A stretch of 64,000 nt of DNA from Candidatus Latescibacterota bacterium (lineage in GTDB: Bacteria > Latescibacterota > UBA2968 > SICM01): NCBI GenBank assembly GCA_965217865.1, contig CBDCJO010000002.1, forward strand, positions 3,360,001-3,424,000, given 5' to 3'. Below are positions 1 to 64,000 of the stretch, in pieces. The position numbers were made by a program, and so were the translations under genes. The notes beneath the pieces were generated by a model. The model was not told the DNA's origin, did no database searches, and saw only the letters and a program-made list of their open reading frames with translations. The first letter of the stretch is position 1. Each line of letters starts with the position of its first letter.

Positions 1-150
1 GGGGACTGCAGTTTTTTATCTGCGCCGGGTGAGCGCCCTCTTTTAAACAATCCGGGTAATTGCCGATAGTATTAAACTGCTCGAAGTCTGATCTTATTTA
101 TATTTTAGTGCTCATAATAGCACGTCTTGTTGAACCGATTTACAGAAAGG

Positions 151-1854
151 ATGAAACCGATGAAATCACACGCCAACCTGCCCTACTTTTTTGCCGTGCT
201 TCTTGTCTCCTCAACCAGCCTCGCCAGTGCCCAGAACACGGGCTCTTCTCCGGTCCTTCAGGCGATGAAGGACGAAATATCTCGCTCTTTGGAAACGTCA
301 AAAGAGCAGCCAGCCCCCCCCTACTTTCTCAGCTACGAGATTACCGAAATGCACACCGCAAATGTGTCCGCCTCGTTTGGCGTACTCACAGGGAGCGACG
401 AAAACCGTCGCCGCCAGCTCGACATCGACTTGCGCGTCGGCGACTACACGCTCGACAATACCCACCCCATCCGTGGAGGCTTTCCCAACTGGGCTGATCG
501 CTACTCCCTGATCACAATTCCCGTCGAGGATGACCCCGATGCGATTCGCAGCGTCCTCTGGTATCATACCGACAAAAAGTACAAGCGTGCGGTCGAACAA
601 CTGACAAAGGTAAAAACCAATGTTCAGGTGAAAGTTGAGGAGGAGGATCAGTCAGATGACTTTTCGCGAGAACCAGCGGAGAACTACATCGAGGAACCGG
701 TCACGGTAAGAATCGATCGCAGTGTGTGGGAGGAGAAACTCAAAAACTACACGGCGCCCTTCGCCCAATACAGCGATATCTACGAAGCAAGCGCAAGAAT
801 GCATATAAATTGCGAGACCCGCTGGTATGTAAACAGTGAGGGGGCTGAGATTCAAACGTCACAGGTATACTATCGCCTCTTCATCTTTGCGTTCTCAAAG
901 GCCGACGACGGCATGGAGCTACCGCGCTACGAGTCATTCTTGGCCTTTAAGCCCGATGATCTTCCAGACGACGCAACATTGCTCAAGGCGGTCGATAAGA
1001 TGATTGAGGACCTACAGGCTCTACGGGCGACCCCCATCGTCGATCCCTACACCGGCCCGGCGATTCTCTCAGGTCGGGCCAGCGGCGTCTTTTTCCACGA
1101 GGTCTTCGGGCATCGCATCGAGGGACATCGACAGAAGAAAGCGGAGGAAGGTCAGACCTTCAAGAAAATGGTGAATGAGAAGGTCCTGCCCGATGTCTTC
1201 TCGGTCTATTCCGACCCGACCCTCTACCGAATCGGGACAACGGACCTTGCTGGCGCTTACAAATATGATAATCAGGGGGTAAAGCCACGGCGGGTGACAG
1301 TCATCGAGAACGGAGTGTTCAAGAAATTCCTGATGTCTCGTTCCCCCATCGAGGGCTTCTCCAACTCGAACGGGCACGGCCGCAAACAGCCAGGATTTAA
1401 ACCTGTTGCACGCCAGTCGAATCTCATTGTCGAGGCATCTCAATCCGTTTCGCGGGCAGACCTCAAGAAGATGCTCATTGAGCAGTGCAAAAAGGAAAAT
1501 AAGGTGTTCGGACTCTTCTTCGAAAACATTCAGGGTGGCTTCACAATCACGGGCCGTATGCTTCCGAACGCCTTCAATGTGCTTCCGATCATGGTCTACC
1601 GCATATACCCCGATGGGCGGGAGGAACTGGTACGCGGCGTGGACCTTATTGGGACACCGCTCACTGCTTTCAGTATGATTGCTGCAGCGGACGATCAGGT
1701 GGAGGTTTTTAACGGTATCTGTGGCGCGGAGTCGGGTGGTGTTCCAGTCTCGGCGGTATCGCCGGGCATCTTCGTCTCACAGATTGAGGTGCAGAAGAAA
1801 TTGAAGTCTCAGGAGCGACCACCCCTCCTCCCAGCGCCTTTCGAGGAACTATAA
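151..1854 (+). CDS. TldD-like metallopeptidase with N-terminal signal peptide
   Basis: HExxxH motif (FFHEVFGHRIEG), YDNQGV, SNGHGR...RQSNL and C-terminal GICGAESG match TldD. Hydrophobic N-terminus ends ASA-Q. The ORF track starts at TTG 127; ATG 151 or 160 is more likely. Confidence 0.88.
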   Translation: MKPMKSHANLPYFFAVLLVSSTSLASAQNTGSSPVLQAMKDEISRSLETSKEQPAPPYFLSYEITEMHTANVSASFGVLTGSDENRRRQLDIDLRVGDYTLDNTHPIRGGFPNWADRYSLITIPVEDDPDAIRSVLWYHTDKKYKRAVEQLTKVKTNVQVKVEEEDQSDDFSREPAENYIEEPVTVRIDRSVWEEKLKNYTAPFAQYSDIYEASARMHINCETRWYVNSEGAEIQTSQVYYRLFIFAFSKADDGMELPRYESFLAFKPDDLPDDATLLKAVDKMIEDLQALRATPIVDPYTGPAILSGRASGVFFHEVFGHRIEGHRQKKAEEGQTFKKMVNEKVLPDVFSVYSDPTLYRIGTTDLAGAYKYDNQGVKPRRVTVIENGVFKKFLMSRSPIEGFSNSNGHGRKQPGFKPVARQSNLIVEASQSVSRADLKKMLIEQCKKENKVFGLFFENIQGGFTITGRMLPNAFNVLPIMVYRIYPDGREELVRGVDLIGTPLTAFSMIAAADDQVEVFNGICGAESGGVPVSAVSPGIFVSQIEVQKKLKSQERPPLLPAPFEEL

Positions 1855-1876
1855 AACCCCCTGAAAGGAGGAGGTT

Positions 1877-3646
1877 ATGCGACGAATGATCGTACTTAGT
1901 GGGATTCTGGGGGTCGTGATCACATTTTCGCCATCACACGCGGAAGAGGGGATCCTGGTGAGAGCCATGCACGATGAGCTCGTGCGTTCGATGGAGAAGC
2001 TCCAGCTCGAAGACCTGGAGAAACCCTATTTCATCGCCTATCGTGTGCAAGAGAAAAAGGCTGCGAGCGTTTCTGCCACCTTCGGCAGCCTGCTCAGCAG
2101 CAGCGAGAGCCACACGCGCCTACTCACCGTGGAGGTGCGAGTCGGGGATTATGCGCTCGACAACACCAACTTCTTTTCCATGTCCTTCGGACGCTCTGGT
2201 GTTTCCCGTATGTTCAGAGGGACCGTTCGGCTTCCCCTTGAAGATAATTACAAGGAACTGAGAAGACAGATCTGGTTGGCCACCGATGGGGCGTATAAAA
2301 AGGCGCTTGAAGATCTGTCCAAGAAACGCGCAGCGCTCCAGCACAAGATGCGCATCGAGGAAATTCCCGACTTTAGCAAAGAGGAGCCTGCCACAATCAC
2401 GGACTGGACAGCGCCTGTGGAAATGGACCGCGTCGAAGCGGGGACATTGGTGCGTGACCTCTCCAGGCTCTTCAAGGAGATGCCGGACATCTTCACTTCC
2501 ACCGTTAATCTTGGCGTGAGCAACGTGGTTGCCCACTATGTGAACAGCGAAGGAACATCGTTCACGAGGATCACCCCGGCGCTGACATTTACAGCACTTG
2601 CAGGGACGCAGGCTCCCGATGGAATGCCGTTGGAAAATTTCATAGCCGTGCACGGACACTCGATGGACGACCTCCCCCCAAAACCCGAACTCGCCGCGCA
2701 CATTCGAGAGATGGGTGTGCATTTGCAGAAACTGCGTGAAGCGCCGCTTGTCGAGCGCTACACCGGCCCTGTGCTCTTCGAAGGACAGGCAGCCGGGGAG
2801 CTGTTCAGCCAGGGTTTCGTACCAAAGCTTCTTGCCTCGCGCCGTCTCCTCTCGGACAATCCTGCGTTCGAAAGAATCAATCTGCAGAGAGAGAATCCTT
2901 TTCTGGACAAGCTCGGCGCACGCGTGCTGCCCCGGTTTCTGAGCGTCGTGGACAATCCGACCCTGACGAATTACAGGAAGACAAAACTTGAAGGTGGATA
3001 CAAAGTCGACGATGACGGTATTCCTGCAAGCGAGACGAAGCTTGTTGAGAAGGGAGTTCTCAAAACCCTGCTAACGACGCGCAACCCGGTCCGGGGGATC
3101 ACGCAGAGCACAGGCAATCGACGTGGTCCAGGGCCTGCGCCGACCAACCTCTTTCTCACGGCTGAAAAAGGATTCAAAGACAAGGAGATCAAGAGGGAAT
3201 TCCTCAACATGGTCAAGCAGCAGGGGAAGGACTATGGCATCGTCGTACGGCGCCTCGGCAATCCGACCCTCAAAGTATCTCGTGACAGGAGGGTCTCAAT
3301 GTTTGCCCGACCTGGCAGGGAAGAGAAAAAAATAGAAGGCGTCATTCTCGCCTACAAGATGTTCACGGATGGACACGAGGAGTTGATCCGCAATGCAGAA
3401 TTGTCGGGCATCAGCGTGGCAACGTTTAAGGACATTTTGGCTGTATCGAAGGGGCAAACAGTGTATAATTTCCGTTTTTCGCGTCAAAGCTCCGCGCCCT
3501 TCTTAGGCAGGGGGCCGCATGAGATGGAGATCGTGGTGTCTCTCATCGTGCCGTCCCTGGTCCTCTTCGAGGATATAACCCTCAAGCAACCAAGCGGTGA
3601 GATATCCAACCCGCCGGTGTCCAAACATCCTTTCTTCGACAAGTGA
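1877..3646 (+). CDS. TldE/PmbA-like non-catalytic partner with signal peptide
   Basis: Paralogous to the upstream gene (PYFIAY, VRVGDYALDNT, YTGPVLF, DDDG, STGN) but has no HExxxH. Signal peptide ends SHA-E. Strong RBS AAAGGAGGAGG. Confidence 0.85.
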   Translation: MRRMIVLSGILGVVITFSPSHAEEGILVRAMHDELVRSMEKLQLEDLEKPYFIAYRVQEKKAASVSATFGSLLSSSESHTRLLTVEVRVGDYALDNTNFFSMSFGRSGVSRMFRGTVRLPLEDNYKELRRQIWLATDGAYKKALEDLSKKRAALQHKMRIEEIPDFSKEEPATITDWTAPVEMDRVEAGTLVRDLSRLFKEMPDIFTSTVNLGVSNVVAHYVNSEGTSFTRITPALTFTALAGTQAPDGMPLENFIAVHGHSMDDLPPKPELAAHIREMGVHLQKLREAPLVERYTGPVLFEGQAAGELFSQGFVPKLLASRRLLSDNPAFERINLQRENPFLDKLGARVLPRFLSVVDNPTLTNYRKTKLEGGYKVDDDGIPASETKLVEKGVLKTLLTTRNPVRGITQSTGNRRGPGPAPTNLFLTAEKGFKDKEIKREFLNMVKQQGKDYGIVVRRLGNPTLKVSRDRRVSMFARPGREEKKIEGVILAYKMFTDGHEELIRNAELSGISVATFKDILAVSKGQTVYNFRFSRQSSAPFLGRGPHEMEIVVSLIVPSLVLFEDITLKQPSGEISNPPVSKHPFFDK

Positions 3647-3773
3647 CCGTGCCAAGTGGAATAGGTGCGGACCGCCGAGATATTGATGACACTTTTCAAC
3701 AGATAATCTCCAAAACATTGACTTTCCCCCTCACAAGCTTGAAACCAAAGACCCTTCGAACGGCTTGGTGTTC

Positions 3774-3810
3774 GCAAAAAAAAACCCACCTTGAAGGCGG
3801 GCTTTTTTGC
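3774..3810. terminator. Probable bidirectional intrinsic terminator
   Basis: A-tract, CCCACC-ttgaa-GGCGGG stem-loop and T-tract between convergent genes. Confidence 0.65.
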
Positions 3811-3830
3811 ACCTGTACAACACCTCTGGA

Positions 3831-4955
3831 TCAGGCTGCAATTTCTGACCTGAGGGAACGCCATTCCTGACGCTGGTGCTTCACATTTGACTTGAGTTCG
3901 GAATAGCGTTTTTTCATGACCACCCGTTCAGGGTGTGTCTTCCCCTGGGTGTGTCTAACTTCAACCCATTGTTTTTGGAATGCATCCTGGTCCTCCAGGG
4001 CGAGGCTCAGCTTTTTGTAGCCCCCTTCCAGGCGTTGTATCCAGTGGCTGGATGCCTGTGATTGGGCTATTTTATTTATGGCCCGGTTGTATTGCGTCTT
4101 CAGGTGGGCTTGCTCAATCTTTAAATTGGAAGGCCGTTTCAGGCCATACGACAGCCTCAGCCAGGAACTGAGCTTAATCACCCATTTGCCCGGATCAAAA
4201 TGCCACCACCTGACCCCGTTTCGATAGTCCCACTGAAATCGGTGGTGATAGTTGTGATACCCCTCCCCGTAGGTAAAAAATGCCAGCAAATGGTTGTCCC
4301 GGGCAGTATGATCATCGACATAGGACTGCCCTCCCCAAATGTGGGCAAGGGAATTGATAAGGAAGGCAAAATGATGGTTCAAAACCAGACGCAGCACCCC
4401 TGCAAGCAGCACAACACCCCACAACTTTCCGTGCCAGTAGCCAAGTAAGAGGGGAAAAACCAGATTGGTCACAACCGCAAGGTGAAAATAATATTTGTGT
4501 TGCCAGCGAACGACGGGATCAGCAATCAGGTCTTTGACATTGGAAAAGTCGTCCTCTCCGCTGTCGTGTTTCCTCAGAATCCAGCCAATGTGTGAAAACC
4601 AGAATCCGCGTTTTGCAGAGTAAGGATCCCTGTCGTCCAGATCCACAAATCGGTGATGATTTCGGTGGTCAGATGCCCAATGGAGAACGCTGTTTTGCAG
4701 TGCACATGCACCCCATATAGCCCAGAAAAGGCGGTACAGAAAATGGGCTTCATAAGCTTTATGGGACCACAACCGGTGATATCCGGCCGTGATCGATATG
4801 CCGGTTAGACCCATAAACAGAAAAAACACAAACCATTCAAACCCATCATACCCCACCTTGTATCCATAGTAAGGAACAACACTGACGGCAAGCAATGGTG
4901 TGGTCGTCAAAATCAGCGCGTTAAGCTTGTTCAAAGGTGCTTTTTGTTCTGGCAC
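3831..4955 (-). CDS. Membrane-bound delta-9 acyl-CoA/acyl-lipid fatty acid desaturase
   Basis: Three His boxes (HRLWSH, HRNHH, GEGYHNYHH), GFWFSHIGW, INSLAH and a C-terminal coiled-coil tail. Confidence 0.93.
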   Translation of the reverse strand: MPEQKAPLNKLNALILTTTPLLAVSVVPYYGYKVGYDGFEWFVFFLFMGLTGISITAGYHRLWSHKAYEAHFLYRLFWAIWGACALQNSVLHWASDHRNHHRFVDLDDRDPYSAKRGFWFSHIGWILRKHDSGEDDFSNVKDLIADPVVRWQHKYYFHLAVVTNLVFPLLLGYWHGKLWGVVLLAGVLRLVLNHHFAFLINSLAHIWGGQSYVDDHTARDNHLLAFFTYGEGYHNYHHRFQWDYRNGVRWWHFDPGKWVIKLSSWLRLSYGLKRPSNLKIEQAHLKTQYNRAINKIAQSQASSHWIQRLEGGYKKLSLALEDQDAFQKQWVEVRHTQGKTHPERVVMKKRYSELKSNVKHQRQEWRSLRSEIAA

Positions 4956-5221
4956 ATCCTCCCCCTTCTTGGTGGTTGTCGACGTTCAGAGCGAGAACCC
5001 GCTTGACTAATCAAGATCTACGATAACATACCTTTATCCTCACCAAATGACAAAAAAACAGCTTTAATTATAATCATTTCGAGCTAACAAAGTCAAGGGT
5101 AATCCAAATTAACCTGGAATCCGACGATTGGAAATGTGATCCTATCGGCAAATCCATCTTATTCAACTGTCCCAAATACCAGACCAATATAAGATCAGTT
5201 CGGAATGCGACTTCCGATGGG

Positions 5222-6988
5222 TTATCCATCCATAGGCAGGCCGAAATCGTCCCGGACCATGAATCCATCCAACCAGCTCATAGGCACACAGCGGTACATA
5301 CTTTCCGCGAATGCCTTCATCCGCGGAAGCTCTTCCTCGTGACCAAGCAGCCGAGTCATCGCCCAGCCGCTGAGTCGGTTGGCCATCCAGTGTGAATCCC
5401 ATATGCAAAGGCCGTCCACTCCGGCCTCGTAGCAGGACATTGCACGGATCCGTCTGAATTCGCCTGCCTGCCGCCGGGGGTAAAGGTCTGCATATACCTG
5501 GGTACCGGTCCCTTGCGCCAGATCGATGTAGGGTCGGAGCCGGGGAATGCTGTCCCTGCCGTCGGGATCCCCTTTGTTTTCGAGGTGAACGACCAGGTGG
5601 TCAACAAGATCTTCTCTCACCCATGTTTCCACGTCCATCGCACGCGACCGAGGGGTGGTGAACGGCCCTAGATCCGGACAACCTCCGGGTGCGAAGGTGT
5701 CGCCCGGAATCACGTAGCAGGTGCCGAGGCGCCTCCCCTTTTCTTTTCCCACTTCGTCAAGCATATCACGCGTGTCACGTAAAAGTTGCGTCAGAAATCC
5801 GGCCCGGTGGTTGAGGACTCGTTCGTCAAAGCGATCCAGATCTTTCATGTTCAGCCCGTGCTTACTCCTAAAGCTGTCCAGGGCGGGCTGTTCGTAGAGC
5901 ACATAGGGAAACGAGCGGCAGAAAATGATACAAACCCCATCCACCTCGTAGTCCTCGACCCACTCTCTGAAGAGATCCACGTACTTTGCTCTTACTTCCG
6001 GAAATGCCTGGCTAAGATGACGAGCAGGGCGGCCCTCGGGTGTAACGCACCGCCATTCTGGATGTTGCCTTTGAAATTCCCCTGGGCCGAGAAATCCGAG
6101 GTGATTCGGCGGGAGTTGCTCTCCAAGCATCCGGACCTCCGCGTAGATTTCAATGCCAATATCCCTGGCCGCCCGCGCGGCAGCTCTGAGTGGATTGAAT
6201 CCGTGTCGACGATAGCGGTCCATAACCTCCAAGCCGTGACGATTGTATCCCGATAGCCCGAAGGACCACTTCATCTCGGATGCCACGCGAGAAGCGTAAT
6301 GGGTTGCGAAGGAACTTGCACAGCCCCAGAGCACCATCTTGAAGTCGCTGTTGGCCAGGGCCTGGAACTCATCGGCCATCTCCTGGTCCGTGGCATAGGC
6401 CCACTTGTGGTGCTGACCGCCGTCGTAGTTGGCGATCAATCGTCTGGTATCTCTCCTGGTGAGATCCTTTTTCGCAATGGACTTTTCCGAATCGGACATG
6501 GGGACAAGACGGATGTAAGAAATGTTCGTGCTGCTTTCTGCGATTGCCCCAGCCGCCGGTCTGTGAAAGGTGATATCCTGACCGGTGAGGTCCGCGGATT
6601 TCCAGTAGGCTTCGCAGATGTCCGCAGGGCCCGGAACCATCTCAGGGGATACAAAATCCTTGCCCGGCCGAAAGGTCTCCGCCACGGCCCTGGTATATCC
6701 TGGATCGCCGCTCAGCTTGATCAACAGACACCAATCCGGGGTTGCCTGCTCCGACCGGTAGGTACCGACAAGAATATGGTACCACCCCTGGACCCCAAGC
6801 GTGAGCCAAAGGGGTGGGGCCTTCGTGTCCGGACCGCAGAAGAGCATCTTCCCTTCGCCCTGATCGATCCTGTAGCTGCAGCAGGTCCACTTACCCTTCT
6901 CGAACTCCTCTGAGATCGCGTTCCCGGGCTCACACGCCGTCATGTCGAGTAAGTAAACAGATTCGTCTTCCCTGTCCATAGTCTCCAT
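5222..6988 (-). CDS. Glycoside hydrolase-like TIM-barrel protein (GHL10/DUF187-like) with N-terminal beta domain
   Basis: Motifs F.RQHPEW, AFPEVR, YEVDGV.I.F.R, DVETWVREDLVD, GVDGL.IWD. No signal peptide. Confidence 0.6.
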   Translation of the reverse strand: METMDREDESVYLLDMTACEPGNAISEEFEKGKWTCCSYRIDQGEGKMLFCGPDTKAPPLWLTLGVQGWYHILVGTYRSEQATPDWCLLIKLSGDPGYTRAVAETFRPGKDFVSPEMVPGPADICEAYWKSADLTGQDITFHRPAAGAIAESSTNISYIRLVPMSDSEKSIAKKDLTRRDTRRLIANYDGGQHHKWAYATDQEMADEFQALANSDFKMVLWGCASSFATHYASRVASEMKWSFGLSGYNRHGLEVMDRYRRHGFNPLRAAARAARDIGIEIYAEVRMLGEQLPPNHLGFLGPGEFQRQHPEWRCVTPEGRPARHLSQAFPEVRAKYVDLFREWVEDYEVDGVCIIFCRSFPYVLYEQPALDSFRSKHGLNMKDLDRFDERVLNHRAGFLTQLLRDTRDMLDEVGKEKGRRLGTCYVIPGDTFAPGGCPDLGPFTTPRSRAMDVETWVREDLVDHLVVHLENKGDPDGRDSIPRLRPYIDLAQGTGTQVYADLYPRRQAGEFRRIRAMSCYEAGVDGLCIWDSHWMANRLSGWAMTRLLGHEEELPRMKAFAESMYRCVPMSWLDGFMVRDDFGLPMDG

Positions 6989-7042
6989 ATCCCGTGCGCA
7001 AATGGGACATCCCCCTGAGGGGAAGTCACTTTGAAAGAAAGC

Positions 7043-8233
7043 TTAGACTTCGGCGGAGATCTCCAGAGCGAACACCGTGTCCCGCGGCTTCGCGCAGTCG
7101 GAGGACCGGTATCCGGTCACATCGAATACGAGGACGAAGCGGCTGGGTCCGACTGCCACCAGGCCTGTCATGCCGCTGGTGTGATCGTTGCGTCCGAACA
7201 GGGATTCCTCGGGAACGATGCGCAGGGTGTTTGTCCACAGGCGCCCGACACCATCCGCGGAGAAGGCGACCTTCTGCCCCGGCCGCCCGAAAGCCAGCAC
7301 AGCGGTGCCGTTCTCCAGGCACACGAGCGACGGTGACACATTGCCGGCGTTGGAGTGGGTCTTTCCCTCGTTGCGCAGCGGCCGCTGGGAGCGGATCCGG
7401 TACACCGGAGGCACCCCTGCCGGCACGCCATCCTCCTCCCAGGTCACCCCGTCGTCGCTGGAGCGGAAGCTGGCCAGGTAGCGCCATTCGTCGCCCGGAT
7501 ACTCCGTCCTTGCCACGACCAGCAGGGAGCCATCGGTCATGCGGGCCATGGTCGGCTCGGTGAACCCACCATGGCCGGGGTCGGTGGCGCCTCCGATCGT
7601 GGAGACATAGTGGAAAGTGTGGGCGCCGTCCGCGCTGCGGAAGAGCATGAGACGGCACCAAGCTCCGTTGCAGTGGGCGCCGAGCAGGGTCCAGGCGGTC
7701 TCGCCCTCGCGTAGAAACCCGTACTGGTAGACGAACTGCTCGCATTGGCCCCAGTAGGACCGCGGTGATTCCAGATCGATGGAGATCTCATCCGGTAGCT
7801 GGAAGACCGCGCCGACCCGACCCTCGCAGAAGGTGGCACCACGATCCTGCGTCTCGCAGCGATTGCCGACAATCAGGTGCGGGTCCTCGACGCGCAGCTC
7901 GTTGAAATAGAGCAGCGTGTCATCTTCAAGCACCAAGGGCTCGGAGGCCGGACCGATGGGCATAGCCCGGGGTGGACTCCAGGTACGGCCGTCGTCCAGG
8001 CTGATGCAGTTGACGGGACGCGTCTGCCGATTCAGCCACGGGGACACGTAGAAGTGGGCATACAGCGTTCCATCCGAGAACCGCGCCGCGTGTGGATAAC
8101 CTCTCACCCCCGCGTCGAAGTCATCATCCGCGCGGTCAGGAGTAGCTTGGTCGATGATCTCTGGAGCTTCGACACGAAGCTGGATGGGATCGGCCATGGT
8201 GCCCAAGATACGACTCCCGGGGTCTCGCTGCAA
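7043..8233 (-). CDS. BNR/Asp-box beta-propeller (sialidase-family) protein
   Basis: Asp boxes SLDDGRTWS, TQDRGATF, SADGAHTF, SSDDGVTWE, SADGVGRLW. True start may be ATG 8197. Confidence 0.75.
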   Translation of the reverse strand: MQRDPGSRILGTMADPIQLRVEAPEIIDQATPDRADDDFDAGVRGYPHAARFSDGTLYAHFYVSPWLNRQTRPVNCISLDDGRTWSPPRAMPIGPASEPLVLEDDTLLYFNELRVEDPHLIVGNRCETQDRGATFCEGRVGAVFQLPDEISIDLESPRSYWGQCEQFVYQYGFLREGETAWTLLGAHCNGAWCRLMLFRSADGAHTFHYVSTIGGATDPGHGGFTEPTMARMTDGSLLVVARTEYPGDEWRYLASFRSSDDGVTWEEDGVPAGVPPVYRIRSQRPLRNEGKTHSNAGNVSPSLVCLENGTAVLAFGRPGQKVAFSADGVGRLWTNTLRIVPEESLFGRNDHTSGMTGLVAVGPSRFVLVFDVTGYRSSDCAKPRDTVFALEISAEV

Positions 8234-8708
8234 CTCCTTTCAGTCGCAGGCCTTTACCTGTCCCCAACTCCTCTCGGTGACAGCCGTGAGCAGGGCGGGA
8301 GGGTGACCGGGGACCACGTTGGTAATTTTGGATATGCCAAAATTATGGTTGATAAAGGCACTCACATCATTATCAGAGGAGATTTGGGTGCCAGAAAGAA
8401 TACAGAAAAAACGGCCGGTACCCCACAGAAAATAGGGACCGGCCGTCTCACAGTTCTGCTTCAGGCAAAAAGCATCTGCCTAAAAGCCGTATGACAGTGG
8501 AAATTCTTAAGGCGTGCCGACTGCCTACAGATCCTCAAGGCACAGATTCCCCAGAGATCAAAGACCTGAGCTTGCATCCTGAATACGATACGCCTGCGCC
8601 TATCCCCTTCAGAGGACTTTTTCTAGCTCCATCTCTCTCTTCATCTTTGAACCACACCCACAAACAACCATTTACTGTACCATTCACCCCCATGTGTTCA
8701 CAATGATC

Positions 8709-9200
8709 TCACAAACCTAAATCTGTCATAGTGTTCGCGATCCTTTCCACCTCAGCCTTCACGCGATGGATGTCCTGATAGATCATCGGAATTGCCTCAT
8801 CGATCCGGTTTACCGCATCCATCACACTCCCGGTTTCCAGGGCGTCTTCGACCATTTTGATTCGAGGTGGCAGCTCCCCCGAACCTGGACTGCCTTTCCA
8901 CCGATCTGTTCTTGGATTAGACCATAAACTGAATTCAAACCCCGCACCCATTCGTATGCCCTCTGCGATCCCTGACGTCGTGCCCGTCGTTAAGATATGC
9001 TTCTTGGTCGCCTCCAGGAGCTGTTTGGTGATCGTCAGGGACTTCAACTGGGCGTCTTTCTGGGCCTTTACAGCGCCGATGTGGGCATGCATGGCTTTGA
9101 CAATAGGCCAAACGGTAGATTGTCCAACAGCAGATGTCGAAATCCCCCCCGACAGGACGGTTACCAGAACGACAGCTGAATACCGACGTGGTAGTGACAT
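8709..9200 (-). CDS. Hypothetical exported helical protein
   Basis: ATG at 9200 has a GGGAGG RBS; N-terminus MSLPRRYSAVVLVTVL is signal-like. No recognisable family. Confidence 0.5.
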   Translation of the reverse strand: MSLPRRYSAVVLVTVLSGGISTSAVGQSTVWPIVKAMHAHIGAVKAQKDAQLKSLTITKQLLEATKKHILTTGTTSGIAEGIRMGAGFEFSLWSNPRTDRWKGSPGSGELPPRIKMVEDALETGSVMDAVNRIDEAIPMIYQDIHRVKAEVERIANTMTDLGL

Positions 9201-9592
9201 TTTATTCCTCCCGTGTTTTGGGTGAGTGGAGCCACGTTTTCTCATTTTCACTTCTAATATCGGGTTTTACCTGAATAAATGCTGTGACAGTGATCAACAT
9301 TCGGAAGGAGCGAGGGCGTCTCCCCCAACAGGGCAGCCTCACGGCAGCATTCATACAGTCCAGCACGTTCCGCGTCTGCTGTCTCAAGGACTGGGTAGGT
9401 AACGATCTTACAACTGGAGACAAGGTGATTTCAAATGGGGAATCCGCCGTAAACGACCAAGAATAACTGTGTCCTTATAAGTCCGAGTTCCGCAACGGGA
9501 GGATCAAGGAGAATGCGTCTGGTCGAATATAAAAAGTGCTTATGTCATCTGACAAGAAAAATAAAATATCCCCTGAATTAGAATCCTCTTGA

Positions 9593-9811
9593 ATTATAGA
9601 TACTAATCTATTCGTAAGGCGTGATGAAAAAGGCTATCGAGCAATTCCAATGAAGGACCTGCTATACGAGACGTTGAGAAAACACCTCAGACCCAGTACA
9701 AGTCCTCTCGTGTTCCATTATAAGGACGGTTCACGATGCCCAGATGTCCGGTGGAGTTTTGGGTCTACCTTGAAGCGAGCGGAATATGCATCAAAAAAGG
9801 GTTATGGCTAA
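9593..9811 (+). pseudogene. Tyrosine recombinase/integrase remnant
   Basis: Manual translation IIDTNLFVRRDEKGYRAIPMKDLLYETLRKHLRPSTSPLVFHYKDGSRCPDVRWSFGSTLKRA resembles the segment between box I and box II of phage integrases. It abuts the tRNA 3' end. Confidence 0.6.
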
Positions 9812-9826
9812 TCACCATAACCCTTT
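9793..9826 (-). terminator. Hairpin/terminator downstream of tRNA-Leu
   Basis: 12-bp stem AAAGGGTTATGG/CCATAACCCTTT with a 7-nt loop, followed by a T-run on the minus strand. Confidence 0.7.
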
Positions 9827-9836
9827 GATATTTATG

Positions 9837-9924
9837 TGGTGCCGAAGGCGGGACTCGAACCCACACGGGATTGCTCCCACTGCCCCCTCAAAGCAGCGTG
9901 TCTACCAGGTTCCACCACTTCGGC
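9837..9924 (-). tRNA. tRNA-Leu(GAG)
   Basis: GCCGAAG acceptor stem, anticodon arm CTGCT-TTGAGGG-GGCAG, long variable arm, GGTTCGAGTCC T-arm, encoded CCA. Classic position after secG. Confidence 0.96.
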
Positions 9925-9936
9925 AACGGGATGGGT

Positions 9937-10356
9937 CTATTCCGTTTTTTCGGTCTCTCCTCCTCCGGATGTCTCTGAACCGGATGCCGCTTCTCCCGAT
10001 GTGGCCCCGGCTTCTCGGGATACCTCACTCGCCGGAGGAAATTCAGGAGCGGTCAGGGGCATCAGTCTCCGTTTGGCGGCCTCTCTCTGCGCAGCGGTCT
10101 CGATTTGAGTCCCACTCCCGCCTCGAAAAATAAAGAGGGTGAGCACCATGCAGCTGATGAGGAATAAGATGGCCGTATAAGTTGTGATCTTGCCCAACAT
10201 GGTGGCTGCACCACGGCTCCCGAGAACGGTTCCGGTCGCTCCACCCGCGCCGCCAAGGGCGCCCGCAAGACTGCCTCCTTTTCCGGCCTGGAGAAGGATG
10301 GATAGGGCAAGGACAAAGCAGATGATGATATGGATCGTTACGAGAAGGGTTGTCAC
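9937..10356 (-). CDS. secG: Preprotein translocase subunit SecG
   Basis: ILLQAGKGGSLAGALGG, RGAATMLGKIT; two TM helices; lies between tpiA and tRNA-Leu. Confidence 0.95.
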   Translation of the reverse strand: MTTLLVTIHIIICFVLALSILLQAGKGGSLAGALGGAGGATGTVLGSRGAATMLGKITTYTAILFLISCMVLTLFIFRGGSGTQIETAAQREAAKRRLMPLTAPEFPPASEVSREAGATSGEAASGSETSGGGETEKTE

Positions 10357-10397
10357 GGATACCTCGATTAGCGATATGTACGACCGAAAACGCGATG

Positions 10398-11159
10398 TCA
10401 GACGGCGACAGCGACTTTAATGATGGCCGCAAACGCGCCTGGATCCAGGGAGGCCCCTCCGATCAGCCCGCCGTCGATCTGGGGCTGGGAAAAGAGGTCT
10501 TGAGCGTTGTCTTCCTTGACGCTTCCCCCGTATAGGATTCGGATGTCCTCCCCGACGGTCTCGTCGTAGAGATCGGCAAGGAGCGACCGGATGAACGCGT
10601 GAATCTCCTGGGCCTGCTCCGGTTTTGCGGTCAAGCCCGTGCCGATCGCCCACACAGGTTCGTACGCGATGACGGTCTTTTCGGCCTCTTCGGCGGCGAC
10701 ACCTTCGAACGCACAACGCACCTGCCGGTCCACAATCCTGCGCGTGGCATTGCCTTTTCGCTCGTCGAGGGTTTCCCCGACACAAATGATCGGGATGAGG
10801 CCTGTGTTCAGGGCGGATACGGTCTTCCGATTGACCGCCTCGTCCGTTTCTCCGAAGAGCGCCCTCCGTTCGGAGTGACCTAATATAACGTAAAGACAAC
10901 CGGTAGTCAACAGCATACCAGGCGCTACTTCCCCGGTGAACGCCCCCGATTCCACCCAGTACATATCCTGTCCGCCCAGGGCTACAGTGGACCCCCGGAG
11001 GGCCTGGTGCATCGGCCAAAGGGAGGTAAACGGCGGGCAAAGAACGATCTCGACCCCGCTGACCCCTCCGATGCCCGATAGGAGATCGGGGATGAATTCG
11101 AGGGAGTCCTCGACGGTCTTGTTCATCTTCCAGTTTCCAGCCACGATCGGGGTACGCAC
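10398..11159 (-). CDS. tpiA: Triosephosphate isomerase
   Basis: AGNWKMNK, GHSERR, AYEPVWAIGTG, YGGSV, LIGGASL. GTG start at 11159. Confidence 0.98.
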   Translation of the reverse strand: MRTPIVAGNWKMNKTVEDSLEFIPDLLSGIGGVSGVEIVLCPPFTSLWPMHQALRGSTVALGGQDMYWVESGAFTGEVAPGMLLTTGCLYVILGHSERRALFGETDEAVNRKTVSALNTGLIPIICVGETLDERKGNATRRIVDRQVRCAFEGVAAEEAEKTVIAYEPVWAIGTGLTAKPEQAQEIHAFIRSLLADLYDETVGEDIRILYGGSVKEDNAQDLFSQPQIDGGLIGGASLDPGAFAAIIKVAVAV

Positions 11160-11176
11160 GTAGAACCTCAAGGAAG

Positions 11177-11302
11177 GCAGTAGCAGAGGCAGTGGCAGGA
11201 AAACCAAAAAAGGGAACCAAGAAGTTGCACGTAGACAAATTAATCGATATTATTTTTTTTGCTACTGCTACTGCTACTGCTACTGCTACTGCTACTGCTA
11301 CT
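11177..11302. repeat. (GCTACT)x7 microsatellite with degenerate inverted partner arm
   Basis: Seven perfect GCTACT units at 11261-11302; complementary GCAGTA/GCAGAG/GCAGTG arm at 11177-11197. Confidence 0.9.
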
Positions 11303-11305
11303 GAT

Positions 11306-12490
11306 TTATGCGTCTGAGAGCGCCGCAACCCCGGGCAGGTTTTTCCCCTCGAGAAGCTCCAGGGATGCCCCGCCGCCGGTGGAGATATGCGTCATCCTGC
11401 CTTCGAGGCCGGCCCCTGCGATCGCCGCGGCGGAGTCCCCCCCTCCGACGATGCTGATCGTACCCCGGTCGGTTGCTTCGGCCAGGGCCCGGGCCAATTG
11501 GGTTGTCCCCCCCGCGAACGCATCTATTTCGAACACACCCATCGGACCGTTCCAGAGGACGGTCTTTGCGCGATGGATCTCATCGACGTAGGACTTCACC
11601 GTTTCCGGTCCGATGTCAAGGGCCTCCCAATCGGGCGGGATGTCCTCGGCAGCAACGACTCTCGTCCGTGCGTGTTGATCAAATCGATCTGCTACAATGT
11701 AATCCATTGGAAGGCGGACCCGGGCGCCCGATTCCTCGAGGATTTGTGCCGCGAGCGGAACCCGATCTGCTTCCAGCAAAGACTTCCCGATTTCAAACCC
11801 CCGTGCCTTCTGGAAGGTGTAGGACATCCCCCCCCCGATCAGGAGTCGATCGACCCTGGACATCAGGTTTCTGATAACTTCGATCTTGCCGGAAACCTTC
11901 TTCCCGCCGAGGATCGCCACAAAAGGCCTTTTTGGGTCTGCCACGGCGGCACCCAGGTGGCCGATCTCCTTAAGCATTAGATGCCCGGCCCCCCTGTGGC
12001 TGAAGTGGTGTGTCACGCCTTCGGTGGAGGCATGAGCGCGGTGGGCGGTCCCGAAGGCGTCGTTGACGTATAGGTCGCCGAGCCTGGCCAGGGCTTCGGC
12101 GAAGGCCGGATCGTTGCGTTCCTCCTCCGGATGAAAACGCAGGTTTTCAAGGAGCAGGACCTGGCCGTCGAGCATTCCATTCACCAGGTCCTCGACTTCC
12201 GGACCGATGCAGTCTGGGGCCATGGTCACGGTCCGGTCCAGAACCTCCCCCAACCGCTCCGCGACGGGGTTCAGGGAGAGCCCGGTTACAACCTTACCAT
12301 CGGGCCTCCCCAGATGAGACATCAGGACAGACCGGCCGCCTCTGTCGGAGATGGAACGGATAGAAGGGAGGGACTCGCGGATTCGGGTGTCGTCGGTGAT
12401 CTTTGCCGCTTCAAGGGGAACATTGAAATCCACCCGCGTTAAGACCCGCTGGCCGCGGACATCCAGGTCATCCACGCTCAATTTTCGCAT
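11306..12490 (-). CDS. pgk: Phosphoglycerate kinase
   Basis: RVDFNVP, SHLGRP, LLENLRF, NDAFGTAHRAH, WNGPMGVFE, STGGGASLE. ATG at 12490. Confidence 0.98.
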   Translation of the reverse strand: MRKLSVDDLDVRGQRVLTRVDFNVPLEAAKITDDTRIRESLPSIRSISDRGGRSVLMSHLGRPDGKVVTGLSLNPVAERLGEVLDRTVTMAPDCIGPEVEDLVNGMLDGQVLLLENLRFHPEEERNDPAFAEALARLGDLYVNDAFGTAHRAHASTEGVTHHFSHRGAGHLMLKEIGHLGAAVADPKRPFVAILGGKKVSGKIEVIRNLMSRVDRLLIGGGMSYTFQKARGFEIGKSLLEADRVPLAAQILEESGARVRLPMDYIVADRFDQHARTRVVAAEDIPPDWEALDIGPETVKSYVDEIHRAKTVLWNGPMGVFEIDAFAGGTTQLARALAEATDRGTISIVGGGDSAAAIAGAGLEGRMTHISTGGGASLELLEGKNLPGVAALSDA

Positions 12491-12522
12491 GGTGTTTTTG
12501 GGAAGGGTGGGGGAAGTTCGTC

Positions 12523-13518
12523 CTACCCGCACATCTTCAGGAGCAGTTCGGCGCAACGGTTGGAGTAGCCCCACTCGTTGTCATACCAGCCGAGAACCTT
12601 CACCATGTTCCCACCCATCACGGAGGTGTAGAGCGAATCGAATACGCAGGAAGCGGGGTTTCCGATGATGTCCACGGACACGATCTCCTCCTCGCAGTAC
12701 TCGAGGTAACCTTTCAGCGACCCGCCTGCCGCTTCCCGGAAGGCCGCGTTTACTTCCTGTGCGGAGACCGAGCGTTTAAGCGTTGCGACAAAGTCTGTTA
12801 GAGATCCGTCCGGGGTGGGTACCCGGACGGAGATTCCGTCCAGCTTACCGTTGAGTTCGGGGATCACCTTTCCGACTGCGGTGGCCGCGCCCGTCGAGGT
12901 TGGGATCATCGATAAGCCCGCCGCCCGGGCACGCCGGAGGTCGCGATGGGGCTGGTCGTGGGTCTGCTGGTCGTTGGTGTAGGAGTGAATGGTGGTCATC
13001 ACGCCGTGTTCAACCCCAAACGCCTTGTGGAGGGTTTGGACCATGGGCGCAAGGCAGTTGGTGGTGCAGGAGGCGTTTGAAACGACTTTATCGGTCGGCT
13101 TGAGCGCCTCATCGTTCACGCCCAGGACCACGGTGGGGATGTCGCCCTTGGCCGGGGCGGAGATCAGCACTTTCTTCGCACCCGCAACCAGATGAAGCGA
13201 GGCCTTCTCTTTATCGGTGAAAAGGCCCGTGGATTCCACGACGCCATCCACATCGAGGTTCGCCCAAGGAAGCTTGGACGGGTCTCTCTCCGAAAGGACC
13301 CGGATCTCCCGGTCGTCTACGATGATAGTCCCGTCACCGGCCTTCACATCACCGGGATATCGTCCGTGGATCGAATCGTATTTCAACAGGTGGGAGAGGG
13401 TTTTTGCGTCGGCCAGGTCGTTGACGGCCAGAGTTTCGATTTCGCCGTGCTGTGTTGCGGCCCGGAAGACGAGGCGACCGATCCGACCGAAACCGTTGAT
13501 GCCGATCCGAATAGCCAT
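12523..13518 (-). CDS. gap: Type I glyceraldehyde-3-phosphate dehydrogenase
   Basis: GINGFGRIGR, ASCTTNCL, WYDNEWGYS. ATG at 13518. Confidence 0.98.
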   Translation of the reverse strand: MAIRIGINGFGRIGRLVFRAATQHGEIETLAVNDLADAKTLSHLLKYDSIHGRYPGDVKAGDGTIIVDDREIRVLSERDPSKLPWANLDVDGVVESTGLFTDKEKASLHLVAGAKKVLISAPAKGDIPTVVLGVNDEALKPTDKVVSNASCTTNCLAPMVQTLHKAFGVEHGVMTTIHSYTNDQQTHDQPHRDLRRARAAGLSMIPTSTGAATAVGKVIPELNGKLDGISVRVPTPDGSLTDFVATLKRSVSAQEVNAAFREAAGGSLKGYLEYCEEEIVSVDIIGNPASCVFDSLYTSVMGGNMVKVLGWYDNEWGYSNRCAELLLKMCG

Positions 13519-13528
13519 ATCTTCTCCC

Positions 13529-14572
13529 TTATCCGAAAAACACCTTTGCAATCTCGTAGAGTTCCTTGTCCACGGTTCGAGGTTCTGCAACCGCGTCTTT
13601 GAGACGGATTGCGTCGATCCTGAGTCCCCGCAAACAGACCATCTTTCCGAAATCTTCCTTATGGACCAGGTCGATGGCTGCGATTCCGAAACGGGTGCCC
13701 AGGACGCGGTCGAAGGCGGTGGGACTTCCACCTCGCTGGATGTGGCCCAGAACCGTGGTACGGGTCTCGAACCCGGTTCGCTTCTCGATCTCGCGCGACA
13801 GGAATGTCCCGATACCGCCGAGGCGGGCGTGTCCGAAGGCGTCCTGATCGTCGCCCTGTGTCACGAGGGATCCACCCTTCGGGGTTGATCCTTCGGCCGC
13901 AACGATGATGCTGAAGGTCTTTCCGCGTTTGTGGCGTTTTTCGACGAGGGCGCAGATTTCCTCGATGTCGAAAGGTTCCTCCGGGATCAGGATGATGTCC
14001 GCGCCTCCGGAAATTCCGGCCTCAACGGCGATCCAACCTGCGTCACGCCCCATTACTTCCACAACCATCACCCGGTTGTGCGCTTCGGCGGTGCTGTGGA
14101 GCCGATCGAGGGCCTCCATCACGATATTGATGGCCGTGTCGAAGCCGAAGGTGTAGTCGGTACCCGCCACGTCATTGTCGATGGTCTTGGGTATCCCGAC
14201 GATGTTGATACCGTGATTTTCATACAACCTGTCCGCCACCCCTATCGTGTCGTCACCCCCCACGGCGATCAGGGCATCCAGCTTCAACTGCTTCATGTTC
14301 TCGAGAATGGCCTCCTCGCCATCAGGCTCCTTGAATGGATTTGTGCGGGATGTGCTCAGGATGGTGCCCCCCTTGGGGAGGATTCCGGATATGACGCCGA
14401 GATCCAACGGTTGGGAGATGCCTTCAAGCATTCCCCGCCAGCCTTCCAGAATGCCGATGATCTGATATCCATAGACATCGATACCCTTTCGTACGACTGC
14501 CCGGATCACCGCATTCAACCCGGGACAGTCCCCCCCGCCCGTCAGGATACCCACGCGCTGAATTCCCATCAT
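13529..14572 (-). CDS. pfkA: 6-phosphofructokinase (PfkA family)
   Basis: TGGGDCPGLN, GGDDT, PKTIDND, EVMGR, LGHIQRGG. Confidence 0.96.
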   Translation of the reverse strand: MMGIQRVGILTGGGDCPGLNAVIRAVVRKGIDVYGYQIIGILEGWRGMLEGISQPLDLGVISGILPKGGTILSTSRTNPFKEPDGEEAILENMKQLKLDALIAVGGDDTIGVADRLYENHGINIVGIPKTIDNDVAGTDYTFGFDTAINIVMEALDRLHSTAEAHNRVMVVEVMGRDAGWIAVEAGISGGADIILIPEEPFDIEEICALVEKRHKRGKTFSIIVAAEGSTPKGGSLVTQGDDQDAFGHARLGGIGTFLSREIEKRTGFETRTTVLGHIQRGGSPTAFDRVLGTRFGIAAIDLVHKEDFGKMVCLRGLRIDAIRLKDAVAEPRTVDKELYEIAKVFFG

Positions 14573-15067
14573 TTCTCCCGCAAAAAGAAAAACAAAAAGC
14601 CATCAAATCGGTCAAAGATACGGTTTTCGAAGGATAAAATCAAGTGATTTGCCCGAACCGATCTTTCCTTAACAGATCCTCATCCTTAAGATTAACAAGG
14701 AGATGAAAACAAATCACCTCATGTGTCGTGTGTCACATCGCCCTGAGGTCCGATTTGTTATCGTAAGTCATGTAGGACAGAGAGACTTGTGTCAACTACC
14801 CCAATCCCCCGGATGAGGGTTCAGCAATGGGGTTCGGTTGATTTCACACGGCCTCCAATCAGGTTGATGGTTTAACCGGTAATGATAAGGACTCAAGATG
14901 AATATCAACAGGATTTTCTCTTTTCGGATCGGCCCATGACAGGATGGGGTTGATAAAGGTTGATGTTAACAGTTGCTATGATCTGATGTGATTTTTGAGC
15001 GAAGACCCGAAGAGATAAATTTTATAACAAGTTGTTAAATATTATGATAAGTCGATTCGGACTCTTG

Positions 15068-15083
15068 TGGCACGATGGTTGCA
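15068..15083 (+). promoter_or_regulatory. Sigma54 (-24/-12) promoter
   Basis: TGGCACGATGGTTGCA is an exact match to TGGCAC-N5-TTGCW, about 65 bp upstream of the ATG at 15148, in an AT-rich intergenic region. Confidence 0.85.
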
Positions 15084-15147
15084 TAACCAAAATTAGGGTT
15101 AAAAAATAAGGTCCAGGCGTGAACTATGACGGAAAGGTAACTTTCGA

Positions 15148-15738
15148 ATGAAACTCGAAGATCGAAAGCGTATTCTGATACTGGACAATGAACCTGTGAT
15201 TCTGGACCGGGTTGAACGGGCTCTTCGGTCGAGCAACTTCGAAGCTCGGGGGACTTCCCGCTGGACCGAGGCCCTGGATATGGTCACGCACAATCCCCCG
15301 GACCTGGTCCTCATGGATCTCAGGATGCCCACGGTCCAGGGAGAGACTCTCCTGGGGCATATTCGGGAACATGACCATTGCCTGCCGATTGTGGTTATGT
15401 CCGAAACGTGCGAACCGGAGACGAGGGAAGACCTCCAAAGGCTCAAGATTCAGGATTTTGTGCTGAAACCTCTTCAGCTCGATCAGCTGGTTGGAACTGT
15501 CCAGGGTGTGCTGGACCGGATTTCACCCAGAACCGCATCTCCCCTCCCGGAGGGGGTTTCGGATTCGCCATTCGATATCCCGGAGCAGGACATTGGGAAT
15601 TCCCATTCGGTTTCCCAGCCCCCTTCACGTCCAAAGAACCGCCGCAACCGTTTTCGCCTCAGACTTTGGAAGTCCAGGGCTTTTCGTTTATATTTCATCA
15701 TATCCATGGTCGGCCTCATCAGCGTCCTCAACGGATAA
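15148..15738 (+). CDS. Response regulator receiver with low-complexity linker and hydrophobic C-terminus
   Basis: ILILDNE, PDLVLMDLRMP, VLKP; no DNA-binding output domain. Confidence 0.8.
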   Translation: MKLEDRKRILILDNEPVILDRVERALRSSNFEARGTSRWTEALDMVTHNPPDLVLMDLRMPTVQGETLLGHIREHDHCLPIVVMSETCEPETREDLQRLKIQDFVLKPLQLDQLVGTVQGVLDRISPRTASPLPEGVSDSPFDIPEQDIGNSHSVSQPPSRPKNRRNRFRLRLWKSRAFRLYFIISMVGLISVLNG

Positions 15739-15804
15739 CCCTTCCCAATTCAGCGATGAAAGACCGGCCGCTTGATTAATTTATGGTGGTTACAGGGTAT
15801 TTCT

Positions 15805-16482
15805 ATGTCTGCGATGGGTGAAGCCCAGAGGCAAAATTTGGACGTATCCCGGGTGGGTCGCCGTGGGGCTTTCCTTGGAACAATCGCATCACAGATCCGG
15901 TCTCGGACGGCCGAGATCCTGCGCGGAAAGTCCGGTACTGTACTGGATGTGGGGTGCGGCAACGGGTTGTTATTCTCCGAACTCGGGGCACACACGAACC
16001 TTCGAATGGTGGGTCTGGACGAAGATTTGCCCCTCCTTCGGGAAGGCCTGGGTGTGGTGGAGGACAACGGCATGTCGGATGCGAATCTGGTGAAAGGAGA
16101 TGCCTTTCGCCTTCCGATAAAAGACAAAGCCGCGGACTTTGTCGTTGTGTTGAACACGCTTATGAACCTTCTGTCAAACGACCAGGCTGAACAGCTTCTC
16201 AAGGTGTTGATGGCAGTTTGTAAAGATGATGGCCGATTAATCTTCGACGTGCGAAACGGATCGAACCCGCTGCTCCGCCTCCGTTACGCGATCCACAACC
16301 TGCGGGGGGATTTCAAGATTCGGTCCTACCGCCTTCGATGGATTCGGAGAGTCTGCGAAAGCAACGGTTTTGACCTGGCTCGGGCAGAGCCCCTCGGCAC
16401 CTGGATCCCCAGGGCCTACCTTATCGAAGCACGAAATCAGGGATCGGGGTCCGGTGATCGGAGGGTGGGGGGGCCACTCTGA
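15805..16482 (+). CDS. Class I SAM-dependent methyltransferase
   Basis: VLDVGCGNG, GDAFRLP, DGRLIF. The ORF track starts at 15772; ATG 15805 is more likely. Confidence 0.85.
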   Translation: MSAMGEAQRQNLDVSRVGRRGAFLGTIASQIRSRTAEILRGKSGTVLDVGCGNGLLFSELGAHTNLRMVGLDEDLPLLREGLGVVEDNGMSDANLVKGDAFRLPIKDKAADFVVVLNTLMNLLSNDQAEQLLKVLMAVCKDDGRLIFDVRNGSNPLLRLRYAIHNLRGDFKIRSYRLRWIRRVCESNGFDLARAEPLGTWIPRAYLIEARNQGSGSGDRRVGGPL

Positions 16483-16532
16483 TCCTCCAATCCTGAATCC
16501 AGGCCCCCATCACTTGATTCCGAATTTCGACG

Positions 16533-17723
16533 ATGCCACTCCGGATCCCATCCACAGGCACACCGTTTTCCACCTTCGATTTGTTGCGTGCGTTTCTCCC
16601 GCTGGGTGAGGTGCCGCAGTTCGAAGAACAATTCGGCCGCTGGATCGGTTCGCCGTGGTGCCGGTTCGTCAATTCGGGCACGACGGCTCTGTTCTTGATT
16701 TTGAAGGGATTGAAAGTTATCCGGCCGGACCGGGATGAGGTCCTGATGCCGGCCTATACGGCCCCATCCCTGACCCTTCCGATCAAGCGGGCGGGGTTGA
16801 AGGTGGTCCTGAGCGATGTGGACCCCGAGACGTTTAACGCGGACCTGAACGACGTGCGGAGGCGCTTCACGGACAGGACCCTCGCCCTTCTCCTGGTCCC
16901 GATGTTCGGGCTTCCGTGTGATGTGCGCGCCGCCGGAAGAATGGCCGACGACCACGGCGCCTTCTTGATCGAGGATGCAGCATCCGCGATGGGGTCCAAA
17001 TACGAGGGATCCGTGGTGGGAACGGCAGGGGACGTTGGGTTCATCAGTTTCAACCGGGGAAAGAACCTCTCGACCGTGACGGGGGGTGCCATCCTGTCCG
17101 GAAGGGAGGAGATTCAGCGGGCAGTGACAACCGAGTTGGAATCTCTTCCCGGTCTCACGGTCTCGGCCGAGATTCAACTTCGGGCAAAGGCCGTCGGCCT
17201 GGGGATTGCGGTGCGCTCCCTCTGGTATACTTTGCTTTATCCGGTTGTCTCCGGCTTCAAGTATACGTCGCTTCATACGACTTTCGAGGCCTTTCGATAC
17301 ACGGACTTTCAAGCCCGTCTTGGGACCTCCCTGTTGCGTTCCGCTGATCGATTCTTGACCCATCGGCATAAAATCGGCATATTATTGTTGAATTCATTCT
17401 CCGGCACCAAGGGGATCGGGCTACCCAGGATCCTCCCGGGGGGGGAGGCGGTGTTCAACCAGTTTCCGATTCTACTCCCTGACCGGGATTTGCGTGAGGC
17501 GGCGCTTCGGGCGGCCCTCCGGGTCGGCGTGGAGGCAACGACTTTGTATCCGGAGCCGATCCACCGACTCTACGATGACCTGGGTTACTCGACGGATCCG
17601 GATCCCTTTCCGCAGGCGACTGCGATATCCCGAAGAATTCTTCTCCTCCCGACACATCCGCTCGTTGGAGAGAAACGAATCCTGGAGGCGGCGACAGCCG
17701 TGAAACAGACCCCTGAAGGATGA
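16533..17723 (+). CDS. DegT/DnrJ/EryC1/StrS family PLP aminotransferase
   Basis: NSGTTAL, IEDAA, SFNRGKNL (PLP lysine), GGAI, LLLPTHP. Confidence 0.92.
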   Translation: MPLRIPSTGTPFSTFDLLRAFLPLGEVPQFEEQFGRWIGSPWCRFVNSGTTALFLILKGLKVIRPDRDEVLMPAYTAPSLTLPIKRAGLKVVLSDVDPETFNADLNDVRRRFTDRTLALLLVPMFGLPCDVRAAGRMADDHGAFLIEDAASAMGSKYEGSVVGTAGDVGFISFNRGKNLSTVTGGAILSGREEIQRAVTTELESLPGLTVSAEIQLRAKAVGLGIAVRSLWYTLLYPVVSGFKYTSLHTTFEAFRYTDFQARLGTSLLRSADRFLTHRHKIGILLLNSFSGTKGIGLPRILPGGEAVFNQFPILLPDRDLREAALRAALRVGVEATTLYPEPIHRLYDDLGYSTDPDPFPQATAISRRILLLPTHPLVGEKRILEAATAVKQTPEG

Positions 17724-17729
17724 GTCCCT

Positions 17730-18896
17730 ATGATCGCACGAAAAAACATCGCCAGAATGACGAAGAAGGCCCTAGCGAACCCGGGATATGCCTGGCAGGC
17801 ATTTCACAAGCGCCTCCGGTCTGCTATTACCTACCATCTGTATGACGGCCGAAGTGCCTGGCCGGAGACGATCTCTCTTTTCCTGACCTACAAGTGCAAT
17901 TTGAGATGCTATATGTGCGGCCAATGGGGGGATGCGGGGGCGTTCAAGGAATTCGACAATCAGGTCCTTCGGGAGCGCCTGTCCAAGGAAGAGATCTGCG
18001 CCTTCATCGATGATATCGCCTTCTTCCGTCCGAACATCACCCTGTTCGGAGGGGAGCCGATGCTCTACAAAGGGTGGACGGAGGTGGTCGCCCATATCAA
18101 ACAGCAGAAGATGAGATGCAACATGGTCACGAACGGTACCCTGCTGGAAGTCTACGCCGAGGCCATCGTGAAGATCGGTATGGATGAAATTATCCTCTCC
18201 ATAGACGGGCCGGAGGAGGTCCACGATCACACGCGCGGCGCAGGGGGGACATTCGCGAGCATCGAAAGGGGGATGCGGGCAATTGCCGAGGAGAAGGCAA
18301 AACGCAGATCACGGTATCCGATCCTCAACATCAACTGCACGATCACGAATGACAACCACCACAACCTCGAAGAGATCCTAGACGTTGCGGAGGATTTGGG
18401 TGTGAACGGTCTCAATTTCCATCATCTCCTGTTTATCGACCAGAACATCTACGACCAGCACGACGCGATCTTCAACGCCAGCTTCAAGCAGTCCACCACC
18501 GATTGGAAAGGTTTCGTCTGTGACCAGCTTCCCACGATCGACTCAGATGTCCTGATCGGGCAGATCCATAAGGTGACGGATCGGGATTCTCCGGTATCGG
18601 TCACGGTCTATCCGAATCTTCCGTCCGATGAAGTTCGAGATTGGTATTCGGGCTTCGAGTTCACGTCGAAGAGCTACAAAAATCGCTACATGAGCCTCTG
18701 GATGGCCGCCTGGGTGTTCCCGGACGGCCAGGTACGACCCTATCACACCATGAACTACTCTCCCGGAAATATCCGCGAACAGAGTTTTCGGGAGATCTGG
18801 AATAACGACCCCTACCTGTCCTATCGGAGCGAGGTCAAAAGGCGCAAGCGGTTTCCGGTCTGTTCGAAGGGGTGTACCGAGCTCTATCGATATTAG
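17730..18896 (+). CDS. Radical SAM protein with SPASM/twitch-like C-terminus
   Basis: CNLRCYMC, GGEP, TNG, SIDG, HD..RG; C-terminal GNI.EQSF.EIWN...C..GC. Confidence 0.92.
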   Translation: MIARKNIARMTKKALANPGYAWQAFHKRLRSAITYHLYDGRSAWPETISLFLTYKCNLRCYMCGQWGDAGAFKEFDNQVLRERLSKEEICAFIDDIAFFRPNITLFGGEPMLYKGWTEVVAHIKQQKMRCNMVTNGTLLEVYAEAIVKIGMDEIILSIDGPEEVHDHTRGAGGTFASIERGMRAIAEEKAKRRSRYPILNINCTITNDNHHNLEEILDVAEDLGVNGLNFHHLLFIDQNIYDQHDAIFNASFKQSTTDWKGFVCDQLPTIDSDVLIGQIHKVTDRDSPVSVTVYPNLPSDEVRDWYSGFEFTSKSYKNRYMSLWMAAWVFPDGQVRPYHTMNYSPGNIREQSFREIWNNDPYLSYRSEVKRRKRFPVCSKGCTELYRY

Positions 18897-18963
18897 CTCC
18901 CCCGCCCCATCGGAGGTAGAGAGGAGAGAGCGGGCTTCATCAGATGTATGAAGAGGCAGACAA

Positions 18964-19040
18964 TGTAGGGGGCGCTCCGCGGTTGCCTTGTGAATCCCTC
19001 CCAAGAAGCACAGGCAACCTGAACAGGAGCGTCCCTCACA
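18964..19040. repeat. GTAG-type REP doublet (REPIN-like inverted repeat)
   Basis: TGTAGGGGGCGCTCC..GGTTGCCT and AGGCAACC..GGAGCGTCCCTCACA are imperfect inverted arms. Confidence 0.55.
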
Positions 19041-19068
19041 TTCAGAGTGGAAGGGATGGGGGAAAATC

Positions 19069-19428
19069 ATGTCCACGATCCTGATCGTTGATGACCACGA
19101 CGATGTCCGGGAACTTCTCAGGGATTTCTTCCACTCGAACGGCCATCAGGTCGTCACCGCCGCAGACGCTGACGAGTGTTTGGAAAAGGTGCGGGACGAA
19201 AAGCCTGTCCTGATCCTGATGGATATCATGATGCCTCGCGTCCACGGGGTCGAAGCCATGCGCAGGGTGAAGGAAATCGATCCGGACATTATGGTCATTA
19301 TGATCACCGCTGTGGACGATAAGGAGATCTCTGAGGAGGCCATGGCCAGCGGCGCGACAGATTACATCACCAAGCCGATCGACCTGCAGTACCTCGACAC
19401 GATCGTCACCTTTGCCCTGTTCTCATAA
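19069..19428 (+). CDS. Stand-alone response regulator receiver (CheY-like)
   Basis: ILIVDD, LMDIMMP, MITA, DYITKP. Confidence 0.93.
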   Translation: MSTILIVDDHDDVRELLRDFFHSNGHQVVTAADADECLEKVRDEKPVLILMDIMMPRVHGVEAMRRVKEIDPDIMVIMITAVDDKEISEEAMASGATDYITKPIDLQYLDTIVTFALFS

Positions 19429-19556
19429 AAGCAAAACGATATCAGTCTCGTATAAATCAACAGCGATATAATTAGCGTAAAAAAGCTATAGGTCCCCCCG
19501 CGCTTCTCCTTCGCACGCTTTTAGCCTTTCCCCAAGCCATATCGTCAGGGAGGGAT

Positions 19557-20753
19557 ATGTCCATGGTCCTTGGGATGGGTTTGGCCGGTTCCCTTGCAGC
19601 GTTGACCGCCCTTTCCCCGGTTTCGGGTCAGGAATATCAGCGCATCCCTGCGGCCATCCACCTGCACAGCACCTTCAGCAACGGCATCTACAGTCCGGGA
19701 CAGTTGGTGGAGATCGCTCAATCCGCGGGTATCCGGGTCGTTATCGTGACCGACCACGATACGATGCGGTTCGACTTCGGCCTTCCGCTGATGCCCTGGC
19801 TGACTAGCCGAATCGCCTGGCCGATTATCGCGTCGATGATGGACCACGGCACGTCGATTTCGGAAGAGGGATCTGAGGATTACCTTTCCCGCCTGGAGGC
19901 GGTCGGGAGGGAATATCCGGAAATGGTGGTCCTTCCCGGCGTGGAGGCGATCCCCTTCTTTTACTGGAAAGGCGATCTCTGGGACGGAACCCTGACCTTA
20001 GCGAGGGGAAACGAACACATCATGGTCATCGGCCTCGAAAGTCAGGAGGACTTCGTGAAGAATCTGTTCGGGTTGACGCCAATCTCGCCGCCTGGCGGCC
20101 GTGTCCGGAAGTATTTCCATCACATTATCCGCCTTCCCTATGTCCTGCCGGACCTGGGGTTGATCACCCAGCCGTGCCTCAATATCATCGACGCGTTGAC
20201 CGGCCAGACGCACCGGGAATGGGATGGGAGAGGTCGGATCTGTAATGCTTTGATCGCCGGGGATCAGGTGACGGCAACGGACGCGTGCGGCGCACACCTG
20301 ATGGGGCATGATCCCACGACGGACTGGCCCACGCCCCCCTTCCGGAGAGACCGAAACCATTTGTTGATCGCAGCCAAGCGGGGTTTCGGAACCGTGGACC
20401 TGAATGAGATCGACTTCGAGAGTGAAGTTAGGGCCCCCCTGGCGGAGTTCGATTCCGCGGAGACCGATACGCCTGAGACGGTTTTGAGCTGGCGCAAGAC
20501 AACCTGCGAACAAGCCTTGTTCTATCTGGATCAGAAAAAGGATATCGTAGATCGATTCCGGGGGGAGTTCGTCTTCCTTCAGGATGGAAAGGTTGTCTGG
20601 AGCGGGGACAATCCGTACCGGCTTCCCAGCAGAAGGCAATTGTGCGGAGACCACAAGGAGAAGGCCCTCTGGCTGAAACTCGTGGACCCGGATGAAGTGG
20701 AAGGGGAACAGTATCAGGTCTACGATCAGGTCCTGGCCGGGATGGCAGCGTAA
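19557..20753 (+). CDS. Chimeric ORF: N-terminal half of an exported PHP-domain protein fused to the C-terminal half of a DUF362-like protein
   Basis: Signal-like N-terminus, IHLHSTFSNG, TDHD, PGVE; from about 20055 KNLFGL, LNIIDA, LIAGD..ATDA....LMGHDP. Confidence 0.65.
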   Translation: MSMVLGMGLAGSLAALTALSPVSGQEYQRIPAAIHLHSTFSNGIYSPGQLVEIAQSAGIRVVIVTDHDTMRFDFGLPLMPWLTSRIAWPIIASMMDHGTSISEEGSEDYLSRLEAVGREYPEMVVLPGVEAIPFFYWKGDLWDGTLTLARGNEHIMVIGLESQEDFVKNLFGLTPISPPGGRVRKYFHHIIRLPYVLPDLGLITQPCLNIIDALTGQTHREWDGRGRICNALIAGDQVTATDACGAHLMGHDPTTDWPTPPFRRDRNHLLIAAKRGFGTVDLNEIDFESEVRAPLAEFDSAETDTPETVLSWRKTTCEQALFYLDQKKDIVDRFRGEFVFLQDGKVVWSGDNPYRLPSRRQLCGDHKEKALWLKLVDPDEVEGEQYQVYDQVLAGMAA

Positions 20754-21044
20754 GGGAGGGGAAATTGCAAGGTGAAAAATGCAAAATGGAAAATGTAAAT
20801 TAAAAGGCAGGAGCAGCAACTGGGGTCGGGGATGGAAGGATGGTTTTAACGAACATATAAAGTTCGATCGGGTGTCAAACCTAACCCCCTGCGCCCCCTT
20901 CCCGAAGCGGGAAGGGGGATGGCGCTTATATTTTAGCCAAATTTCAAACACGTGATCTCCCTTCTCATAATGAATACATCCTGAGCGGAGTTCCGCGTCT
21001 TTTGCGGAACGCAGTCGAAGGACGGCTGGGTCGGAGGTCAAGGA

Positions 21045-21165
21045 AATTGAATATTGAAGATAATTGAATATTGAAGATTGAAGATTGAAGATTGAAGAGA
21101 TCCATATAGCCACAAGAAAGTCCTGAGGTTTTCAAATATTCAATTCTACGATATTCAATCTTCAA
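21045..21165. repeat. Inverted heptamer array (TTGAAGA/TTGAATA arm facing TATTCAA/TCTTCAA arm)
   Basis: Tandem heptamers at about 21045-21097 and complementary heptamers at about 21130-21165. Confidence 0.8.
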
Positions 21166-21181
21166 TGATTCGAGGAGATCC

Positions 21182-21663
21182 GTGAAGACGATTATCGTCG
21201 TGGCGATAAGTTCCAACGGGATCATCGGGGATCGAGGCGGGCGCCCCTGGCATTATACGCAGGATATGAAGCGGTTTAGGAGACTCACGATGGGCCATCC
21301 GGTCGTGATGGGGCGTGACGGCCGAACATCGTGTTGACCAGGAATTCGGCCTACGTGGCCCCGGACGGGGTGAAGGTATGCTCGAGCCTGGAAGAGGCAA
21401 AGGCGACTTGTGAGGGGATGGGGGCGGAAAAGATGTTCGTAATTGGGGGCGCGGAGATCTACGAGCTCGCTCTTCCGGAAACCGACGAAATGGAGGTCAC
21501 CTATATCCCTGAAGAGGTCCGGGGAGACACGGTTTTTTCGGAATGGGACCCATCCGAATGGGAGGCTGTGGAATCCCGGGAGTCTGAGGATGGGCTTCGT
21601 TTTGTGACCTACAGACGAGGCCAGGGGGGGAGGGAAATGGAAAATGAAAAATGTAAAATGTAA
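21182..21663 (+). pseudogene. folA: Dihydrofolate reductase with internal deletion and frameshift
   Basis: GTG 21182 (RBS GAGGAG) gives MKTIIVVAISSNGIIGDRGGRPWH..DMKRFRRLTMGHPVVMGR. The usual KT.ES...PL segment is missing and the frame shifts to NIVLTRN..FVIGGAEIYE..GDTVF. Confidence 0.85.
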
Positions 21664-22157
21664 AATTGAAAATGCAAAAGTCAGGGGCCAGGGAATGCAA
21701 ATTTAAGGACTGGCCGGCGCTGAGCTAAGCAGGCCAGAGATAGGAGGAGGACAGAAAGTCGGACCGTCAGGTGCCGGCTTTTTCCTTAAGTAGGGGGGGA
21801 TTGCAAGTGCAAGTGCAAGTTGCAAAGTGAAAAATGCAAAATTGAAAGGCTCTCAGCCTTTGGGAGTCGCCAAAGAGATTTTGGTAGGAGCCGCCTCCCG
21901 GTGGCGGAAGCCGGTGGATCGTGATTCGGTGATCGGGAACTCCGGATTTCAAGATTTGATACTCCCCTTGGATTCTGTGGGACCCGACTCCAGTCGGGGA
22001 ATTAGGGCATCGGCCAAAAGGAAAATCCCCGTTCGTCAGCAGGAGCTGAAACCCACCCCCACCCCAGTTTCTGAATTTCCGGGAAGGGACGGTATGTGGG
22101 TAAACCAGGAAACCCTATGAATCGCCAAGCACTAAATATGAATCAAGGAGTAACGAA

Positions 22158-22691
22158 TTGAGATTCGCCCGTGCGTACATCCGGTTCGCGGATGGCCTGA
22201 ACGAAAAGATTGGGGCCGGGGTGTCGTGGTTGACTACGGTTCTGGTCCTCGTGGTCTGCTACGATGTCTTTACCCGTTATCTGCTGAAGAACAGCGTCGT
22301 GGCCGTGCAGGAACTGGAATGGCATCTGTTGGCGGTTATTTTTCTGATAGGCGCGGGCTATACCCTAAAACACGGACGGCACGTCCGGGTGGACGTGTTT
22401 TACGGACAGTTTTCCATCAGGACGAAGGCATGGGTCGATCTTCTGGGCAGTCTCCTTTTTTTAATCCCTTTTTGTCTCTTGGCGATCTGGAGCTCGCAGC
22501 AATTTGTGTTTAACGCCTTCACGATCGGCGAAACTTCGCCTGACCCCGGCGGGCTTCCTGCCCGGTTTGTGTTGAAATCCGCAATCCCTCTCGGTTTTTT
22601 TCTTGTCCTGATTCAGGGGGTTTCCGTGGTTTTCCAATCTTTTTTAAAGATTCTGGGATCCGGCGGTGACAGGAAGGAGTGCCGAGAATGA
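22158..22691 (+). CDS. TRAP transporter small permease (DctQ family)
   Basis: QELEWHL, GYTL...HVRVD, GETSPDPGGLP; four TM helices. Confidence 0.93.
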   Translation: MRFARAYIRFADGLNEKIGAGVSWLTTVLVLVVCYDVFTRYLLKNSVVAVQELEWHLLAVIFLIGAGYTLKHGRHVRVDVFYGQFSIRTKAWVDLLGSLLFLIPFCLLAIWSSQQFVFNAFTIGETSPDPGGLPARFVLKSAIPLGFFLVLIQGVSVVFQSFLKILGSGGDRKECRE

Positions 22692-24007
22692 CCGAGGCCA
22701 TGCCCCTGATTCTTTTCGCGGCGCTTTTCGTCCTCCTGCTGTTCGGTTACCCGGTCGCTTTCACGCTCGGGGGGCTTTCGATCATCCTTGGGGCTTTATC
22801 GTTCGGGATGGATTTCTTCAACCTGCTCCCTCTGCGCATATGGGGGGTGATGACCAACTATGTCCTGATTGCGGTCCCGCTTTTCGTGTACATGGGCGTG
22901 ATGCTGGAGAAGTCGGGTCTTGCGGAGGCGCTGCTGGAGACGATGGCGCTTCTATTCGGCAGGCTGCGGGGGGGGCTGGCGATTTCGGTGGTGGTCGTGG
23001 GGGCTATGCTGGGGGCTTCGACGGGCATCGTGGGGGCGACCGTGGTCACGATGGGTCTGCTAAGTCTTCCCACGATGATCAAGAGGGGCTACAGTCCGGA
23101 ACTGTCGACGGGAACGATTTCGGCATCCGGTACCCTGGGCCAGATTATCCCCCCAAGCATTGTCCTTGTGCTGCTGGGGAGTATTTTGAACGTGTCTATC
23201 GGCGACATGTTCATCGGTGCGGTGATTCCAGGTTTTGTCCTGGTATTTCTGTACGTTGTGTGGATCGTTACGATCGCTTTGACCCGGCCTGAATCGGCTC
23301 CCGCGATGCCCAGGGAGGAGCTCGATCTGTTCAGGAGTGAGGCCATGGTGAAAAGGATCGTGCAGGCGTTCATTCTGCCTTTCGCTCTGATTCTTGCCGT
23401 GTTGGGATCGATTTTCGCGGGGATCGCTTCGCCGACCGAGGCCGCAGCGGTCGGGGCTCTGGGCGCCACGCTTCTGACGATCCTTCAGGGAAAGTTTTCA
23501 TATCAGACGTTGAAATCGGTCATGGCCGGAACGACTCATCTGACCTGTATGGTGTTCATCATCCTGGTGGGCGCCACCTCTTTCGGCCTGGTGTTCAGGG
23601 GAATGAACGGGGACCAGTACCTCACGGATCTCATCGTTGGGGCCCAGATGGGGCCCAATACTTTCCTGTGCCTCGTGATGGTCGTCATCTTCATCGCGGG
23701 ATTTTTCATCGATTTTATAGAAATCACGTTCATCATCGTGCCTGTGGTCGCACCCATCTTCGCCGCGTTCGGGGTGGACATGCTCTGGTTGGGGATCCTG
23801 ATCGCGATGAACCTGCAGACTTCGTTTTTAACACCTCCTTTCGGGTTCTCGCTTTTTTATCTCAAGGGGGTGGCCCCTCCCGGTATTCGAACGGCTCACA
23901 TCTACCGGGGGATCATTCCGTTTATCGGCATCCAGCTGGTGGGGTTGGCCCTTGTCATCCTCTTTCCCAAAATGGCCACGTGGCTGCCGGAATATCTATT
24001 GAAATAA
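22688..24007 (+). CDS. TRAP transporter large permease (DctM family)
   Basis: GYPVAFTL, ASGTLGQIIPPS, PTEAAA, NLQTSFLTPPFG. ATG 22688 overlaps the dctQ stop codon. Confidence 0.95.
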   Translation: MTEAMPLILFAALFVLLLFGYPVAFTLGGLSIILGALSFGMDFFNLLPLRIWGVMTNYVLIAVPLFVYMGVMLEKSGLAEALLETMALLFGRLRGGLAISVVVVGAMLGASTGIVGATVVTMGLLSLPTMIKRGYSPELSTGTISASGTLGQIIPPSIVLVLLGSILNVSIGDMFIGAVIPGFVLVFLYVVWIVTIALTRPESAPAMPREELDLFRSEAMVKRIVQAFILPFALILAVLGSIFAGIASPTEAAAVGALGATLLTILQGKFSYQTLKSVMAGTTHLTCMVFIILVGATSFGLVFRGMNGDQYLTDLIVGAQMGPNTFLCLVMVVIFIAGFFIDFIEITFIIVPVVAPIFAAFGVDMLWLGILIAMNLQTSFLTPPFGFSLFYLKGVAPPGIRTAHIYRGIIPFIGIQLVGLALVILFPKMATWLPEYLLK

Positions 24008-24049
24008 ATCTTCCAGGTTTTTCCCCGCCACACTATAGAGGATAATTTT

Positions 24050-24395
24050 ATGAAGTACTAAAGATATCATCACGATCTCGCCGGGAAAGCGGGGGGGGAA
24101 GCCTTGTATTCGAGGAATGAGAATAACAGTATATGATATCCTCGAATACCTTGCTTCCGATATGACTCATAAGGAAATCCTTGAGGAATTTCCCTATCTT
24201 ACAAAGGAAGATATTTTGGCATGTCTCAGCTATGCTGCTGACGCTGGCCTGTGGAAGCCTACCGGTTTCGATTCAGGAGGCGAGATGATAATGGGACGTC
24301 TGGTCATGCTCCCTCACCCCGCCTCGCAAGGCTCAGCACCCCTCTCCCGAGTGCCGGGAGAGGGGGGGAAATCGGATGATCTGATTGTTTCATAA
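24050..24395 (+). pseudogene. DUF433 antitoxin-like gene, frameshifted after codon 3
   Basis: ATG AAG TAC TAA; the +1 frame reads KDIITISPGKRGGKPCIRGMRITVYDILEYLAS..EILEEFPYLT.EDI.ACL.YAA, then runs on into unrelated repeat sequence. Confidence 0.8.
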
Positions 24396-24487
24396 AGAGA
24401 ACAAATAGGTTCTTAATAGTATGTAAAATGGATGTCATCGTCCCCTTCTCCTGCTAAGCGGGAGAAGGGGATACAGGGGATGAGGGC
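24311..24487. repeat. Pair of CCCTCACCCC..CTCTCCC..GGGAGAGGG-type REP-like elements in inverted orientation
   Basis: Elements at about 24311-24368 and 24441-24487; a related copy lies at about 20880-20918. Confidence 0.6.
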
Positions 24488-24763
24488 GTTGAATGAAAAA
24501 GGAGAAATGAACGCATTCCGTCCGGAAATAGGTGGAAGTAAAATCACGAATTTCCTCACCCCACCTTGAGTCGGCGCCTACCGCCTTCCGCGATACGTTT
24601 TAAGACATTCGTCCATCACATCTGCCTTTCGAGCTGTGCTCTCCCCGGTCGATTCACACCCCCAGGCCCAGGAACTGGTACACGATAGTCTGAATCAGAG
24701 GCTTGTGAGCGTGGGGTGGGAGCAGGGTTTCTGGGGCACGTCCATATCAGCGCTCATTCCAAC

Positions 24764-26758
24764 ATGAAACCAGGCTCAGGTCATCAGCCGGCCCCGGAGG
24801 ACAGCGCAATCAACACCCACACGGAACCCCTCGAAAAAAGGCCAGTGGAGACGCCTCCGCTCTCCTCAGGCCTGACTTGGCGGGCAGCCTTTATCGGCCT
24901 TCCTATGTGCAGCCTGCTTGTCTTTTTGGACGTCTCTACCCAGAGCATCGGTAGAACTTCCAGGCTGACGTGGGACGGCTTTGGTGCCGGCGCACTGTTC
25001 CTGCTGTTCACCTTGATCCTGGCCGTCGAGCTGCTGAAACGGATGAAAATCATCCGCTCAGGGATGGAGCCGAGAGAACTCCTGGTCATCTTCTCGATGT
25101 TGATAATCAGCTCGTCCATCCCCACGCTATTCTACGTCCTGCTCCCGGATCTGGCCGGGTTTACCCACTTCAGCGCTGACCAACGTCACATGGGGCGCCT
25201 GGTGGCGCCCCTGCTGCCCGAGGGCCTGACCATCGGCGATCAAGCCGCGGCGGCGGGCTTCTTTAAGGGTCTGGAGTCTGGGGAAAGCGTGCCCTATGGG
25301 GCGTGGGTCGGACCGCTGGTCCTATGGGGGGTGCTGCTCGGAGTGTTCTATTTTACCATGATGGCGCTGTTGGTGATCGTGCGGAAGCGATGGATCGAGC
25401 AGGAGCGGATCGCCTTTCCGATGGCGCAGCTACCCCTGTCCCTGATCGAGGGGACGGCCGGCGAGCGGGCCCTTCTTCGCAACGGGGTCTTCTGGTGGGG
25501 ATTTGCGATACCCGCACTGATCGGTCTGAACGGTATCCTGCGTTCCTTTCTTCCCTCCATCCCCCCGATCAACCTCTCCACCTACATCCGTTTCTACCGC
25601 AACTCGATGTGGTTGGGCTTCTACACCAATTTTCTCGTCCTGGGCATCAGCTATCTGGTCTCCCTGGAGATCCTGGGGAGCATCCTCCTCTTCAACTTGA
25701 TCGCCCACGTGCAGATCTTCCTGATCCTGGTCACGGGCAGCCCCATCATGACCAGCATGCCTCGTCCCCCCGGCGCGTATCATTCACGTCTGCACGAGCA
25801 GTCTATAGGGGCGCTGCTCGTGATGGTCGGATTCGGGCTGTATGAGGCCCGGGACCACCTAAGGGATGTGTTCCGAAAGGCCTTCGGGTTGGCCCCGGAG
25901 GTGGACGACGAGGATGAGATGCTGTCCTACCAGGCGGCGGTCCTCGGGTTCATCACCGGTGTCGCATTCATCTGCTACTGGCTCCGGCTGACGGGGATCT
26001 CCTGGTGGGTCGTGCCGATCTTCGTAGTGTTGATGCTGGTGACCTTTCTGGGCGTCACGCGCGTCCTGGCCGAAACCGGGGTCGTGCTATTGGCGCCGCT
26101 GAGCCCCATGAATATCCTCATCAATTCGGCGGGCCCGCAGATGCTGGGGGGACCCACTATGGCGGGCTTTCTCCTGGCTCAGCCCTGGACCTTTCCCACA
26201 CGGTCGCACGTCATGGCCAGCGGATCCACGGTCCTGAGGCTGACGCACCGGAGGGGGCGGCGATCCCGACCCCTAATCTATGTGTTCTTTCTGGCGCTTC
26301 TAATAGCGGGCGTCACCGCTGCGGCCACGATGCTGCATTATTCTTACGACGGGGGGGCATACGGGCTACACGGCCCCACGGGCCACGCAATCGTGATCAA
26401 AAGGAACCTGAATTGGTACGGGTCCATCATCAGTGATCCCTCCGAGGGAGAGCCCATTCGCCTCTTCTGGTCGGGCGTCGGGGCAGCCGCAATGGGCCTT
26501 CTCATCCTCGCCCGGAGGCGGCTTTTCTGGTGGCCTTTCTCTCCGGTCGGCTACGTCGTAGGCAACCTCACTCAAACGTGGCCCTGGTGGTGGGACGTCT
26601 TCCTGGCCTGGTTGGTCAAGCGGAACGTGTTGAAATACGGGGGACCGTCGCTCCACGGCAAGGCGCGAGCATTCTTTCTGGGGCTGATCATGGGGGAGGC
26701 CGTGATCGCAAGCGTCCGTGAGATCCTGGATCTCCTCCCATATCTGTTGCAGGAATGA
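24764..26758 (+). CDS. Polytopic membrane protein, DUF6785/DUF6784-like (putative OPT-related transporter)
   Basis: Many TM helices; KRWIEQERIAFP, ELLVIFSML, WWPFSPVGY..FLAWLVK..LKYGG..FFLGLIMGE. Start uncertain (24716 or 24764). Confidence 0.75.
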   Translation: MKPGSGHQPAPEDSAINTHTEPLEKRPVETPPLSSGLTWRAAFIGLPMCSLLVFLDVSTQSIGRTSRLTWDGFGAGALFLLFTLILAVELLKRMKIIRSGMEPRELLVIFSMLIISSSIPTLFYVLLPDLAGFTHFSADQRHMGRLVAPLLPEGLTIGDQAAAAGFFKGLESGESVPYGAWVGPLVLWGVLLGVFYFTMMALLVIVRKRWIEQERIAFPMAQLPLSLIEGTAGERALLRNGVFWWGFAIPALIGLNGILRSFLPSIPPINLSTYIRFYRNSMWLGFYTNFLVLGISYLVSLEILGSILLFNLIAHVQIFLILVTGSPIMTSMPRPPGAYHSRLHEQSIGALLVMVGFGLYEARDHLRDVFRKAFGLAPEVDDEDEMLSYQAAVLGFITGVAFICYWLRLTGISWWVVPIFVVLMLVTFLGVTRVLAETGVVLLAPLSPMNILINSAGPQMLGGPTMAGFLLAQPWTFPTRSHVMASGSTVLRLTHRRGRRSRPLIYVFFLALLIAGVTAAATMLHYSYDGGAYGLHGPTGHAIVIKRNLNWYGSIISDPSEGEPIRLFWSGVGAAAMGLLILARRRLFWWPFSPVGYVVGNLTQTWPWWWDVFLAWLVKRNVLKYGGPSLHGKARAFFLGLIMGEAVIASVREILDLLPYLLQE

Positions 26759-26760
26759 TT

Positions 26761-27144
26761 TTAGATGTGTCCGGTCTGAGGGATGGAGCTTTTCAGGTAA
26801 TCCGCCCGCGTACTGGGGGCCTTGCCCGGGATGTTCTTTTGCCGGTGTTTCTGACACCGCTGTCGCAAAGTCAGTGGAGGACCTCCTGTGCGACCCCGAC
26901 CTAACCGCCCGGGTTGCCATCGGTGATGAGCAGCAGGGGGGCCTTGAGCGCTCGTCTGATCATCTCCTGCAGAAACGTCTTCCAGTTCTCGGAGCTCTCC
27001 CCCGATGACCCGGTCCCGCGCCCAAAAACATCTTGCTCCCGTCGCTTCGGATTCCGTACGCGACCAGAACCGGTTCCTTCCGCTCGGATTCCACTCGGAA
27101 TTCGACGCAGGCTCCGTCCAAAAACAGAAAGCCGATAGGTAGCA
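26761..27144 (-). mobile_element. IS256-family transposase remnant (multiply frameshifted)
   Basis: Across frames: FLFLDG..KEPVLVAYGIRSDGSK, ESSENWKTFLQEMIRR.LKAPLLLITDGNPG, QRCQKHRQKNI, i.e. the first two Asp of DDE and the CxxH motif. Confidence 0.85.
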
Positions 27145-30100
27145 ATGGCTGGTTCTCCACACATCTCTCTTCGCATCTTCGGCAGGCTCGGCCTGGTGGC
27201 CCTTCTTTTCTGCGTGCTGGTTCTCGTGGTTGATTTCTTCCGTGGCCTGTCCACGGGGATCTCCTCGGTACCGGCCGAAAAATCCAGAGAGATCGTAGAG
27301 GCCGTTTTTCTCCCTGATGTATCGGCCGAACGTCTTCGCCGGACAGTGTCGCGTCTTTCGTCGCTTGAGTCCCGTGTGACGGGCTATGCGGGGGCCACGG
27401 ATGCGGCCCACTATCTGGAGCGCGAGTTTCGGCGTCTCGGGATGACCGATGTACGTCTGGAGCCGTTCCCCGTGACGGTTCCGATGGACCACGGGGCTTC
27501 CATAACGATTCTGGGGATCGGGGAAGAGATCCCTCTTCGGTGCGTGTGGCCCAATCTGATTCGGACACCGACCACGCTTGGTGTGCGTGGGAACTTGATA
27601 TACGGAGGGGATGGGGAGTTTGCGGATTTTGACGGGAAGGACGTCCGGGGGAATGTGGTGTTGATGGATTTCAACAGCGCGGGCCGCTGGGTGAACGCGG
27701 GGATTCTTGGAGCAGGGGCCGTGGTGTTCATAGCCCCTGACAGCACGACGACGGGTGAGGCGGAGGGCAAGTTTGCAGAGGTGCCGGTGGCGATGCCTCG
27801 TTTCTACGTGGGTCGAGAGGATGGGGATCGCCTGCTGGGACTTTCAGACAGGGGCATGGTGGTGGAGGTTCGGGGGCGAATGACGTGGGAAGTGCTGGAG
27901 GGGTATAATGTAGTGGGTCGGTTTGAGGGCGTTGATCCTGCTTTGCGGGATCAGGAGGTTATGTTATCCGCGTATTACGACGGGATGTCGGTGGTTCCCT
28001 CGTTGGCGCCCGCTGCTGAGATGGCCTGCAGCATAGCGGGTTTGCTCGAGCTGGGTGAAATGCTTCGGGCTCGTCCCCCTTCCCGGACGGTGGTGTTTCT
28101 GGCCACGTCGGGTCACTGTCAGAACCTTCGGGGGATCGACGCGTTTATGCAGCGACACAGCCGAAAGAGGGAGGACGCGACTGACCTGATGATCGAGCCT
28201 CTGTTTCCGAAGCTTTTTCTGGGTCTGGACCTATCGAGCTGGAATACCGGATTGGCCGTTTGGGATTCGCGGGAGAAGATGGGGGCAACCCAGTTCGCCC
28301 ATTCGAAGAGTTTCTTCGGGGTTTCGCTCGGCCGACGTCTGGCCGGAATGGCCGAGGGGGTGGCAGAGCGCATGGGGAAGGAGGTCGAGGATATCTTCGT
28401 CAACGTGATCGCGTCGCAGCAGAGCGATAAGGCCTGGGGGATGGTTTTTCCGGGCCGGCCCCTCGCGATTGAGAGCGAGTATGCCCTGGCGTGCGGGACA
28501 CCGGCGCTTTCGCTGATCACCTCATATGACGCCCGTCTGCGGGTGGACTCTCCGCTGGACCGGATCGAAGGTGTCAACTTCGACAACCTCCGGACGCAGA
28601 TGGTGTTCATCGGGGGGTTCCTGACCCGGGTCCTCAACGACCCCGGTGCGCTGGACGATGTTATCAACCTGGATATGGGGGACAAGGCGTGGGGGGTCAA
28701 GGGCCGAGTGAAGGCCTTTTCGCGGTACGCCATTACGCCGGACATCGAGCTGGGGGGGGCGGTGGCGGCGCTCCGCTCGGGCCGGGAGTCCAAGTCTCAC
28801 AAGGGCGTGCGAGGGGAGTATATCGAGCTCGCGGACGAACACGGGGTGTTCGAGGTGACCCGGCTTTTCCGCGAGTACGGGCTGGAGGTTCATGCCTTCA
28901 TACTGGACCGGACCACCGGGGATATTACGTTTGCTCCCGACCGGGGCGAGAGTACCTATCCGCTGGAGCTACGGCCGAAGTGGCGGGGAACGGAGCTGCC
29001 TCTTACCGTTCTGTTTCGGTCTGTGCCGACTTCGTTCTACGAGACGGTGGACCCCAGGCAACTGGGCAGGCTGTCCGACATCGTAGTGATGGATGAGGGG
29101 AATTCGGCGCCCTCACACTACGGTTACTTTTTCGAAAAGGCCGACGTGCGGTATCGAGATGAAGAGCCCACCATGGGTGTGGTGTTCACGGAGCCGGGGA
29201 AGCGCGTGAAGCTGACCCTGTCCACGGGGCTGTTCGGGGTCCGGTTCATGCTGTTGAACGTGGGACCCGAGGGCGGAGAGGGCGAAGGTTTCCTGGCCGA
29301 GGAGCCGTCAGCCTTTATGGAGACAGCGTTCACGGCGGCGCGTGACATGTGGCGTCTGGACGAGGGTCGAATACAGGAGCTGAGCTCCTACGGGATCCAG
29401 AACACGCGGTTGACTGCGCTTCACGACAAGGCTGGGGCCCTTCTGAGAAAGGCAGAGGAGGCGAGGGAGGACCGCCGGTGGAGCGACTTTGTGGAGCACG
29501 CTCGCGCTGCCCAGGGCGTTGAGGCGCGTGCGTATCCGGATGTGAAGGGCACGCAGAACGACGTGATCCGGGGTGTGGTGTTCTTTATGGCGATGCTGAT
29601 CCCGTGTGCGTTCTTCGCGGAGCGTCTGGTGTTTGCGTTTCCTGACATCCGGAAGCAGATCGGAGGTTTCTTCCTGTTCTTTTTCGGGGTGTGGATCTGC
29701 CTGAGCGTGGTTCATCCGGCGTTTTCGCTGGCCAATCCCGCGCTGGTGCTGATCGCGTTTTTGATCCTGGCCCTTGCGACGCTCGTGTTGAAGCTGGTAT
29801 CGGGTCGATTCATGGCGCAGATGCGAGCGCTTCGGACGGACGCGGCCGTGGCTCACGGCACGGACATAGGCCGTGGAGGGGCGTTTTACGCGGCGTTTAT
29901 GCTGGGCATCTCGAACATGCGCCGTCGGAGGATGCGCACGGCCTTGACGCTGGCGACGGTCTTGTTGTTGACTTTCACGGTGATGTCTTTTACGTCTTTG
30001 AAGTTCATGCTTCGTCATATGCGGATACCGTGGACGGAGGGTGATTTCCGTGCGGGGGTTTTGATTCGGGATGGCGCCTGGAACATTTTGGACGACTCTG

Positions 30101-31695
30101 TTTTGGAGTATACGGCGGATGAGTTTCGGGATCTGGGCACGGTTGTTCCCCGTGCGTGGTATACAAAGGCGACGCGCGTGATTGGGGAAATCGGGTCCGC
30201 GGAGGCGTCGTCGGTTGTGGGGGTGGTTCCTGAGGAGCCTGTGGTGACGGGCATCGACACGTGTCTTTCCGCGGGGAGGTGGATTGTGGGGAAGTCGACG
30301 TGCATTCTACCGGACAGTATGGCGCTGGATCTTGGGATATCGGGGGAGGATTTGGGTCGTGCCACGGTTCGTGTGTTCGGGAGGGAGATGGTTGTAGTGG
30401 GTATCATGGACACGGAGCGTTTGAAGGGTTTGCAGGATCTTGACGGCGCTTCATTGACGCCCGTTGATTTCAGTTTGGTTCCCGAGGATGTGTTGGCGGA
30501 GCAGCTTCAGCAGGCGGCCGTTTCGCAGGGCGCGGCGCAGAGCCAGGCGGGTCGGCAGGCGGGTTCGACGGTGGGGATACACGTTTATAGGCATCTGAAT
30601 CCCGGACGGGTGGTGTTTCTGCCTTATCACACGATGCGGGACATGGGTGGCGTGGGGACCTGGCTCGGGGCGACAACGGGGAGTCTGCGTTCCGTGGCAG
30701 TGAAGTTCGACGAGGGGATCGATGTGGGGAAGGTGGTGGAGAACTTCGTTTCGCGGTTGGAGCTGACGGTGTTTGGCAGCATTCCGAGGGAGGATGCGGT
30801 TGGGGCGGATGTGTATGTTTTCAGCTCGCACGGCATGGCCTCTGTGTCGGGTTTGAGCATGTTGCTGATCCCGATTGCGATCGCGGCTTTGATTGTTTTG
30901 AACACGATGATGGGTGCGGTGTATGAGCGTTTCCGGGACATCAGGATCTACTCGTCGGTCGGTCTTGCGCCTTCTCACATCGGTCTGTTGTTTATGGCGG
31001 AGTCGTGTGTGTATGCGGTGATCGGGGCAGTGGGGGGATATCTCGTCGCCCAGGGCGTGGGTCGGATGCTGTTGACCATGGGGCTTTTGGAGGGTTTGAC
31101 GCTGAACTATTCGTCGATGTCCGCTGTGATGGCGATGGGTTTGGTGATGGCGGTTGTGATGTTGTCGACGTTGTATCCTGCGAAGAGGGCGTCGGAGATG
31201 GCGGTTCCCGACGTGACGCGGCGTTGGGAGTGGTCGGATCCGACCGGCGATCGGTGGCTATTTGAGTTTCCGTTTACGGTGTCGGGTCGAGACGTGAAAG
31301 GGCTTTTTTCGTTCTTGGCAACCTATTTTCAAGCATATAGCAAGTATTCGCTTGGTGAGTTTTATGCGGAGCAGGTGTATTTGCATCAGGAGGAGACGCC
31401 AGAGGGACTTTCCTATACGATAGACATGCGGATGTGGTTGGCGCCGTTTGACATGGGGGTGAGTCAGGATACGGTGTTACGTGCCACTGCGACGGGTCAG
31501 TATGGGATATACGAGATAGAGATGGTACTGAATCGTATGAGCGGTGAATTTCAGGCGTGGAAGCGTACGAATCGACTGTTTTTGACTTTGCTGCGCAAGC
31601 AGTTTTTGATCTGGCGCACCCTTTCGGACGAGGTCCGTCAGGAATATGCCAGAGTCGATCCGACACTGCAGGAGGAATCGGCCGCTCAGGCCTGA
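27145..31695 (+). CDS. 1516-aa protein: M28-peptidase-like/PA domain plus MacB/FtsX-type permease
   Basis: SRVTGY.G, NVVG.FEG.D....Q.VMLSAYYD, LGLDLSS; TM bundle; SNMRRRRMRTALT; GAVYER.RDI.IYSSVGL.P.HI..LF.AE. Confidence 0.8.
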   Translation: MAGSPHISLRIFGRLGLVALLFCVLVLVVDFFRGLSTGISSVPAEKSREIVEAVFLPDVSAERLRRTVSRLSSLESRVTGYAGATDAAHYLEREFRRLGMTDVRLEPFPVTVPMDHGASITILGIGEEIPLRCVWPNLIRTPTTLGVRGNLIYGGDGEFADFDGKDVRGNVVLMDFNSAGRWVNAGILGAGAVVFIAPDSTTTGEAEGKFAEVPVAMPRFYVGREDGDRLLGLSDRGMVVEVRGRMTWEVLEGYNVVGRFEGVDPALRDQEVMLSAYYDGMSVVPSLAPAAEMACSIAGLLELGEMLRARPPSRTVVFLATSGHCQNLRGIDAFMQRHSRKREDATDLMIEPLFPKLFLGLDLSSWNTGLAVWDSREKMGATQFAHSKSFFGVSLGRRLAGMAEGVAERMGKEVEDIFVNVIASQQSDKAWGMVFPGRPLAIESEYALACGTPALSLITSYDARLRVDSPLDRIEGVNFDNLRTQMVFIGGFLTRVLNDPGALDDVINLDMGDKAWGVKGRVKAFSRYAITPDIELGGAVAALRSGRESKSHKGVRGEYIELADEHGVFEVTRLFREYGLEVHAFILDRTTGDITFAPDRGESTYPLELRPKWRGTELPLTVLFRSVPTSFYETVDPRQLGRLSDIVVMDEGNSAPSHYGYFFEKADVRYRDEEPTMGVVFTEPGKRVKLTLSTGLFGVRFMLLNVGPEGGEGEGFLAEEPSAFMETAFTAARDMWRLDEGRIQELSSYGIQNTRLTALHDKAGALLRKAEEAREDRRWSDFVEHARAAQGVEARAYPDVKGTQNDVIRGVVFFMAMLIPCAFFAERLVFAFPDIRKQIGGFFLFFFGVWICLSVVHPAFSLANPALVLIAFLILALATLVLKLVSGRFMAQMRALRTDAAVAHGTDIGRGGAFYAAFMLGISNMRRRRMRTALTLATVLLLTFTVMSFTSLKFMLRHMRIPWTEGDFRAGVLIRDGAWNILDDSVLEYTADEFRDLGTVVPRAWYTKATRVIGEIGSAEASSVVGVVPEEPVVTGIDTCLSAGRWIVGKSTCILPDSMALDLGISGEDLGRATVRVFGREMVVVGIMDTERLKGLQDLDGASLTPVDFSLVPEDVLAEQLQQAAVSQGAAQSQAGRQAGSTVGIHVYRHLNPGRVVFLPYHTMRDMGGVGTWLGATTGSLRSVAVKFDEGIDVGKVVENFVSRLELTVFGSIPREDAVGADVYVFSSHGMASVSGLSMLLIPIAIAALIVLNTMMGAVYERFRDIRIYSSVGLAPSHIGLLFMAESCVYAVIGAVGGYLVAQGVGRMLLTMGLLEGLTLNYSSMSAVMAMGLVMAVVMLSTLYPAKRASEMAVPDVTRRWEWSDPTGDRWLFEFPFTVSGRDVKGLFSFLATYFQAYSKYSLGEFYAEQVYLHQEETPEGLSYTIDMRMWLAPFDMGVSQDTVLRATATGQYGIYEIEMVLNRMSGEFQAWKRTNRLFLTLLRKQFLIWRTLSDEVRQEYARVDPTLQEESAAQA

Positions 31696-31756
31696 TGTCG
31701 ACGGTCTATGAGCCGGCAAGAATCTCTTAGGAAGGAATCGAATCGCTCTCGCCGGC

Positions 31757-32875
31757 TTACCCGCTTATCCCCGCATAATAGACCTTCTCCGAAACCTCCG
31801 CCCAACTCGTGACGTTTTTCCTGAAGGACCGAAAGGACTCGTAGACCGTTCTGCTCATAGGGTCCGTCGACACCAGCTCATCGACGACTTCCTCGGAAAA
31901 GTTTCTCAAGGCGTCCAGCACCTCGTCCGGGAACTTCCGGAGCTTCACGTTGTGTTCGTTGATCAGTTTCTGCAGCGATGTGTTGTTCTTCGATTCAAAC
32001 TGGGAAAGGACCCGGATGTTAGACCTGGCCGATGCGGTCCGGACCATGGTCTGGAGGTCTTTCGGAAGGCCGTCGAACGCGGTTTTATTCACGATCAGTT
32101 CGACGACGGTCCCCGGTTCGTGCCAGCCCGGGTAATAATAGTACTCGGCGGCTTTGTAAAATCCCATCAACTGGTCGTGGTAGGGGCCGATCCATTCGGT
32201 AGCATCGATCACGCCTCGCTCTAGGTTGGTGAAGATTTCTCCTCCGGCCGACAGGACGGCCGAACCACCGGCCTTCGCAATGACCTTCCCCCCCAGCCCC
32301 GGAATGCGCATCTTCAGGCCCTTGAGATCCTGTAAGGAATTGATCTCCCGGTTGAACCATCCCCCCATCTGAAATCCCGTATTCCCCGCGGGCATGGGGG
32401 TCAGGTTAAACGGGGCATATAAGTTCTCCCACTGCTCCAATCCGCCCCCGCTGTAAATCCAGGCGTGCATCTGTTGGGCGTTCATGCCGAACGGAACGGC
32501 CGAAAAAAACTGTGAGGCCGGCGCCTTTCCTGCCCAGTAGTAGGAAGCTCCGTGGCACATTTCAGCCACGCCCTGGCTCACCGCCTCGAATCCCTCGAGG
32601 GGCGGGATTAATTCCCCGCCTCCATAAACGCGGATCTTCAGCCGCCCCTCTGACATCTCTTCGATCCACTCTGCCATCGTGTCGGCACTCTCTCCGAGGA
32701 TGGGGAAGTGAGGCGGCCACGTGGTCACCATTTTCCATTCATACCGCTTTCCGGACCGGACGGCAGGGGCCTTCTCCTGTCGGGGAGATCCGCAGCCTGC
32801 CGCAAGAGCGGCCCCACTCGTGAGCGCAGCCGTGGTTGCCTTCTTTAAAAATTTACGCCGCTTGATCGTGTCCAT
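31757..32875 (-). CDS. TRAP substrate-binding protein (DctP/TakP-like), Tat lipoprotein
   Basis: KRRKFLK Tat motif, AAGC lipobox, ASYYW, GNTG.QMGGWF, KMRIPGLG, EWIGP, YYYPGWHEPG. Confidence 0.93.
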   Translation of the reverse strand: MDTIKRRKFLKKATTAALTSGAALAAGCGSPRQEKAPAVRSGKRYEWKMVTTWPPHFPILGESADTMAEWIEEMSEGRLKIRVYGGGELIPPLEGFEAVSQGVAEMCHGASYYWAGKAPASQFFSAVPFGMNAQQMHAWIYSGGGLEQWENLYAPFNLTPMPAGNTGFQMGGWFNREINSLQDLKGLKMRIPGLGGKVIAKAGGSAVLSAGGEIFTNLERGVIDATEWIGPYHDQLMGFYKAAEYYYYPGWHEPGTVVELIVNKTAFDGLPKDLQTMVRTASARSNIRVLSQFESKNNTSLQKLINEHNVKLRKFPDEVLDALRNFSEEVVDELVSTDPMSRTVYESFRSFRKNVTSWAEVSEKVYYAGISG

Positions 32876-32900
32876 CTGGATCCTCCATCGGAAAGGCCGT

Positions 32901-33020
32901 CGATCGTGGATCGTGAATCGAGACTCGGAAAAACCCGTATCCTATCGATTAAATCCTTGACTGGTCCTTAAATTATTCGCATCGCTTAACGAATCACGAA
33001 TCACGAATCACGAATCACGA
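32901..33020. repeat. Dispersed heptamer-flanked element, copy 1
   Basis: GATCGTG-like left arm, core GACTCGGAAAAACCCG.ATCCTATCGAT.AAATCC.TGAC...AAATTATTCGCATCG, then (ACGAATC)x4. Confidence 0.88.
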
Positions 33021-33163
33021 GGGAAAAGTATGGGCGATAAGATATGTTTGCAAGGGGTTTATTCGGAATTGGAGGTTTCACTTGACAGCAACCCGGATGT
33101 CGGGCATTTTGGCCGTGAAGGCTCAGGATTCAATGACGGGAACTCTGACAAGAAAGGAATTCG

Positions 33164-35935
33164 ATGGGCGATCAGGATAAAAGGCTTTTCCTGCTTGACG
33201 GAATGGCCCTGGTCTACCGGGCACATTTCGCGATGAGCCGCACTCCCATTACCTCATCCTCGGGAATGAACACATCCGCCACCCTCGTTTTTACGAACAC
33301 GTTGCTGGATATCCTGAATAAGCAGGATCCCACGCACATCGGGGTGGTGTTCGACACGCCTGAACCGACCCATAGAGACAAGCTGTATCCGGAATACAAG
33401 GCCCAGCGGGAGGCCATGCCGGAGGACCTGAGCCGGTCCATGCCCTATATTTTCCGTATTTGCGGGGCCTTCAATCTCCCTACTATTCGCGTCCCGGGTT
33501 GGGAGGCGGACGATGTAATCGGGACCCTTGCCGAACGGTCCGAGCCCGAGGGGTTCACCACCTACATGGTGACTCCGGACAAGGACTTCGGGCAGCTTGT
33601 TTCAGACCGGACTCTGATATGCAAGCCGGCCCGAGCCGGAGGGGGAATGGAGGTCCTGGGTGTAAGGGAGGTGCTGGACCGCTGGAAGATCGAGCGGGTG
33701 GAGCAGGTCACGGACATCTTCGGGCTGATGGGTGACAGCAGTGACAACGTTCCCGGGGTGCCTGGCATCGGGGAGAAGACAGCACAAAAACTGATCGGAC
33801 AGTTCGGGAGCCTGGAAAATCTATTGGATCACGTGAGTGAGTTGAAGGGCAAGCAACGGGAGAACCTCGAGACTTACCGGGATCAGGCCCTTCTTTCCAA
33901 AGAGCTGGTCACGATCGATCGCAATGTCCCCCTGGAAATAAGGTTATCGGGTCTTCAGCGGAGGGAATGGGACTCTGAGCGCCTGATGGAAATCTTCAAT
34001 GAATTGGAGTTCGACGTCCTGGGAAAACGGCTTTTTGGGGATGCGTTCCAGGCCGATCCCAAAGGCCCCCCCACGGAACCCGGCGAGGCCGCTGGTGGTA
34101 CAGTGCCTTCCCGGGAGGTGAAGACCATCCAGGAGGTGGCGCATTCATATTGTTTGGTCGATACCCCTGATGAGAGAAGGGGATTGATTCAAAAGTTATC
34201 CCTGCAGCCGCTTTTCAGTTTCGACACGGAGACCACCGGACTGGATTCCAAGACTTGTGGTTTGATCGGTATGGCCTTTTCTTTCGAAGCCCACAGCGGA
34301 ACCTATGTTCCCCTCCCGGAGGATCGGGATGAGGTCGTGTCGATCCTCGAGGAGTTCCGGCCGGTCTTGGAAAATCCTGCGATCGAAAAGGTCGGGCACA
34401 ACCTCAAATTCGACCTGAGCGTGTTCTCCTGGCACGGAATCCTGGTGAGGGGCCGTCTGTTCGATACGATGCTGGCCGCACATTTGGCTGCCCCGGACCT
34501 CCGGCGCACCCTGGACTACCTTGCCGAGGCTCTGCTTAGCTACCGGCCCATATCCATTTCGGATCTGATCGGGGAGAAGGGCGAGGATCAGTTGAGTCTG
34601 CGGGAGCTGCCGATTGAAAAGGTCGTGGACTACGCGGCTGAGGATGCGGACATTACCTTTCAATTGTCCGGGAAATTGAGGCCGATGCTTTCGGAAAAAA
34701 ACCAGGAACGCGTGTTCAATGAGGTGGAATGTCCTCTGATTCCGGTCCTCGTGAACATGGAATTCGAAGGCATCAGGATGGACGTGGAGGTCCTGCGAAA
34801 CCTGTCCGATGAACTGCGGGCCGAGATCGACCAGACGGCCGAGCGCATCTTCGAGCTTGCGGGGGAGCGGTTCAACCTTAACTCGTCGCAGCAGCTGGGG
34901 ATTATCTTTTTTGATAAACTCAAGCTGGACCCGGCAGCCCGGCGCACCCAGAAGACAAAGCAGTACCAGACGAACGAACTGGCCCTCACCCGCCTGGCTC
35001 AAAATCACGAGATCGTCCAGAAGGTCCTGTATTACCGGTTGTGCACGAAACTCAAGTCGACTTACCTGGATATGTTGCCCGGCACGATCTTCCCGAAGAC
35101 GGGCCGGGTGCACACCCATTACGAGCAGGCCGTGACGGCTACCGGACGGATGCAATCCCACGGACCGAACCTCCAGACCATCCCCGTCCGGAGCGAGCAG
35201 GGTAGGGAGATCCGGAAGGCCTTCGTTCCTCGCAACGATGCCTTCACGCTGCTTTCGGCAGACTACTCCCAGATCGAATTACGGATCGCGGCGGAGCTGA
35301 GCGGGGATGAGGGTATGCTGGAGACCTTCCGGAGCGGGGGCGACATTCACACCGCGACGGCGATGAAGATTTACGGACTGAATGAAGAGGATGTGACGGC
35401 GGATATGCGGAGGAAGTCGAAGATGGTGAACTTTGGGATTATCTACGGTATTTCAGCCTTCGGCCTGTCCGAACGGCTGGACATTCCCCGGCCTCAGGCG
35501 GCTGAGCTCATCGAACAATATTTTACGCAGTATCCGGGCGCCCGAAAGTACATGGACGAGACCATCGCCTTCGCCCGGGAAAACGGGTTTGTCGAGACGA
35601 TCACGGGCAGGCGCCGCTATCTTCGGGACATCGACAGCCGCAACGCGGCGACCCGCAAAGCGGCCGAACGCAACGCCATCAACTCCCCGATCCAGGGATC
35701 CGCGGCCGATATGATAAAGATCGCCATGGTCACGATTCACCGGGAATTGAACGAGAGGAAATTCAAGACGAAGATGCTTCTTCAGGTGCACGACGAGCTG
35801 GTCTTCGATCTGCACAAGGATGAGATCGATGCGATACCGCCGATCGTGGAAAAGGCCATGAAACACGCCATCCCGATGAAGGTCCCGATCGTGGTCGAGA
35901 TGGGCTTTGGAGACAATTGGTTGGGTGCCCACTGA
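33164..35935 (+). CDS. polA: DNA polymerase I
   Basis: 5'-3' exonuclease (EADD, DKD, GDSSDN.PG), 3'-5' exonuclease (FDTETT), polymerase motifs ADYSQIELR, K.VNFGIIYG, QVHDEL. Confidence 0.98.
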   Translation: MGDQDKRLFLLDGMALVYRAHFAMSRTPITSSSGMNTSATLVFTNTLLDILNKQDPTHIGVVFDTPEPTHRDKLYPEYKAQREAMPEDLSRSMPYIFRICGAFNLPTIRVPGWEADDVIGTLAERSEPEGFTTYMVTPDKDFGQLVSDRTLICKPARAGGGMEVLGVREVLDRWKIERVEQVTDIFGLMGDSSDNVPGVPGIGEKTAQKLIGQFGSLENLLDHVSELKGKQRENLETYRDQALLSKELVTIDRNVPLEIRLSGLQRREWDSERLMEIFNELEFDVLGKRLFGDAFQADPKGPPTEPGEAAGGTVPSREVKTIQEVAHSYCLVDTPDERRGLIQKLSLQPLFSFDTETTGLDSKTCGLIGMAFSFEAHSGTYVPLPEDRDEVVSILEEFRPVLENPAIEKVGHNLKFDLSVFSWHGILVRGRLFDTMLAAHLAAPDLRRTLDYLAEALLSYRPISISDLIGEKGEDQLSLRELPIEKVVDYAAEDADITFQLSGKLRPMLSEKNQERVFNEVECPLIPVLVNMEFEGIRMDVEVLRNLSDELRAEIDQTAERIFELAGERFNLNSSQQLGIIFFDKLKLDPAARRTQKTKQYQTNELALTRLAQNHEIVQKVLYYRLCTKLKSTYLDMLPGTIFPKTGRVHTHYEQAVTATGRMQSHGPNLQTIPVRSEQGREIRKAFVPRNDAFTLLSADYSQIELRIAAELSGDEGMLETFRSGGDIHTATAMKIYGLNEEDVTADMRRKSKMVNFGIIYGISAFGLSERLDIPRPQAAELIEQYFTQYPGARKYMDETIAFARENGFVETITGRRRYLRDIDSRNAATRKAAERNAINSPIQGSAADMIKIAMVTIHRELNERKFKTKMLLQVHDELVFDLHKDEIDAIPPIVEKAMKHAIPMKVPIVVEMGFGDNWLGAH

Positions 35936-36773
35936 TCAGGACCAGACGAAGATATCATCGCTTTCTGGGGAATATCCGATGAATACGGCGAGGACGATCC
36001 GATTGAACGGGCCCGGGACGGCCGGCACCTCGTGAATCATTCGACTGTTGAAGAAGGTGAGGTCTCCGGGCTGAAGCCCGATCCTGTAATTTTCGATCCG
36101 GTTCTCAGCCGTGTAAGCGTGGAACGCCCGGGCTTCCAGGTGGGGTTGGACCTCGGGGGTCCAGAGGCATCGGTGGATGAGGGCCTGTGGGCTTCCGTCC
36201 TCAGCCAGAGCGTTTTGAAAGCAGAGGATCCCGGCAAACTGGTGCTCGAACCGGGCAACCGCATAGTTGAAGAGCCCTTCCCGCAGGGTGACGTGATTGA
36301 TGTGCGGTCGGTATGCGTGTCCTTCATAGTGGATGCGAAAGATGGCGGGTCCATAAAGGCGTCCGTCGGGCTCGCGGGCAACTTTGACCTCCTTGCTGCC
36401 GGCCAGGCTTGAGAGGGACTGATACAAAGTCCGGACGGGGTCGTCAAACCCGTCGAACAGGTCGTTGAAGAGTGCGTGTGTTCTCCGTAGCGTGCTGCAA
36501 AAACTCCTCTTTATCCCCGCTTCGTTCCCCGAGACTGGTTCCAATATCTATCCGGGTACGGGAGTCCCCCCCGGTCGAAGCCCCCGGAACCCGCATCAGA
36601 CCCCGCTCGATAAACCTTCGGATCAATCCCTTGCAGTGTTCCGGGTTGTAAGCCCGGCGCAGGATAATGGCAGGTATCCGACCTTCGGAGAGCGCCAGGA
36701 GCGGATCGCTGTCCCGAGAAAGGACCGTCTCCAGATCCGGATCGAGCGGTACCCATTCAGGGGAAGAGGGCAT
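35936..36773 (-). pseudogene. Putative 2OG-Fe(II) oxygenase-like protein split by a frameshift near 36485
   Basis: N-terminal part MPSSPEWVPL..IDIGTSLG and C-terminal part THALF..RPHINH..PGDL.FFNSRMIHEV..RIVL lie in different frames. Confidence 0.6.
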
Positions 36774-36786
36774 AAAGTCTCCTTTT

Positions 36787-37593
36787 TTAACCGGTGATCT
36801 TCGAGTCCAGGGACGACGCCCAGGAGAACCCACTCCGGGGGAAATCGGGAGGAAACCCCTGATAGGGGACAAGCTCTACAAATCCCGTGTAGTCCACTGC
36901 CTTGAGCGTTCTGAAGACACTATCCCAATCCACGATATCACCCGGTTCCCCCGGCACACACTGCTGCGAGTAGGGGTAGTAGCGGAACATGCCCTTGATC
37001 CTGACGTGGCGCAGATGATCTTTGAAATCGACAATCGCACGGCAGGGATCGTCCATCAGGATCGCCAGATTGGCGCAATCTAGGTTGACCTGGAGTCTCT
37101 CCGAGTCCAGATGGTGTCTGAGGAGAGCGAATCCGTTGGCCGTGTCTATCAGATGGTTTTCGTGGTTGTGCATGAGAAGGTCGATGCCGACCTCTTCGGC
37201 GTGGCGGCAGAGGGGCTTGAGGACTTGAATCATGAGCCGCCAACCCTCTCTTTCACCGTCTGAGAACGTACAGGGGAGGAACTTGACGCCCGATGCGCCC
37301 AGATCGGCGGCCAGATCCAGAATTTGGCGATAGAACCGCTCGGTTTCCCCGCTCTGGACGCCGTCGACGAATCCGCCGACACGCCACGGGTTCAAGATGC
37401 TGAAGGCGATGTTTCGCTCCCTGGCAAGATTCTTGTAGAAGGCCTTCCGACTGTCGGTAAGGTCGTCGGGATCCAGATGACAGTCGGGTCCGGTGATCGG
37501 ACCGCAGGCCGCGTAGCCGATGTCGGCCAGCTCGTTGATGGCTTCTTCGAAGGAAACCCACTCGAGCCCGCAGGTGTGAAAGCTGAGTTTCAT
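36787..37593 (-). CDS. Sugar phosphate isomerase/epimerase (xylose-isomerase-like TIM barrel)
   Basis: HNHE, NLDCAN, HVRIKG, PG..G.VDW......L..VDYTGFVE. Confidence 0.85.
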   Translation of the reverse strand: MKLSFHTCGLEWVSFEEAINELADIGYAACGPITGPDCHLDPDDLTDSRKAFYKNLARERNIAFSILNPWRVGGFVDGVQSGETERFYRQILDLAADLGASGVKFLPCTFSDGEREGWRLMIQVLKPLCRHAEEVGIDLLMHNHENHLIDTANGFALLRHHLDSERLQVNLDCANLAILMDDPCRAIVDFKDHLRHVRIKGMFRYYPYSQQCVPGEPGDIVDWDSVFRTLKAVDYTGFVELVPYQGFPPDFPRSGFSWASSLDSKITG

Positions 37594-37656
37594 GGCGGAA
37601 GCCTCTTTCCGGAAAGGCGAAATGGGAATCGGGTTAAAATCGGGAACGCGCCGGGG

Positions 37657-38787
37657 TCAGCTATGGTCCAGGGCCTCGCGGAGGGATTCAAGAAGCCGTT
37701 CGATGTCCTCGTGGGTGTTGTAGCCGTGGATGGCGATACGCAGACGGCCCGCGTGGCTCATGATATGTATGTTCTTTTCGTGAAGGACCCGGTGGATCCG
37801 CTCCGCATCGGGATGGCGAAAGGCGAGGATTCCAGCGATTGCTTCGGGTTCGTCCGGCGTCAGGATTTCGACCGGGAGTTTTTTCAGACCTTCCAGGCAA
37901 GCCTGGACCAGGGTACTTGCATAGGCATCGATAGCGGATACGCCGACGGAATGGATGTAATCCAGCGCCCCGTTGATCGCATAGACGGCCGCGTAGTTGG
38001 GCATGCCGACCGTAAAGCTCGGGGCCCCGGGTTGGCTTTCGGCTTGATCGAACCGCCCCTCCCGGAACGGATCCTTCAGGTTGAACCAGCCCCCGGCCGG
38101 GACTGTCCACTGGGTTTTTCGTGCATCGGGGACGCCGACCAGTCCTCCGCCGTGGGTGGCGAGTATCCATTTGTGGGTGGAACTGATGATCAGGTCCACG
38201 TCGGACAGATCGAGAGGGATCCGACCCAGTGCCTGGGTGACGTCTACCGCGACCAGGGAGGGGGAGCGGTGTCTCACTGCTTTGAGGGTTTCGGGCAGGG
38301 GAATCTTGAATCCGTTGAAAAAACTCACCAGAGAAACTGTCAGAAACCGCGTCTTAGCGCCCAGCAAGGGGATTAAGTCTTCGACGCGAAGGGCGCCCTC
38401 ACGAGAACGCCATACCTTTACTTCGGCCGGGCAGGTCGATTGAAGCCAGGGGGTGGCCCCGGCCGGAAAATCCAGGTCGTTGATGATCACCTCGTCGCCG
38501 CTTTTGAGCTGAAGGGCCATGGCCGCGAGGTTGTAGGCCTCGGACGAACAGGAGCAGATCCCGATCTCTCCGGGTGTCAAGCCGAATGCGCGCGCAATCC
38601 GTTCTCTGGCGGAATTCCACTGGTCCTCGTGAAGTTTTCGGCCGTCCATCCCCAACAATTTGTCTTGCGCGTACTGAGAAAGGGTATCGATCACCGCACG
38701 TGGAGGGATACCCTCTGCTGCGGTGTTCAGGTAGGTCCGGTCGTTGAGGGAGGGAAAGTCCGCCTCCCGAGAAGCCTGTGTTAGCAT
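37657..38787 (-). CDS. Class V PLP-dependent aminotransferase-fold enzyme
   Basis: YLNTAAEG, VDVTQALG, STHKW (PLP lysine), LRIAIHGYN; no cysteine-desulfurase catalytic Cys evident. Confidence 0.88.
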   Translation of the reverse strand: MLTQASREADFPSLNDRTYLNTAAEGIPPRAVIDTLSQYAQDKLLGMDGRKLHEDQWNSARERIARAFGLTPGEIGICSCSSEAYNLAAMALQLKSGDEVIINDLDFPAGATPWLQSTCPAEVKVWRSREGALRVEDLIPLLGAKTRFLTVSLVSFFNGFKIPLPETLKAVRHRSPSLVAVDVTQALGRIPLDLSDVDLIISSTHKWILATHGGGLVGVPDARKTQWTVPAGGWFNLKDPFREGRFDQAESQPGAPSFTVGMPNYAAVYAINGALDYIHSVGVSAIDAYASTLVQACLEGLKKLPVEILTPDEPEAIAGILAFRHPDAERIHRVLHEKNIHIMSHAGRLRIAIHGYNTHEDIERLLESLREALDHS

Positions 38788-38811
38788 TTCGATTCCTGGA
38801 AAAGCCGGGGT

Positions 38812-39057
38812 CCGTGGATAGTGACTCGTGACTCGGAAAAACCCGAATCCTATCGATAAAATCCATGACCGTTCACCAAATTATTCGCATCGATTCTTAA
38901 CGAATCACGAATCACGAATCACGAATCACGAATCACGAATCACGAATCACGAATCACGAATCACGAATCACGAATCACGAATCACGAATCACGAATCACG
39001 AATCACGAATCACGAATCACGAATCACGAATCACGAATCACGAATCACGAATCACGA
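38812..39057. repeat. Dispersed heptamer-flanked element, copy 2, with (ACGAATC)x22
   Basis: Same core as 32901-33020; 22 perfect units at 38900-39053. Confidence 0.95.
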
Positions 39058-40502
39058 GCCTGCCATATCGATAAGACGCCGACGTACATAAATCCGAACC
39101 CGAACATCAGCAGGAAGGGTATTGGAAAGTAGATCCCCTCCCATACGCAATACCCGATAAGGGCTGAGAAATAGAGGCAGAGCCCAATCTCGAAAAGGGG
39201 CATCCAGGTCAAACCGATCCCGTAGCCCTTTCCCCGCCAGGTATCCCCCAGTTTCTCAATATGATATTTCGGGGTCCGCTGGAATCCGGTGTTTCGTCCC
39301 AGCAGGGCTTCGACAACCCCTTTCGCGTTGTTCAGCGAGATCCCCATGCCGATGGCCATAAGGGGTGGCAGATATTTTATTCGTGACCGCCAATCGGGGT
39401 TGATCTCCCGCTGGGAACAGATATAGAAGGAAGAAACCGCGAATGTGGCCATTGAGAAGAGGGGGATATCGACCAAAAACACCTTATACCATCCCATGTA
39501 CGACCGGGCGAGGATGGCCGGGCAGATCAGCACAGCAATCGCGGCCATAAAAAGGTAGGAGAGGTTGCCCGTGAGGTGAAAAAATGACTCGACCTTTACC
39601 CGGCGGGGAAGCTCGCTTTTCAGGATCCTCGGGAGGAGCTTTTTCGCGGTTTGAATCGATCCCTTGGCCCAGCGGTGTTGCTGGGTCTTCCAGGCGTTGA
39701 CTTCAACCGGAATTTCAGCCGGTGCGACCACGTCGGACAGGTAGATGAACCGCCACCCGGTTAACTGTGCCCGGTAACTGAGGTCCAGATCTTCGGTCAA
39801 CGTGTCGTGCTGCCACCCCCCGGCGTCCTCGATACAGCGCTTTCGCCAGATCCCTGCCGTACCGTTGAAATTAAAGAAGAGGTCCGATCGGCTTCGAGCC
39901 CCGTGCTCCACGACAAAGTGGCCGTCCAGAAAGATGGACTGGATTTTTGTTAAAAGGGAGTAATCCCAGTTGAGGTGCCCCCACCTGGTCTGGACCATCC
40001 CGACTTTGGAATCCGCAAAATGGGGGATCACCCTCCTCAGCATATCGGGGGAAGGGACGAAATCCGCGTCGAACACGGCAAGGAATTCGCCTCTGCTTTT
40101 CTTCATCCCGTGGGATAGCGCCCCGGCCTTAAATCCCTTTCGGGAGCCCCGCCTGATATGGACCACTGAGTAACCTTGACGGTTGAGGTCTTCAACACAG
40201 GCTCGTGCGGTTTCGGAGGTATCGTCTGTGGAGTCGTCCAGGACCTGGATCTCAAACCGGTCTTTGGGGTAATCCATCCGTGCGACGGAACGGATGAGGC
40301 GCTCCACGACATATCGTTCGTTGTAGATCGGGAGTTGAACCGTGACGATCGGCCAGGGGTCGGGAGGCGAGCGGGGTTTTGGTTTTCGGTGGCGCCCCTG
40401 ATAATAGAGTTTGACGATGTAATAGCGGTGAAAACCGTAGAGGATCAGGATGCCGAGCGCGATGCAATAAGGGATCAAAAGGATGGAATTCCACCAGGCC
40501 AT
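39045..40502 (-). CDS. Family 2 glycosyltransferase (cellulose-synthase-like, CslA type)
   Basis: QLPIYNE, DDSTD, GFKAGAL, FDADF, TEDLDL, QQHRW. Confidence 0.93.
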   Translation of the reverse strand: MAWWNSILLIPYCIALGILILYGFHRYYIVKLYYQGRHRKPKPRSPPDPWPIVTVQLPIYNERYVVERLIRSVARMDYPKDRFEIQVLDDSTDDTSETARACVEDLNRQGYSVVHIRRGSRKGFKAGALSHGMKKSRGEFLAVFDADFVPSPDMLRRVIPHFADSKVGMVQTRWGHLNWDYSLLTKIQSIFLDGHFVVEHGARSRSDLFFNFNGTAGIWRKRCIEDAGGWQHDTLTEDLDLSYRAQLTGWRFIYLSDVVAPAEIPVEVNAWKTQQHRWAKGSIQTAKKLLPRILKSELPRRVKVESFFHLTGNLSYLFMAAIAVLICPAILARSYMGWYKVFLVDIPLFSMATFAVSSFYICSQREINPDWRSRIKYLPPLMAIGMGISLNNAKGVVEALLGRNTGFQRTPKYHIEKLGDTWRGKGYGIGLTWMPLFEIGLCLYFSALIGYCVWEGIYFPIPFLLMFGFGFMYVGVLSIWQARDS

Positions 40503-40580
40503 GGAGATTCCTAAGGGTTAGAGGGCAAAGATGGTTATCCCTCGATTGATCTCCGGATCCCGGCACTTGAACCGGATCAC

Positions 40581-41383
40581 TCACATTTTGGCAACGTGTG
40601 AAACGACGTTGATCAGTTCGAGTTTCGAAAGTCTGTCAATGCTGAATCCGGGCATAATGACCCCCGCGATCCCTCGGGGGAGAGGCCCCGGACCTTCCGT
40701 GCGATCTGTCGATGTGTATAACCGTTTCGGTATAAACTGGGCGCCGGGCCGTCTGCGTGACAGATGCTGCAGGAGCGTTCGAAAATAACCCTTCCCGTTG
40801 CCGGGTTACCGCTTTTCAAGGTCCGGTCGCTCGGGATGGTCTCCTCCCGGGTTACCTCGACCGGTTTTGAACTCCGTTCAGGAGACATCTCCTTCAGATA
40901 TGCCGTGATGTCCGTCATGATCTTCATATGGTCCCAGCCGGTCATTTTTTCGGTGACCTTCCTTCTCCTCCTGCGGCGCTTCTTTGCGGCTTTTGCCTTG
41001 GCTTTGATTTCAGCCGAATCCGGTTTCACGATCCAGGTGTCTATGCAGACCTTCATTGCGGTTTTAAGGTCCTTGATCATCTCACCTTTATAATTTCACC
41101 AGATTGCGCGGTTCGCACTGTTGTAGAGGGAATGGCCGGGACGGATTCTTTTGTCGAAGGGGTCCTTCTTCTCGTTGAAATCCGCGTGACAGTGGATGCA
41201 GGTCAGTCCCGTGGTCGTCCAGAAAGCCCGCCGGTAGGCTTTGCGCCCCTCCCAAGGATCCCCCTCCGCTTCTTTCGAAGCCGTCATCTTGCGGCTTTTC
41301 TTTTGTCCGTCGGCGGCCACAGCCAAAAGCAGTAGGATCGTGATGGCCAGCGGCCAGTACCTTATTTGATGAATCAGGTTCAT
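40581..41383 (-). pseudogene. Exported diheme cytochrome c interrupted by an in-frame TGA and a 3' frameshift
   Basis: Signal peptide, CIHCH, TGA at 41096-41098 in frame with the 41080 ORF, CSICH; shifted-frame tail IMPGFSIDRLSKLELINVVSHV. Confidence 0.75.
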
Positions 41384-41645
41384 CGCACCTTTCCCGAATG
41401 AATCTTAAAACATAGCGGGCTTATCCTTGGGACGCAAGCGATTTTGTGTATCGACCCGATATCACAACTCGTGCACCGATTAAAGGTGTATTGTGGATCC
41501 TTCCCGGTATTTCTAAGATTGCATTTTCAGAGCGTTTATATATATATTAGGTCGGAGTTCAGGACGTTTCTCCTTCCTCCAATCGTTCCTCGAGTCTTCC
41601 ACCTCTTCAGACACCCGGACCCATGAACGGTTCCGTTCCTGATTA

Positions 41646-43877
41646 ATGCCCGTCTTACGCGACAGGATCCTGGAATATTTTCAAGTCGAATCCCCACATC
41701 CCCTGAAGCTGCGGGATCTGGCCAAGGCCATGCGTATCTCCGATGAGGATTACGGCCAGCTCCGAAGAATGATGCGGCAGCTCGAGCAGGAAGGGTCCGT
41801 GGTCCGCCTCCGGAACAACCGGTACGGCCCTCCCGATAAGCTGAACCTGGCTGTGGGCCGGCTTAGCGTAAACCCGAGCGGGGGATTCGGATTTGTGTCC
41901 CGGGAAACGGGGGGGGAGGATGTCTTCGTCGGTTCCCGGGAGATGGCCATGGCTCTTCACGGGGACCGAGTTGTGGTTCGCCTTTATGGGCACCGGGGAC
42001 CCAAGCGGCAGCAGGAAGGGCAGGTCATCCGGGTGCTTGAACGATCGTTAAAGACCGTCGTCGGGGTATATCGTAAGGAAAAACGGTTCGGCTATGTGGC
42101 ACCCGACGACAGTCGCCTCACACGGGACATCTACGTGGCTGATGAGGAGGCAAGAGGGGCGGGATCCGGACAAAAGGTGGTCGTCAAAATTGAGGACTGG
42201 ACATCCGAGCATCTGAACCCGGAGGGTCGGATCGTCGAGGTGTTGGGCGACCCGGATTCCCCTGGGATGGATATCCTGTCGATCATCAAAGAGCACGACC
42301 TTCCCCTGGACTTTCCCGACCACATTCTCCATCTATCGGAATCGTTATCCGGCCGGATTCCCGAAGAAGAGATCAGGCTTCGGAGGGATCTCAGAGAGAT
42401 GACTTGCTTCACGATAGATCCCCCGGATGCGAAGGACTTCGACGATGCGGTCTCTCTGGACGGTAACGAGGACGGGACCATCCTGCTGGGCGTCCATATT
42501 GCGGACGTGAGTCATTACGTTCGCGAGGGGGCCGCCCTGGATCACGAGGCACGGGTCCGGGGCACCAGCGTCTACCTCGTGGACCGGGTCATTCCGATGC
42601 TTCCGGAACGCCTGTCGAACGAACTGTGCAGCCTGATTCCGGGAGAAGACCGTTTGGCGATTAGTGTTCTGGCCGACATGGACGCCGAGGGGAACCTGCT
42701 TGACTACCGGCTTGTGGAATCCGTTATTCGCAGCGCTGCCCGTCTGACTTACGATCAGGTTCAGTCCCTGCTCGATGGAGACGGGGACAACGGAGCGTCC
42801 CTCCACGCCGACCGGCTCCGTGGAATGGAGGCCCTCCGCCGCAAACTGACCGGCATGCGGATGGGACGCGGGGCAATCGACTTCGACCTTCCGGAGGCGA
42901 AGGTGCTCCTGGACCCGGAGGGGAACCCGTTGGATGTCCAGCGATATGAGCGTAAGAACAGTCACCGGCTGATCGAAGAATTCATGATCCTCGCCAACGA
43001 GATTGTCGCCCGTCACATGAACGAACGGGGGATTCCAGTTTTGTACCGGGTTCACGATCAACCGGACCGGACGAAGCTGGAGGAGTTCGCGGAACTGGCG
43101 GAATCCTTCGGTTATCGCTTTCCGTTGAAGGATATCGTCAAACCCCTCCAGATCAGCCGGTTCTTGAACAGCATCGCCGGAAAACGGGTGTCAGATGTCA
43201 TCAACGATATGCTCCTCCGTTCGATGAAGAAGGCGCTCTACACTCCGAAAAACATCGGGCACTTCGGGCTGGCCAGTCCGTACTACACACATTTTACCTC
43301 TCCGATCCGGCGATACCCCGATCTACTTTTACACCGAATCCTTCGAGAAGACCTGCGGGGCGAGTTGTCAGAAACCAGAAAGGAGGTGCTGAACCAGAAG
43401 CTCCCCCCCTTGGGGGATTTGAGCACGGAACGGGAGATGATCGCCGAGGACGCGGAGCGGAACTCCGTCAAGGTCAAACAGGTGCAGTTCATGGAAACGC
43501 GCCTGGGAGACGAGTTAGAAGGTTTGGTCGTCGGGGTTCGCCCGACGGGAATGTTCGTCCGGATCGGTGAATACTTGATCGACGGGTTTGTACGCGTCAG
43601 CTCAATGGAAGACGATTATTATCTGTTCGACGAGCGGATGCGTTCCTTGATGGGTCAGCGAACGGGCCGGGTCTTCCGGCTGGGTGATCCCGTCCGGGTG
43701 CGCGTCGTCCGGGCCGTGCGAAAACTTCGGCAGATCGACCTCATGCTGATCGAAAACGATGAAGACGCATCGGGCAAGGTTCGCGGGAAAAGGGGTGTGA
43801 GGGGACGGGGACGGAAATACGGAAACGGTAAACGGACCAGGAGAAGAATAGGTCCAGGTTCCAGAATCCAAAATTAA
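41646..43877 (+). CDS. rnr: Ribonuclease R
   Basis: HTH, cold-shock domains, TIDP.DAKDFDDA, IEEFMILAN, HFTSPIRRYPD, S1 domain, basic tail. Confidence 0.97.
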   Translation: MPVLRDRILEYFQVESPHPLKLRDLAKAMRISDEDYGQLRRMMRQLEQEGSVVRLRNNRYGPPDKLNLAVGRLSVNPSGGFGFVSRETGGEDVFVGSREMAMALHGDRVVVRLYGHRGPKRQQEGQVIRVLERSLKTVVGVYRKEKRFGYVAPDDSRLTRDIYVADEEARGAGSGQKVVVKIEDWTSEHLNPEGRIVEVLGDPDSPGMDILSIIKEHDLPLDFPDHILHLSESLSGRIPEEEIRLRRDLREMTCFTIDPPDAKDFDDAVSLDGNEDGTILLGVHIADVSHYVREGAALDHEARVRGTSVYLVDRVIPMLPERLSNELCSLIPGEDRLAISVLADMDAEGNLLDYRLVESVIRSAARLTYDQVQSLLDGDGDNGASLHADRLRGMEALRRKLTGMRMGRGAIDFDLPEAKVLLDPEGNPLDVQRYERKNSHRLIEEFMILANEIVARHMNERGIPVLYRVHDQPDRTKLEEFAELAESFGYRFPLKDIVKPLQISRFLNSIAGKRVSDVINDMLLRSMKKALYTPKNIGHFGLASPYYTHFTSPIRRYPDLLLHRILREDLRGELSETRKEVLNQKLPPLGDLSTEREMIAEDAERNSVKVKQVQFMETRLGDELEGLVVGVRPTGMFVRIGEYLIDGFVRVSSMEDDYYLFDERMRSLMGQRTGRVFRLGDPVRVRVVRAVRKLRQIDLMLIENDEDASGKVRGKRGVRGRGRKYGNGKRTRRRIGPGSRIQN

Positions 43878-44019
43878 GTTCCATGGCCCATGTTCCAGGT
43901 TTGCCAAATCGAAATAAACATTTATTTTATTCGTAGGCATCAACTGTATAGATTGTCTTGCTTAGAAGCGCTCCCCCGGCAGTTTCATCAATTGTCCACA
44001 CCTTAAGGAGTTCCACGCA

Positions 44020-45429
44020 ATGGGAGACGGGATAAAGGAAGCCTGCGGCGTTTTTGGGATCTTCGGGCATCGAAGGGCGGCGGAGATCACCTATCTCGGT
44101 CTGTATGCGCTCCAACACCGGGGAGAGGAGAGCAGCGGGATAGCGGCGGGAAACGGAAAGACTATGCGGATCCATACGGGCATGGGACACGTGACAGAGG
44201 TGTTCGAAGACAAGTCGATCCTCGAACGGCTTGGCGGGCACCTGGCGGTGGGCCATAATCGGTACTCCACCACCGGTTCCAACACCCTGCACAACGCACA
44301 GCCGTTCCTGGCCGAATGCCGAGATGATTATGTCGCCCTTGCCCACAACGGCAACCTGGTAAACGCAGCTCGGCTCAGGGGGGAAATGCATCAGAAGGGA
44401 TGCCTGTTTCAGACGACCAGCGACAGCGAGGTCATGGTGCATCTGATCGCCCGATCGCAGGAGGAGCGCCTGGAGGACCGGATCGTCGATGCCCTTTCCC
44501 AGGTGAAAGGGGCTTATGCGCTGGTTATCGCCACTCAGGATAAACTGATCGCCGTCCGGGACCCTCTCGGATTCCGGCCTCTTTGTCTCGGCCAGCTCGA
44601 CGACGCCTGGGTGGTGGCATCCGAGTCCTGTGCGATCGACATGGTTTCCGCCCGGTATATCCGGGACGTTGAACCCGGTGAGGTCCTTGTGGTCGATGAC
44701 GACGGCTTCAGGTCCATCCGGCCCTGGCCGGAAGAAAGGCATGCCTTCTGTGTGTTCGAATACATCTATTTTTCCAGGCCGGACAGCATCATCTTCGGAG
44801 ACAATGTCGACAAGACCCGCCGCCGTCTGGGTAAACAACTCGCCTTGGAGCAGCCTGCGGAGGCGGACATCGTCATCGCCGTCCCCGACTCCAGCAACAC
44901 GGCCGCGCTCGGCTATGCTCAGGCTTCGGGCATCAAGTTCGAAATCGGTCTTATCCGAAATCACTACGTGGGCCGGACTTTCATCAAACCCAGCCAGAAG
45001 ACAAGGGACTTTGAAGCCAGGGCGAAGTACAATCCTGTCCGCGGCGTGCTTAAAGGAAAAAAGATCGTGGTCGTTGAGGATTCCATCGTCCGGGGAACAA
45101 CGTTGAAACTTCTGACCAGGATGCTGAGGGAAGCGGGTGCGAAGGAGGTACACGTCCGCGTGAGTTCTCCGCCCATCATATCCCCCTGCTACTACGGGAT
45201 CGACTTTCAATCGACCGAAGAACTCGCTGCGTCTGAAAAAACCGTTGAACAGATCCGAAAGGTTCTCGGTGTGGATAGTCTCGGTTATCTGTCGATGGAA
45301 GGGATGCTGAGGGCCGTCCCGAACGATGGGGCGAACGAATACTGCACCGCTTGCTTCGATCGAAATTATCTCGTCCAGATCGAAGAAGAGGTCGGCAAGG
45401 CTGTTCTGGAAAGAAGATCACCGGGGTAG
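44020..45429 (+). CDS. purF: Amidophosphoribosyltransferase
   Basis: EACGVFG, QHRG, HNRYST, VEDSIVRGTT, PC.YGID, YCTACF. Confidence 0.97.
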   Translation: MGDGIKEACGVFGIFGHRRAAEITYLGLYALQHRGEESSGIAAGNGKTMRIHTGMGHVTEVFEDKSILERLGGHLAVGHNRYSTTGSNTLHNAQPFLAECRDDYVALAHNGNLVNAARLRGEMHQKGCLFQTTSDSEVMVHLIARSQEERLEDRIVDALSQVKGAYALVIATQDKLIAVRDPLGFRPLCLGQLDDAWVVASESCAIDMVSARYIRDVEPGEVLVVDDDGFRSIRPWPEERHAFCVFEYIYFSRPDSIIFGDNVDKTRRRLGKQLALEQPAEADIVIAVPDSSNTAALGYAQASGIKFEIGLIRNHYVGRTFIKPSQKTRDFEARAKYNPVRGVLKGKKIVVVEDSIVRGTTLKLLTRMLREAGAKEVHVRVSSPPIISPCYYGIDFQSTEELAASEKTVEQIRKVLGVDSLGYLSMEGMLRAVPNDGANEYCTACFDRNYLVQIEEEVGKAVLERRSPG

Positions 45430-45437
45430 TCTCAACG

Positions 45438-46894
45438 ATGTGCGGTATCTTTGGATATTTCGGCTCAAGGCTCGCCTATCCGCTTCTCCTGAACGGTTTG
45501 CAACGCCTTGAATACAGGGGCTATGATTCAGCGGGTTTATCCGTGATCGCCGACGGCCTCAAGACGGTCAAGGCGGTCGGGAAGGTAAAGAACCTGGAGG
45601 AACGGCTGAAAGCGGAGCCGGTATCCGGAAAAGTTGGAATCGCTCACTCCCGCTGGGCAACACACGGCATCCCCACAGAGCAGAACGCCCATCCCCATCA
45701 GGATTGCCAAGGCAAGATCGCTCTTGTCCACAACGGCATCATCGATAATTTCAAGTCCCTAAAAAGACTTTTGGAAGCCGAAGGCCACACCTTTGTGTCC
45801 GACACGGACAGTGAAGTCGTCGCGCACCTGATCGAAGAATTTTACGAAGGGGAGCTCGAAGATGCAGTTCGGAAGGCGGTCCTGGAGATTGAAGGTACAT
45901 ACGGGTTGGTCGTGATTCACGAGCAAGAGAAAAAGATGGTTGCAGCAAGAAAGGGAAGCCCTCTGGTTCTGGGGATCGGGGAGGATGAGTATTTTGTCGC
46001 ATCCGATCCGACAGCGATCGCCGAACACACTCGGAATGTGGTCTATCTCGAGGACTTGAATGTTTTGACGGTTGACGAAAGCGGCTACCGGGTTACGGAC
46101 CCCACGAATGTGCTGGTCGACCACAAGGTTCAGGAGATCACGTGGGAGATTGAGGAGATCGAACGGGGAGCGTTCGATCACTTCATGCTCAAGGAGATCT
46201 TCGAGCAGCCCGCCCGAATTCAAGACACCTGCCGAGGCCGGATGAATCCTTTCAAGGGAGAGGTCTATCTGGGAGGCCTGAGAGAGGTTTCAAGCCGGCT
46301 CTCGAAGGCGAGGAGGATCATCATCTCATCCTGCGGTACCTCCTGGCACGCCGGACTCGTTGGGGAATATCTCCTTGAATCCCTGGCAAAGGTCCCCGTG
46401 GAGGTGGAATATTCAACGGAGGTCGTGTGCAAGGAGCCCATGCTTGGCCCCGGGGATGTCATGATCGCCGTCAGCCAATCGGGGGAGACCGCGGATACCC
46501 TGACCGCCCTTCGCTTTGCCGCGTCTCGTGGGGCCCTGACGCTTGGGATGGTGAATGTAGTCGGCAGCAGCATCGCAAGGGAGACGGATGCAGGTGTTTT
46601 TATCCACGTCGGACCGGAGATCGGGGTGGCCAGCACCAAGGCGTTCACCGGACACCTCACCGCCTTCGTGTTGCTTGGGATCTATCTCGGGGGTCTCAGG
46701 GGTAACCTGGATGTCGGCAGGGCGAAGCAGATTTTAAAGGAGCTTGGGCGTATTCCCGCATATATCGATAGCATTCTCGCTCGAAACGAGGAGATCCGTG
46801 AGATCGCCCGAATCTATTCGGAGAGTTCAAATTTCCTTTACCTTGGTCGCGGCATCAATTTTCCCGTAGCCCTTGAGGGGGCCCTTAAATTGAA
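45438..46894 (+). pseudogene. glmS: Glucosamine-6-phosphate synthase, C-terminally truncated
   Basis: MCGIFG, LEYRGYDSAG, HSRWATHG, SQSGETADT, VASTKAF. Homology stops at ALEGALKLK; the frame runs on to 47123 in unrelated sequence overlapping the GNAT gene. Confidence 0.9.
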
Positions 46895-46954
46895 GACAAG
46901 CCCCGAAACCTGGCAAAGGCCGTCACGGTGGAGTGAAATTGGGGACTCGGACAG

Positions 46955-47422
46955 ATGGAATATCGATTGGCAATCGATTCGGATGCCCCCGGGATCGGAG
47001 AGGTCCTGGTCCAATCCTATAATATCGACACCAAGGAGGAGGGGACTTCCGCCTTCCGAGAGGAAAGCCGCAGGGGCATTCATTACGTGGTGGCGGTCGA
47101 AGAGGGAAAGGTGGTGGGATTGACCACGTGGCTGCCCCACGGCCTCCCGAAACACGGGCTGGCGGAGCTGGATCGGATTGCAGTCCTTCCCGAGATGCGC
47201 GGTCGGGGCGTTGCGGGCGGTCTGTTCGAGGCCCTGATGGCCGATATCGACAAAGACTATCGGAAGCACGGTTTCGGCCTCCGAAAGCTGTTCCTGATGA
47301 CCCACGCGAACAATCTGAGGGCGCAGGCCTTTTATAAGAAGATGGGATTTCAGGTGGAGGCCACGCTCATGGATCACTTTTATAAAGGGGTGGATGAGTG
47401 CGTGATGTCCCTTGTTCGGTAA
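46955..47422 (+). CDS. GNAT family N-acetyltransferase
   Basis: IAVLPEMRGRGVA, N.RAQAFYKKMGF. Confidence 0.9.
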   Translation: MEYRLAIDSDAPGIGEVLVQSYNIDTKEEGTSAFREESRRGIHYVVAVEEGKVVGLTTWLPHGLPKHGLAELDRIAVLPEMRGRGVAGGLFEALMADIDKDYRKHGFGLRKLFLMTHANNLRAQAFYKKMGFQVEATLMDHFYKGVDECVMSLVR

Positions 47423-47486
47423 TTTATTTTTAAGAATCGAACAACATGGGACCGAGTAACCTTTCAAACTTAATCCAGAGGGTACG

Positions 47487-48116
47487 ATGAAAGTGCTGAT
47501 CATCGGGGCCAACGGCAACACTGCAACTCGTGTCGTGCAAAGATTAAAGAATGGGCCACACGCCCCTTTGGCCATGATACGAAACCCGGAGCAACGGGCA
47601 AAATTTGACGACATGGGTGTACCGACGGTTCTGGGCGACCTTGAGTATCCGATCGACCACGCGGTCAAATCTTGCGACGCAGTCATCTTCGCCGCTGGCT
47701 CGGGCGGCCATACCGGGAAAGACAAAACGGTTCTGGTTGATCACATCGGAGCCATTCGAGCTATGGTCACTGCCGGGGTGCACGGTGCAAAGCGTTTTAT
47801 TATGCTCAGCACCATAAATCCGTACGTCGACATCCCATCGTCTATCGCCCACTATCTGAGGGCGAAGGCCCTCGCCGACGATCATCTGCAACACTCTGAT
47901 TTGGACTACACGATCATCTGTCCCGGCGGTCTGAAGAACGAAACCGGTACGGGTACGGTCTCTGTCAGTTCTGAACTGCATATCGAGGGGAAGACTTCTC
48001 GCGATAACCTCGCCGCTGCGCTGGTGATGTGTCTTGATTTACAGAACACGGTTCGCAAGTGTTTCAGCCTGCTCGAAGGAAGCACTCCATTGGGCGATGC
48101 GCTTCGATCGATTTAA
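47487..48116 (+). CDS. Atypical SDR / NAD(P)-binding oxidoreductase
   Basis: IIGANG, DAVIFAAGSG, RFIMLS, Y.RAK..AD, LDYTII.PG.L. Confidence 0.88.
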   Translation: MKVLIIGANGNTATRVVQRLKNGPHAPLAMIRNPEQRAKFDDMGVPTVLGDLEYPIDHAVKSCDAVIFAAGSGGHTGKDKTVLVDHIGAIRAMVTAGVHGAKRFIMLSTINPYVDIPSSIAHYLRAKALADDHLQHSDLDYTIICPGGLKNETGTGTVSVSSELHIEGKTSRDNLAAALVMCLDLQNTVRKCFSLLEGSTPLGDALRSI

Positions 48117-48193
48117 TGATGGGTTGTTTGGCCAAGCCGTTGCTCGACACAAGCGCTCCTCAATAGTCTAGAGGCTTTAGAGGGAGGGCAGAT

Positions 48194-48478
48194 ATGTGCC
48201 GGAACATCAAGACGCTCTTCAACTTCGAACCACCCGCGACCGATGACGAGGTTCGGGCGGCGTCGCTGCAGTTCGTCAGGAAGCTCAGCGGGTTCAAGAA
48301 GCCGTCGAAGGCGAATGAAGCCGCCTTCGAGCTGGGGGTCGAACAGGTCGCGGGGGCCGCTCGTACGATGCTCGGCGCGATGGTCACCGCAGCCGAGCCG
48401 CACAATCGCGAGGCGGAAGCCGTCAAGGCCCGCGAGAGGGTTGCCCTGAGGTTCGGCTCGGGCCGTGGGGTGGCCTGA
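48194..48478 (+). CDS. DUF2277 family protein
   Basis: MCRNIKTLFNFEPPAT..EVRAASLQFVRKLSGF.KPS.ANE.AF. Confidence 0.9.
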   Translation: MCRNIKTLFNFEPPATDDEVRAASLQFVRKLSGFKKPSKANEAAFELGVEQVAGAARTMLGAMVTAAEPHNREAEAVKARERVALRFGSGRGVA

Positions 48479-48552
48479 CAGGGGCTGCATCAGCCGTAAA
48501 TAGAGAAGTCTCGTATGATCCCGGTGGAATAATAATTTTATTCGGAGCGGGA

Positions 48553-50097
48553 ATGCCCACTTCCAAACTCACCGATAAGGCGATCCTTCTAAGACCCGGG
48601 GATGACGTGGCCGTTGCGAAGGCTCCGTTGTCGGAAGGTTCGGTCCTGGAGCACAAAGGAGAGGCCATAGCGGTTCGCGGGGAGATCCCATTCGGCCATA
48701 AGATCTCCCTGAAGAACATCAAGTCGGGGGATCCGGTGCACAAGTATCACCAGGTGATCGGATTCGCGACGGGAGAGATTTTCCCCGGGGAATGGGTGCA
48801 CGTCCATAACTTGGGGATGGGTGACCGGAAATTGGATTACGAGTTCTGCACCGAAATCGAACCGGTAGAGATGGTCCCGACTGATCAGATTCCGAGTTTT
48901 ATGGGTTACAAACGGGCGGACGGCCGTGTCGGGACGCGCAATTTCGTGGCCCTTGTATCCACGGTGAACTGTTCGGCCAGCATGTCCCGTTTCGTGGCTC
49001 AAAAATTCACGAATGTGTCGAATGACTACCCCAACGTAGACGGCGTTATCGCCGTTACGCACAAAGGCGGTTGCGCCACCCGGATCGGGGGCGAAGACTA
49101 CAACCTTCTCCAGCGGACCTTGGCCGGTTATTCCATGCACCCGAATGTCTTTGGCTACGTGGTCACGAGCCTGGGATGCGAGGCCAACAACCCCGGGGAC
49201 CTGATCAACAACCAGAAGTTGCTTCATATCCAGACCAGCCTTAGGCCAGAGGTGATCGGGATCCAGGACTCGGGCGGTATCCAGCAGGCGGTGGAGCGAG
49301 GGGTCCGGGCGGTGGTTGAGATGCTCCCCCAGGCCAACGAAGCCAGGCGCACCCCGCAACCCATTTCGGAGATCGTTCTGGCAGCCGAATGCGGGGGCAG
49401 CGACGCAAATTCCGGCATCACGGCCAACGCCGCGGTGGGATGGACGATGGATGAACTGGTCCGATGCGGGGGGACCGGCATCATCTCCGAGACCCCCGAG
49501 GCCTACGGTGCGGAACAGCTCCTGACCCGTCGGGCAAGGACACCGGAAATCGGGAAAAAGCTGGTCGCGCGGATCAAGTGGTGGGAATGGTACGCGAGCA
49601 TACTCGGAGCGGAAATCAACAACAATCCGGCGCCGGGCAATATCCAGGGGGGCCTTACGACGATCTATGAAAAGTCGCTCGGGGCTGTGGCAAAGGGGGG
49701 GACAACCCCTCTGAACGATGTGCTCCTGTATGGCGAGAAGGTCCGGTCCAGGGGTTTTCTGTTCATGGATACCCCCGGGCTCGACAATGTCTCCGTCACG
49801 GGGATGGTGGCGGGGGGTGCGAATGTCGTCGTTTTCACCACGGGACGAGGGTCCGTCTTCGGCTGCAAACCTTCGCCATCGATCAAAGTCGCCTCCAACA
49901 GCGCGCTTTACCACCACATGAACGATGATATGGATATCGATGCCGGCGTGGTCCTGGATGGGACGCCCGCATCCGAAGCGGGCAGGCTGATCTTTGAAGA
50001 GGTCATCGCGGTCGCAAGCGGAAAAAGGACCAAGAGCGAAATCCACGGGGTGGGAGATGAAGAATTCTCGCCCTGGACCCTGGGGCCGGTGTTGTGA
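48553..50097 (+). CDS. UxaA-family (altronate/galactarate) dehydratase with SAF domain
   Basis: IPFGHKI, VHVHN, DGRVGTRN, CGGSD, EKSLG, FTTGRG. Confidence 0.92.
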   Translation: MPTSKLTDKAILLRPGDDVAVAKAPLSEGSVLEHKGEAIAVRGEIPFGHKISLKNIKSGDPVHKYHQVIGFATGEIFPGEWVHVHNLGMGDRKLDYEFCTEIEPVEMVPTDQIPSFMGYKRADGRVGTRNFVALVSTVNCSASMSRFVAQKFTNVSNDYPNVDGVIAVTHKGGCATRIGGEDYNLLQRTLAGYSMHPNVFGYVVTSLGCEANNPGDLINNQKLLHIQTSLRPEVIGIQDSGGIQQAVERGVRAVVEMLPQANEARRTPQPISEIVLAAECGGSDANSGITANAAVGWTMDELVRCGGTGIISETPEAYGAEQLLTRRARTPEIGKKLVARIKWWEWYASILGAEINNNPAPGNIQGGLTTIYEKSLGAVAKGGTTPLNDVLLYGEKVRSRGFLFMDTPGLDNVSVTGMVAGGANVVVFTTGRGSVFGCKPSPSIKVASNSALYHHMNDDMDIDAGVVLDGTPASEAGRLIFEEVIAVASGKRTKSEIHGVGDEEFSPWTLGPVL

Positions 50098-50235
50098 GCT
50101 CCATGGAAAATTTGTGTTGATTTCGAAGGGAGAAGCCCGGCTTCTCCCCTTTTTTTTCCCGATTACCGCTATCGGACTCGGGGTCGGTATCGGGTAGATT
50201 TTTCAATTGGGCGGAAAAAGTACCCTCCAGGTAGG

Positions 50236-50377
50236 GGTGATGTCCGTCACAACCCCGAATAATGGGGTGACATCCGCCCGGTTTTGGTCGGAGGGGTCTA
50301 TGACCTGGCTCACAAGACGGTGCCATGCGTGTGATGAGGGTCACTGCCTTTCAGATGATCGTGTGATGAGAGTCACG
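50236..50377. promoter_or_regulatory. Phased array of CRP/FNR-like TGTGA-N6-TCACA boxes
   Basis: GGTGA-tgtccg-TCACA at 50236, half site at 50266, TATGA-cctggc-TCACA at 50299, TGTGA-tgaggg-TCACT at 50330, TGTGA-tgagag-TCACG at 50362. Confidence 0.7.
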
Positions 50378-50389
50378 TTCCTTAAACCC

Positions 50390-50404
50390 TGGCATTAAAA
50401 TTGC
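50390..50404 (+). promoter_or_regulatory. Sigma54 (-24/-12) promoter of pilin locus
   Basis: TGGCATTAAAATTGC has GG-N10-GC spacing, about 105 bp upstream of the first pilin ATG. Confidence 0.75.
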
Positions 50405-50510
50405 GGAATCCAGTCAGAAGAGAGGCCACAAGTTACTTGCCCGATTGATTTAAGGTTGACAAGCCCTAGCGTGGTCTCTATATTACTAAGCGCCTCATGG
50501 AGGACTGAAC

Positions 50511-50891
50511 ATGGGTCAGACGCAAGTCCTGTTGATTGTTCTGGTGGTTATTATTGTCGGTATTTCGCTGAGTACCGGGATCACCATGTTCGGCCAGAGC
50601 GCCACGGCATCCAACAGAGATGCGGTCGTTCACGATTGTCAGACCATTGCTTCGTACGCACAGCAGTATTATAAGAAACCTTCAGAGATGGGCGGGGGTG
50701 CGCGCACCTTCACCGGACTGACTCTGGCCAAGTTGAACTGGCCCTCTCCGAATGACAATGGGAGCTATACCTTAACCGTCACCGATCCTCAGAATATCTC
50801 GATCGGGGGCACAGGTGTGGAGTCAGGGGTATCCTGCACCTTGCCCGTGAATGGGACCACGGGCATCGGGGCGCCTACCATAACGCCATAA
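50511..50891 (+). CDS. Type IV pilin-like protein 1 (MG-QTQ N-terminus)
   Basis: 126 aa; hydrophobic N-terminal helix, two Cys; heads a pilC-pilB-pilT cluster. Confidence 0.8.
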   Translation: MGQTQVLLIVLVVIIVGISLSTGITMFGQSATASNRDAVVHDCQTIASYAQQYYKKPSEMGGGARTFTGLTLAKLNWPSPNDNGSYTLTVTDPQNISIGGTGVESGVSCTLPVNGTTGIGAPTITP

Positions 50892-51026
50892 AAATATAGA
50901 TTGGGGATCCGACATAAACAAACTGCACACTTGAGGAGGTGATCCACAGGTCTCTGGGTCGGTTGTTAGATTGCCAGTCGGTATTACAACCCTTTGGTTT
51001 TAGCGTTTTTCCAAGGAGGCAGTAAA

Positions 51027-51407
51027 ATGGGACAAACCCAAATCCTGATGATCGTGCTCGCGGTCATTATCGTTGGCATCGCCGTCGCGGCGGGTATCAC
51101 GATGTTTTCCCAGAGTGCTGTGACGGCCAACCGGGACGCCGTGGTTTTAGATTGCAACTCGATCGCATCGATGTCCATGCAATACTATAAGAAGCCCACC
51201 GAAATGGGGGGGGGAAACCGCACCTTCACAGGATTGACGCTGGCCAAGCTGAATTTCGCTGCCAGTAACAACAATGGAGGCTACACCCTGACCGTGACAG
51301 ACGCCCAGAACATCTCCATCGTCGGGACTGGGGTGGAAACCGGGGTCTCCTGCACGACGCCGGTCAACGGCACCACGGGCATCGGGACGCCCACGATCAC
51401 CCCGTAA
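51027..51407 (+). CDS. Type IV pilin-like protein 2 (paralog)
   Basis: 126 aa from ATG 51027 with AAGGAGG RBS; 96 of 126 residues identical to pilin 1 by manual alignment. Confidence 0.82.
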   Translation: MGQTQILMIVLAVIIVGIAVAAGITMFSQSAVTANRDAVVLDCNSIASMSMQYYKKPTEMGGGNRTFTGLTLAKLNFAASNNNGGYTLTVTDAQNISIVGTGVETGVSCTTPVNGTTGIGTPTITP

Positions 51408-51440
51408 CTCGGGTTTCAAGGCTCGCATGTGCATCAACGA

Positions 51441-51470
51441 AGGGCAGGTCTTCACGGGAGGGCCTGCCCT
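51441..51470 (+). terminator. Stem-loop after the pilin genes
   Basis: AGGGCAGGTC...GGCCTGCCCT hairpin with a weak T-tract. Confidence 0.6.
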
Positions 51471-51612
51471 GAAATTTAAGATAATCGAGGGTCGCTAACG
51501 GCGATTTACGACTGTTTCAACTTGCCGCTAGGTCTAACATATTATTTTTATACGAAATCGCAGGTTACGGTTATGTTTTGGGCTCGGGACTTTTGGACTG
51601 TGACTTTTAAGG

Positions 51613-52963
51613 ATGGGATTCATGCCTGACTTTCGATATCAGGCCGCAAGCGTCAGTGGGGGAATCGTCCAGGGGACGTTGAGCGCATCCAACACGCGGG
51701 AGGCCAAGCGAAGCGTCGAGGATATCTGCGTTAAACGCCGGATGCGCCTGACCAGCCTTCAGAAGCGGTCCACCTTCATCTACAAGGCCCGGCGAGGAAA
51801 CGAAAAGACCTTCAAGGGAGAGCAGAAGGCCTTTTCCAAGGAGGAGGTGGAAAACGCCCTCCGAAAGCTCAACTACCAGGTCCTGAGGGTCCAGAAGAAG
51901 CTGTTTGATTTCAAGCTAAAGCCTCCCACGAAGGATATCGTCCTCTTCACCCGTATATCCGCTGATTTGCTCCGGGAGCGGCTGCCTTACGATGAGATTC
52001 TCCAGCTTCTGGCCAATGATACCGAGAACAAGACCCTTGCGGATACCATCAGGGAGATCCATCAGGATCTCAAAGACGGGAAGGACGGGAAGGCGGTATT
52101 CGGAAAACACACAGATGTTCTTGGAAGATTCACGACCTACATGCTGAGCGTGGCGTCCTCCAGCGGGAATATGGCGGAGGTCTACGAGAGTACGGCCAAG
52201 TTCCTGGAGCGCGACGAGGAGTTCAAGAAGAGCCTCAAGAGCGCTTTGATCATGCCCGCGGTGATCGTCTTCGCCCTGTTGGCGGCGGTCGCTTACTATG
52301 TGGGCTACATCTTCCCGGCAACTGCGGAGATGTTCTTGAAGTTCGGGGTGGACCTCCCCCCGATGACCGCTGCGACGCTCGAGTTCAGCAAATTTCTCAC
52401 AGGAAATGCGATCTGGCTCTTTCCCGCTTGCATCGCCCCGATGGTCCTGCTGGTCGCCTTTTTCACGCGGACTCAGAAGGGGAGGTTGATCCGGGACCGG
52501 TATAATAAAGGTGCCGGTGGTGGGCTCTTTGCTCCACAAGACCAGCATCGAGATCTTTGGGAGGGTTTTCTACGCCCTCTATTCGGGTTCGGGGGAGAAC
52601 ATCACCGTCATTCGAATCGGGGCAGAGGCCTGCCGGAACACCTACATGGAGCAGCAGATCAAGGAGGTGGCCATCCCGATGATGCTCAAGGAGGGAAAGG
52701 GGCTGATCGAGTCGCTGGAGGCGGCCGGGGTGTTCACCCAGAACGCCATCTCCCGACTCCGGGCGGGGGCGGAGTCGGGGGCCCTGCGCACGACCGCCCT
52801 TCAGCTGGCCAACTACTATGAACGAGAAACCACCTATAAGATGAAAAACGTTGTGGAACTGATAAACGTCATTATCTCGCTGTTGATCATGGTCGTCATG
52901 ACCGCACTGACGCTTGTCTCCTCGGAGACGGCGGTGATCACGCCGCCGCCGCCCACAATGTAA
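51613..52963 (+). CDS. pilC: PilC/GspF platform protein, frameshifted near 52503
   Basis: Two T2SSF-like halves (I..DLKDG....VF.KH..V, SGNMAEV; KVPVVGSLL, GAESGAL....QLANYYE) in different frames. Confidence 0.88.
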
Positions 52964-52982
52964 GCCTCCGGGAAATGGAACC

Positions 52983-54758
52983 ATGGCTGAGCTCAAGAAC
53001 CGGATCGGGGAGATCCTCCTGAACAAAGGGATTATCACCCCCGAGGAGGAACGGAAGGCGGCGGAAATTCAGCTCCGCAATCCCGACCGGAAGTTCGGTG
53101 AGATCCTCGTGATGGATCTTGATGTGGACCATCACGCCGTCTTCGGGGAGCTTGCCCGCCTGTACGCCTTCAGGGAAATGGATATCAAGATCGGGGAGGT
53201 GGATGAGGATCGGGTGAAATTTATCAAGGACATTTTCGAAGGTCTCCCTGATGAGGTGCGGGACGAGGCGATCTCCCGACAGGCGCTTCCGTTTAAACCC
53301 GTTGAGGGACAACGGGATGTGCTGATCGTGGTGACTCCCGATCCGACGGATCGGGGGGTTGCGAGCGTGGCCATGCGGTTCGGCTATCGTCGCCCGGAGA
53401 TCTTTTATGCCCGGCTTGATGCCGTTGATGAGCTCCTCAGACGTGTGGCCCCCCCCAAGAACGACCTGCTCGATTTCATAGAGCAGGCCGGCCAGGCCAC
53501 GGAGGTCATCGAGCCCCTGGAAGAGGAGATCGATGAAGAGGCCATCGAGGCCGAGATCAAACAGGGGACGCTTGGGAAGCTTATCGAGGGATGCCTGATC
53601 GAGGGGGTTCGACAGGGTGTCAGCGATATCCATATCGTCCCCCAGGAAGGAAACAGAACGGAGTTCCACTTTCGCGTAGATGGAAATCTCAAGGTATGGT
53701 ACACCCACGAGGGCATGAAACCGGAGGCGGTGTCCGCGGTGGTGAAGGACCGATCGAAGAACGTGGATCGGTTTGAGAGGGACAGCGCGCAGGACGGGTT
53801 CATTCAGCGGGAGATCGACGGCCACAAGATCCGATTCCGGGTGTCGATCATTCCGATGGTGGGTAGCGAATTCGAGCGGAAACTGGAAAGCACGGTCATC
53901 CGGATCCTGGATGACCGGAACGTCGTGACGGATCTCCGGAAATTGGGCCTCCAGCCCAAGGCGATGGAGGACTTCGAGAAAGCGATCACCCGGCCCCAGG
54001 GGATCGTGATCCTGACCGGTCCGACGGGGAGCGGGAAGACGACTACCCTGAACGCCGCGCTCTACTACGTGATCGATCCGACGATAAACGTCCTGACGAT
54101 CGAGGGTCCGGTGGAGTACATCATCCGGGGGGCGCGGCAGCTCAAAATCAGCGACCGCATGACGTTCGACGATGCCCTTCGTGCGATCCTCAGGCACGAC
54201 CCGGACGTCGTCCTCGTCGGGGAGATCCGGGACCTCAAGACGGCCGAGACCGCGATAAAGATGGCAAACACCGGGCACCTGACTTTCGCCAGCCTGCACA
54301 CGAACGACGCGCCGAGCGCGGTCTCGCGGCTCTACAAGATGGGCGTCGAACCGTTCCTGATCGCGAGCGCGGTCAACATCGTCGTGGCGCAGAGATTAAT
54401 CCGGAGGCTGTGCAACGAATGCAAGCGGCCCGCAAAGGATATCGACAAAGGGCTTTACCTCCAGGCCGGGATGACCGAAGAGGAGATCGCGGAGACTACG
54501 ATTTACGAACCGGTCGGCTGCGACAAGTGCAATGACGGCTATAAGGGAAGGTCCGCGATTCACGAGGCCCTTCTGTTCACGAAGGAGATCCGGCATATCA
54601 TTCTCGAATCCGGCGAGGCCGTGGACGAGGGGGCCATTCAGGCCCAGGCGGTCAAGGACGGCATGCTGACCCTGCGCGGCTCCGGCCTTGCCCGGATCAA
54701 AGAGGGCATCTCCACTATTGAGGAGGTCCTCGGCGCCACGACGGGGGAAGAGGAGTGA
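52983..54758 (+). CDS. pilB: PilB/GspE assembly ATPase
   Basis: SDIHI, QDG, GPTGSGKTTTL, LRHDPDVVLVGEIRD, TGHL..SLHTND, CxxC...CxxC. Confidence 0.95.
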   Translation: MAELKNRIGEILLNKGIITPEEERKAAEIQLRNPDRKFGEILVMDLDVDHHAVFGELARLYAFREMDIKIGEVDEDRVKFIKDIFEGLPDEVRDEAISRQALPFKPVEGQRDVLIVVTPDPTDRGVASVAMRFGYRRPEIFYARLDAVDELLRRVAPPKNDLLDFIEQAGQATEVIEPLEEEIDEEAIEAEIKQGTLGKLIEGCLIEGVRQGVSDIHIVPQEGNRTEFHFRVDGNLKVWYTHEGMKPEAVSAVVKDRSKNVDRFERDSAQDGFIQREIDGHKIRFRVSIIPMVGSEFERKLESTVIRILDDRNVVTDLRKLGLQPKAMEDFEKAITRPQGIVILTGPTGSGKTTTLNAALYYVIDPTINVLTIEGPVEYIIRGARQLKISDRMTFDDALRAILRHDPDVVLVGEIRDLKTAETAIKMANTGHLTFASLHTNDAPSAVSRLYKMGVEPFLIASAVNIVVAQRLIRRLCNECKRPAKDIDKGLYLQAGMTEEEIAETTIYEPVGCDKCNDGYKGRSAIHEALLFTKEIRHIILESGEAVDEGAIQAQAVKDGMLTLRGSGLARIKEGISTIEEVLGATTGEEE

Positions 54759-54765
54759 AAAGAAA

Positions 54766-54822
54766 AGCAGAATATAGAATACAGGAGATATTCAAATTCC
54801 TCGGATTCTGTATTCTGTATTC
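54766..54822. repeat. Inverted heptamer hairpin (GAATATA/GAATACA vs TGTATTC)
   Basis: Seen directly between pilB and the next gene. Confidence 0.65.
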
Positions 54823-54854
54823 CGGGGGGGGTGTGCTTCCCCGGGAGGATTGTT

Positions 54855-55238
54855 ATGGGAACAGGCCAGACGCTTCTGGTTCTGGGTGCGGTGGTGATTC
54901 TGTCCACCGTAGCCCTATCGATCAACAACACCCTTTTGAACAACGATCAGATTTCGGTGCAGGCCAACATCACCCTGACCGCGACCTCGGTGTGCCGGTC
55001 TCTTATCGAAGATTATGCGCGTCTCCCGTTCGACTCCCTGGCCGTCGGGACGACACTCCTCAACGTGACCACCCCGATCGCTGCTTTCCCTTGCTCGTTA
55101 TCCGTGGCCTTCGTTCAAGAGAATGTGCCGGACAATCCCGTCATGGGTCCAACGTCCTATAAAAAGGTGAGCGCGATCGCGACGAGTCCCCATCTCAGTT
55201 ACACGATCCAGTTGCACACGGTGATCGCCGACTACTAA
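54855..55238 (+). CDS. Minor pilin-like protein (PilV-like position)
   Basis: MGTGQTLLVLGAVVILS hydrophobic N-terminus; YKKV.V-type strand; GGAGGA RBS. Confidence 0.65.
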   Translation: MGTGQTLLVLGAVVILSTVALSINNTLLNNDQISVQANITLTATSVCRSLIEDYARLPFDSLAVGTTLLNVTTPIAAFPCSLSVAFVQENVPDNPVMGPTSYKKVSAIATSPHLSYTIQLHTVIADY

Positions 55239-55242
55239 AAGC

Positions 55243-55710
55243 ATGCCGAGAGATTTCGACATTCTTCTGAGCGGGTTCTCAGAGCCGGAGCGCAAGGCGT
55301 TCCAACAGATCGGACGGGACAGGGATTTCACGCTTCACAAGATCCTGATACGTGAAGAGGAGGCGGGCAGCAGCATGTTCGTGATCCAGTTGGGAGAGGT
55401 GTCGGTCTGGAGGAAGGCCGTCAAGCTGGCCCGCATGGGTGAGGGGGCGGTGGTCGGCGCCTCGAGCCTGATCGAGCCTCATCCGCGGACCGCCACGGTG
55501 ATGGCGGAGGATTACGTCCGGGCATCGGTATACAGGCGCGAGGATGTGCTCAAATTCTTCAAGGTGCGATCTCCCCGGCTCTTCCAACGGTTCTTCCTGA
55601 ACTCCTTCAGGGCACATATGAACCTTGTCCGGCGGTGCAATGACATCATTCTGGAGATGGAGGGCCGGTTGCGCGAAGAGCTTGCCGTTCAGGATAGGGG
55701 ACAGCGATGA
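55243..55710 (+). CDS. Stand-alone cyclic nucleotide-binding domain protein
   Basis: IREEE.GSSMFVI..GEV.V, GAVVG..SLI...PRTATV.A; no HTH. Confidence 0.85.
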   Translation: MPRDFDILLSGFSEPERKAFQQIGRDRDFTLHKILIREEEAGSSMFVIQLGEVSVWRKAVKLARMGEGAVVGASSLIEPHPRTATVMAEDYVRASVYRREDVLKFFKVRSPRLFQRFFLNSFRAHMNLVRRCNDIILEMEGRLREELAVQDRGQR

Positions 55711-56249
55711 ATGCCTATCTGGATCTGATCTGTTCATTTCTGATCGGGGGGCTCCTCCTCCTGAATGTCCAGCGGATGAACGGGGACCTTGTGACCCGGT
55801 CTTACAATGGGGGAAATGAGTACATCGCCCAGACCAGCGCGGCGACCCTCGCGGAGGTCGTGGAATATGATCTCCAAAAGGTGGGCTACGGTGTGGCCGG
55901 TGCGAAGATCACTTCTGCCGATTCGACAAGCCTTACTTTCTACGCCGACATCGACCGGAACGGGGCGCCGGATTCGATTCGATACATCCTCGGCGGGGTC
56001 CTTCCCCGGACCATGAACCCGTGTGACCGCATGTTCAATCGCCTGGTCAACGCGGAGACTCCCGACAGCATCAGCCTGGGGGTCACGGATTTCCGGTTTA
56101 CTTATTACAATTCCTCGGGGGCGGCCACCAGCACGCTCACCGACATCAAGGGAATTCAGGTGGACATCACGGTGGAAAGCACCGCAGGATACGACACCAC
56201 TTATGCGAAGTCGTTCGTTCGGATCAAGGTCTGGCCGAAGAATCTTTAA
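55707..56249 (+). CDS. Minor pilin-like protein (PilW-like)
   Basis: N-terminal TM, DLQKVGY, LTFYADID..G..DSIRY, V..FRFTYY..G, I.GIQV.ITV. Confidence 0.7.
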   Translation: MNAYLDLICSFLIGGLLLLNVQRMNGDLVTRSYNGGNEYIAQTSAATLAEVVEYDLQKVGYGVAGAKITSADSTSLTFYADIDRNGAPDSIRYILGGVLPRTMNPCDRMFNRLVNAETPDSISLGVTDFRFTYYNSSGAATSTLTDIKGIQVDITVESTAGYDTTYAKSFVRIKVWPKNL

Positions 56250-56272
56250 ATTAGAAATTGTCATCTTGACTT

Positions 56273-57349
56273 ATGGGTAAATATTCTCTCATCGTCGTCG
56301 CGGGTTTCGCATTCACCTACGGCATTATTAACGGTAACCTGAATCGGGGGAACGAACGGTTTGTCGATAATATTGGATCGGATTACAATCGAGCGGTGGC
56401 CGAGTTGGCTGCGCGATCCATGGTCAACCTATCGCTGGGAAAATTAAGGGACAGCACGAGCTGGCGGTCGGGCTATTCAAACCACCCCACCGGCGGGGGG
56501 TTGGGCTGGTCGACGCTTGTCGACAGCACTACGGACACCACGCTGAGCACGGGACAGGTCCGGATCACTGCCGGAGGGTCGAACGGAGAGGCCGCGGATA
56601 CCGTGATCGTGTTGGCCGCACTGCCCGGTCCGGCCGGCATTCCACCAGGCGTGCACGGCGCGATCACGGCGAACTCAACCGTGACGACCCTCGGGAACAT
56701 TGCCATAGACGTTCGCGACCACGACATGAATGGAACGCTGATCCCGGGTCAGGGGTCAAAAGGAATCAGCACCACGCAAACCTACAACCGGGGCGGCAAC
56801 TCGAAGGCGGGGGGCACTTCTTCGGGTACTGATTATGCCCCTTCAAAGCCTGCCGATCCGGCCATCATCGAGGAAAATGCGGCCTATGCTTTTCCCAGCT
56901 CCCCGGACGCCGTGTTCGGTTATTCGGACGGCACACTCAAGGCGATGGCCCAGTCGGGGGAGAACGGGGGCCAGTATGTGACAAATCCTTCGAATCTGAC
57001 TTTTCCCCTCTCCGGTGTGACTTACGTGGAGCTCTCGTCAGGGGGGACCTGGCAGAGCATCGCATTGGGCAGCAGTACGGGTGTTCTCGTGGTGCATAAC
57101 AGCACGGGTGATGCGAGGATCAAAAATATCAACTCAGGGACGTTCAAGGGCCTGCTTATCGCAGACGACATCGACAAGATCCATACGACGATCATCGGAG
57201 CCGCGATCTCCTTGACCACGAGTCCGGCGGGGAACTGCATCGGAAACGGGAGTGGAGAAATCCTCTACAGCAGCGAAGCACTTCAACAGGCGTCCTCGAC
57301 GGCGGCCGGCGGAGGCAGCGGCAGCATAACCGTGTTATCCTGGTGGTAG
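56273..57349 (+). CDS. Large minor pilin-like protein (PilX-like) with Gly/Ser-rich beta-solenoid-like C-terminus
   Basis: N-terminal TM, A..AA.S.V..... helix, G.LVVH, FKGLLIA, terminal LSWW. Confidence 0.65.
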   Translation: MGKYSLIVVAGFAFTYGIINGNLNRGNERFVDNIGSDYNRAVAELAARSMVNLSLGKLRDSTSWRSGYSNHPTGGGLGWSTLVDSTTDTTLSTGQVRITAGGSNGEAADTVIVLAALPGPAGIPPGVHGAITANSTVTTLGNIAIDVRDHDMNGTLIPGQGSKGISTTQTYNRGGNSKAGGTSSGTDYAPSKPADPAIIEENAAYAFPSSPDAVFGYSDGTLKAMAQSGENGGQYVTNPSNLTFPLSGVTYVELSSGGTWQSIALGSSTGVLVVHNSTGDARIKNINSGTFKGLLIADDIDKIHTTIIGAAISLTTSPAGNCIGNGSGEILYSSEALQQASSTAAGGGSGSITVLSWW

Positions 57350-57392
57350 AAGGGATCAATTTCTCAAATTAATGTTCTTCCTGGAGTGAATT

Positions 57393-58604
57393 ATGGAACC
57401 CACCGCCGTTCTTGACAAACTCACCTCACAGATTTCAAAAAACCTCTCCGGTGTGGAGCGGCAGAAGTTCATAGGGGACCTGGTCAATCAGCAACCGAAG
57501 GAGGAGGTCGACGGGTTCAGAGAGGTGATCGATGGCTTTCTCAGGGTGATGGCCACCAAGGGCGCCTCGGATGTCGACATGGGAGGGGAGGGCTCGGGGA
57601 GCCACGTCTGGTATCGGATCTACGGAAAAAAGAAACCGGACGAGAACACAGGACCTTACAATGCGGATCAGATGGATATCCTCCTCCACACCCTTTTGAT
57701 GGAGAGCCAGAGAAACTTCCTGATCGAGCATCGGAATCTGGATTTCTCCTATCACCTGGACGCAGACGGTAAGAGCTACCGCTACCGGGCGGACATGTAT
57801 TTCGACCTGGATCACCTGGCCCTGAACATGCGGTTCATCGACAGCGAGATTCGGCCCTTCAAAAGCATCGAGCTCCATCCGGAGGCCGTGAAGGCCGTGA
57901 CCCTCATCTACGACAGCCAGGGTCTCACCCTCGTCACGGGCATCACCGGCTCCGGAAAGAGCTCGACTCTGGACAGCATCATCGACGCCAACAATCAGAC
58001 GGCCGAAGGGCACATCGTGATCATCGGCTCTCCGATCGAGACGATTCATGAGTCAAAAAAGTGCATCGTCCGCCATCGAGAGGTCGGACGGGACGTGACC
58101 TCCTTCAAAGACGGGGCGATCCAGGCCCTCCGCCAGGACCCCGATATCGTGGTCATCGGAGAGATGCGGGACCCCGAGACGATCCTGACCGGGCTGGAGA
58201 TCACGGACAGCGGCCACAAAGTCTTCTCGACCCTGCACACCGGATCGGCCGTGGAGAGCATCGACCGGATCATCGGGGAGTGCCCCCCGATCGAGCAAAA
58301 CCGGGTCCGGGAACGTTTGGCGGACGTCCTCAAGTGCGCCATCTCTCAGAAGCTCGTTCCGACCCTGGACGGCAAGCGCGCCCTGTGCAAGGAGGTCATG
58401 CTGATGAACTCCTCTGTCCGGGCAGCCATCAAGAACAACAACAGCAGCGAGATCTACCAGATGATGCACGAGGGAAGCGCGGGGGGAATGAATACGATGG
58501 AACAGGACCTCAAGCGCCTGATGGACGGGCGTCGCATCTCTCCGGACACGGCCATGAACGAGGCCAACAACAAGCGGCGTATGGAAGAGTTGTTGAAAGG
58601 ATAA
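57393..58604 (+). CDS. pilT: PilT/PilU-type retraction ATPase
   Basis: GITGSGKSST, HREVG.D..SF....QALRQDPD.VVIGEMRD.ET, GH.VFSTLHT, SQKL.P, GMNTMEQ. Confidence 0.92.
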   Translation: MEPTAVLDKLTSQISKNLSGVERQKFIGDLVNQQPKEEVDGFREVIDGFLRVMATKGASDVDMGGEGSGSHVWYRIYGKKKPDENTGPYNADQMDILLHTLLMESQRNFLIEHRNLDFSYHLDADGKSYRYRADMYFDLDHLALNMRFIDSEIRPFKSIELHPEAVKAVTLIYDSQGLTLVTGITGSGKSSTLDSIIDANNQTAEGHIVIIGSPIETIHESKKCIVRHREVGRDVTSFKDGAIQALRQDPDIVVIGEMRDPETILTGLEITDSGHKVFSTLHTGSAVESIDRIIGECPPIEQNRVRERLADVLKCAISQKLVPTLDGKRALCKEVMLMNSSVRAAIKNNNSSEIYQMMHEGSAGGMNTMEQDLKRLMDGRRISPDTAMNEANNKRRMEELLKG

Positions 58605-58629
58605 TTTCGACCTAAACGTTCGGTGATCT

Positions 58630-59031
58630 ATGGGGCATCGATTCAAAACAACCCTCGTACTATCCCTCCTCGTGTTGTCCTGCTCCTCGAAGGACTCGAG
58701 CACCGGGGTCACCTCGAATGGTGACTACACGCTGATGGTCGTGGTGAATAACCGGAATATCCGCGTGGGGGACAGCATCCCCGTGAATGTCCAGCTCCGG
58801 CGAACGGACAACAGCAACCTCCCTTCCGGTCTGAAGGGAATCATCCTGCTGACGGCCAGCGACAACGGCCTGTTGGCCCAGGGGTCTATCTCCATAGATG
58901 TGGTCGGCAACCGTGTACAGGAAGTTTCGGAAAACATCACGTTTACCGCCTTGAAATCCGGCGTGGCCGAAGTCCGTGCAGCCTTCCAGGACGCCCAGGC
59001 CAAGGTGGATGTGATCATATCGAGTATATAG
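58630..59031 (+). CDS. Small lipoprotein with Ig-like beta fold
   Basis: Lipobox VLSC; beta-rich sequence. Confidence 0.7.
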   Translation: MGHRFKTTLVLSLLVLSCSSKDSSTGVTSNGDYTLMVVVNNRNIRVGDSIPVNVQLRRTDNSNLPSGLKGIILLTASDNGLLAQGSISIDVVGNRVQEVSENITFTALKSGVAEVRAAFQDAQAKVDVIISSI

Positions 59032-59037
59032 AGTCCT

Positions 59038-62004
59038 ATGAGAGATTGGAAAGTCCTAGCGCTTTGCCTCCTTATGGTTTTTTTGGGGTGCGACAAGAGC
59101 AAACCCGCTGCCCCGGAATTGCCTCGCCTGGACGACCTTGTCATCGTGGCGGGTAATAACCAGAGCGCCCTCCCCGGACAAGGCATCTCCGATTCTTTGA
59201 CCGTGCGCGCGGTGGACCAGAACAGAAGGCCTATTGCGGGGGTTACAGTGAATTTTCGCGTGACTTCAGGGGGGGGCAGCCTGTCCGACACAACCCTAAC
59301 CACGAACACAAGCGGTCTTGCGTGGACCCGTCTGACCCTTGGGCCTGTGCCTGGAACGAACATCGTTCAGGCGACTATAGACGGATTGTCGGGGCTTCAG
59401 CCCACCTTCACCGCTACGGCTGTGGGGCCAGCGGATCCTACGGGGGACGGCCCCTCGGTCACACCGGGCGGTCCCACAGCGTCCATCACCTCTCTGGACA
59501 TCGGTCCGGTCACACTCGGGGTGCGGGGTTCCTGTAACCAGGAGACTGCCACTATCACATTCGAGTTGAAAGACGCCGAGGGAAACCCGGCGGCCGACGG
59601 CGAGGCCGTGAGCTTTGATCTGGTTCCGGGGGGGTCGGCCTCTCTCTCGGCAACGAGCGCCACAACGGTTCAGGGACGGGTCTCCGTCACACTCACGAGC
59701 GACACCCTGGCCACGCCCGTCAAGATCACGGCCACCGCCAGGGGAATTATGGGATCCGTCTCCATCCCGATTCTCGGCGGGCCTCCGGACCCGGAGCACT
59801 TCAGCCTGGCTGCCGAAAAGCTCAATCTTCCAGGCGGCGTGATCGCGGGGCTTCAGGACCGAATCACGGCCTTCGTGTTTGACGGGTTTTCCAATCCTGT
59901 CCCCCCCGGCACTTCGATCCTTTTCAGCACCTCTTCGGGGGGCATCGAGGGGTCTGCCCAAACCGGTGAACAGGGGCGGGCTTCAGTCAACCTGATCACT
60001 GCCGCGCCCCTCCCGACGGACGGGTTTGCCATCGTCACGGCCCAAACCGTAGGCCGAGGGGACAGCCTGATCTCGGCCGAGATTCGGATCCTCTTCTCCG
60101 GCGCGACGCAACTGGAGGTTCAACCCGCTACGCTAACATCCGATACCCTTCAAACTCTGAGTTACACAGTGAGGGACCCGAACGGCAACCCTCTCTCCGA
60201 GGGAACCAGGATCCAGGTTTCCGCTCAGGATGGAAGTGTCCTGGGGGACGTGGATATAACCCTTTCGGATAACCAGGGTCAGGGGTCCGGGCTGACCGAT
60301 TTCACTTTTGTACTCCAGAGGTCCCCCGACGAACGGAGCGAGGTGACGATCGATGTGACCTCCCCCAATGGGGACATCAGACGTACCCTTGTGGTGGGCT
60401 CCGTTTCGGGGGGGGCCGGTCCGTCCTCTTTGATCCCCACAAGCCTGAACCTGACCGCTGAAGACGCATCCATACTTGCCGACGGGCTCACCACAACAGA
60501 GGTCACCGCCGTGCTCACCGATGTCGACGGAACGCCGATCCGAGGAAGAGGGGTGGACTTTGTCACCAGCGCGGGCCTGGTCGAGTCATCCGATGTGACC
60601 AACGCGGCCGGACAGGCAAGGGTTTCCCTGACCAGTGCGGCCAGCACTTCGGACCTCCAAGCCCTTGTCCAGGCCTTCTTCGCCGACACCCTCCGGGACA
60701 GTGTCTCTGTGGATATGGTGGGTCTCACGCTCTCGCTAACCGCCACTCCCGATACCATCGCCGCCGACGGAAACGCCCAATCGCGCATCATCGCGACCCT
60801 GGAGGAGACCGTTTTGGGAGCGTCGGTCCCGTTCGCCCCTGTGTCCTTCGAGACGACGGTCGGGACGCTCTCTGCGTCATCCGCCCTGACCGAGACGGAC
60901 GGCCGGGCCACCGTCATTCTCACCAGCCAGCCACAGTCGGGACGCGCGACCGTGACGGCCTCTTACGGACCGGGTTTGACCGACCGACGGCAGGTCGCCT
61001 TTGTCAAGGGACCGCCTGCGAGCATCGTGCTCGTATCGGTGGATCCCCCGGCCATCGGTGTAAAAGGCGCCGGTTCGAACGCCACGGCTTTCATCACGTT
61101 CGAAGTGCGAGATGCCCAGGGTACTCCCGTATCGGACGGAGAGCAGATCGCGTTCACCCTGGATCCCGCGGCCGGCGGGGAATCGGTCGATCCGGATTCG
61201 AGCGCCACGGTCGACGGTCGGGTCCGTATTGCCTTCAACAGCGGAACGATTGCCCGCACGGTGCGGGTGATAGCGACGTGGACCGGAGGCGCCATCTCCT
61301 CAACCCCGGTACCTGTGGCCATCCACGGGGGGCTTCCCTCCCAAGTCAACTTCAGCGTCGCCCCGGAACCCGTAAACCTGGCGGGACGGGTCCTGCTTGG
61401 TCTCGAAAGCACGATCACGGCTTTTGTGTTCGACCGCTTCTCAAACCCGGTGCCCGAAGGGACATCCGTCCGCTTCGGGACCGTTGGCGGGGGTATCGAG
61501 GGGGCTGCGGAGACGGACTCGGTCGGCCAGGCGAGTGTGTTGCTCTTCACGGCTGCACCGATTCCCACCCTGGCAGACAACTTCCTGGCCGTCGTCACAG
61601 CCCAGACGGTGAATGAAGACGGAAACGACATCCAGGCCACGACGACGGTCCTGTTTAGCGGCCCAACAGTCGCCCAGTTGACCGATTCCAGGTTCACAGA
61701 CTCAATCCCGGATACGATCTTCGACGGCGGATCGCTTATCGTCAACTACGCCGTGAGCGATACCAGCAATTTACCGATTATGGGCGGCAGCACCATATCG
61801 GTGACCAGCGATGTGGCACGGGTCGGCGGGCAAGGAGAGGTGATCATCCCCGATGCCCGGAGCGGAAACACCAGTTTCGCCGTAGCCCTCTCAGATCCGG
61901 AGCCGGGGGAGGATCCTGACCGAATCGATACAGGGGTTGTTGTGATCAGAATTGAATCCCTCAATGGGAATTTCCTGTTGTCTTTTTCAGTAACGGTGGA
62001 TTAG
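59038..62004 (+). CDS. 988-aa lipoprotein with multiple Big_1 (invasin/intimin-type) Ig-like domains
   Basis: Lipobox FLGC; repeated D..GNP..G..V.F and T...G.A.V.LT motifs; I.ADG; internal duplication. Confidence 0.85.
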   Translation: MRDWKVLALCLLMVFLGCDKSKPAAPELPRLDDLVIVAGNNQSALPGQGISDSLTVRAVDQNRRPIAGVTVNFRVTSGGGSLSDTTLTTNTSGLAWTRLTLGPVPGTNIVQATIDGLSGLQPTFTATAVGPADPTGDGPSVTPGGPTASITSLDIGPVTLGVRGSCNQETATITFELKDAEGNPAADGEAVSFDLVPGGSASLSATSATTVQGRVSVTLTSDTLATPVKITATARGIMGSVSIPILGGPPDPEHFSLAAEKLNLPGGVIAGLQDRITAFVFDGFSNPVPPGTSILFSTSSGGIEGSAQTGEQGRASVNLITAAPLPTDGFAIVTAQTVGRGDSLISAEIRILFSGATQLEVQPATLTSDTLQTLSYTVRDPNGNPLSEGTRIQVSAQDGSVLGDVDITLSDNQGQGSGLTDFTFVLQRSPDERSEVTIDVTSPNGDIRRTLVVGSVSGGAGPSSLIPTSLNLTAEDASILADGLTTTEVTAVLTDVDGTPIRGRGVDFVTSAGLVESSDVTNAAGQARVSLTSAASTSDLQALVQAFFADTLRDSVSVDMVGLTLSLTATPDTIAADGNAQSRIIATLEETVLGASVPFAPVSFETTVGTLSASSALTETDGRATVILTSQPQSGRATVTASYGPGLTDRRQVAFVKGPPASIVLVSVDPPAIGVKGAGSNATAFITFEVRDAQGTPVSDGEQIAFTLDPAAGGESVDPDSSATVDGRVRIAFNSGTIARTVRVIATWTGGAISSTPVPVAIHGGLPSQVNFSVAPEPVNLAGRVLLGLESTITAFVFDRFSNPVPEGTSVRFGTVGGGIEGAAETDSVGQASVLLFTAAPIPTLADNFLAVVTAQTVNEDGNDIQATTTVLFSGPTVAQLTDSRFTDSIPDTIFDGGSLIVNYAVSDTSNLPIMGGSTISVTSDVARVGGQGEVIIPDARSGNTSFAVALSDPEPGEDPDRIDTGVVVIRIESLNGNFLLSFSVTVD

Positions 62005-62141
62005 AAAAGCCGTGAAACGCTAATAAGCCGTGGATCGTGATTCGTGGATCGTGAATCGAAAAGAACAGGTACCGTGGGATGGGCATGAGTCCCTGATCCC
62101 CGACCCCTGACTTCTGACCTCTGAATCACCAACTCAGTTCC

Positions 62142-64000
62142 ATGAACCTTTTCAGACGAACTCCGAACTCCGCCATCGGCATCTCCGTGGACGGCCTGAC
62201 GGTCAAGGCCGCACATCTCCGCCGTGAGGGCGATCAGGTGGTCCTGGTCGATGTTAAGACTTCCAGGCTGAAGACCCGGTTCGACGTGGAAGGGGAAGCC
62301 GAGGGAGAGGCTGTTGAGCCTGCCGAGGAGGATGTCCTCGGATTGGCGCCGGTCCTGGATGTCCAGGAACCTGCGGCGGAACCGGAAATGCTTGAGGGTG
62401 GGGAAGGAGGAGAGGAGACCAATACCAGCGCTCTCTACGATCTCCTTACCGGTTTTCCGGTCGGTGAGAGCACGGTGGCAATCTGCCTGACAGAGACAAG
62501 CCTTGCCTTGCACGAGCTCCATGGGCTCGAAGAACTAAAAGGGAAACAACTCTGGAAATCGGTCATGGACCAGGTGTCGGCGGCAAAAGGGGGAATCTCT
62601 CCCACCGAAGATCAGATCGACTTCATCAGGACCGGGACGGGCGCCGTGGCGCTGGTTCACGAAGATCGTATGGAGCTCCTGGCCCTTTTGGACGACCTCC
62701 GTCCCTTCTTCGGCACAGTCCGGGTGGGTTTGATCGACGCGAATGAGATCTCCCTGATGAACCTGGTCCGCCGAACCGCACCGAATGACACCCAGGTGAC
62801 CGCGATCGTCTACATCGGAGAGGAGTTCAGCAGGGCCATCTTCATGCGCGGTTCCGATTACCTCGGCCTGACCCAGGTGATCAATGAAGGCGTGAATTCG
62901 TCTCAGGTATTGAACACACTGTTCAGCAGGATCCTGTTCGAGCAGGACACCTCCCATCTCCCGGAGATCGACCGCATTCTCCTGGCTGGTGGGGGGGGTG
63001 CGGTGGATGCAAAGCCCTTTTTCGAGGGACAATTTCCGGATGCCGAAGTGGATTATCTGATTCCATCCGGTGTGGATCTGAATCTGCTCGACGATCAGAA
63101 GAGAGAACAGGTTTCGGAATATGACATCCCTATCGGGCTGGCCTGGAAGGTGCTCGACCCCAAGACGGACCGGTTTTACGGCACGAATTTTCTTCCCAAG
63201 GAACGCAGGCGGCTTCAAAATCCATTTGAAATCGCATGGCACGGTTTGGTCCTGATTAGCCTGATCGCCGGAACCGTCCTGTACTTCGGCTTGAGATTAT
63301 TGGAGCAGGACCGATCCGTAGATGCCCTCAGGCATAGAATCAGCATGAAGGAGCAACAGATCCAGGAGAACAGTCGTTTCGTCAGTTTGGTCGACAGCCT
63401 TCAGGATCAGGTCTTCCGGTACAAGCAGAACCTGTCCGTCACGGACAGTCTGTCAAGCCGTTTTCGGGCATGGGCCCCGCTCCTGAACGATCTCAACGAA
63501 CAGACCCGGGATATCAACTCCTTTTGGATCACAGGATTATCCGAAGGGAAAGAGAGTTTGACCATCATCGGGCAATCGATCTACCGGGACCGTATTCCCG
63601 CGGTCGCCGGGATGATCGAAGGCGCCGAAGTGCGTACCATTACGCGGTCCCAGATTCGCAACAAGGGTCTCTATGAATTCGAGATGGAGGTGAAGTCCTT
63701 CAAACCTCTGTCCGATGTGGAGGGGGTGCCAGCCGTATCAACGGTCGATACGATCGATGCGGGAGAAGAGGGCGATGGACCGGCGACGATAGACCCTGAA
63801 CCGAAGGGGGGGTTCTCCGGGATACAGAACCTGGGAGAAAACCGAGATGGGAAATCGGTGATGGTCCATTCGGAGATCGTCCCGGACTCAAATCCAACGG
63901 ATCTTCATGAAAACGGGCAGGAGGACCGGTACGTCGTTCACGTGGGGATTTTTTCAGACGTGAAGGCCGCCGACCGCCGGGCGGTCCGGCTTTTCCAGAA
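62142..64000 (+). CDS. PilM-PilN fusion with start of a SPOR domain (partial, runs off the window)
   Basis: Manually translated, no stop codon to the edge: AIGISVDG.TVKAA, IVYIG, ILLAGGG, IPIGLA (PilM); TNFLP, TM, coiled coil, FWIT.L...LTIIG.S (PilN); YVVHVGIFSD (SPOR). Confidence 0.8.
   Translation, partial: MNLFRRTPNSAIGISVDGLTVKAAHLRREGDQVVLVDVKTSRLKTRFDVEGEAEGEAVEPAEEDVLGLAPVLDVQEPAAEPEMLEGGEGGEETNTSALYDLLTGFPVGESTVAICLTETSLALHELHGLEELKGKQLWKSVMDQVSAAKGGISPTEDQIDFIRTGTGAVALVHEDRMELLALLDDLRPFFGTVRVGLIDANEISLMNLVRRTAPNDTQVTAIVYIGEEFSRAIFMRGSDYLGLTQVINEGVNSSQVLNTLFSRILFEQDTSHLPEIDRILLAGGGGAVDAKPFFEGQFPDAEVDYLIPSGVDLNLLDDQKREQVSEYDIPIGLAWKVLDPKTDRFYGTNFLPKERRRLQNPFEIAWHGLVLISLIAGTVLYFGLRLLEQDRSVDALRHRISMKEQQIQENSRFVSLVDSLQDQVFRYKQNLSVTDSLSSRFRAWAPLLNDLNEQTRDINSFWITGLSEGKESLTIIGQSIYRDRIPAVAGMIEGAEVRTITRSQIRNKGLYEFEMEVKSFKPLSDVEGVPAVSTVDTIDAGEEGDGPATIDPEPKGGFSGIQNLGENRDGKSVMVHSEIVPDSNPTDLHENGQEDRYVVHVGIFSDVKAADRRAVRLFQ

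Follow-up and report, generated by a model that had tools for sequence, protein, structure and literature searches.

The operon with its first pilin gene at position 50511 of the 64,000-nucleotide stretch analysed here (the window) is read as coding for pilus machinery of a type IVa-like kind, in which the pilins carry no class III leader and are likely assembled without any prepilin peptidase; the probability of this reading is put at about 70%. It would represent a new type IVa-like subtype with leader cleavage probably not involved in assembly. The operon is conserved across many little-studied bacterial phyla, and there is a good chance that it belongs to an ancient FCB-wide subtype of type IV filaments (T4F) which dispensed with both class III leader and prepilin peptidase. 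Such a subtype would use uncut, Glu5-free pilins, a Gln-rich cap (possibly formylated) in place of the salt bridge between Glu5 and the N-terminus, and its own clades of PilB and of a PilT with altered Asp box.

Operon layout and distribution

All genes described within the window lie on the + strand. The five pilin-like open reading frames pointed out in the sequence-only reading are all present, with the N-termini MGQTQVLL (50511), MGQTQILM (51027), MGTGQTLL (54855), MNAYLDLI (55707) and MGKYSLIV (56273). The first two encode the major pilins pilA1 (50511..50891) and pilA2 (51027..51407), both of 126 aa and 76% identical to each other, each with the ribosome-binding motif GGAGG 7 bases 5' of the ATG (50499-50503 and 51015-51019). 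The contigs of RNA run X15 cover only 50898-51435 (pilA2) of the stretch; as they carry neither level nor strand, this coverage was not used as evidence.

The platform protein PilC (51613..52963) has T2SSF domains in both of the pieces into which a frameshift near 52500 splits it in this assembly; compared with the homolog in locus L002 the frame changes at 52503/52502, where runs X6 and X7 have two extra bases. Besides a Zn motif, the extension ATPase PilB (52983..54758; TIGR02538, 3.7e-125) has a weak MshEN-like c-di-GMP motif. It is followed by a minor pilin of a conserved family found in 24 of 80 loci (54855..55238), to which gene order assigns a likely PilV/GspI-like role, by a cNMP-binding protein seen in Latescibacterota loci (55243..55710; PF00027, 1.6e-11), by a second minor pilin with a conserved Asp6, likely PilW/GspJ-like according to its family alignment and Atlas neighbours (55707..56249), and by a large minor pilin whose predicted model is PilX/GspK-like (56273..57349). 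The PilT-family ATPase (57393..58604) matches TIGR01420 at 2.5e-91, with 306.5 bits just under the cut-off of 319.1. Homologs of PilC, PilB and PilT are thus found in the window as first proposed.

Downstream are a small predicted accessory lipoprotein (58630..59031), not conserved across phyla and with zero Pfam families over the cut-off, and a 988-aa lipoprotein with Ig-like (Big_1) repeats, a possible adhesin present in 5 of 80 loci (59038..62004). A PilM-PilN-like fusion occupies 62142..64000, its reading frame ending at 64061. Beyond the window end come a pilO-like gene, which starts at about 64530 (PilO match at 1.1e-05), and a secretin at 65450-66502 (PF00263 in homologs). The secretin is short, with about 410 aa. 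In family profiles the best matches of PilN (3.2e-10) and PilO are Myxococcus T4aP proteins, and zero matches were obtained for PilM and PilP. The proposed PilMN homolog is therefore borne out in its PilN half, while the PilM label goes back to gene position and the initial call. The clustered operon neighbours include no PilY1-like family.

Eight or more FCB lineages carry the operon. In 45 of 80 loci the fetched flank contains the whole set of pilin, pilC, an ATPase, pilMN, pilO and secretin; the full trio of minor pilins is there in only 19. Cultured carriers are Melioribacter roseus (as species) and Stygiobacter electus strain 09-Me (locus L076). The available part of the M. roseus genome paper reports pilT, pilQ, pilB and pilC, but neither pilA nor pilD (PMC3534657), and the available part of the I. 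album genome paper has nothing on pili (PMC3362086). Neither the pilin family nor a peptidase-free T4F was found described in a literature search of main texts that covered few subscription journals; in the supplements of PMC6668835 and PMC4454575 the loci may appear under generic systems.

Pilin sequences and predicted folds

The major pilin family comprises 1,488 clusters at 50% identity. Its members start with Met-Gly-x-Gln-Gln, followed by an uncharged hydrophobic helix of 19 residues and a type IVa head. Of the best 150 matches in a profile search that used no pattern, 139 have Met1 and Gln5; Gly2 is found in 137/140 and Gln3 in 116/140 sequences. The near-invariant Gly2 is also compatible with a cleavage site at Gly-1. 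A hydrophilic leader ending in Gly or Ala, as in class III signal peptides, is missing, with at most Met-Gly preceding the polar cap, and Glu5 is replaced by Gln at the position counted from Met and by Leu or Met at the position aligned by the head.

Upstream in-frame starts that might restore a normal leader are absent from 92 of 97 homologous pilin reading frames, which excludes hidden leaders; stops lie just upstream of most starts and a Shine-Dalgarno-like motif precedes 83 of the 97. In the window itself pilA1 has zero upstream in-frame starts, and starting pilA2 from the TTG at 50994 would not produce a class III leader. Processing by signal peptidase I was considered and rejected on reasoning, as a basic n-region is absent and the hydrophobic stretch is conserved in sequence.

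Pfam and NCBIfam contain no family for the two major pilins or for the minor pilins at 54855 and 56273, and gave only sub-threshold and unrelated matches for the one at 55707. Profile-profile comparison aligned the family with canonical major pilins (probability 89%, ungapped, offset 3), and a PDB sequence search with the pilin profile returned weak matches only, to phycocyanin (by chance) and to Geobacter PilA (E 0.11). According to its predicted model the major pilin has a type IVa fold with a long alpha1 helix and a beta-sheet head: the AF2 model of pilA2 (pLDDT 85.5) consists of a helix from residue 2 to 55 and four strands, and all of its eight best structural matches belong to type IVa pilins (Z 8.4-10.2), the pseudopilins EpsG (Z 5.7) and PulG (Z 4.9) scoring lower. 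Foldseek gave zero matches at E<=0.001 and ranked PAK pilin second (TM 0.63).

Among the minor pilins, the 54855 gene belongs to a family in which 21 of 24 homologs, as called, have Q or E as their fifth residue; of the Atlas neighbours of the 55707 gene, 13% of members have PpdB and 30% have N_methyl. The model of the 56273 protein has a pLDDT of 57.8 overall and of 70-90 in the pilin core; its best matches are ComZ (Z 10.8) and GspK (Z 9.2), with a C-terminal strand completing the sheet. The predicted models thus show pilin folds and not the non-pilin folds that would have spoken against the assignment.

The system shares with the type IVa pili of Pseudomonas, Neisseria, Myxococcus, Thermus and Geobacter (PilA, PilB, PilC, PilT, PilMNOPQ, PilVWX) the predicted pilin fold, a PilB with Zn motif, PilC, a PilT-family ATPase, PilN, PilO, a secretin and I/J/K-like minor pilins. 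It differs from them in having no class III leader, Phe1, Glu5 or Pro22, in the lack of pilD in most carriers, in an N-terminal helix about three residues longer, in the fused PilMN, long PilO and short secretin encoded in one compact operon, and in separate clades of PilB and of a PilT with altered Asp box. Archaeal type IV pilins and archaellins, which are processed by PibD/FlaK and often free of Glu5, resemble it in the missing Glu5 and the polar start of the hydrophobic helix; in contrast to the present system they have a cleaved leader and a peptidase. Neither a PibD/FlaK peptidase nor a pilin of archaeal type was found: A24 is absent, and head fold and motors are of the bacterial T4aP type. 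The initial comparison with archaeal G|Q starts has weak support, since it is Gln5 that is fixed, and residue 3 can be T, S, N, Y or others.

Prepilin peptidase in the genome and in other carriers

A prepilin peptidase was found neither in the window, as noted in the sequence-only reading, nor in the whole genome, whose assembly consists of 2 contigs and is 96% complete. PF01478 gave 0 matches at E<=1 (12 of 14 controls were detected), and tblastn with 10 FCB PilD queries, one of them a 79-aa fragment, gave nothing better than E 0.013. Canonical pilins (PF07963), which could have served this machinery from elsewhere, were not found in the genome either, and its only T2SSE ATPases are the two of the operon.

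In 50 carrier genomes pilD was detected in 20, N_methyl in 20, both in 19 and neither in 29, a sample that includes non-independent relatives, so that a Fisher test on it overstates the association. The pilD gene went undetected in 30 of the 50, and 19 of the 20 pilD-positive carriers also have canonical class III pilins; in the fetched loci pilD adjoins canonical pilins or ATPases. At least two T2SSE ATPases are kept in 28 of the 29 carriers without pilD and N_methyl, and the motor is absent in some carriers (G038, G056, G176). Within the phylum of the present genome pilD was found in 0 of 12 other carriers, one of which is a single contig and 98% complete, and in a sample of the class Ignavibacteria it was detected in 8 and undetected in 55 of 63 carriers. 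Most carrier genomes are MAGs, and since G051 and G024 carry a canonical-type ATPase without detected pilD, the gene can be missed in fragmented assemblies. The clustered neighbours of the operon include no peptidase-like family. With leaderless subunits and, in most carrier genomes, no detectable pilD, assembly of the pilus probably dispenses with leader cleavage.

It is improbable, though the best placed of the alternatives, that an unrecognised protease cuts off a two-residue Met-Gly leader and creates a Gln-1 start like that of some archaeal pilins, possibly with pyroglutamate neutralising the N-terminus. Such cleavage would fit the conserved Gly2 and Gln3 of the major pilins, the recurrence of GQ in many PilV-like and of GK in PilX-like minor pilins, and a M. 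maripaludis pilin reported with a lactam-cyclised N-terminus in the accessible part of PMC4471445. Against it, none of the A24, SPP and A22B protease families is over cut-off in the genome, in an A24 search that does detect archaeal controls. The genome has 10 GxGD membrane reading frames, 8 of which belong to non-protease families; one unassigned frame was not found in 5 other carriers, in a search run with no positive control. The variable residue 3 also argues against such a cut, as does the missing Gly before Gln5 in several minor pilins (SAQ, GAQ, NLQ, GSQ) and in the PilW-like family. Methionine aminopeptidase preference also accounts for the conserved Gly2. Of the two options first offered, a two-residue leader or a bypass of PilD, it is accordingly the bypass that is favoured.

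Motor ATPases, proposed mechanism and significance

In a quick SH-aLRT tree in which long branches meet, both PilB and PilT fall into separate clades of their own on long stems, in agreement with a distinct T4F subtype as first suggested. The PilB clade seems to lie apart from the sampled PilB/GspE/MshE group (support 91, from this quick tree with its long branches and small number of references), and PilT groups with PilT/PilU on a stem of length 2.17. The Asp box IIGSPIE, noticed at the outset in place of TIEDPIE, is a clade-wide variant, II[AG][SA]P[IV]E: its first acidic residue is lost in 58/58 and its second in 57/58 sequences, while the last Glu is kept in 58/58, the Walker B Glu in 58/59 (one truncated), and Walker A Lys and His box are retained. 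In the accessible part of PMC5424180 only one Asp-box glutamate, which coordinates Mg, is fully conserved across the family. By its spacing from Walker A this residue maps to the last Glu of the present PilT, and the clade therefore appears to keep the Mg-binding and catalytic glutamates despite the altered box.

A little less probable still than the protease is that the leaderless pilins serve protein secretion as a short endopilus in the periplasm, or else make up a fibre that does not retract; the divergent PilT would then be a weak ATPase or a regulatory one. The long PilT stem and lost acidic residues would suit this, as would the short secretin and the missing PilY1-like family, and a T4aP-derived secretion system has been proposed for Bacteroidetes in the accessible part of PMC6668835. 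Type II secretion pseudopili, including that system, share the compact operon, short secretin and GspK-like minor pilin. However, the conserved PilT motifs, a pilin head closer to T4aP pilins than to pseudopilins, and the best matches of PilN and PilO to Myxococcus T4aP speak for a pilus. Nor are the marks of type II secretion (a GspE ATPase, no PilT, a GspG-type pseudopilin) found, as a PilT-family gene is present, PilB branches outside GspE and a class III signal is absent. An artefact of mis-called starts, of canonical pilins and pilD elsewhere, or of a decayed locus is largely refuted: frameshifts break pilC, in this strain only, and apparently also pilO and the start of the secretin gene, and the PilB Asp box of the strain reads TIEG, but the pilC and PilB defects are not present in runs X6 and X7, in-frame stops lie close upstream of most homologous starts, canonical pilin and pilD are absent from the 96% complete genome, and the gene set is kept in 45 of 80 loci.

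For the peptidase-free pilus the following mechanism is proposed. SRP/Sec would insert the pilin as a signal anchor. A short polar Gln cap would remain at the cytoplasmic face instead of a charged leader, and the residues that follow the helix, which are slightly acidic, would face outward. N-terminal processing would be of the housekeeping type only, either removal of Met exposing the conserved Gly2 (about 55%) or retention of formyl-Met (about 45%). With no charged leader anchoring the subunit in the membrane, cutting would be unnecessary. The I/J/K-like minor pilins may form a cap that primes assembly, and PilB and PilC may extrude the filament through the secretin. Canonical E5A pilins fail to form homopolymers, according to the accessible part of 10.1101/459388, so that the absent Glu5 would need compensation; hydrogen bonds of the Gln cap could replace its salt bridge to the N-terminus, in a core helix with roughly one extra turn. 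Retraction of the fibre would fall to PilT, whose presence suggests the term retractile, and the likely use would be surface attachment or twitching.

The accessible parts of reviews define type IV filaments by a class III signal peptide and its removal by a dedicated peptidase that is counted among the ancestral core (PMC10191384, PMC4471445). Given leaderless pilins and mostly no detectable pilD in the carriers, the leader cleavage regarded as universal in such filaments is likely skipped here, which, if true, would remove one of four 'universal' T4F core components. A leaderless pilin system would explain the apparently incomplete pilus set of Melioribacter roseus, and would imply that signature-based tools miss this pilin family. 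As cultured carriers exist, N-terminal mass spectrometry and cryo-EM are feasible, and with a natural machine that has neither leader nor peptidase it would become testable why extraction of pilins from the membrane needs leader removal and Glu5.

Locus and predicted pilins

Two major pilin genes (126 aa each, N-terminus MGQTQ) lie on the + strand from 50511 onwards, both with GGAGG 7 bases 5' of the ATG. They are followed on the same strand by pilC, pilB, three minor pilin-like genes (ORFs at 54855, 55707 and 56273), pilT, two accessory lipoprotein genes and a PilMN-like gene; a pilO-like gene and a secretin gene come next, just outside the window end. A cNMP-binding gene (55243-55710, +) sits among the three minor genes. 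Protein clustering places pilin, pilC, an ATPase, pilMN, pilO and secretin all within the flank in 45 of 80 homologous loci.

None of the five pilin-like proteins exceeds a Pfam or NCBIfam family cut-off. The AlphaFold2 model of the major pilin (81-sequence alignment, pLDDT 85.5) consists of a helix at residues 2-55 and four strands; among 48,161 PDB representatives, type IVa pilins account for each of its best eight matches (Z 8.4-10.2). Foldseek returned no match at E<=0.001. A pilin fold, and no non-pilin fold, is predicted. The 358-aa minor pilin is modelled with low confidence overall (57.8), with a pilin core matching ComZ (Z 10.8 over 88 residues, rmsd 1.8) and, at Z 9.2, GspK. Atlas neighbours of the 180-aa minor carry PpdB (13% of members) or N_methyl, the canonical class III pilin signature (30%), and the 127-aa minor is assigned from gene order alone. 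Together the three minors look like an I/J/K priming set. The sequence-only reading had named five pilin-like genes beside PilC, PilB, PilT and PilMN; the machine genes are present, the last as a PilMN-like gene, and the fold matches agree for the major pilin and the 358-aa minor. Some pilin homologs carry the automatic JGI label 'PilE'. The pilin head domain also occurs, sometimes in multiple copies, in larger proteins (P0086, P0089, P0107 and P0216) whose N-termini are ordinary signal sequences or look like those of lipoproteins.

The assembled pilC shifts frame near 52500, and the PilB Asp box of this assembly reads TIEG (Asp-to-Gly, window 54106). Both changes are absent from sequencing runs X6 and X7, whereas X2, possibly the source data, has both; they belong to the strain or the assembly and do not characterise the family. 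The pilO gene and the secretin start, just past the window, appear frameshifted too, so that the locus in this strain may be decaying or mis-assembled. A large lipoprotein with Big_1 repeats, encoded within the operon (59038-62004) and a possible adhesin, is found in only 5 of the 80 loci, several of these Latescibacterota. The PilMN C-terminus (63900-64000 and beyond) shares with the next ORF a duplicated segment which we take to be SPOR-like. Outside the operon, at 45351-47422, a presumably glmS-like ORF seemingly loses its C-terminus where a small ORF (46955-47422), presumably acetyltransferase-like, overlaps. Second-messenger control is suggested by a weak c-di-GMP motif of MshEN type in the N-terminal part of PilB (52983-53120), by the cNMP-binding gene and by a cNMP/receiver-like gene directly past the secretin; in Ignavibacteria loci pilQ is followed by a response regulator and a histidine kinase.

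Leaderless N-termini

A genome scan with the N-terminal motif gave at least 495 confirmed stretches, from which 79 loci were kept (Latescibacterota, KSB1, Ignavibacteria, Calditrichota, Marinimicrobia, Kryptonia, Gemmatimonadota and Cloacimonadota). No in-frame start lies upstream in 92 of the 97 MGQxQ ORFs of these loci; in most, a stop codon precedes the ATG by no more than about 11 codons, and 83 are preceded by an SD-like motif. Because the scan had used the motif, a pattern-free profile search was added, which counted 1,488 clusters at E<=1e-10. Met1 and Gln5 (counted from Met) occur in 139 of the best 150 of these. Among the 140 sequences of the best 150 that match M-x-x-x-Q/E, Gly2 is present in 137, the variable residue 3 is Gln in 116, and a charge occurs anywhere within positions 1-24 in only three; the remaining ten include partial or fused forms. 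A PilV-like minor (L005:18886-19377) begins MGSRE, so that Glu takes the place of the family's Gln at position 5.

Profile-profile alignment of the leaderless majors with 11 canonical ones of the same phyla needs no gap (offset 3, probability 89%) and pairs Gly17 with Gly14 and Leu8 with Glu5; Pro22 is absent from the leaderless family. Gln5 thus stands at the N-terminal distance of Glu5, yet the helix would be about one turn longer than the canonical one when measured from the head. The mean net charge of residues 25-40 (-0.5) is compatible with a head-out topology. The absence of a basic class III leader and of Glu5, noted in the window, extends to the family.

Motor ATPases

In a quick, bootstrap-free IQ-TREE run on 76 ATPase cores with SH-aLRT support, the 26 PilBs of the operon group together (99, stem 1.07) and fall outside the canonical PilB/GspE/MshE group as sampled (91), and the 19 operon PilTs make up a second clade (100, stem 2.17) among PilT/PilU; deep placement is unsure since long branches meet in this quick tree. 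The altered PilT Asp box noted in the window is common to the clade: the first acidic residue is kept in 0 of 58 and the second in 1 of 58, and the last Glu in 58 of 58. Also retained are the Walker B Glu, the His box and a pattern that we take to be arginine-finger-like. A passage in PMC5424180 describes one fully conserved, Mg-coordinating Asp-box glutamate, to which the retained Glu corresponds by its spacing from Walker A. An active PilT is plausible from the retained Asp-box Glu, Walker B Glu and His box. In three loci (L012, L050, L059) a further paralog from the operon PilB clade is encoded upstream of the pilins, and the in-operon PilB of L012 and L059 has an altered His box (AALHAV).

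Prepilin peptidase, assembly and classification

The lack of a prepilin peptidase in the window holds for the whole genome (6.43 Mb in 2 contigs, completeness 96%, contamination 9.3%): Peptidase_A24 has no match at E<=1 (the control was positive in 12 of 14 genomes, with archaea among them), A24_N nothing over cut-off, and neither an N_methyl pilin nor a class III motif was found. The only T2SSE (PilB/PilT-type) ATPases are the two of this operon. Among 50 carrier genomes, picked by hand from those of the 79 loci to span taxa, 20 have pilD, 20 N_methyl, 19 both and 29 neither, and 28 of these 29 encode two or more T2SSE ATPases; pilD is thus missing from 30 of 50. In the regions fetched, where pilD is present its neighbours are class III pilins of the canonical type or a second ATPase. 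Five of six single-chromosome records are without pilD, one of them (G038) with a broken operon, its locus L054 keeping the pilins with motors broken or not found. The pilin is carried by 13 of 140 genomes of the own phylum, and pilD is found in none of the 12 other carriers (two of which duplicate genomes within the set of 50); one, G057, is a single contig, 98% complete, with both motors. In the class Ignavibacteria (completeness requested at 95%) 63 of 121 genomes carry the pilin, five overlapping the set of 50; all eight pilD matches fall among these carriers, leaving 55 of 63 without. In carriers G051 and G024 a canonical-type ATPase is present and pilD went undetected, so fragmented MAGs can hide pilD; in G056 and G176 the pilin was found and the motor was not.

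The sequence-only reading had offered a two-residue leader or a bypass of PilD, and the bypass fits better. An archaeal-style cut after Met-Gly by a protease distinct from A24, SPP and A22B is unlikely: it requires an unrecognised protease, and the Gly is not retained in the minor pilins. SPP and A22B gave nothing over cut-off in 5 genomes. Ten membrane ORFs contain a GxGD motif, eight assigned to non-protease families and two without family, one of the latter not found in 5 other carriers; the clustered proteins of the 80 loci include no conserved peptidase-like neighbour.

The leaderless genes, the complete machine, the pilD distribution and the predicted fold point to a type IVa-like pilus likely assembled without prepilin peptidase. 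An uncharged Gln cap would hold the pilin N-terminus on the cytoplasmic side but leave it unanchored, which would make cleavage unnecessary. Housekeeping enzymes would act in one of two ways: by removing Met, as the conserved Gly2 favours, or by leaving it in place as formyl-Met. Deformylation of membrane proteins can be blocked by SRP (PMC5454389), and a formylated N-terminus would make Glu5 unnecessary. As canonical pili are described in part of 10.1101/459388 as needing Glu5 for assembly, compensation for its absence is the least supported step.

A passage on M. roseus (PMC3534657) notes pilT, pilQ, pilB and pilC, with pilA and pilD absent, and judges the set probably incomplete; leaderless pilins are found in an M. 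roseus MAG (L038). A passage on Latescibacteria mentions type IV pili genes without detail (PMC4454575), the main text of PMC6668835 names neither Ignavibacteria nor Rhodothermus, and in the literature searched no description of this pilus system was found. The class III signal and peptidase are treated as core features in passages of PMC10191384 and PMC4471445. The system resembles type IVa pili in machine components and predicted pilin fold, but lacks both the class III signal and the prepilin peptidase that define the type IV filament superfamily. It is, as the sequence-only reading had suggested, best filed as a new subtype of type IV filaments.
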